Shown here piece by piece: positions 1 to 39,144 of a stretch of 39,144 bases of DNA. Numbering within the stretch: position 1 is the stretch's first letter; each line of letters starts with the position of its first letter. Both the position numbers and the translations under genes were made by a program. Source of the DNA: Octopus bimaculoides (taxonomy: Eukaryota). The notes below the pieces were generated by a model. That model worked only from the letters and a program-made list of their open reading frames with translations, did no database searches and was not told the origin of the DNA. The stretch is taken from NCBI RefSeq assembly GCF_001194135.2, contig NC_068981.1, forward strand, positions 187,508,241 to 187,547,384, written 5' to 3'.

Positions 1-444
1 ATATATATATATATATGTATATGTATATATATGTATGTATTTATGTATATGTATATATAAAATTATAATTTAGGGTATCTAAGAGATACCACCACGCTGG
101 AAATAGCAGTCAAAGCCTGACTCTAAAACCACAATAAATCTTCATATAGCACCAGGAGAGAAGACGACGAGACAAAATAAACTAGCAAAAATTACTGGAT
201 AATTCTAGATCCCGGATTTCTGGCTCTGCATAAGAAACGCTTTGCCTCATCAGTGGAATATACTCAGAAAAGCATATAAATACAAATATATATATTCAAC
301 ATACGATATACTTACATACACGAGCGTATACATACATATATATGCACGTATATACACGACCAGTTTGAATTGCCCGCCTAAAAGTTCCTCGTGCGATATG
401 GTCAGAATACCACTGCATTAGCAGATTTATAATGAAAGACCAAT

Positions 445-565
445 GTTGTATTTAGGGTCATATTATCTGATAGTTTTTTTTCCTTATTAAAGACAGTATA
501 GTATGTTTTGATAGAAATTTGGGGAATATTTTTAGCTGGTCGAATAATAACGAAGAAATCCCATG
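445..565 (-). repeat. Fragment of interspersed repeat family C (unclassified retroposon-like, (CAA)n tail)
   Basis: By-eye similarity to copies at 1878-2088, 7481-7690, 10345-10540 and 37262-37465. Confidence 0.5.
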
Positions 566-1227
566 TCGACTTATTACTATTCTCGATCGTGCGTGCGGCA
601 TTTAGTTGAGATCGCTAGTTGTCCATCCAGTGTTGGTTTGCCGTTGTATGATAAGTTTAGCGTAATCAGTAGACCGTAATGAGAAATACGTTCCAAACAG
701 GTCCCTCGACGAATGGAGAACTCTGGTTTGTTACTGAATTGTGGAGTGGTATGTCTGTATAAACAGGTAGAAATATACAAACAAACAAACTTTTCGACAG
801 TTTTACAGAGTTGTGAGTCAAATCAACAAGAAGCATTCTACGTAATTGTTCAATTTGCAAGAGATAACAGCAAAATAGCCCTCAAAATACATGCAATCGT
901 CTTTCAGAATTAACAGGACACGTTTGATCATGTAATCTTGGTTACAGTTTATCATAATAATAAAAGAAAAGAAAAAAAAGAAACGCGAGAGAGAAAAAAG
1001 ATGAAATGTTTCCGTCTGAAACGCTTTGATCATGTCTTTTTCGATCAGGGATAGTTTAGGACAAAACAACAACGGCAGTGACGAAGAAAAGAACAACAAC
1101 AATAACAACAACAGTAGCAGTAGCAGCAGCAGCAGCAGCAACTACAGGGCTGCAACTACTTTTCAGAAGTGTTTTTATCCAGACAAGATACGAATTGTCT
1201 CTCCCCAGCCACCACTTCCTTCTCTTA

Positions 1228-1230
<3 letters not shown>

Positions 1231-1318
<88 letters not shown>
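1231..1318. repeat. (TA)n microsatellite
   Basis: Perfect TA run; it generates the spurious IYIY ORFs. Confidence 0.97.
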
Positions 1319-1321
<3 letters not shown>

Positions 1322-1877
1322 TACATACATGGTGCACTATCTATTCGGGCACATCTGTTCTCAGATATAATTTTGCATTATGTTAGATGTTGTTTGAAGC
1401 ATGCATTTAAAATGGCCGATATTCATAGTAACATACACTTCGCTTGATTTGGTTCGTGTCATTTTCTACATTTGCAATTCATCATTATTACCGCTAACAT
1501 ACATATATTACAGTTCACTTATTATTGTTAGCCAAAATAAGCATTACAAACACGAGTTGAATATGCAAATGAAGTTATAGAAAATAAATTGGATATTTTT
1601 ATATTTCTGTTGTAGGTTTGTTTTTGGTGGTGTTGTTATTGATGTCGTTGGCGGTGGCGGATATTTCTATAATGTATTTAATTTTATATATTTCTATATA
1701 GTTTGTGAAACCCCCCGCTGTAATGAACAGATACACAATTTCATATGCAGTTTCTACAATTTAACCACGTTTTAGTTTTTCACGAAAGATCAGCTATTGT
1801 TGTCGTCATCGTCGCCGTGGTGGTGGTGGTGGTCACTGTGGTGGTGGTGGTCATTCCCTTGGTCGTCTTCGTTGTTA

Positions 1878-2088
1878 TTGTTATTATGTAACACCAGATC
1901 GGTCTCGACTAAGTAGAACTGTGATCAAAAGCAAAGCGTTCCAACCTCCACGACCATCTCAATTTATTTTCATAATGTACAAGGATCTACATTAACTAAT
2001 ATGATCTTTTTTAAGTAATGTCGGAAGTGGTTTCGAAAGAATTTAGCTACTGTTTACAACAGGTCAAGTGATTGTAAAGAGCCTCCAT
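1878..2088 (-). repeat. Interspersed repeat family C copy
   Basis: (TTG/TTA)n then ...gatcggtctcgactaagtagaactgtgatcaaaagc...gaatttagctactgtttacaacaggtcaagtg; reverse-complement match to 10345-10540. Confidence 0.55.
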
Positions 2089-2240
2089 CTAAAAGACTTT
2101 GTGACATTCATTCCTTCGTTAGATTTAATATAAACGACTTATTTATTTATATTTGCAAACCGAAACAAGAGCACGAACTCAAGCTGGAAAATATTTCTAT
2201 TTTAGGAGTTTCGTTTACTCACGTATAGACAGAAATAATA

Positions 2241-2446
2241 TTTATTTAAAATTTTGGCACAAGGCCAGCAATTTCAGGGAAGGGGATAAGTCGATTACAT
2301 CGACCCCAGCGCTCAATTAGTACTTATTTTGTCGACCCTGAAAGGATCGAAAAACAATGTCAGCTTCAGCGGAATTTGAACTCAGAACTTAGCAGATGAA
2401 ATGCCGCTAAGTATTTTGCCCGGTGTGTTAATATTTCTACCAGGTT
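2241..2446 (-). mobile_element. SINE-A copy (tRNA-derived, slightly 5'-truncated) with 12-bp TSD
   Basis: B-box gagttcaaattcc on the minus strand; direct repeat acagaaataata at 2229-2240 and 2447-2458. Confidence 0.8.
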
Positions 2447-2658
2447 ACAGAAATAATAATTATTTCAAATTTTTGCCACAAAGGCAGCTTGGTGGAGGTG
2501 GGGACTAATCGATTACATCGACCGCAGTGTTCGACTAGTACTTATTTTATCGAACCCGAAAGGATGAAAAGCAAAGTCAACCTCGGTGGAATTTGAACTC
2601 AGAACGTAACGACGGGTGAAACACCACTAAGCATTTCGTCCAGCGTGCTAACGGTTCT

Positions 2659-4344
2659 AATTTTTTTTTAATTACCCATGAGGGGCGAACATAGAGGTGA
2701 CAATACACAACATGTGGAGATATACAAACAGGGAAACAAGTTAGAACCAACGTATGAAAAAATGATATGAGAACTGAAATGAAAAATGGAATGAAGCCTC
2801 TCTGCCCCACTTCATAGCAGCTTCATTTATACCTTTTAAACTTCGTTCCCGCTAGAATATCGATTCCAAATTCTTCCACCACTCCCTCATACGTCATAAA
2901 CTGTGGTAATACGTCCCAATCCAATTTCACTTCCCAACACCTTTATCCGCTTTTATATCTCGTTATTTTTTCTTTCTGTTCATCCGAGCACAACACGCAA
3001 CAGTTCCATCCCTTAATATTGTCAAAACTCGTTGTTCCAACTGCTTTAAAGTCTTCCCAAGATAACACTTCTTTACACAATTTTTTCATTTGAGTCATCA
3101 TACATTACTGTGTGGCATTGTTTTTTTTTTGTCTGGTGGGAGTGACTTTGGGACTTCTTGTCTGTTTGTACACTTTTCTGTGTCAGAGAGGGATGGGTAG
3201 GTTTGGTGTCTGTAGGGGGAGGGTGGGCCGAAGAAGGTGTGGGTAGGTGTTGGGTGGTTATGGGGGCTTATCTTTTTCTTTTTCCTATTGTTTCCCATTC
3301 GTTGTCTGTTTCTTTCTTCTCTACTTTTTTCTTCCTCCTTATTTTCTTGCTCTTTCTGAGGTTCTTGTATCTCCGCCATCTTTTTGGTCGGTGAAAAGCA
3401 GTCCACTCTGATGTGGCCCTCCAGGCCACATTTAAAGCATCGAGGGATTCTGCCCTCCACCCTGACACTCATCATCATGTCGTCCATGATTATTGTTTCT
3501 GTAATGTTTTCTAGGGTTTCGGTTGAACCTTGAATAATCATGTCCAGTATCTGTCCCTTCCATATAACACTTTGCGTTTTTGTGGCCTGGATAACCGCTG
3601 AGTTGTCCTCATTTCCCAGAAGGACAGCGGCTGCAATCCAGACCACATCTATCTCCGGCGGAATTCCTTACACCCTAACTCTGGTCAGCGTTGTCCACGG
3701 TAAGTGGGCAAAAGCACCACTTCCTCACTCTTAATGGAAGTCACTGCGTGTTTTTTTGCTGTTGCCGCGTCCTTGAATCTCACCTCCACTACTCCGAACT
3801 TAGTATCTCTCGCAAGGTACACAATTTCATGCTATATTGGTCTTAACGCTTTCTTTATTTGACCCGTGGTCATGACGTCAATTTTTCCTTCAATTATTGA
3901 AAATGTTTTGTACAAAATTGTTCTTTCTTTGATATTATTAAATGTCTCTTGCGGGNNNNNNNNNNNNNGGGGGGGGGTGCAATTTAACGTCAAATCCATC
4001 CCGACTTAAATAGATTTTTGTAATTTTCAAATTCACCAATATTAATATAATTTTCCTGGCACTTTGCCACGTCCGCAAAGTGTCTCTTTTCTTCATTTAA
4101 TTTTTCGTCCATTTTCTTGACCGTTTTCAAAACATTTTTCCTCTGAAGATGACATATCTGAAAAGCTGAAGACTTCTTCAGGCATTTTTTTCACTAATGA
4201 GGAGGGGAAGCACAAACTAATTGCTGCAAAGCAGCACAAAAACAGTTAATTGAAGTGTTTAAAACACTAAAACAAAATAAACGATGTTAACACTGTGTAA
4301 ATACCGTCAAAAATGACTCACGTAGACCTTGAAAAATACCGGAA
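2659..4344 (-). mobile_element. Non-autonomous, ORF1/gag-only non-LTR retroelement (HAL1-like), apparently full length
   Basis: TSD gcgtgctaacg(g/a)tt(c/t)t at 2643-2658 and 4345-4360; 3' A-tail (T-run 2661-2669 on plus); ~160-bp 5' and 3' UTRs; single disrupted ORF; no RT or endonuclease. Contains a 13-nt N gap at 3956-3968. Confidence 0.8.
2823..4185 (-). pseudogene. Disrupted gag/ORF1-like nucleic-acid-binding protein (~450 aa) with a CCHC zinc knuckle
   Basis: ATG at 4185 (MPEEVFSF...), then ...EKRHFADVAK..., ...KFGVVEVRFKDAATAKKHA..., LTRVRV*GIPPEIDVVWIAAAVLLG..., RVEGRIPRCFKCGLEGHIRVDC (C-x2-C-x4-H-x4-C), a Lys/Glu-rich linker and ...GIDILAGTKFKRYK* (TGA 2823-2825). Several stops and frameshifts. 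Confidence 0.8.
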
Positions 4345-4384
4345 GCGTGCTAACGATTTTGCCAGCTCACCGCCTTGCAGGCAG

Positions 4385-4521
4385 AAATAATCCTTTCTAT
4401 TGAAAACACAAGGCCTGAAATTTTGGCGGAGGGGACTAGTCGATTACATCGACCACGAAAGGCAAAGTAGAACTAAGCAGAATTTGAACTCAGATCGTAG
4501 CGACGGGCGAAATACCACTAA
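4385..4521 (-). mobile_element. SINE-A, 5'-truncated and internally deleted
   Basis: aatcctttctattgaaaacacaaggcctgaaattttgg...aatttgaactcagatcgtagcgacgggcgaaatacc. Confidence 0.75.
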
Positions 4522-5088
4522 ACAATAATAAACGGAAATATATTTATATACCGTTCGTGAATACACATACAGATGGACATTAACATGTGCATAACAGCAA
4601 TTAGTGATAGAAGACTAAATATTTCTATATGGCATCAGAATAAATGAAGAAAAACTCTAATTTCTATTCTAATTACATTATTGATTTTTTTCTGTCTTAT
4701 TTGAAGTCTCTAACATACACGCTGATTTTCACGTACATTTATACACCAATCTATGCATGCATGTATCAGTACGAGTATCTACATAATTCTCTGTCTTTCT
4801 TCCTCTCTCTCTCTCTCTCTCTCTTTCTTTCCCTCTCTCTCTCTTTCGTTCTCTCTCTCTAAGTTCAATAAAGATTGTTTTATAATTGGTTTTATCAATT
4901 GAGATTTTGTCATGCTGGAACACTGCCACAACTTTTTGAAGTTCTTCACTAAATTATGTTTCCTCTGTTGTTTTGCTAATGATATTATTGACGCGTAGCT
5001 TGAACTTACTATTTGATTTTATAGATTGTCTATAATTAAAGTACTCATTAATATTCGTTCTGTTACTGTTGCTATTGTATTAGCTATA

Positions 5089-5700
5089 GGCGCAGGAGTG
5101 GCTGTGGGGTAAGTAGCTTGCTTACCAACCACATGGTTCCGGGTTCAGTCCTACTGCGTGGCACCTTGGACAAGTGTCTTCTACTATAGCCTCGAGCTGA
5201 CCAAAGCCTTGTGAGTGGATTTGGTAGACGGAAACTGAAAGAAGCCCGTCGTATATGTGTATATATATATATATNNNNNNNNNNNNNNNNNNNNNNNNNN
5301 NNNNNNNNNNNNNNNNNNNNNNNNNNNNNNNNNNNNNNNNNNNNNNNNNNNNNNNNNNNNNNNNNNNNNNNNNNNNNNNNNNNNNNNNNNNNNNNNNNNN
5401 NNNNNNNNNNNNNNNNNNNNNNNNNNNNNNNNNNNNNNNNNNNNNNNNNNNNNNNNNNNNNNNNNNNNNNNNNNNNNNNNNNNNNNNNNNNNNNNNNNNN
5501 NNNNNNNNNCTGTGTTTGTCTCCCAGAATCGCCTGGCAACTGATGCTGGTGTGTTTACATCCCCGTAACCTAGCGGTTCGGCAAAAGAGACGGTTAGAAT
5601 AAGTACTAGGCTTACAAAGAATAAGTCCTGGGGTTGATATACTCGACTAAAGGTGGTGCTCCAGCATGGCCGCAGTCAAATGACTGAAACAAATAAAAGA
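5089..5700 (+). mobile_element. SINE-B (tRNA-derived, internal TA/TG microsatellite spanning an N gap)
   Basis: ggcgcaggagtggctgtgggg...ggttcagtcc (B-box)...gaagcccgtc-(TA)n-gap-...ctccagcatggccgcagtcaaatgactgaaac; more than 10 related copies in the window. Confidence 0.88.
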
Positions 5701-5740
<40 letters not shown>

Positions 5741-7194
5741 GTAGTAGTAGTGGTTGTTGTTGTAGTTGTTGTTGTTTAGTCCCAGGTCAACCCTTTACTT
5801 TTAGGCATGTGATCACAACTAGGATGGTGCCATTGCTATAAGCACAAGTACCCAACATCGCATCCCAAAAATTACCGTTCGGCTGATTGACACAGAATCT
5901 CCCCAAAACAACATACTACATCCCCTGTTACTGTAACTTCTCTGGAGAAGATACAACATGTCCCGATACTGTTAGTATCACCAGATAGAGTACTGGAGTC
6001 GATTTGTTCGGTGCCCCAGCTTGGCCGCTGTCTGATGACTGAAAGAAGTAAACCAAAGGATAAACAAGAACCATTGATAACAACTCTTCCCTTAAAACTC
6101 CACTAAACACACTACACATGATTCTCCCCATTTTGAATATTTATCCTCGTTGTACACATTTCCTTTAGCCGTCAATTTCCAAATGTTCAAGAGAAACGGT
6201 AAAAGCATCAACATCTCCGATCTTAGACTCGCTCGAAAGCTATGAGTACAACCTATTTCCCCAGATTAAAAAAACGTTGTTTTAACATTTTCCATTCTAT
6301 CTCTTTGTAAATCAATGAATACATTGTTTTGTCTGTATCGCTTTCTATTTAAGACGACAGTAAAGTATTATTTATTTATGCGCTCTTTTAAATCCTAGCC
6401 AGGCTCATGGGCCCGGTTTCTATGGCGTATTCCCCCCCCCCCAGCTAGACGGGACGCCAGTACATCGCAGTTTTACTCAAGAAACAGTGAGAGTTGGGGC
6501 GAAAGATTCCAACAGGGCGAAAGATTCCACACAGTAAGGTATTACTTGAGTGATATTTGGTTGCTATTTCTAGCAGGTCGAACGAAGCGGTCACATAACG
6601 GCCCCTTTACTGGTTACTTATTTGTATTGTTTAAGTCAAGTGAACGCCATTCACATATCTTAAGATATAACTTAATAGACATTCATACATAAATGTAAAG
6701 CGGTCACGTCTAAATCACAAACTGACCTCTGACCTTATCTCGAGGCTATGACTCAGTTTCAATCGAAGGTCTTTCGCCACTCTTCTTCCCGTTATTACAC
6801 CGGACACAAAATGTTTGTGCGTATCTGGTTTTAGTATCATAGAGTGTCACAGTTTGTGGTGCAGTGTAATCAATTCCAGTTAAAATATTTCCGTATTCTC
6901 TTCTTTGCATTTCTAGTACACAATACACAACCATTTTGATAATAACATTGGCATTTTAATTTCGTTAGACACGTTTAATAAATGCAAAGATTCTGGAGGC
7001 TTGCCCTTCGGTGACGTACATAGCATGCAGTCCATTGCCTACATTTCAGTGTTCAACCTTTAGAAAAACAGGTTAAGTACCAACAAAATATTTTACCGGA
7101 AAACCAGACACGTGATTTCCTGTTGATGTTGAAGGCTTGTTAGCTTATAATATCATCAACGATGCTGAATGTTTGGGCTGAGAGGAAAGAGAAA

Positions 7195-7199
7195 GAGAA

Positions 7200-7270
<71 letters not shown>
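7195..7270. repeat. (GA)n microsatellite
   Basis: Direct reading. Confidence 0.95.
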
Positions 7271-7274
<4 letters not shown>

Positions 7275-7321
7275 ATAGAGAGAAGGGAGAGATAGTGTAT
7301 GGAGAAATTACATACAATATT

Positions 7322-7465
7322 AAATTCTACTCTAGGCACAAGGTCAGAAATTTTGGGGGAGGGGGCCAGTCAACTAAATCGACCCCAGTACGCAACTGGT
7401 ACTTAATTTATCGACTCCGAAAGAATGAAAAGCAAAGTCGACCTCGGCGGAATTTGAACTCAGAA
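7322..7465 (-). mobile_element. SINE-A, 5'-truncated
   Basis: tctactctaggcacaagg...gtcgacctcggcggaatttgaactcagaa. Confidence 0.85.
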
Positions 7466-7480
7466 ATTACCCAGAAATAA

Positions 7481-7690
7481 GAGGGAGTCTCTTTGTAGTA
7501 GCTCGACTTGGTAAAGATAATAGTCAATTTCTCTTAAACTATGTTATACTTTCTTCAAAAAGAAAAAAAAATGAGTAATACATTGGACAACCGAGCTTCA
7601 GGATACGCAGAAAAAGACGGCAGATGACGACTTTGAATTACAGGTGTGATATATCAGAAATGACCAAAGGTGGAGAAAGGCTAAACAACA
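7481..7690 (+). repeat. Interspersed repeat family C copy
   Basis: gggagtctctttgtagtagctcgacttgg...aggctaaacaacatc; similar to 10345-10540. Confidence 0.5.
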
Positions 7691-8379
7691 TCACTATCAT
7701 CACCAGCACCACCAATAACAATAATAACAACAGCAACAAAACACCTCTGTAGTTATAAGGAGAATAAACTGAAATTTCAACATGATAGGGATCTCAGTTA
7801 CATCATCATACGTGGTTGACTTAAATCGTTGCCTATCATTTAGGACTTGCGGGTCTTTAGCGAAGTTCACTGTGTTACAAGTATTTGAATCAAGTTCAAA
7901 CTCTCGCAATAGAGTTGAGTTTTCGCGCGTTCAGGTTTCTGGTTTGGGTCCGAGAAGACTTCTATTTACCCACCAGTATCCCTACTGATACTTGAAACTG
8001 TCGTGGCACCGCCCTTCTTTCTCTTGCCAAACCATTATAATAATATTTTCGTACGAGTTCCTTATAATTTGTTTAAATCAGGAAAAACTTTTTAAAACAA
8101 TTAACAGTCTCTAGACTTCCCCGGTCTCATTATCTGGATGATGTAATTTTGGCCTGCGTTACTCCCGTTCTCTATAAGGCAAAGTCAATGTGATTGGTGT
8201 CAATATTAACACAGAAATTCGAATGGCGAATGTAGCTTCATAAAATGAGAGCAACAAATGTCAGGACAATTTTATCCATCAGGTGGAGACAGAAGATACT
8301 TTGATGGTGGATTTAGCAACTTCATTGCTCCTCCACCAAAAAAAGCAAGGAAGAACTTTTTTGGAAATATTGAAACAAA

Positions 8380-8523
<144 letters not shown>

Positions 8524-8756
8524 CCAAGTATGGTTACATTGTTATCAGCAACATACATGATCTTCCAAGGAAGATTAGATTCTACTCCAACGATTCTCAG
8601 CCTTTTGTTATCGTGACCGATTTTTGGAAAATCAATAATCATCCGTGACCTTTTTCTTTTTTAAAAATGTTTAATTAAAAATCAATTTTCCGAAGATATA
8701 TATGCCAATTGATTGCACTTAACAATTGATACTTTTCTTGGCGAAATATTCGTATA

Positions 8757-8895
8757 GCCGCTGGAGTGGCTGCTTCCTAACCACATCGTTCCGAGTTCAA
8801 TCTCACTGCGTGGAACCTTGGGTAAGTGTCCATCAATTCTTGACAATCGGTGTTGGTGTGTTTACGTCCCCGTAACTTAGCATTTCCGCAAAAAG
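8757..8895 (+). mobile_element. SINE-B, internally deleted remnant
   Basis: Head gctggagtggctg...gagttcaatctcactgcgtgg joined to the 3' part gtgtttacgtccccgtaacttagc. Confidence 0.75.
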
Positions 8896-9075
8896 ACACT
8901 GATATCAATTATCTCAGAGAATCTGCTTTCAACATGCCTTCAGACATCCACTTCAAAATAGATAAAGTAAAAAAGTGTACGAGAAATGAAAAATATGGAC
9001 TGGCCAAAAGACACCTGACAGTTAATCAATTAATCAAAACCCATTTAATTCCAAGAATAAAACAGAATTATTTTA

Positions 9076-9211
9076 CAGTTCTATATTTAAGAGATGAGGA
9101 ATTATGTACATTATTTATATTATTTACATTCGACGGATATTTGTCCTCATCTTGTTTGTTGTTAACAACAAACAAGATGAGGACAAATATCCGTCGAATG
9201 TAAATAATGTA
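9076..9211. mobile_element. Fold-back insertion containing a 90-bp perfect palindrome with a 12-bp flanking direct repeat; probably a Penelope-like element terminus
   Basis: 9119-9163 is the exact reverse complement of 9164-9208; agaattatttta at 9064-9075 and 9212-9223. The Penelope assignment is from recall only. Confidence 0.7.
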
Positions 9212-9478
9212 AGAATTATTTTATATGAGACTTCGCTAATAAATAGACAAATGTTGAAAAAATAATAATTTTAATGGTAATTTCAACTCACAACATTCAA
9301 TTATTAAACATTCATAACTGGAATGAATAAATAAAATTAAATATTAAGTATTTGTGGAATTTTGATTTACTGTCGGGTGACTTATGGCTAACTTTGTATA
9401 TGAAAAAAATATTTCATAAAAAAAGTATATATATTAAAAAAAAAAAGACTTTGTTTTAGGAATCTGTTNNNNNNNNNN

Positions 9479-9518
<40 letters not shown>

Positions 9519-10344
9519 CATATACATGAATATGTACACACATACGATATAAAAGTGTAACTGGAGCAACCAACCAACCAACCAACTAACAAATCTTTAT
9601 ACCGGCTGTTATAAATATTTCGAGACAGATATTACTTTTCAATGAAGTGCACAAATAGACAGACGTAATTTTGTTAATTTTCGCTAATTTCATTATGCTT
9701 GAACATTCTTTGTTTGTTTGCAAGCGATATAAAATAAGAGTTGCTGTTCTAGCTGTCATCTTTGTCTTGTCGAGATGGGAACGACAAGATGACGACTACA
9801 AGAATGAAACGACCACCACTTAACTTTAAAACGAAAGCAAATACACAGACATTGTAACTCTAAAGAAATGAATCACGAATATTTTACAAAGGATGAAAGA
9901 AAACTGTGTTTGTTAATATATAAATCCCATGTGAAAACGACCGATGTTTATTATAAAGGAGAATAAAAGAAAATAAAAATCAGATCGAAGATAAAAATAA
10001 TCACTTTCCAGTCCCTTAGGCTCCCTCCTGGTGACCTACACATCTATCATATTGTAAAAACTGCAACGATTAAATTTCCTCTTTAGGAATGAACACACTC
10101 GAGTCTTGTACAATTTTGACTGTTTGTAAAGCTGAAGTAAGTCTGACCTTTGAGTCCTGTTTCGATTTCTAAGGCGCTACTGCTACTACATATAGAAACA
10201 CCCAAAGATAACATCTAAAGACGGCCATTCGACTGATCGCCAAAAAGACACTTTTATAAACAAAATATAAATGTTTATTCACAGCCACACTGGTTCGTAT
10301 CTTTCTGCTTCTCTAGATGAGACTATAAAGGCTCTGCGGAGCGA

Positions 10345-10540
10345 AACAATAGACTCCCTATGTGGTCGCTCGATTTGTTAAAAATAGCAGCCTAATCTCC
10401 TTTGAATCACGTCAAATCCATTTGCGAGACAGAGGAAAGGATAAATTAAGTAATATGAAACCATGGTCGTGGTTGGAAGGCTTTTGATCATGTCTTGTCA
10501 CTCAGGGATGATCTGGATCTAATCAACAACAGCAACAATT
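10345..10540 (+). repeat. Interspersed repeat family C copy ending in (CAA)n
   Basis: gactccctatgtggtcgctcgatttgttaaaaatagcagcc...tttgatcatgtcttgtcactcagggatgatctggatctaatcaacaacagcaac. Confidence 0.6.
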
Positions 10541-10572
10541 GCTGTTACAGCAACTATTCCTGCAGTAACAAT

Positions 10573-10573
10573 A

Positions 10574-10633
<60 letters not shown>
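10573..10633. repeat. (TAC)n microsatellite
   Basis: Direct reading. Confidence 0.95.
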
Positions 10634-11827
10634 GTCTAGTGGCACACTCCCCCCATTCGTCTAGATAGCACCTGTCGCACCTTCTGGGGTCTCAGCTGCC
10701 AGATCCGGAACTAAAACACTTTACTGAATCCTTCCTCCCGCCACAACTTATTTCTTTCTGAAATTTCCTCTACGCCATTAATCTTTTGCAGACATCAGCC
10801 TACACATGTGTAAATTGAATTGAACACCAACTGCTTCGATCTTATCACAAATCATACGCATTCTGCCTCTGTTTATAAGGAAGTATTTTTTTTTCCTTTC
10901 CTCTCGTCTGTTTTATATTATTCAAAGATTGTTCATCTTGCATCCGGCAACGAATGTTGTGAAGAGATTTTCTTTCGTTTCTCCTTCTTCGTGTATTTTC
11001 AAAGTAGGATTGTTCTTTTACTTTCATCGTAGCAGGATATGAGAATTCTATCAAAGTTGCATATATTACACTTGACATTTTCTGTATTTTTCTCGCTTGA
11101 TCTTTGTCATGCCAAATTATTTTTGTATCGATAGCATTGTTATTTAACTGGGTCACGATGTTACTAGTCTACAATATGCTCAATTCTCATTATCGAATAT
11201 AAGGCATTCTTTCAGTTAGATTTCTCTTGATTAACAATAGTACATTCTCTGGGCTTTTAAATAGATGCTTCTGTGTAATTCGTTTTTATTTTTTATTCAC
11301 TTTGAAAGAGACAAAAAAACTGTTGCGCTTCTGGTCACTTATAATGCTTGCAAAATATTGATCCAACGAGAGTTTCTTGGATAAATCAAAATGTTATTCT
11401 AAGATCATGTGTGAAATAATGTTCAACGATAAATTATTAATTGATGAGAAAATTCGACCTTTCAGGTCGGTGTTTCTTCGTTGAATCATTCATCCATTTG
11501 CAGCTAATTAAGTGAAGCAGAACGAACTCGTGCATAGATTTCTGTATTAAAATATCTCTCAGTACAAAAGAACTAATATCCTTTTGGCCGTTGAGATTTC
11601 ACTCTGAGAAAACTTATTCGGTGTGACAAGTTATTATTTCAACATATTCTGCATGCACAGATTTACTATTAAAAAAAAATATCATCTCAAAATTTTAATA
11701 CAAGATATCACCATCATACCAAATGTATACAGACTGTTAGAAGGCAAGGTGCTGTGGAATTGTCTGAGATAAAATCTCTTCATAGACTTATGTGTTAAAA
11801 ATAAAATGAAATATATATACATATATA

Positions 11828-12150
11828 GGTGCAGGCGTGGTTGTGTGGTCAGAGACCTGCTTCTCAAACACCCGGTTCCGGGTTCAGTCCCACCGCGTGG
11901 CACCTTAGGCAAGTGTCTTCTACTATAGCCTCGGACCGACGAAAGCCTTGTAAGTGGATTTGGTAGACAGAAACTGAAAGAAGTCCGTCGTGTATATGTA
12001 TATATACTTACGTGTGTGTCTTTGTATCTGTGTTTATCTCCCACCATCGCTTAACAACCGATGTTGGTGTGTTTATGTCCCCGAAAATTAGCGGTTCGGT
12101 AAAAGAGACCGATAGAATAAGTAGTAGGCTTACAAGGAATAAGTACTGAA
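11828..12150 (+). mobile_element. SINE-B, near full length
   Basis: ggtgcaggcgtggttgtgtgg...ggttcagtcccaccgcgtggcacc...gaccgatagaataagtag. Confidence 0.88.
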
Positions 12151-12393
12151 AATAAGCTAAAATTGGAATAGAGTTAAGTTTTAGTAAGATAAGATGTGAA
12201 TAATTTTGAGGAAAGTGAATGAATACCAGGGTTAAGTTAAAGTGATACATACATCATTGAATACTACGTTATAGATCAGGTATCGAAGTTCCAAAGTGGT
12301 TGCGATGGACGGGGAAGGGGATCTAAAAAAAGTTTGGGTGGAAAATTGTAATTAGAATTGAGTTCTAATTGATATTAATAGTTTTAGTTTCTA

Positions 12394-12990
12394 GATGGCA
12401 GAATCGTTAGCACGCTGGACAAAATGCTTAGCGGTACTTCGTCCGTTTGTATGTCCTGAGTTCAAATCCTGCTGAAGTCGACTTTGATTTTCATCCTTTC
12501 GGGGTCAATAAAATAAATACCATTCAAGTACTGGGGTGGATGTAATCGACTATCCCCCTACCCCAAAGTTTTATGTCATGTGCCTATAGCAGAAAGGATT
12601 GATTTTAGCTTATAAAAGGCGGGGACCTGGCAGAATGGTTATCTCACCGGAAAAATGCTTAGTAGTTTCTTTCGACTTTTCTTTCTGAGTTCAAATTCCG
12701 CTGAGGTCGATGTTACTTCATCGTTTCGGGGTTGATAAAATAAGTTCCAGTTGAACACTGGAAATTGCTTGCTTTGTTTCAAAATTTGCAAGCAATAGTT
12801 TTTGCTACAAACATAAGCAGAAGGTGTGAAATTCGAGGGAGGATTATAACCAATTATATCGACCCTATGCGGAAGAAGGAAAGAGAAAGTTGACTGCAGC
12901 AGGATTTGAACTCAGGGCGTAAAGAGTAGGAAGAAATGATGCGAGGTAAGTTATCTGCGTCTCAAGCAATGTTTCCAAGCCACCGCCCTT
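12394..12990. mobile_element. Cluster of three decayed SINE-A copies (+ 12394-12601, + 12618-12760, - ~12800-12990)
   Basis: Repeated tggcagaat...gagttcaaat... heads and gtcgac/atcgac bodies. Confidence 0.75.
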
Positions 12991-13049
12991 ATTCACACCA
13001 GAATTAAAGCGCATAGCTTTCTTCTTTCTTCTCTGAGAGAATATTAATA

Positions 13050-13464
13050 TCCTTTTCTACTCTAGGCACAAGGCCCGGAACTTTTGGAGAGAGGGCCAAT
13101 GGATTAGATCGACCCAGTATTTCACTGGTACTTAATTTACCGACCCCGAAAGGATGAAAGGTAAAGTCGACCTTGGCGGAACGTGAAGACATGAAATACT
13201 GCTAAGCATTTCGTCCGGCATACTAACGTTTCTTATTTCTTTATTGCCCACAAGGTGCTAAACATAGAGGGGACAAACAAGGACAGACAAAGGCATTAAG
13301 TCGATTACATCGACCCCAGTACGTAACTGGTACTCAATTTATCGACCCCGAAAGGATGAAAGGCAAAGTCGACCTCGGCGGAATTTGAACTCAGAACGTA
13401 AAGACAGACGAAATACCACTAAGCATTTCACCCGGTGTGCTAACGTTTCTGCCAGCTCGCCGCC
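13050..13464 (-). mobile_element. SINE-A with a tail-swapped SINE-A variant inserted in its head (tandem dimer)
   Basis: Duplicated target (c)gtgctaacgtttct at 13219-13233 and 13436-13450. The inserted copy ends in tail ...tttgtcccctctatgtttagcaccttgtgggcaataaagaaata (minus) instead of the normal ...gccttgtgcctagagtagaaaagg tail. Confidence 0.85.
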
Positions 13465-13479
13465 TTCCATTCTTATAAA

Positions 13480-13752
13480 TATTCTTTTCTACTCTAGACA
13501 CAAGACCCGAAATATTTGGGGAGGGGGCCAGTCGATTAGATCGATCCCAGTACGTAACTGGTACTTAATTTATCAACCACGAAAGGATGAAAGGCAAAGT
13601 TGTCCGCGTTGGAAATTGAACTCAGGACGTAAAGACATACGAAATACTGCGAAGCATTTCGCCCGACGTGCATTTCTTATTTCTTTATTGCCCACAAGGG
13701 ACTAAACACAGAGGGGACAAACGACGTGCTAACGTTTCTGCCAGCCCGCTGC
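13480..13752 (-). mobile_element. SINE-A with a 45-bp 5'-truncated tail insertion (13678-13722) in its head
   Basis: gacgtgctaacgtttct at 13723-13739, partially duplicated at 13665-13677 (gacgtgc-atttct); the insert matches the tail at 13234-13278. Confidence 0.8.
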
Positions 13753-13911
13753 TTTAGAGAATATAACTATGAAGATATGATTGTTAGATGTTATGCAAGT
13801 AAAAGTTCATTAGAAAACTTCAGAACCCGAGAAGGTATGAAGACAAAACGTCCTGACAGAAGTTGAGACTGAAAATACTGGAGTTAAATATTTTGCTGTA
13901 GTATCATTTAC

Positions 13912-14242
13912 TTTTAACTGTTTCAGTCGTTAGACTGCGGCCATTCTGTGATATCAGCTTGAAGGAGTTTTAGTTGAATGAATCGACTCCAATACTTATG
14001 TTTTGAAGCCTGGTACTGACACTGTCGTTCTGTTTTGTCGCACAGCTAAGTTACAGGGACGTAAATACACCAATACCGGTTATCAAGCGGTGTTGGAGAC
14101 AAACGCACACACACAGAGGCTTCTTATAGTTTCTGCCTACCAAATCCATTCACAAGGCTATGGTCGAAGAGACTTGCCACGCAGCAGGAATGACACCGGA
14201 ATCATGTTGGAAAGAAAACTTCTTACCACACAGCCACGCTGT
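13912..14242 (-). mobile_element. SINE-B, decayed
   Basis: ctgtttcagtcgttagactgcggccatt...ctaccaaatccattcacaaggc...ttcttaccacacagccacgc. Confidence 0.75.
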
Positions 14243-14357
14243 GAAAATATATATTCAGGGTTGTGTCAAATATGTGATTAATGAAAACAATTGCGAAAAT
14301 ATTCAACGCAGACGAAACCGGAATTTCTGAAACTAAATGGTACAAGCAAAAATTGTA

Positions 14358-14735
14358 CGCGATTTGTGTTCATAACACTCGTGACTTACGGGTTCACCGG
14401 TTCATAGGTTTAGGGAATATCGCTTAAAAGGACGAGTGGTTCTCCAGTGGCGAAAAGCAACAGCGATCGGATATGTATGCTCGAATCTGTCAGACAATAT
14501 TAAGAATGAATAGATACGTTATTGATTCGATTCTCGCTGTTCTGCGCGCATCCCATGAATTATTATCTGTTTGACAAGCGTCAGCACGCATCATTAAATA
14601 GTTTATTTGCTGATTCCGAGAAACAAGACTTTGGTCTTTTGAGATTCATGAGGAAACAAACAACGAGGTTAAAACAACATAGAATCTCGAAGTTTCCTTA
14701 CACCAGTGAATTACGTGTTATGAACACAAATCGCA
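14358..14735. mobile_element. MITE, 378 bp, 20-bp perfect terminal inverted repeat (TIR), TA TSD (Tc1/mariner-type)
   Basis: gcgatttgtgttcataacac (14359-14378) and gtgttatgaacacaaatcgc (14715-14734); TA at 14356-14357 and 14736-14737. Confidence 0.72.
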
Positions 14736-14946
14736 TAAAAGGAGGACAGTGTTCCCCCGTTGGTAATCAGATATTTACGTTTCAAATCTGCCAAAATGAA
14801 TTAAGAATAAGCAGAGACGATTAAGAGAGCATTCATCAATCAAAAGACGAAGTTACAGTCAGCAGTATGAGAGGAATCTGGGGGAAATGCTCTGCCTGAA
14901 TGTTCTAGTGATTTCAGTGGCTTCAAAAATCCAGTGTAGAAAATCA

Positions 14947-15290
14947 TTATTGTCTCCACTTTAACGAAGGCAGAAGTATTGTTTTCAGTCGTGTTTGTTT
15001 GTTAGTTTGTCCGTGGACAAGATATCTCAAGAACCACTGAATGAATTCGGATGAAACTTTCAGGGATGTTTGGCCTCGTGACTAGCACGAACTGATTAGA
15101 TTTTGGGTTCGATCTGATACCAGACAAGGATTCTGGATTATTTTTCCTGTTTATTACTTATTTAATTTTTGAGAGCGGTCGAGTTCATTTTTAGTATTCT
15201 CGTTTGTGAGAGCAGTCGAGTTTATTTCAGATATTCTCATTCTAAAAATCATCTCCGGCTAATCGTTGAGAGGACATTGGTGTTGCTTTA
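14947..15290 (+). mobile_element. Helentron-associated non-autonomous element (HINE/DINE-1-like), 3'-truncated
   Basis: ttattgtctccac...gtattgttttcagtcgtgtttgtttgttagtttgtccgtggacaagatatctcaagaaccactg...ggatgaaactttcagggatgtt...gattagattttggg matches the DINE-1/HINE architecture (sub-terminal repeat, GTYT-type microsatellite, conserved core). No 3' hairpin seen. Confidence 0.6.
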
Positions 15291-15315
15291 TTAAAATTAA
15301 TACTACTAGAAGACA

Positions 15316-15610
15316 GACTTTTCCTCCGAGGATGTTGATTTGAGAAAAGTTCGTGAAATATTGGAGTTGTCACATTCGAAAGACTTAAGTGACGAGGATC
15401 TCATTGAAATCAAGTATGAAAAGAGAGTATATGAAACAAGAAGGAGGACAGGACCGACCAAACGGAAATTGCGTCTAAGTATATAATAATGAAAGAACTA
15501 ACGAAGTCGGTCAAACAACGATGTAAAGATAAAGTGAAATGCTGAGTGAGAGAGAGGCTCTGTCGGCGAAGTCGAGAGAATCAAATTGCTTGTTATATGC
15601 ACACTTACTC
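15316..15610 (+). pseudogene. pogo/Tigger (TIGD1-like) transposase C-terminal relic
   Basis: DFSSEDVDLRKVREILELSHSKDLSDEDLIEIKYEKRVYE... and later ...RSRENQIACY; resembles the Tigger C-terminal ELLESHSEELTNEELLELE...IACY region. Confidence 0.55.
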
Positions 15611-15624
15611 TTTTGCTACTTTAC

Positions 15625-15790
15625 CAATTTTAGTCATTGAAATGCGGCCAGGCTGGAGTACTACCTTGAGGAGCTTTAATCGAACAAATCAATCCCAGGA
15701 TTTATTTTAAGTTTGATGATTATTCTACCGGTTCTCTTTTGCCAAAGCGCTAATTAACAAGAACGAGAACAAACTAACACCGGTATCACA
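15625..15790 (-). mobile_element. SINE-B 3' half
   Basis: ttttagtcattgaaatgcggccaggctggag...ggttctcttttgccaaagcgctaa. Confidence 0.7.
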
Positions 15791-15836
15791 CACATACACA
15801 TGTACACACAAAGACACATACATGCATATATATATA

Positions 15837-15974
15837 TTAGGCAGGATGAGATAACAAAACCAAGGCTGTCAGGAGATTTCAGGACATTTATGAAATATTT
15901 CATTATAAACTATTTCATTATAAATGTACTGACAACTCCTCACAGCCTTGGCTTTGTTGTCTGAGTCTGTCTAA
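15837..15974. mobile_element. 138-bp fold-back MITE (~55-60-bp imperfect TIRs) within (TA)n
   Basis: ttaggcaggatgagataacaaaaccaaggctgtcaggagatttcaggacattta versus reverse complement of the right end ttagacagactcagacaacaaagccaaggctgtgaggagttgtcagtacattta; (TA)n on both sides. Confidence 0.78.
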
Positions 15975-16356
15975 TATATATATATATGCATGCTAATACA
16001 AGACCCACATTAGACACCTCACTCATATCAATATCGAACCAAGAGTTTAACTACTGTCTGTCCATACCACTTAGCTTAGTTAGCGTTACCTGACACTCTT
16101 TGGGTCTTCTAGATACCTCTGGACAGGGACAACTGATAAAGGGGAATATTCTTTATGTTGCATGTCTCGTTTCTGTGTTTGTTTTTTTCGTTGTTCGAAA
16201 AAAGTTCGTTTTCTGTTTTCGTCTTTATGTTTTCGTTTCTCATTGTGTTTAACGTTTTTTTGATGTCCTGTACCCATATATGCATATATGTATACATATA
16301 GATGTAGGTATGTACATATATGTATGGATATATGCATATATTTATATATTATTTAT

Positions 16357-16394
<38 letters not shown>

Positions 16395-17102
16395 GGTCTT
16401 CCACACAGTTTCCATCTATCAAATTCAGTCACTAGACATTAGTAGGCTTAGAGCTACACTAGCAGACGTTTTCCCAATGCACCGAATCCAAAACTGCGTC
16501 GTTACGAAGGGAACTTTTTATAGCTCAGCAGCCATAGGAAAACAAATCAGGCTCTTCAAAGATTTTTCTTTAAAATGGAATGAATAACAGTAAATCAAAT
16601 TTTTTAATTTTTTTTATATTTATCTCCACGTAAAAATGATGTTATATTAGAACGAAAAATACCGCGATATTTACTATCAGAGAACTTCTCATATGGACTT
16701 AAGATGCATACAGGCATTCATGTTTATATCGCTAGCGAGAGATAATCGTCTGCTACCGTCGCCGGAACTATTAGATCACGGGATTTCAGCCTTCCTTGAC
16801 CTCGTCAATGGTAGATGTCCACGTCTAGAGATAACAGCGATTTCTTCGTCAGCGATGTATATAGAACCCCAATGTGTATTCAGGCACTGCTATCGCAAGT
16901 AGCCATTGAATTTATTAATACAAATAATTAACAGCGACAGAAGCAGTGTTAATACCAAAAAGTAAACACAACATCCATTTTTAAGTGGGCGATAAACATT
17001 ACCTTTTGGTACTGATACTGCTTCTAATGCTATTAATTGCTTGTTTATTACTTTCCTTCGGATTAAGTATAATTATTCTTATTCATTATTAGATTTCATT
17101 AA

Positions 17103-17498
17103 TTTCGTCTGTCTTTATGTTCTGAGTTCAAATTCTGCCGAGGTCGACTTTGCCTTTCATCCTTTCGGGGTCGATAAATTAAGTACCAATTGCATACTGT
17201 GGTCGATCTAATCGACTAACCCCCTCCCCCAAAATGTCGTGCCTTGTGCCTAGAGTAGAAAAGATTAGTATATCTTCTTAGGCGGCGAGCTGGCAGAATC
17301 ATTAACGCACCGGTTGAAATGCTTCGCGGTATTTCATGTGTTGTTACGTTCTGAGTTCAAATTCCGACGAGGTCGACCTTACCTTTCATCCTTCTGGGGT
17401 CGATAAATTAAGTACCAGTGAAATACTGGAGTCGATGAAATCGATTATACCCCTCCCCCAAATTTCAGGCCTTGTGCTTATTGTAGAAAGGATTATTA
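17103..17498 (+). mobile_element. Two head-to-tail SINE-A copies (17103-17268 5'-truncated; 17281-17498 full length)
   Basis: ggcggcgagctggcagaatc...gagttcaaattcc...gccttgtgcttattgtagaaaggattatt. Confidence 0.88.
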
Positions 17499-17601
17499 GA
17501 TCTTATTAGCGTAGGACAATTGTAGAGTAATTAATTGCCTTAAGCAAAAAGATTATGGGGGTAATTTTTCTTTAAACGCTTTGAACTTGCGACTTTAAGA
17601 A

Positions 17602-17739
17602 CTGGCACTCCGTTGGTTACAATCACAAGTGTTTCAGTTGACCCGATAAACGGAACAGCCTGCTCGTGAAATTAACATGCAAATGGCTGAGCACTCCATA
17701 GACACGCGTACGCTTAACGTAGTTCTCGGGGAGATTCAG
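17602..17739 (-). mobile_element. SINE-D 3' fragment
   Basis: Reverse complement of the 3' part of 30077-30454 (ctggcactccg...ttaacgtagttctcggggagattcag). Confidence 0.85.
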
Positions 17740-18131
17740 ATTTGACCAATGAAAAGTTTGATTGGGTAATGTGCGGATTTCTGTATGTATTTGGTGGGAG
17801 GAGTAGAAAGTGATGGAAAGAGAGGAAGGAATGGTAGTTATAAGGAGATGGAAGTGTATGTGGTGATGTTGGGATTATTTTAACATTTGAGTATGGGGTA
17901 ATATAATTCTTAGTCACAGCAGGCGGCCCCTCAATGAATTCAGAAGTAGTCGGATCAGCAGGTACAGCTGTTTAGTTGTTGGTGTCCATTGTTGACAAAT
18001 GATATTTTCTTAAAATGTCCTTTTTGGTGGTACAATGGTATAGCATATAGCTGTAGCTATCCTAGGAATACGGACTATGATCTTAAGAAACATATGACTT
18101 GTGGAAACGCGCATAGCGATGCTTTTAAATA

Positions 18132-18167
<36 letters not shown>

Positions 18168-18798
18168 TGTATTTATGTATGTGTATAAGTTTGTGCGTAT
18201 GTATGTGAGTTTGTGTGTGTATGTATGTGTGTGTATGCCTTTGAGTTTGTGTTTATTCTTTATTACAGCTGAACAACTGCAGCTGGCTCGTTTCCGTTCG
18301 CGTAACTTAGTAATTCGGCAAAAGAGACCAATACAATAAGTCCTGGGATCGATTTGTTCGACTAATATACTTGAAGCTTCTGCCCTGGCATGACCGTAGA
18401 GCAATGACTAAAAACAAGCAATGGATAAAAACACTAAAACATACTACTAACATATACGAATGGACATCAGTGGTGAATTCCTTTATATCTTAATATGTAA
18501 TTACGACACCACGCAATAAACCTGGCTATTTTGGTTTAATTACATAATCAGCAACGTTAAACCAGTCTTTTCTTATCAATTGTTCTGAAGTAATGTTTCC
18601 TACATGAAACGAGGATTTCCATTCGCTATTTCCTGTATTTACTTCCTACCAATAACATCCGCCATTACTTTCTGACAAGCATTTCCTGTCAAATATCTGA
18701 TTAAAATAGTTAACTTAGTCATGCAAAGATATAAAGCGGTAGTAATTCACCTTGTACCTGAACTAAAGGTAAATCGCCTTATTATTGTTCAGCCACAA

Positions 18799-18821
18799 TC
18801 AATCAATCAATCAATCAATCA

Positions 18822-18861
<40 letters not shown>

Positions 18862-18914
18862 GATTGTTTGTCTACCAATATGTCTATCAACCATCCAACC
18901 ATTCATCCAGCCAT

Positions 18915-18962
<48 letters not shown>
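18799..18962. repeat. Compound microsatellite (TCAA)n-(TCTA)n...(CA)n
   Basis: Direct reading. Confidence 0.9.
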
Positions 18963-18963
<1 letters not shown>

Positions 18964-20002
18964 AAACATGCACGCACGCACACATGTATATAAGCAAATA
19001 TTAAATTTACTATTTTAAAGTTAGTTTAAGAACGGAACTTGAGGTATCTCGATATCCAGTGTTGCGTCAAATATATAATTCGAATTAACTGCGGATATAA
19101 GTTTTGCCTTCCGGCCTCTTCATCTTTTGCTTCTATAAGCCAATAAACGAAATATGAGGACCCGAATATGCATATCTTGACATACATTCTTACATGCATA
19201 CATAACTGTACTTGGTTTTATGTGTAAATGCCTAACCGACAATCTGGATAAGCTTGAATTTTCAGAAAAAGAAATGAATTCTTCAATTCCTCTGCTCGCT
19301 ACCTCTCTCTTTTCCTTCCACGTGACCAGTGTTCGGCCAAGCATGATCTTTCTTTCTTGGTTCGACTACCGCCTGTACAGCACCTTATTTTCCTATCTCA
19401 TGACTTTCATCTATGTTTGTGTCTCAAGGCCTTTACTTCACACGCCATCTCAACTTGATTTGTCCTCATTTGGCGAAAGACACCTGTTGTTATTCTCTTG
19501 TTGTTTGTATTTGTAACTGTGTAAAATTTTCTCCGCTTTCTCATTTTTGTTTATCTGTATTGTCGTACACATTCGCTTGCTTTCTTCACAAAATTTAATG
19601 CTCTTAGCTTAGAGTTTTTGGGCAGCCAATTTTGAACAGTCTCAAGTGTAAAAGGCCGTATACAAGTGTATATATATATATATATATATNNNNNNNNNNN
19701 NNNNNNNNNNNNNNNNNNNNNNNNNNNNNNNNNNNNNNNNNNNNNNNNNNNNNNNNNNNNNNNNNNNNNNNNNNNNNNNNNNNNNNNNNNNNNNNNNNNN
19801 NNNNNNNNNNNNNNNNNNNNNNNNNNNNNNNNNNNNNNNNNNNNNNNNNNNNNNNNNNNNNNNNNNNNNNNNNNNNNNNNNNNNNNNNNNNNNNNNNNNN
19901 NNNNNNNNNNNNNNNNNNNNNNNNNNNNNNNNNNNNNNNNNNNNNNNNNNNNNNNNNNNATATATATATATATATATAGATACATACACACACACGCGCG
20001 CG

Positions 20003-20163
20003 TACACACGAAAGGGTGATGAGAAGTTCCTGGCTTTGGGTAAAAGAAAATGCAGGAGGAATATTTAATTATGATTTTATCCAACGTATTCCTCTCTCGG
20101 ATTTACACCCTTATTACAGCAGCCCTTCAGTTTTTCTAAGCCCTGTAAAAGAACTCGGAAGGT
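20003..20163 (-). mobile_element. mariner transposon 3' end relic (transposase C-terminus plus TIR)
   Basis: Minus-strand LQGLEKLKGCCNKGVNPREEYVG* resembles the mariner C-terminal GIxKLxxRWxKCIxxxGxY; TIR-like gaaagggtgatgagaagttcctggcttt next to TA. Confidence 0.7.
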
Positions 20164-20411
20164 GTATGTATACACATATATAAATACACATATGAACACA
20201 CTCTCACACAGTCACATATACGCATATATGCATGATCTATAAGTACGAGGCACTGTGTAATGGTAATAAATAAGGTCGGATGAGACAGGGAATGCGATAT
20301 TCCCTTGTTCAAGTCTGTTCTACATTTATAGTAAGGGTTGTGAAGAAACTCCAACGAGTATTCGCTATCAAGACCCTTCTTATTATAGACATATGTATAT
20401 GTATGTGCTTG

Positions 20412-20466
<55 letters not shown>

Positions 20467-20976
20467 GCATGCATGCATGTATGTTTGTATATATATATAC
20501 ATTTGTATGTATTTTACAAATACTGTTTCTTAAAATCCTAAACCTATAAGCCGGGGATTGATTATTTTTTATTGATCAGTACAGAAATAAATTTAGCTAA
20601 TATGCACGCACACAGACACACGTACACAAACGTTCATGCGCACACACACACACACACGCACGATAAATGCATGCATATACACCAAAACATATAAACTGAA
20701 GATATTTGTCACACACAAACAATCGATCGCATGCTGTTAAAAGTGCTGAGTCTTACCAGAAATCAAAGTAGGATATCGAATGATTACGATGTAAAAATAA
20801 ATAAATTATGAAAGGAAAATACTATTTTTCCCGTCGGTGCTATATCACTTCCAACTTCATTTGCATGTCTGTCTGTATAGCTATATATCATTCTATGTTT
20901 CCACTTCGCTGTGTGCCTGTGTGTATGATGCATTTAGTAGTCTAATTACATCCATTTGTTTAGACTGACTGTTTTG

Positions 20977-21021
<45 letters not shown>

Positions 21022-21995
21022 TGTGTGTGTAGAGAGAGTGAGAGAGGGAGAAAGAGAAATATATTCACACACATATATATATACATATACATTTATACAT
21101 ATATATGTGCATATATATGTATATGCAAGTATATATAAATGTATGCATTTATATATATATATATATATATATGAAGGGGGTTTGTATTATAGTGTATAGA
21201 GGAATATATTATTCAAAAGAATTCCAACTCTGTTTTTTAATGTTTTATTTATATTGTTATAATATTAATGTTGGATATAGAATATATAGTATATATAGTA
21301 AAATGAAATGAAGTATTGAATAAATGAAATATTGAATATTAAATATTAAATATTAAATATCAAAGCACTAGTATACTTTCCTGCATTTTAGCCGTCTTCA
21401 AGGTCCCATGTTGTGATAGGAATGTTTACAAACATACACAAGCATACTCGTATATACACATCAATATGTACATATTTATTTTATGAAAGATTTTCTTAAC
21501 AGCTATTAACTATTAAAAACATTTTGTTTTGTTTATGAAAAACACAATGCTACGAATCTTTTGGAAAGAAATTTTCGCATTGTGTGTATTGCATGTCAGC
21601 GCTTTTGCTGTTCAGCTTTTCAAACACTGGGCTAATCCATATAGAGGAAGTTGTTTCTTTATAATGGTGCTGATAACTTCCATTTTAGTTTCGAATTTAG
21701 AATTCCTCTAAAGTATTTTTTTTGCCTCTCGAAGGTTTTCGTTTTTACTTTTGTTTTCAAAGAAGGAAATATTTTGAATTTTCTTTTTGCCAAAATGTCT
21801 AGATGGTCGGTACATGGGACATTTCTAAGGGATATTCAACCAGCCGGCTAATTGAAACATCAGTGCGTGCCTTCCTGTATCAGCAATGACTGATTTTATC
21901 TTAGCATGTGATTGCCAGTGGGTGCATGCTGCTGACAAAGCTCAAGTGCGCACCTTGCGTTCCTACCACTACTTCGAGACGATTTTCGCCCCCTC

Positions 21996-22038
<43 letters not shown>

Positions 22039-22244
22039 CACTGGGTTAATATATTATATTTTGAAGATATATTTCTTTAATAAATATATATATCATAAAA
22101 TATCAAATATTATCAAGTATTACTAATCATTATTAATTATCAAGTATTATTAATAAATTAATTTATATCCATTAAATCTCTCCATTTTCGTACTTAAAAA
22201 TATTATATATATATATATATATAGTGTGTGTGTGTGTATGTATT

Positions 22245-22452
22245 TGTGTGTCTGTGTTTGTCCCCACCACCATCACTTAACAACCGATGCTGGTGTGTTT
22301 ACGTCCCCGTAACGTAGCGGTTCGGCAAAAGAGACCGATAAAATTAGTACAAAGCTTACAAAGAATAAGTCCTGGGGTCGGTTTGTTCGACTAAAAGGCG
22401 CTGCTCCAGCATAGCCGCAGTCAAATGACTATAGCAAGTAAAAGAGTAAAAG
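22245..22452 (+). mobile_element. SINE-B 3' half
   Basis: gtgtctgtgtttgtcccc...gtccccgtaacgtagcggttcggcaaaagagacc...ctccagcatagccgcagtcaaatgac. Confidence 0.85.
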
Positions 22453-22535
22453 AGGAATTGTATTAAAAAATTGTGTTGTAGAAGTATAAGCAATTTATTG
22501 CTTATAAAATTTAACAGTACGATCTTATATGGACT

Positions 22536-22574
22536 CGCAAGGGTCCTATGGACCCTGGCTGGAAACCACTGATT
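22536..22574. mobile_element. Possible hAT/Charlie-type DNA transposon terminus
   Basis: aagggtcctatggaccctggctggaaaccactg resembles the MER5/Charlie end ...ggtcc.tggacccc.ggtt..gaacc.ctg; no partner end found. Confidence 0.35.
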
Positions 22575-22984
22575 TATAATAATGTCTTGCCCATGACTTT
22601 GTAATGATTAAGAACCCAAATTTGCAAATGATATTTCAATTAAGCGTTTCAATATCAAACCAGCATATATAAATATGTAAATTATATCGGCAACGTTATA
22701 AAATATATAAGATTTAGAAAGAAAAGAAAGCAGACGATAATACAGAAAAGCAAAGAAAACACGAAATTAAAGAAGCGAAATAAATTACCTCAACAAAAGA
22801 TGTAGAAAAAATAAAACAAAAAAATGAGGACCCAAACATAAATAAACAAACAAGATGTAATGATTGATTGCAGAAAGTTTTAGCAGTTCGCCAAAATCAG
22901 AATCGTTTGAACTAAATATATAAACTATATAAATCAACCTAGTTTGGCAGATCAGTGCAAGGTCGGACAGACTAGTTTGTGGTG

Positions 22985-23540
22985 TTCTGTTACGTCGTGT
23001 AGTTTAATACTAGCAACATCAGCACCAACACCAGCACCAACACCAACATCAACACCATCACCACCTTTACTACCACCCAAGCATCACCACCATCAATAGT
23101 ACCACCATCACCGCCACCTTCATTTCCATCGCCTTCTCCGCCACCAGCCACATCACCAACAATGCCAACACCAACACCACCAATGCCAGCTTTATCACCA
23201 CCACCATCACCGCCATCACCAACACTACCACCATCGCCCCCACCCACCAACAGAACTATCTTTATCCTTATCTCTTCCGCCACCATCAAAATCACCAGTA
23301 TCCCCATCAGCCGCGTCACAAGCATCATCACCAGCAACATTTTCATCTCCACGTCTACCAGCATCACCAGCACCACCACCATCTCATCCTCACCATCACC
23401 ACCATTACGAATATCACCATCAACTAGTCCAATATCGCCGCCGCCGCTGCCGCCGCTGCCGCCGCTGCCGCCGCTGTAACTGCCACCACCACCACCACCA
23501 CCACTACAACCACTACAACCACTGCCGCCGCTGCCACCAC
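22985..23540. repeat. Degenerate (CCA/CAC/GCC)n low-complexity tract
   Basis: Trinucleotide-periodic; explains the Gly-rich and Pro-rich ORFs. Confidence 0.85.
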
Positions 23541-24893
23541 ATGCTTTTTGTGTGCTTTTAGCAAAGACCACTATGTTTTAATCATACACCGCAGGTTTCT
23601 GTTCTGAAAACACACACGTTCTACATCGAGAAAGTCAGGAGCGTTGCTGTGTTTCTCTTCTGAAGTAAAAAAAAAAAAAAAGAAAAGAAAAAAAAAAAAA
23701 AGAAGTCGACTCTGCCTGTTATCCTTTCGAGGTTGCAGTAGCGCAGTAGGCATTTACTGTGGAGGTGGTGCTCCAGTATGGCATCAATTGAACGACTTGA
23801 AAACAGAAAAAATGATAAAATAATTAGAATTCAAATATTAAATAATTTATGTATTGGTGATTCAAGTAGCAGTGAAAATAGAAGTAAAAATAACCAGATT
23901 TCATGACCAGGAAAATGAAAGCCACACATATAAATTGTATCGGATTGCACAAATGAATAACGGACCATTAAAAATAAAATTGAGAATAAAGTGAACTAAA
24001 CACGAAGCAGCGAATTAATGTTGGATTCTTAGAATTTGCTTTCTTTCTGCGTTTCTGTTTTGGACGTATCAGTAGTCTATCAGGAACATCAATATGAGTA
24101 TTTTCCACCCTAAGTTCTCATATGTCTGTTTGATATATGCTGATCCACAATATCACACGGCAGAACAGAATAACACAATGGTGTATCTACTATGAACAAC
24201 TAGGTATTAAGCTATCAAATAGGAAAAAAAAAACAAAAAACAAAAAAAAAACAAAAACAATAAAAAAACTTGGATTAATCCCGCCGCAAACGACAAACAA
24301 CGAAATCAATGTAGAAACGAGATATGCGAAGCAAGTCACAAGGAAAAACCAAATAAAAATACATACATGGTGCTGTAAAAAACAGTAAAATATTGTCAAG
24401 CTGTCAGTGTTAGTAATGTGTCTTTTGGTTTATATGGTTATATTATTTACAACATTTTATGGAGAATAAATATTCATTTATTGAATTAGAAAACCTTTGT
24501 CCATATTGCGATATCCCATGTGTATATCTGTATCTGCATATATATGTGCATATATTGCTCATAAATGATGCAACTTGTATGCTTACACATACATAAAAAA
24601 GTAAATACACACAGAGATACAGTGCACACAAATATATTTCCACCATGTTCACATTCATATATGCATGCAAACATATTAAAACAGCCAATAAGTTAAATGT
24701 TAATCCGTCATATATAATTGCGTGGGTTGCAAGGGAAAAATGTTCTGTTGTGGAAATCACATCCGCTTGCACACCAATGTGGTCAGAAAAATACAGGAGG
24801 AGGAAGAAAAGGTCTTTGGATCATTGATGAAATATTGATGAAATCCAATGCCAAAAATACACTTTCAGTTTCATACCTATTATTTTTGAAGCA

Positions 24894-25254
24894 GTGGAGG
24901 CGTAATGGCCCAGTGGTCATAGGATCGCGGTTTCGATTCCCAGACCGGGCGTTGTGAGTGTTTATTGAGCGAAAACACCTAAAGCTCCACGAGGCTCCGG
25001 TAGGGGATGGTGGCGAACCCTGCAGTACTCTTTCACCACATCTTTCTCTCACTCTTACTTCCTGTTTCGGTTGTACCTGTATTTCAAAGGGCCAGCCTTG
25101 TCACACTGTGTCATGCTGAATCTCCCCGAGAACTACGTTAAGGGTACACGTGTCTGTGGAGTGCTCAGCCACTCGCACGTTAATTTCACGAGCAGGCTGT
25201 TCTGTTGATCGGATCAACTGGAACCCTCGACGTCGTAAGCGACGGAGTGCCAAC
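24894..25254 (+). mobile_element. SINE-D (tRNA head, RTE-like 3' tail) with 12-bp TSD and a ~20-nt head deletion
   Basis: atttttgaagca at 24882-24893 and 25255-25266; high identity to 30077-30454. Confidence 0.9.
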
Positions 25255-25419
25255 ATTTTTGAAGCAAGAGGACATTCCAACCCACTTGGAGCAATGTATG
25301 GCTGAACTTGGGTTCTTGCGGAGAGGTTGAAACTCTTTAAATCATACATTTCAAATGATCACGGTATCTGGGGGCAATACCTTCTTAAGATTTAGAAGAT
25401 AATGCAAAAAACAAAATGC

Positions 25420-25915
25420 TTTCCTTCATAAACTTGCTACCAAGCAGGTGACCGGTAAAAGCTCTAAATTAGAAAGGCAGTATGTGTGCGTGTGTATAGA
25501 TCCTGCAAGTATGAGGATTACAGGTCAATGCAGGTGGTATATTCGCAGCCGCTTGTCTCCTTTGCCTTGCACCCCGGAACCTGTTAATGCCGGTTGTAAC
25601 AAAGTTTTTAATACCATTTTGACACAACGGTCTCTATTTTTTTCGTTCCAAGGATGTTCGCTCAAAGGCATTGTAAGCTATCTTCATCTCTAAGAGGCCT
25701 GCCCTTATATCTGAGCTATGATCGACCAACATTCCTGTGTCCACTCTCAAGCTGGTTGTACATAAGGACTCTGAGTATTCTTTCGTCGCTCACCCTAACG
25801 ACATGGCCAACCCAGCGCAATTGTGATTATATAAGGAAGCTCTCAGTTCCACCAATCTTACACTTGCTAAACAAGTCGGAATTAAAAACTTTGTCTTTTA
25901 GTGAATAACCGTATA
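25420..25915 (-). pseudogene. RTE (BovB-like) LINE ORF2 C-terminal relic
   Basis: ...KDKVFNSDLFSKCKIGGTESFLI*SQLRWVGHVVRVSDERILRVLMYNQLESGHRNVGRS*LRYK..., the typical RTE RLRWxGHVxRM...GxRxxGRPxxRxKD motif. Confidence 0.85.
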
Positions 25916-26429
25916 TATATGAAGTCATTGAGACGATGAGTGCGTGGAAGGTATGTGTTTCAATTTAAAGCCGAGCTAACTCCCTATACTGATATGATGT
26001 AATCAGTGAAACAAGGTCTGCGTGCGCGTGTGGAGTAAGTAACCAGTTATTTTTCTTCTTGTATATATAATTGGATGTCTGTTTTATTTGCGTGCACATC
26101 AGAGTTTCGTAGTATTGTACTGGGCAATAGCAGTGAGTTGGGCAATTAGGAGATTAGCGCTTATCCATGATTAATGACTTTAATTTTTGTTGTGTCTACA
26201 TTATGAATTATAAAAAAAGATGTATGTTTATACCTGACGTTCTATACATGCATTTGTGCGTGTATGTGAATGTGTGTGCACGTGTGTGCGTGTGTGTGTG
26301 TGTGTATCTGTGTATATGTGTCTCTGTATATGTGTGTGTGCATGTGCATGTGTGTATGTCTGTGTGTATATGAGTGTGTGCGTGTATATGTGTATGTGTG
26401 TGTGTGTATGAATGTTTTCCTCTTTTATT

Positions 26430-26640
26430 ACTTTCAATCATTGGACTGCGACAATGCTGGGTGGTGGCGTTGAAGTGCTTTGATCGAACAAATTGCCGCC
26501 CACCTCCACCAGTATGTTTTCTATTTGAAAGAATGGCACTTATTCTATCGATCACTTTATTGTCAGAATACCAAGGTACGGGAACATAAATAAACCAGCA
26601 CCGGTTATCAAGTGTTGTAGGGGATACCCACAGACAAAAA
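26430..26640 (-). mobile_element. SINE-B 3' half, decayed
   Basis: tactttcaatcattggactgcgac...ataaataaaccagcaccggttatcaag. Confidence 0.65.
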
Positions 26641-26652
26641 GACACAAACATG

Positions 26653-26725
<73 letters not shown>

Positions 26726-27867
26726 CTGATCACTACAACAGTGCATTGCTTTTGTTACCTGTCCCATAGAACAATATCCGGTCTGTGGAATTTGAACTCA
26801 GAATGTAAAAAAAAAAAAATTAACATTGGTATTGTTTTTACTGTATCAAAAAGCATGATTAAAATACTTAAAGTGGATAGGGAGGTTTAGTATGTTTATG
26901 CCAAAAATTTCCGTTTTTGATATAAGCATATTAAAAATTCCATCCACTTAGAAGGTACCAAAGGCCACTGGAGTTTCAAATTTCAGTGCATTGGTTGATG
27001 CAGCAGTATTTGAAGGAGTATACTACACGTCCCAAACTAGTTTTGCTATAGAAATTAGGATGGTATATTTGGAATCAGAGCCCCAGGTATATTCGAAGAT
27101 GAGTCTAAAAATGAAGGCTGCAGAACTTTTACTATAAGATCTTGTACGGCTGGCATCGATGTTATTAATTTAAATATAGAACATATCTGAGGCATTGCTA
27201 ATGTTCCTGAAAACGACGCCAATATAGGCCTCTATGTGCCTGCTCCAGCTACTTGACATAACAGACACGAAAGCATTAAATAGTCCTCAATACGCAATGG
27301 CAGAGGAAAAGACAAGATAGTCATGTTTGGAAAGCATTTGATCCTGTGTCTTTTCATTAAGTTCAAATCTGGGTTATAAATAAAGAAGTTCGTCATACAA
27401 TTATACTTCTAGCTGAAGTCTAAATGATTCTGTAGTAAATATTGTGTAAATAGTATGAATAGCTACAATATGCTTGTTTTGATTGTTATTTCCTGGCTTC
27501 AAACTTTTAGTATTAATCCTTATCGATTATAATGAGATTGAGCATAGTAAAAATGTTCCTTCTAAAAGGATTATATCTTAATCATTTCTAATCACATTTA
27601 GCTTAGACTTGCAAGTTTTGCATTTGAGTTTTACTATGAATAGCAGATATAACATAATAAGAGCATGTTTTTAATTCTATGACAAAACTCGAGGACAACA
27701 TCAAAAAGCTTATGATAAATCTCATTTGCATTGTATAGGTGTATTGATAAGATGTTCTTTTCGTAACATGGTGGTTTCGCTTTCAATCACTTTGAACCGC
27801 ATTTTATGCAAAAGTTTTTTTCTCCATGGCATCGGGTTGCACAAAGCTTTGTAAGTAAAAGCTGATA

Positions 27868-28026
27868 GATAAGCGCAGTGTGGTAAGAAGCTTGCTTCCC
27901 AACCACATAGTTCTGGTTTCAGTCCCATACAGCCTGGCACCTTGGGCAAGTATCTTCTACAATAGCATCGGGCCGACCAAATCCTTGTGAGTGGATTTGG
28001 TAGACGGAAACTGAAATAAGCCCGTC

Positions 28027-28057
<31 letters not shown>

Positions 28058-28416
28058 TATATNNNNNNNNNNNNNNNNNNNNNNNNNNNNNNNNNNNNNG
28101 CGTCGAACTTACGATCGTGAGGTTGTGAGTTAGAATCCCGGACCGGGTTGCGTATTGTGTTCTTGAGCAAGACGCTTTATTTCACGTTGCTCCAGTTCAC
28201 TCAGCTGTAGAAATGAGTTGCGACGTCACAGGTGCCAAGCTGTATCGGCCCCTTTGCCTTTTCCCTTGGATAACACTGGTGGCGTGGAGAGGGGAGGCCA
28301 GTATGCATGGGCGACTGCTAGTCTCCCCTAAAAAACAACCTTGCCCGGACTTGTGCTAGGGAGGGTAACTTTCTAGGTGCAATCCTATGGTCAGTCATGA
28401 CCAAAGGGGGGTCTCA

Positions 28417-28452
<36 letters not shown>

Positions 28453-28668
28453 CTATGTATGTATGTATCTGTGTGTCTGTGGTTGTTCCCCCACCATTGC
28501 TTGACAACTGATGTTGGTGTGTTTACGCCCCCATAACTTAGCGGTTCGGCAAAAGACGCCGATAGAATAAGTACTAGGCTTACAAAGAATAAGTCCTGGG
28601 GTCAATTTGTTCGACTAAATGTGGTGCTTCAGCATGGCCGCAGTCAAGATGACTGAGACAAGTAAAGG
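27868..28668 (+). mobile_element. SINE-B split at its internal microsatellite (5' half ~27868-28030, 3' half ~28470-28668)
   Basis: Both halves are recognisable around the nested element. Confidence 0.8.
28100..28396 (+). mobile_element. CORE-type SINE nested in the SINE-B microsatellite (5' end lies in an N gap)
   Basis: tRNA-like ggttgtgagttagaatcccgg, then ttgagcaagacgctttatttcacgttgctccagttcactcagctgtagaaatgag, similar to the MIR/CORE domain. Confidence 0.7.
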
Positions 28669-28744
28669 AAGATGAAAGGGGATGGACATAGAGTAGAAGC
28701 GAGTCAGCTGGACGTTTTCTATTTTTCAATGGTTTACTTAATTC

Positions 28745-28965
28745 GATGCCGATTTATCACTCCATCTATCCTATGAGTATCATTATCAGAATCCACTGTT
28801 GCGATAATTCGGACCAGATTTTCTTTCTCAGCATTGTTTCCTCTCAACCACAAAAATCACACACCTTGAAGAATTTCATGGATGCTGCTCTTCCTCCTCC
28901 CAGTGTCACTATCATGATACTCATTTATACGTTTGCTAAGTCTCTCTGGGATCAGAGAGGATTCC
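28745..28965 (-). pseudogene. Probable heavily decayed RTE-type LINE ORF2 C-terminus
   Basis: PERLSKRINEYHDSDTGRR../..GGGRAASMKFF..GV*FLWLRGNNAEKENLVR, reminiscent of ERLxKRIY...GxRGRGRPRMKFLDGV...RGL.xEExxxLARDR. Confidence 0.35.
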
Positions 28966-29566
28966 GTAAGGGATCATATTTCTTAGATTGTTAGATTAAA
29001 AATTGTATCGCCTTTGGCAGTATAATATAATTTATCATTTCTCTCTCTCTCTCTCTCTCTCCATGATTGAAGTTAATTGCTTGATGTTACACAATTATAC
29101 ATTTATTTTTTTTTCATCATGTTATCTTTCATAGTCCTTTCCTCCCTTGGATACATATACAAATATAATCTCTCTTATTTGTTCTCTTTTTCTTTCTATA
29201 GTTTATTTTTCTGTTTTTTTTTTAAGTGACAATCTTTATTCTATTTACTACATATATAGGGGAAAATGCGTTTCCACTAATGCAATATTTTGCTTACAGA
29301 GACTGAAGAAAATTTTACCTGTGCAATAGTTTATTATGTAATCCGTTGAAACGTACGTATTAAATTCATTGGAAACAGCAGTAATAGGTCTTGTGGTTAT
29401 TCTATATTATACAGTTCCTTTCAATGGCAATTTGACTTATCCCTGCTTGGACAGTTATAACGGAATACGGGTATAGGAGTGGAATGAAGATCTGAACACT
29501 GAGTCGAAAATGTTTGGTAAAGTGTGCTGCATGAAGACACAGTACTGAATATGTGTATACATCTAA

Positions 29567-29980
29567 AGGCATGGCTGTACGGTTAAGAAGCTGGCTTTGC
29601 AAACACGTGGTTTTGGGTTCAGTCCCACTGCGTGGCACTTTCAATAGAGGAGTTCTACTGTTGCTCCGGGCCGAAAAATGGTCTATAAGCGAATTTGGTA
29701 GGTGGAAAGTCTGTGGAAGACCTTCTCTTGTACACACACACACACACACGCACAGACATGTGGATGTGCGCGTGAGTTTGTGTATGTGAACGTGTGTGTC
29801 TTTGTCACTTCATTGGTGTTGGTTTGTTTACATTCTTGTAACATAGCGGTTTGACAAAAGAGACTAATAGAATAAGTACTAGACATAAAAAAAAGAACTG
29901 AGGTCGATTTGTTTGACTAAAAACCTTCAAAGCAGTACTCCAGCATGACCGCAGACCAATGACTGAAACAAGTAAAAGAT
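29567..29980 (+). mobile_element. SINE-B, decayed, with internal CA/TG microsatellite
   Basis: ggcatggctgtacggttaagaagc...ggttcagtcccactgcgtggcac ... ctccagcatgaccgcagaccaatgactgaaacaagtaaaag. Confidence 0.75.
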
Positions 29981-30076
29981 ATGTGTATGTGTGCATGTGT
30001 ACACACGCACGCACGTATGTAGTGCTTGCGTATGTATGTATGTATGTATGTGTGTGTGTGTGTACCTGCACAGACA

Positions 30077-30454
30077 GTGGAGGTGCAATGGCCCAGTAGT
30101 TAGGGCAGCGGACTCGTGGTCATAGGATCGCGGTTTCGATTCCCAGACCGGGTGTTGTGAGTGTTTATTGAGCGAAAACACCTAAAGCTCCACGAGGCTC
30201 CGGCAGGGGGTGGTGGCGAACCCTGCTGTACTCTTTCACCACAACTTTCTCTCGCTCTTCCTGTTTCTTTTGTGCCTGTAATTCAAAGGGTCAGCCTTGT
30301 CACACTGTGTCACACTGAATATCCCCGAGAACTACGTTAAGGGTACAAGTGTCTATGGAGTGCTCAGCCACTTGCACGTTAATTTCATGAGCAGACTGTT
30401 CCGTTGATCGGATCAACTGGAACCCTCGACGTCGTAAGCGACGGAGTGCCAACA
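30077..30454 (+). mobile_element. SINE-D, full length (378 bp), 13-bp TSD
   Basis: acctgcacagaca at 30064-30076 and 30455-30467; A-box tggcccagtagtt, B-box ggtttcgattcc; tail ...cgacggagtgccaaca. Confidence 0.92.
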
Positions 30455-31129
30455 ACCTGCACAGACATACACAAAGAACAGAACAGAAAAACTGAGGACA
30501 CTAGAGGTAAGCTTGAGAAAGGTGTTTGTGGTGGGCAGTAGAAATATTGAAATATGAGGCGCATATATTCACACGTACAGGAACAGAGTCCACCACAGCT
30601 AGAAAGATGGATAGACTGATAGTCTGGAGTTGTCTGACACTCTCATTACCCATTAATTTTTAGTCCAGTAATCTTTTCCCTGCTGTCAGTTTTGTGAGAG
30701 CGGAAGATAATAATTAACGCTTTATTTAGAACACAATACAACACAGACTAGTTATCTTAAATAAAGCGACTGGTAATCTAAGAACTTAATTTACTGAACG
30801 AGATTTGTGTATCGTCTCAGCTTGCAGAAAGTGTGATAGGCTACGATGTGTAAATTTTCTAAGAAACTTGACTAATTCTAAAACAAGCAAAAAATAACCA
30901 CGTCCCATAATAAAGTATTTATTTGCTTTGTAAATCTTGCGTTTTAATTAAGACGTATATAAATATTTAACGCCAGTTTAGCTAGCATGTTAAACGAAAT
31001 ATCTCGGTCGGCAGACAGTTCGGAAATTAGCAAGCCAGCCTAATATTAGTAATCTTATTAATTATCTAGTAGCAGTAAATCGTATGGGAGGGAAAAGACT
31101 CCGCTGTTAAATTTTGGTTTATAATGATA

Positions 31130-31302
31130 GGCGCAGGTGTGGCCATGTGTTTTTGTGGTAAGAAGCTTGCTTCCTAACCATATGGTTCCGGATTCAGTCT
31201 TACTGCGTGGCATCTTGGGCAAGTGTTTTCTACTATAGCCTCAGGCTATAGTAGAAAGCTTTGTGAGTGCATTTGGTAGACGGAAACTCAATGAAGCCCG
31301 TC

Positions 31303-31346
<44 letters not shown>

Positions 31347-31350
31347 GTAT

Positions 31351-31384
<34 letters not shown>

Positions 31385-32060
31385 NNNNNNNNNNNNNNNN
31401 NNNNNNNNNNNNNNNNNNNNNNNNNNNNNNNNNNNNNNATATATTCTTTTTTTCTTTTACTTGTTTCAGTCATTTGGCTGCGGCCAAGATGGAACACCGC
31501 CTTTAGTCGAACGAATCGACCCCAAGACTTATTCTTTGTAAGCCTAATAATTATTCTATCGGTTTCTTTCACCGAACCCCTAAGTTACGGGGACATAAAC
31601 ACACCGACATCGGTTGTCAAGCGAAGGTGGAGGGACAAATACAGACACACAAACATATACATATACATATATACGGCGGGCATCTTTCAGTTTGCGTCTA
31701 CCAAATTCACTGACAAGGCTTTAATCATCCCGGGGCTATAGCAGAAGACACTTGCCCAAGGTGGCACGCGGTGGGACTGAACTCGGAAACATGTGGTTTG
31801 GAAGCAAACTTCTTACTACCCAGCCACATATATCTATTTGTGTGTGTGTCTTTGTGTCTGTGTTTCTCCCTCACCGTCGCTTGACAACCAGTGTTGATGT
31901 GTTAACATCCTCGTAAGTAGCGGTTCAGCAAAAAGAGGCAGATATAATAAATAGCAGGCTTAAAAGAATAAATATTGGGGTCGATTCATTGGACTAAAAA
32001 TTCCTCAAGGCGGTGCTCCAGCGTGGTAGCAGTCTAATGACTGAAACAAGTAAATGGTAA
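31130..32060. mobile_element. SINE-B (+; halves ~31130-31305 and ~31845-32060) with an inverted SINE-B (-; ~31445-31830) nested in its microsatellite
   Basis: The plus-strand 5' and 3' halves flank a complete minus-strand copy. Confidence 0.75.
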
Positions 32061-32134
32061 AAGGTAATGATATCTTATTCGGTTTATATGTCCACAGCAT
32101 TTATTGAGGGTAAGTGAAGTTGGTTGCATAATCA

Positions 32135-32581
32135 TTTCTATTATAGGCACAAGGCCTGAAATTTGGGGGAGGGGGATAGTCGATTACATCGACCCAGTAA
32201 TCAACTGGTACTTAATCTATCGACCTCCGAAAGAATATAAGATAAAGTCGACCTCGGCGGAATTTGAACTCAGAACGTAGCGACGGGCGAAATACTGCGG
32301 AGCATTTCGTCCAGCGTGCTAACAATTCTGCCAGCTCACCGCCTTGTTGCTGGTTGAATAATCCTTTCTACTGGAAGCACAAGGCCTCAAATTTGTGGGG
32401 TGGGGACTGGTCGATTATATTGACCCCAGTGTTTCACTGGTACTTAATTTATCGACCCTGAAAGGATAAAAGGCAAAATCGACCTCGACGGAATTTGAAC
32501 TCAGAACGTAGCGACGGGCGAAATACTGCGAAGCGTTTCATCCAGCGTGTTAATAATTCTGTCAGCTTACCGCTTTCTAGT
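32135..32581 (-). mobile_element. Two head-to-tail full-length SINE-A copies; the right copy has a 12-bp TSD
   Basis: tggttgaataat at 32351-32362 and 32582-32593. Confidence 0.9.
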
Positions 32582-32842
32582 TGGTTGAATAATGCTTGAT
32601 AAAATTACATTGACTGCGCAGAGATTAAACATAAGTCGAAACCCATGGGATTTGGACCCAGAACATAAAGTTAATAATGTACGATTTCTGATATAGACAC
32701 AAGACTCCTTATATTGCATGTGTGCGTGTGTGTGATTTATATTGTTTGTAATGTCTTGAGAATTGTGGAACAAACTTTGAAAATATGAGTGTTGCCAGCT
32801 GCTAAATCATTTGACAGATACAATTAATTGTAGTAGTAGCAA

Positions 32843-32875
<33 letters not shown>

Positions 32876-32881
32876 TAATGA

Positions 32882-33434
32882 GTTGTTCACTGGAGATTGT
32901 ATGAAATGTTCGGTCTGGGAAGATCACAGAAATGGTACGAACATGAAGCAGATGGCGTCACCGAGAGCAAGGAATATAAGATCTTGTGGGATTTTACACT
33001 CCAATGTGACTCAGTGATTGATGCTCGGAGACCAGACATTGATGTGGTAGATAAAAAAGGGAAAATGAAACTAAGATCATAGATGTTGCCATACCTGCGG
33101 ATGCACGCGTAGGAGTCAAAGACCTGGAAAAGGTGGAAAAGTACAAATTACTAACAGACGAAATTGCAAGAACGTAGGCAATAAGGGGAGTAACTGTTAT
33201 CCCAGTAGTTGTAGGGGCACTCGGAGCACTAACAACGAAGCCCGAGAAACTGGAATTGACATGCCAAAAAATAAAGGAAAACTGCTCTATGGAGGAGTGT
33301 AAGGATTTTGAAATTAGTGCTTGGATATGGAATATCTTCTTCGATACTTAACATTCAAGTATCAAGACTTATAATTTGTAGAAAGAGACCCTGTGGGACC
33401 TACTGACAACTGGTTGCGGTCCGCTTACAGTATC
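32882..33434 (+). pseudogene. R4/Dong-clade non-LTR retrotransposon 3' end (restriction-like endonuclease domain plus 3' UTR)
   Basis: VVHWRLYEMFGL...KWYEHEADGVTESKEYKILWDFTLQCDSVIDARRPDIDVVDK / ETKIIDVAIPADARV...EKVEKY...VIPVVVGALG (PD..D/ExK motif); followed directly by (TAA)n. Confidence 0.9.

Positions 33435-33503
<69 letters not shown>
33435..33503. repeat. (TAA)n microsatellite
   Basis: Direct reading. Confidence 0.97.
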
Positions 33504-33507
<4 letters not shown>

Positions 33508-33514
33508 TCGTAAT

Positions 33515-34073
33515 AATGATGCCTTGATGTAGTACCAGGTAGTGGTTCTCATGGCTTTTGATCTTAACTGATTGGAACTGTTATCATGGAAATTGTTTGT
33601 CCTGGTATATAAGATGGGCCACAGCAAATATTCTGCTCAATACCACAGATGTGCTTGTCAGTTGTTTGATCTTACCCAGTTGAGCATTTCCCTTACTGGT
33701 TGACGATATGTAAATCTCTGATTACGAGTATAAGTAGAGAGAGGGACCATCATAGGCATATGTTGACAGGAATTCTTTGGGATGAATAATTCATCTTTGG
33801 AACCATGGGTGTTTTATTCATCATCCTTCAAACAAACCTTATTCAGGGACCTTTTAAGCAAGATGGGCTACTCGACTTGAAGAAAATTCTAACTGGGCCC
33901 CACCTGCTAGATCAAGCGCTGTTTGTCTTGATATGAGATCACCATGTCGCGCACATATGGTTGTGATGCATGTGCCTGGTGTACACTTATCAGACGGATA
34001 GTCATGGTGGTTATACTGGCCTTCAAATATTTTATCCCAGTGTCACTTTGATGGCATGCACTGCTCTCTCTCA
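33515..34073. mobile_element. ~560-bp unclassified non-coding element embedded in (TAA)n
   Basis: Unique-complexity block flanked on both sides by TAA arrays; resembles a very common octopus repeat as I recall it; single copy in this window. Confidence 0.55.
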
Positions 34074-34091
34074 ATAATAATAATAATAATG

Positions 34092-34160
<69 letters not shown>
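34074..34160. repeat. (TAA)n microsatellite
   Basis: Direct reading. Confidence 0.97.
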
Positions 34161-34162
<2 letters not shown>

Positions 34163-34718
34163 GGTAAATGTTAATATAACCTGAAGGAACCATGGTGGAA
34201 AAGGAGAATAACACAGTCTACTAACGAAACCAGAAAGCATATTAACATTTTGGAACAGAAAAAGAGAAATGAAGTTCAGCGAGAGAAATATGTTGAGCTA
34301 GAGAGGAGAGGAAGGGCGAATATAAGGACTTGTTGTGATTGGGTAATTAAAACACAGGTTGAAAGCTAAAGCACATAAACTAAAGAGATATGAACAGAGA
34401 ATTGAGCTGTAAAGATTAAGCAGACTTTTCGAACAAAATCAGAAACGAGTCTGTCAGGAACTGGATGGGAAAGAAAAATGTGAAAAAGCCGTACTGGATG
34501 CTGAAGAAAACAAAAGATTTTGGTCAAACATATGGTCTCAGAAGAAACAATACGAAACTGAAGCAGAGTGGGTAAAGACACTCAAAGAGGAGAGTGTAGA
34601 GTACCAGCAGGAAAATTTGAGAATAACCGAGGAAATGATTAGAGATAATGCAGGAAAATTCCTAACTGGAAAGCGCCTGGCCCAGATGGGGTTCCTGGCT
34701 TTTGGTTAGAAAACATGT
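34163..34718 (+). pseudogene. R4/Dong-clade internal fragment (region N-terminal to, and start of, the RT domain)
   Basis: KEPWWKRRI...KHRLKAKAHKLKRYEQRI...LFEQNQKR...RFWSNIWS...EAEWVK.../[18 protein letters not shown]; flanked by TAA repeats. Confidence 0.88.
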
Positions 34719-34803
34719 TAATAATAATACCTATGTGCTACAAAGGTGACTCTTAACCAGGGGTCGTTATCGCTACTTATGTCTCTAGTAGTGACCCTTA
34801 TAT

Positions 34804-34838
<35 letters not shown>

Positions 34839-36957
34839 AGATACTACAGAATCAGCTTGTAGAAGAGTGTATCGATTACTAATGGCATTTGAGCTTTCAC
34901 CCTATTCTGTCTTTTAAAGATAACATATTTCTCTATGTCTTCCACTTCCAATGAAAGATAAGATCTGTCTCCTAGACTTTCTCCGCTAGAAAGCCCGCTG
35001 CGTTCTTAGAAATACAGAAATGTATTAATTTTCTCCTCCTGCGAGCTTTTATGTTTGTGGAAGCCTGGCGTCTACTAGGTGAACAAGATATTGCCAAGCG
35101 TAAGATCTTTCAACGGAATGTTCTGTTTAATCTTCTTAGAAAGATAAACCTATACCACAGATAGTCTTTCCTTGCAATGCGCCAACACACTCAGAGGATA
35201 CAAATTTTCGGTTTCTTTCCTCAAAGAAATTTAACAAATTCTTAAGGCTTCACCTCCATTCTAATCAAAGTATTCCGTCTTTCTTTACACACCGATATAA
35301 ACTGGATCTGTTTGTATATAGTTTTGCCAACAGATTCATATTTATTCAACTTTCAGAAGAAATCTCCGCAAATATTGCTTTGCAACAAATAAATGTTAAT
35401 GATGGATTCCAAAATATCTTGCCCCATTAAATAAAATTCATGTAGTGGGAAAATTTTTTTAAAAACAATAATAATTTTATCCGTAATAAAAAGAAAAAAA
35501 AAACCTTTAATGTCAATGACAATTATCGGCGAGAAACGCAAAGGAGACAATTCCAGAATTCAAATTGACTTAGCATGAAATAAAGGGACTGAACCTGGTC
35601 TTTATTCAACAAATATTATTCTTATTTTGTATATTTCACTCAGAAATAATGATAGCATTTTCGGTTATAAGAAATTACTAATATATTGTGGTCAGAGAAA
35701 ATATGTAATTTGATAGTGTTGGGGAAAAAGTATGCAAGGAATCATGTTATCCACTTTTCGAAAGGAGGAAACGTAAAGTAGATCTCGGCAAACTGTTATT
35801 ATCAAACTACTCTAACACTGTAATTATCAAAGTACTCTGTCATTTAGTTTTCAAGTTATTTCTTATAGTTTCACTAGAACAGGCGTTAAAACCCACGCTG
35901 TTTTAACTGTTAGATATAATGCACTTACGTAATGAGCGTGTAACACATCAAGGTATATCACCACTTTGTAGTTTTCGTTCTACTTTGATGGACGCCATTA
36001 GCAGGAAGTAAGCCTTTTGTTCCTGATGACTAACCATTTGTGACGATATCGTTTCCGCCACTGGCGTTATATTAAACTGACACTTCAATATTCTATACAT
36101 AATCTAAATTGACTGATATTGGTTTGGGTTCTGTCTGTCATATCGTTATTATTGTTTCTGTTTCGCCTTAAGTTAATCTTGATCCAACAGACTTATGATA
36201 AATGGTGTTTCAATCATGATAATAACATTTTTGGCATAGCGTATCTGGGACTACGTTCTCGAACGTACCTGTCCTTTTAAGAGATGATAGTAGTGAGGCG
36301 TAGAAGCTCTCTGGTTGATGTGATTTTGAGGTTTTAGTCATCGTTGATGTATTCTACATTGCTGCTCTTGTATTTTTGTTTCGTTTTCTTTGTGCGTATA
36401 TTTCTTGTTCGTTACTACGATCGATCATTGTTATTATAAATGATTTGATTTATGCATTACGAAGAAAAGGAGACTAGAAAACAAATATTCTATGCATATA
36501 CTAGAGGGTCCAAGTAGGATTACGACCAACTTGGTCGCAACCGATTTTCTTTTTCTTTCTGTTTTTTTTTTTCTGTTTTTATGAAACACAATGAGTGACT
36601 GTTTATGTTGTCGTTTCAGCCCAGAGCGAGCCACTACTGTCTGTAAACTAATATAAAAGCCAATAATGGTTCAGAAATTCCCGACTGAAGGCAGAAACGG
36701 TCCNNNNNNNNNNNNNNNNNNNNNNNNNNNNNNNNNNNNNNNNNNNNNNNNNNNNNNNNNNNNNNNNNNNNNNNNNNNNNNNNNNNNNNNNNNNNNNNNN
36801 NNNNNNNNNNNNNNNNNNNNNNNNNNNNNNNNNNNNNNNNNNNNNNNNNNNNNNNNNNNNNNNNNNNNNNNNNNNNNNNNNNNNNNNNNNNNNNNNNNNN
36901 NNNNNNNNNNNNNNNNNNNNNNNNNNNNNNNNNNNNNNNNNNNNNNNNNNNNNNNNN

Positions 36958-37009
<52 letters not shown>

Positions 37010-37261
37010 TGTGTGTACAAACACGCGTGTATATAAATATAGAGACATCTATATTCACTGGCAATGCAATGACACGTTCGAATTAAACGCAAGATATCAG
37101 TTATCCAATAGCATACTAGTTCGATGTATGTTTGTTAGAATTACAATGGTTTGACACTTATCCGTTTAAGCTAACGGCAAGAATAAGACAAATTGCCTTA
37201 ATATCATTAGAAAAAGAAAACCTCAACAAAAATCAAAGAATGAAACGAACCAATGTGTTCA

Positions 37262-37465
37262 CTTCAACACGATTACTTGGTTTGCTCGATGCTATAAATA
37301 ACAGTGAAATATCACTCAAAGCCTACACTGCATCTCGAAAAAAAGTGACGTACACATTAGATAATGTATTGGAGGAAACCATTAATGGACGGGATGGCTA
37401 CGGCTAGAATGCATTTGATTATCAGTTTGGTCGATTAGGATTCAAGTGAAGTTGAACAACACCAC
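37262..37465 (+). repeat. Interspersed repeat family C copy, decayed
   Basis: ggtttgctcgatgctataaataacag...acacattagataatg...gacgggatggctacggctagaatgcatttgattatcag...gaacaacacc. Confidence 0.55.
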
Positions 37466-37794
37466 CACCTCCAAGAAAAACAACAGCAAAAACACAAAAA
37501 AAGTGTAGTAAGTGTCTCGATTCCTTCCGACTAAAACATTATTTACAAAGAAATAGATTAAGTACTAAAGAAGCATAAAAACTAAGAAACTTAGATAAAG
37601 AACCAATCAAAATCGTAGGGTCGATATAATTTTCTCTTTTCTTCCTATCAAAAGATTTCTGGTCTTGCACCAATGTAGGAATACCCATTTATTTTTCTTT
37701 TAGCCGAAAGGGATGGCAGCATATAATGTTTATTGTATTGCATTTGCCGCGAGCCATTGTGACTGAAAAACGAAAAGTGGTCGGCGGATGGAAT

Positions 37795-37950
37795 CGTCCG
37801 TCTTTATTCTCTGAGTTCAAATTCCGCCCAGGTCAAATGTGCTTTTTTGGGGGGCGATAAGATAAGTGCCAGCTGCGTACTGGGGTCGATATAATCGACT
37901 AGCTCCTCTCCCCAAATTTCAGGTTCTTGTGCCTTTAGTAGAAAGGATTC
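37795..37950 (+). mobile_element. SINE-A, decayed; its tail runs into (TTC)n
   Basis: ctgagttcaaattccgcc...gtcgatataatcgactag...gtgcctttagtagaaaggatt. Confidence 0.8.
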
Positions 37951-38161
37951 CTCTTCTTCTTCTTCTTCTTCTTCTTCTTCTTCTTCTTCTTCTTCTTCTT
38001 CTTCTTCTTCTTCTTCTTCTTCNNNNNNNNNNNNNNNNNNNNNNNNNNNNNNNNNNNNNNNNNNNNNNNNNNNNNNNNNNNNNNNNNNNNNNNNNNNNNN
38101 NNNNNNNNNNNNNNNNNNNNNNNNNNNNNNNNNNNNNNNNNNNNNNNNNNNNNNNNNNNNN

Positions 38162-38193
<32 letters not shown>

Positions 38194-38252
38194 TTTTTCT
38201 TCTTCTTCTTCTTCTTCTTCTTCTTCTTCTTCTTCTTCTTCTTCTTCTTCTT
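37951..38252. repeat. (TTC)n microsatellite spanning an N gap
   Basis: Direct reading; source of the poly-Leu and poly-Lys ORFs. Confidence 0.95.
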
Positions 38253-38649
38253 TCTATCTGCTGCGGTTTTGTACCTGTTTGTGTACCGGCTGATATAAAT
38301 ATCCGCTGTCACTCACGGGATCGATAATAGAGGCCATCCTGCAAATTTCAAGGAATCTGATAAGTTTGTTAGACTCTTCATGTAAACATTTCCAACTCAG
38401 TTCGAGACTTCATTACCATGATAGTATAAAAGCAGCAGTTTTGGCAGTTACACCACCATTTCCACTATGACTTCCTACCAAATTCATACACGTTCAGCAA
38501 ATTCTTGTGGTCCTTCACGGAATTTACTGTCGCATCCAGATTCTTCCTTAATCTACCATCCATTCCTCCATCCATCCATATACACACGCACTTATAAATC
38601 TATATCTGGACGATTTCTGCATTCTTTTCAGAGACTAAATATTTGATGA

Positions 38650-39144
38650 GGCGACACATCTATCCTTAACAGTCCCTGACAAAAATATCTCGTAGATTTT
38701 CCCTACATCTTTAGATTAGCATATCTCAGAATATAGTGGTTTATCATTATCCAGGACCATTTCCGGTTATGACTGTCCCTTATCTTTCCTATTGATGTTT
38801 CATAATGAGGACGTAACTTCTAGTCCAGTCATTTTTGTCGTTTTCTATTGTCTAAGAACGAGTAGCCAAAACCAATATGGCTGATTGATTCTTCAAACAC
38901 ATTCGCTACTGTTACTTATATACACTGCCTCAGCAGGATTTTAGAAGTTTCTGGCAGGAAGGCTTCCTTGCTCTTATTCTTTGCTTTGGCTCTTGTGTTT
39001 CTCGGCTTGAAAATGTCCCTTTTTAATCGACTTCCATTTTTCAATCTTGGCCTCTTCCAAGCTCTTCCTGCTATTCTTTTAACATGACATTATTGCTCCC
39101 AGTTTATCATCGTAGTTGTCCATTACTTCAACCGCTATTTAATT
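38650..39144 (-). pseudogene. Possible very decayed RTE-type LINE ORF2 fragment (endonuclease-RT linker)
   Basis: Fragmentary ...RQCI*..., ...LKM*GKST... resembling ARQCV.../KMKxGKxxGP; many stops. Confidence 0.25.

What the first reader, a model, noticed from the sequence alone, without database searches (positions are those of the whole stretch)
2643..13755. Candidate SINE-head-targeting retrotransposition system: three independent insertions at the same nucleotide of SINE-A with a shared 3' tail
Seen in sequence: on the minus strand, three different inserts interrupt SINE-A directly after the A-box (TGGC|AGAAACGTTAGCACG). Each duplicates ~15-17 bp of that target (2643-2658/4345-4360; 13219-13233/13436-13450; 13665-13677/13723-13739, the last with a small deletion in one copy). 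The 3' junctions align: ...gggtaattaaaaaaaaatt|agaaccgttagc, ...gggcaataaagaaata|agaaacgttagt, ...gggcaataaagaaata|agaaat. The inserts share a ~45-bp tail (plus: attacccatgaggggc-gaacatagaggtgacaa vs attgcccacaaggtgctaaacatagaggggacaa). Established: TSDs, A-rich 3' ends and 5' truncation mark target-primed reverse transcription. Tx1-clade LINEs (Keno/U2, Dewa/tRNA arrays, Kibi, Koshi) are sequence-specific, and SINEs share 3' tails with their partner LINE. Inference: an autonomous, probably Tx1/L1-clade LINE with a site-specific endonuclease uses the abundant SINE head as a safe-harbour target and mobilises at least two non-autonomous passengers. I do not recall this being described for cephalopods.
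Basis: partly seen in the sequence, partly recalled or inferred. Interest (0 to 1): 0.9.

Follow-up and report, generated by a model that had tools for sequence, protein, structure and literature searches.

The report
LINE relatives repeatedly hitting an octopus SINE
Three retrotransposon insertions really do sit at the same nucleotide of an abundant octopus SINE, made by an L1/Tx1-like LINE group and its dependent elements, but this is a strong site preference of a known kind rather than a strict or new targeting system.

Summary
Three inserts (window 2659-4343, 13234-13431, 13678-13721, minus strand) interrupt three SINE-A copies at TGGC|AGAAAC. They carry 17-19 bp duplications and share a 3' tail.

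The inserts are:
- a 1.7-kb ORF1-only "half-LINE" that is decayed, not a 5'-truncated LINE;
- a SINE-A derivative ("S2") that has swapped its tail for the LINE tail;
- a 44-bp tail stub.

I fetched about 150 kb of Octopus sinensis, O. bimaculoides and O. vulgaris DNA. In it the same tail ends full-length 5.2-kb LINEs that encode ORF1 (CCHC), an APE endonuclease, RT and zf-RVT. Their closest solved structure is human L1 ORF2p.

An unrelated O. sinensis locus holds a fourth insertion at exactly the same SINE-A position, with an 18-19 bp TSD. Of 13 non-tandem tails in 191 kb, 8 lie inside SINE-A, which covers 4% of the DNA (P≈7e-9). Four are at site 1 and three at a second fixed site (|GGTATTTC).

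The targeting is not exclusive. Other copies sit in (ATT)n, in tandem LINE arrays or in unique DNA. Argonauta copies are dispersed.

Verdict: a real site preference, resembling TE-targeting Tx1 LINEs. Tx1 clade membership and endonuclease specificity remain untested.

The parts
2453..2658 (-). Host SINE-A copy 1, 3' part: from SINE position 15 (AGAACCG...) to tail 1. It includes the downstream TSD copy at 2642-2658.
   Evidence: blastn to the SINE-A query gives 86% identity, starting at AGAACCG. The sequence was read.
2659..4343 (-). Insert 1 ('c1'): a 1.69-kb ORF1-only non-autonomous LINE derivative ('half-LINE'), decayed by frameshifts and stops.
   Evidence: The ORF1-like reading is split over three frames. 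It matches O. bimaculoides proteins P0001 and P0002. It has the same size and layout as elements in L001 (1598 bp) and L002 (1692 bp), and is homologous to full-length LINEs only in ORF1 and the last 60-140 nt.
2659..2705 (-). 3' tail of insert 1: TTGTCACCTCTATGTTCGCCCCTCATGGGTAATTAAAAAAAAATT.
   Evidence: Tail HMM E=3.8e-10, but this copy is one of the HMM seeds. Independent evidence: 68% identity over 140 nt to the 3' UTR of LINE copy 3 in L002.
3359..4133 (-). ORF1-homologous region of insert 1 (RRM-like part plus zinc knuckle), interrupted by stops and frameshifts.
   Evidence: tblastn of P0001 and P0002 gives three collinear pieces in frames -1, -2 and -3.
3398..3439 (-). CCHC zinc knuckle (CFKCGLEGHIRVDC) of the ORF1-like protein.
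   Evidence: Pfam zf-CCHC, E=5.8e-4 and 20.3 bits, just under the 20.8-bit cut-off. The motif was read.
3956..3968 (.). Assembly gap inside insert 1, next to a C/G homopolymer.
   Evidence: P0001 residues 113-214 align collinearly from 4002 to 3688 across the gap, so no sizeable sequence is missing. The frame across the gap is unknown.
4344..4374 (-). Host SINE-A copy 1, 5' part: head GGCGGTGAGCTGGC (4361-4374) plus the upstream TSD copy (4344-4360).
   Evidence: a head-only hit at 4374-4345.
13042..13233 (-). Host SINE-A copy 2, 3' part: from AGAAACG to tail 1. It includes the repeat copy at 13215-13233.
   Evidence: The flanking ATATT[T/A]ATA repeats tie this tail to the head at 13432-13466.
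13234..13431 (-). Insert 2 ('c2'): an S2 element, i.e. a SINE-A body joined to the LINE tail (tail at 13234-13303).
   Evidence: It is collinear with SINE-A up to ...TAATCGACT and then continues with the 70-nt tail. Further S2 copies are at L001 6001-6164, L002 419-649 and L001 18016-18222, and there are many in Argonauta.
13432..13466 (-). Host SINE-A copy 2, head plus upstream repeat copy (13432-13450). It could equally be read as the head of a full-length S2.
   Evidence: The ambiguity is explained in the report.
13470..13677 (-). Host SINE-A copy 3, 3' part, including the downstream TSD copy at 13664-13677 (which has a 4-nt deletion).
13678..13721 (-). Insert 3 ('c3'): a 44-nt 5'-truncated stub of the LINE/S2 tail.
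   Evidence: 42/45 identical to the c2 tail. Tail HMM E=1.4e-12, but this copy is an HMM seed.
13722..13752 (-). Host SINE-A copy 3, head (GCAGCGGGCTGGC) plus the upstream TSD copy (13722-13739).
   Evidence: Both TSD copies share the GTCG variant.

Best explanation
The three inserts are ordinary target-primed reverse-transcription products. They come from one octopod group of L1/Tx1-like LINEs ('LINE-X') and from elements that borrow its machinery.

LINE-X is about 5.2 kb. It encodes ORF1 (an RRM-like region plus a CCHC knuckle) and an ORF2 with an APE endonuclease, RT and zf-RVT. It ends in a conserved tail, TTGTCCCCTCTnTGTTnGCCCCTTGTGGGYAATAAAGAAAT(A). The tail holds a small hairpin and an AATAAA signal.

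Three kinds of dependant carry this tail:
- 1.6-1.7-kb ORF1-only 'half-LINEs' (insert 1);
- S2, a version of the abundant tRNA-related SINE-A that has exchanged its own tail for the LINE-X tail (insert 2);
- severely 5'-truncated stubs (insert 3).

Integration is strongly biased towards SINE-A and, within it, towards fixed nucleotides. Site 1 is TGGC|AGAAAC in the D-loop/A-box region. A second site is GCTTAGY|GGTATTTC.

I infer that the first nick is made on the opposite strand at 5'-GTTTCT|GCCA-3' by the LINE-X endonuclease. The match between the target AGAAAY and the tail end AGAAAT may help. TSDs of 16-19 bp then arise as in L1/Tx1 elements.

Shown: the structures, the shared tail, the coding capacity of relatives, and the recurrence of the site in an unrelated locus of another species.
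Inferred: which autonomous family supplies ORF2, and whether the endonuclease or RNA-target pairing sets the site.
For: - TSD-flanked inserts sit at one SINE-A nucleotide in three window copies.
- A fourth event is in O. sinensis locus L001. An ORF1-only element only about 60% identical to c1 lies between ...GCTGGCAGAAACGTTAGCACGCCG| and |CAGAAATGTTAGCACGCCGG. The locus is not orthologous to the window.
- Relatives encode Exo_endo_phos, RVT_1 and zf-RVT. Their best PDB matches are human L1 ORF2p, at 9e-40 for the RT part and 1e-14 for the EN part.
- The tail HMM finds 18 tails in 191 kb. The new ones were found de novo.
- 8 of 13 non-tandem tails are inside SINE-A, which covers 4.0% of the DNA (P=6.6e-9). 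Site 1 was replicated in the independent loci (1 of 10, P≈0.003).
- Site 2 is hit three times, once with a clean 16-bp TSD.
- Interrupted SINE copies mostly carry AGAAAC, while intact copies mostly carry AGAATC (3 of 4 versus 2 of 20; my Fisher calculation gives P≈0.02).
- One relative is flanked on both sides by (ATT)n. Others form tandem arrays or sandwich a TSD, as target-specific Tx1 elements do.
- The tail hairpin has one compensatory pair.
Against: - The preference is not exclusive. Five of 13 non-tandem tails are outside SINE-A, and S2 copies are found at several kinds of site.
- About ten Argonauta tails have unrelated flanks.
- No full-length autonomous copy was seen at site 1.
- Sites 1 and 2 share no obvious sequence motif, so one endonuclease specificity does not explain both.
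- The sample is 191 kb, not a genome. The loci were chosen because they carry ORF1 homologues.
- Ten of the 18 tails were used to build the HMM.
- c2 and c3 lie in neighbouring SINEs and may be one event.
Confidence: 0.68

Rival explanations
1. One ancestral insertion was copied, rather than several independent hits. A SINE-A master or local copy that already carried the insert was multiplied by tandem duplication, gene conversion, or retrotransposition of the composite SINE.
For: - c2 and c3 sit in two adjacent SINE-A copies that share a sandwiched flank (ATATT[T/A]ATA) and the same AGAAAC subfamily.
- The host SINEs are 84.6% identical and the tails 93.3%. This difference is not significant (my binomial estimate P≈0.07).
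- A SINE with a 44-nt insert could still be transcribed by Pol III and spread as a subfamily.
Against: - c1 and the L001 element are 1.6-1.7 kb and rich in T-runs, so they are unsuited to Pol III.
- They are only about 60% identical to each other, differ from c2/c3, and lie in different loci and species with different outer flanks.
- Deriving c3 from c2 needs a deletion that ends exactly at the TSD boundary.
Confidence: 0.12
2. Homing by RNA-target pairing rather than by endonuclease specificity. The AATAAA signal lies about 10 nt before the element end, so transcripts run into the flanking SINE-A before cleavage. The transduced SINE sequence, or the AGAAAT tail end, then anneals to other SINE-A copies and fixes the junction. 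Each source copy thereby passes its site on to its progeny.
For: - AATAAA is inside the tail in nearly all copies, and there is no poly(A) in most DNA copies.
- The target AGAAAY repeats the tail end AGAAAT. AGAAAC-type SINE copies are the ones hit.
- Two distinct hot spots exist within one SINE family.
- The paper that describes TE-targeting Tx1 elements discusses co-transcription with the target as a factor that strengthens target-specific integration (PMC4494074).
Against: - Site 2 (GGTATTTC) is not complementary in the way priming would need.
- The junctions keep both AGAAAT(A) and AGAAAC, so the microhomology is not consumed.
- No transcript 3' ends were available to show read-through.
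Confidence: 0.15
3. Chance, combined with a general AT-rich or SINE-rich neighbourhood or an assembly artefact among collapsed SINE copies.
For: - The window is an older, gap-rich assembly with 8 gaps.
- SINE-A copies are dense and often tandem.
Against: - Nucleotide-exact recurrence with TSDs, in three assemblies of three species, is not what misassembly gives.
- 8 of 13 tails lie in 4% of the DNA (P≈7e-9), and the site was replicated independently at P≈0.003.
Confidence: 0.03

Closest known systems
Transposon-targeting Tx1-clade LINEs and their SINE partners (Tx1L into Tx1D in Xenopus; Tx1-Mar with SINEU into Mariner-N4_AMi, and other Tx1 families into LTR or Harbinger elements, in crocodilians; Kojima 2015, PMC4494074)
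   Same: - An APE-type LINE group whose members prefer a fixed position inside another interspersed repeat.
- Non-autonomous partners with the same tail share the target.
- TSDs are about 16 bp.
- Tandem copies sandwich a TSD.
- Sister families target microsatellites; here one relative sits in (ATT)n.
   Different: - The target here is a tRNA-related SINE head.
- Two hot spots are used.
- The preference is far from exclusive in my sample.
- Tx1 clade membership has not been shown by phylogeny.
SINE-LINE partnership through a shared 3' tail (stringent type; Ohshima and Okada)
   Same: S2 carries about 45-70 nt homologous to the LINE-X 3' end, including a small conserved hairpin. The same body occurs with a different tail (tail 1). 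This is the tail-swapping known for CORE-SINEs.
   Different: Recognition of the tail by the RT was not tested. The hairpin support is weak: 4 pairs, of which one covaries.
HAL1 ('half-L1') ORF1-only derivatives of mammalian L1
   Same: These are elements of defined length (1.6-1.7 kb) that keep the 5' UTR, ORF1 and the 3' end of the LINE but lack ORF2. Several diverged lineages exist.
   Different: They are in a cephalopod and have a type-I (RRM-like plus CCHC) ORF1. The window copy is dead.
Octopus tRNA-derived CORE-type SINEs (OR1/OR2/OK; Ohshima and Okada 1994, cited in PMC4824008 and PMC4758252)
   Same: SINE-A is an abundant octopus SINE about 225 bp long. It has a B-box-like GAGTTCAAATTCC motif and, from memory, a body resembling the MIR/CORE domain.
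   Different: I had no reference sequence of OR1, OR2 or OK. The identity of SINE-A with any of them is a lead, not a test.

Membership tests
Non-LTR retrotransposon insertion by target-primed reverse transcription | Target-site duplications flank the insert | tested here: met
   TSD lengths: c1 17 nt, c3 18 nt (4-nt deletion in one copy), L001 element 18-19 nt, L004 stub 16 nt, L002 copy 1 16 nt. The c2 repeat cannot be told from SINE homology.
Non-LTR retrotransposon insertion by target-primed reverse transcription | Fixed A-rich 3' end with variable 5' truncation | tested here: met
   All copies end in AATAAAGAAAT(A) or an A-run. Truncated copies are c3 (44 nt), the L004 stub (about 60 nt) and the L001 S2 from SINE position 68. 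c1 is full-size for its class.
L1/Tx1 superfamily of LINEs | ORF2 with an N-terminal APE endonuclease, RT and a C-terminal Cys-rich domain; a separate ORF1 | tested here: met
   L002 and L003 relatives have Exo_endo_phos, RVT_1 and zf-RVT downstream of the ORF1 homologue. Their best solved relatives are human L1 ORF2p. This was seen in relatives, not in the window.
Tx1 clade (as opposed to L1 proper) | The RT groups with Tx1 reference elements in a phylogeny | not testable with these tools
   No Tx1 reference sequences were obtainable. Indirect evidence only: the O. vulgaris repeat annotation lists L1-Tx1 as the only L1-like LINE class (PMC13282606).
Target-specific LINE (Tx1L, Tx1-Mar, Keno, Kibi type) | The large majority of copies of a family lie at one defined target sequence | tested here: inconclusive
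   Of 13 non-tandem tails, 4 are at site 1, 3 at site 2, 1 elsewhere in SINE-A and 5 elsewhere. The copies could not be sorted by autonomous family, and the sample is 191 kb.
Target-specific LINE (Tx1L, Tx1-Mar, Keno, Kibi type) | The encoded endonuclease nicks the target sequence specifically | not testable with these tools
   This needs a biochemical assay.
Target-specific LINE (Tx1L, Tx1-Mar, Keno, Kibi type) | An autonomous full-length copy is present at the target | tested here: not met
   Only ORF1-only elements, S2 and stubs were found at site 1. Full-length copies were in (ATT)n or in tandem arrays. The sample is small.
Stringent SINE-LINE tail partnership | The SINE 3' tail is homologous to the LINE 3' end | tested here: met
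   The S2 tail matches LINE tails, for example 83% over 47 nt to L002 copy 3.
Stringent SINE-LINE tail partnership | A conserved 3' stem-loop supported by covariation | tested here: inconclusive
   A 4-bp hairpin (GCCC/GGGU) shows one CG-to-GC compensatory pair between Octopus and Argonauta.
tRNA-derived SINE (SINE-A as OR/CORE type) | A recognisable tRNA-like head with A and B boxes | tested here: inconclusive
   A B-box-like GAGTTCAAATTCC motif and a D-arm-like GCTGG...TTAGC are visible. ARAGORN and Rfam report no tRNA.
HAL1-like ORF1-only elements | ORF1 is kept and ORF2 is absent, with defined ends shared with the LINE and several copies of similar length | tested here: met
   Three elements of 1686, 1598 and 1692 bp are homologous to full-length LINEs in ORF1 and the 3' end only.

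The most novel reading that the evidence does not exclude
Site choice may be inherited through the RNA rather than set by the endonuclease. The polyadenylation signal sits inside the tail, so each copy would transcribe a few bases of its own SINE-A flank. That flank would guide the next insertion to the same nucleotide of another SINE-A copy. This would give self-perpetuating 'site lineages' (site 1, site 2) within a half-million-copy SINE, and would continually create SINE-LINE chimeras such as S2, which is the raw material of tail swapping.
Probability: 0.15. Interest if true: 0.7.

Novelty: new member of a known kind. Interest (0 to 1): 0.42.

Why it matters
Octopus genomes are unusually rich in SINEs, and their LINE partners are poorly described. 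This finding links one SINE-A tail variant (S2) and a class of ORF1-only elements to a concrete L1/Tx1-like LINE group. It also shows that this group tends to land at fixed nucleotides of the commonest SINE.

If a genome-wide count confirms it, three things follow:
- A SINE head joins the list of 'safe-harbour' targets used by Tx1-like elements.
- It helps explain the nested and dimeric SINE structures that complicate cephalopod repeat annotation.
- It gives a natural system for asking whether the endonuclease or RNA-target pairing sets LINE target choice.

It does not change the general picture of retrotransposition.

Tried and rejected
- Exact-pattern scans of the metagenome collection for the tail and for the SINE-A core found no octopus DNA.
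- A protein query built from the antisense SINE/junction reading frame found nothing.
- Look-ups of the two closest ORF1 homologues (P0001, P0002) had no DNA on record.
- The route that worked was an exhaustive HMMER search with the ORF1 domain, followed by contig look-ups of octopus hits.
- Two look-ups returned only short Logan contigs from runs SRR118693xx (L008-L016). These look like transcripts of ORF1-only elements of another cephalopod. I saw neither the tail motif nor SINE-A when reading L008 and L011 in full and the ends of L012-L016, but I did not scan them with the tail HMM. They add nothing on targets.
- Pfam finds only a borderline CCHC knuckle in ORF1.
- Long HMMER hits carrying Helitron, SNF2 or aBig domains are fusions or chance knuckle matches, not LINE ORF2.
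- The ORF2 homologue search returned almost only unnamed proteins, so it gave no clade name.
- ARAGORN and Rfam found no tRNA or other RNA family in the window.

Models I considered and rejected:
- The 5'-truncated SINE was inserted next to a pre-existing tail. This is contradicted by the SINE heads and TSDs upstream of c1, c3 and the L001 element.
- Template-switch chimeras produced the structures. That needs two mid-template jumps at the same nucleotides in independent events.
- A 997-aa ORF in L007 is ORF2. It has no Pfam hit and an equally long ORF on the opposite strand.

Full report
**1. The observation.**
On the minus strand, three SINE-A copies are each split at the same place.

- Copy 1: the head GGCGGTGAGCTGGC (4361-4374) and the repeat AAAATCGTTAGCACGCT (4344-4360) are followed by a 1685-bp insert (2659-4343). 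Then come AGAACCGTTAGCACGCT (2642-2658) and the rest of the SINE.
- Copy 2: the repeats are 13432-13450 and 13215-13233, and the insert is 13234-13431.
- Copy 3: the repeats are 13722-13739 and 13664-13677, the latter with a 4-nt deletion. The insert is 13678-13721.

All three 3' junctions fall at TGGC|AGAAAC, 14|15 nt from the SINE 5' end. A blastn survey finds about 14 SINE-A copies in the window, and only three copies of the shared tail. All three tails are at this junction.

**2. The assembly gaps.**
Only the gap at 3956-3968 lies inside a feature. An O. bimaculoides homologue (P0001) aligns collinearly from 4002 to 3688 across it, with the N-run standing in for a few residues. Nothing sizeable is missing, although the frame across the gap cannot be known. 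The gaps at 5275-5509 and 9469-9478 lie in (TA)n runs between the features.

**3. What the inserts are.**
Most SINE-A copies end in 'tail 1' (...GGCCTTGTGCCTAGAGTAGAAAGGATTATT). Insert 2 is a SINE-A body that continues into a different 70-nt end ('tail 2'), so it is a SINE-A subfamily, which I call S2. Because the insert is itself SINE-A, its 19-nt 'TSD' cannot be told apart from SINE homology. The flanking ATATT[T/A]ATA repeats nevertheless tie the head at 13432-13466 to the tail-1 end at 13042, which favours a host SINE interrupted by S2.

Insert 3 is a 44-nt stub of tail 2.

Insert 1 carries a decayed gene for a protein with an RRM-like region and a CCHC knuckle (CFKCGLEGHIRVDC, 3398-3439). 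It is broken by stops and frameshifts over three frames. Its only close relatives in the word-indexed database were three O. bimaculoides proteins. This also identifies the window as Octopus DNA.

**4. Getting related DNA.**
The DNA collections hold no octopus sequence, and the closest homologues had no contigs on record. An exhaustive HMMER search with the ORF1 domain gave 407 hits. Several of these are annotated proteins of O. sinensis, O. bimaculoides, O. vulgaris and Argonauta hians. Their contigs could be fetched:

- L001-L003 from O. sinensis;
- L004, L006 and L007 from O. bimaculoides;
- L005 from O. vulgaris;
- L017 from Argonauta.

Together with the window, the Octopus DNA totals 190,863 bp.

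**5. The autonomous relatives.**
In L002, L003 and L005 the ORF1 homologue is followed by reading frames with Exo_endo_phos, RVT_1 and zf-RVT domains. The units are 5.2-5.3 kb long and end in tail 2. Against the PDB, the RT part matches human LINE-1 ORF2p best (8.9e-40, against about 1e-24 for R2). The endonuclease part does too (1e-14).

This group is therefore in the L1/Tx1 superfamily. I could not build a tree with Tx1 references. The only indirect pointer to Tx1 is that a curated O. vulgaris repeat annotation lists L1-Tx1 as its only L1-like class, with 13 recently active families (PMC13282606).

Insert 1 is not a 5'-truncated LINE. Three ORF1-only elements of 1686, 1598 and 1692 bp (window, L001, L002) match the full-length LINEs only in ORF1 and in the last 60-140 nt. 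They form a 'half-LINE' class analogous to mammalian HAL1.

The tail holds a 4-bp hairpin with one compensatory pair, just upstream of an AATAAA signal.

**6. Where the tails sit.**
A profile built from ten tails finds 18 copies in the Octopus DNA. The junctions are listed.

| Location | Copies |
|---|---|
| Site 1 (TGGC\|AGAAAY of SINE-A) | Window c1, c2, c3; the ORF1-only element of L001 (...GCTGGCAGAAACGTTAGCACGCCG\|element\|CAGAAATGTTAGCACGCCGG, an 18-19-nt TSD) |
| Site 2 (GCTTAGY\|GGTATTTC of SINE-A) | An S2 in L002; a 60-nt stub in L004 with a clean 16-nt TSD; the element of L007 |
| SINE-A, antisense orientation | One S2 |
| (ATT)n on both sides | One full-length LINE |
| Head-to-tail LINE arrays | Five tails in L002 and L005 |
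| Unique or AT-rich DNA | Three, one of them sandwiching a 16-nt TSD with the next LINE |

SINE-A covers 4.0% of the sequence, yet it holds 8 of the 13 non-tandem tails (binomial P=6.6e-9). Using only the loci that did not prompt the hypothesis, one site-1 hit among ten tails has P≈0.003. L001 is not orthologous to the window, and its element is only about 60% identical to c1.

Counted from the target side, 4 of about 24 SINE-A copies that retain the site are interrupted there. Three of those four carry AGAAAC, whereas about 18 of 20 intact copies carry AGAATC or AGAATT. My Fisher calculation gives P≈0.02.

In Argonauta, about ten tails end in ...GAAATCTAT. Most belong to S2-like SINEs, and they have unrelated flanks. 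The LINE-SINE partnership is therefore old, and the SINE-A bias is not a property of the whole group.

**7. Independence of the three window events.**
c1 is clearly separate from c2 and c3. It is a different element with a different tail variant, sits 10 kb away, and is too long and T-rich for Pol III.

c2 and c3 lie in adjacent SINEs. The hosts are 84.6% identical with several indels, and the tails are 42/45 identical. This leans towards younger, separate insertions but is not significant (P≈0.07). One event followed by duplication and a deletion remains possible for that pair. With L001 included, there are at least three independent site-1 events, by at least three element lineages.

**8. 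Mechanism.**
Shown:
- TPRT hallmarks;
- a shared LINE tail;
- coding capacity in relatives;
- nucleotide-exact recurrence.

Inferred: the LINE-X ORF2 protein nicks 5'-GTTTCT|GCCA-3' on the opposite strand and primes on the tail. The ORF1-only elements and S2 are copied in trans, which would explain why diverged non-autonomous lineages share one site.

The main alternative is that RNA-target pairing sets the site. AATAAA lies about 10 nt before the element end, so transcripts probably include some flank, and the target AGAAAY repeats the tail end AGAAAT. Site 2 does not fit simple priming complementarity, and sites 1 and 2 share no clear motif. I leave this open.

**9. Comparison and novelty.**
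The closest described systems are Tx1-clade LINEs that prefer a fixed position inside another transposon and whose SINEs share that target. These include Tx1L into Tx1D, Tx1-Mar with SINEU into Mariner-N4_AMi, others into LTR or Harbinger elements, and Kibi and Koshi into microsatellites. Tandem copies sandwiching a TSD are also described for them (PMC4494074).

The octopus case works in the same way. Its target is a SINE head, its preference is looser, and it has two hot spots. My full-text searches found no description of it in cephalopods, but Repbase and Dfam could not be consulted. I rate it a new member of a known kind, of moderate interest.

**10. Limits.**
- The sample is 191 kb, chosen through ORF1 homologues.
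- Tail copies could not be assigned to autonomous families.
- No autonomous copy was seen at site 1.
- Clade membership and endonuclease specificity are untested.

Noticed in passing
window 32128-32577; 17102-17497; 12393-12761; 2237-2658 with 4385-4524: Ordinary (tail-1) SINE-A copies often stand as head-to-tail pairs. The same 10-17-nt flank occurs before, between and after them (for example ATTATTCAACCAAC three times). This suggests the partner LINE of tail 1 re-uses regenerated target sites, or that SINE-plus-TSD units duplicate in tandem.
   Followed up: partly
L002 4203-20850 and L005 about 4400-16200: Full-length 5.2-5.3-kb LINE copies stand in head-to-tail arrays, separated by only about 20-90 nt of conserved spacer. 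In O. vulgaris (L005) the ORF1 copies are 99.7-100% identical. In O. sinensis (L002) the ORF1 copies are 78-93% identical to P0010 and two others only 42-55%.
   Followed up: partly
L003 9720-9780 and 15344-15375: A full-length relative (ORF1 = P0018) is flanked on both sides by (ATT)n. This is a microsatellite target of the kind known for the Tx1-clade Kibi and Koshi elements.
   Followed up: partly
window 5085-5267, 11682-12047, 14106-14254, 27878-28043, 29549-29708, 31147-31350, 31635-31853: A second abundant repeat of about 200-250 bp is present in every fetched Octopus locus. At least three window copies (5085-5267, 27878-28043, 31147-31350) directly abut a (TA)n run. Four of the eight assembly gaps in the window adjoin (TA)n runs on one or both sides. 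Two more fall in (TG)n and (TTC)n.
   Followed up: partly
L007 11302-14305: A 3-kb stretch between an ORF1 homologue and a LINE tail is open for about 1000 codons on both strands and has no Pfam match. It is probably a stop-free internal repeat rather than ORF2.
   Followed up: partly
L017 (Argonauta hians) 1477-3274 and 12600-15310: Ten tail copies lie in 22 kb, most of them attached to a CORE-like SINE body and ending in ...AGAGAAATCTAT. An S2-type SINE seems to be a dominant repeat in Argonauta and is dispersed without a common target.
   Followed up: partly
window 3363-4133 versus protein P0001 (UniProt A0A0L8H3A6_OCTBM): The database protein P0001 follows the out-of-frame reading of the ORF1 remnant in its C-terminal third. 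It looks like a conceptual translation of a decayed element copy rather than a real gene product.
   Followed up: no
L011-L014 (Logan contigs from runs SRR11869384-94): Near-identical 1.69-1.70-kb contigs carry an intact 294-aa ORF1 homologue and an A-rich end. They recur in several sequencing runs, which suggests that an ORF1-only element is expressed in some cephalopod. I did not see the Octopus tail motif in L011 (read in full) or in the ends of L012-L014; they were not scanned with the tail HMM.
   Followed up: no
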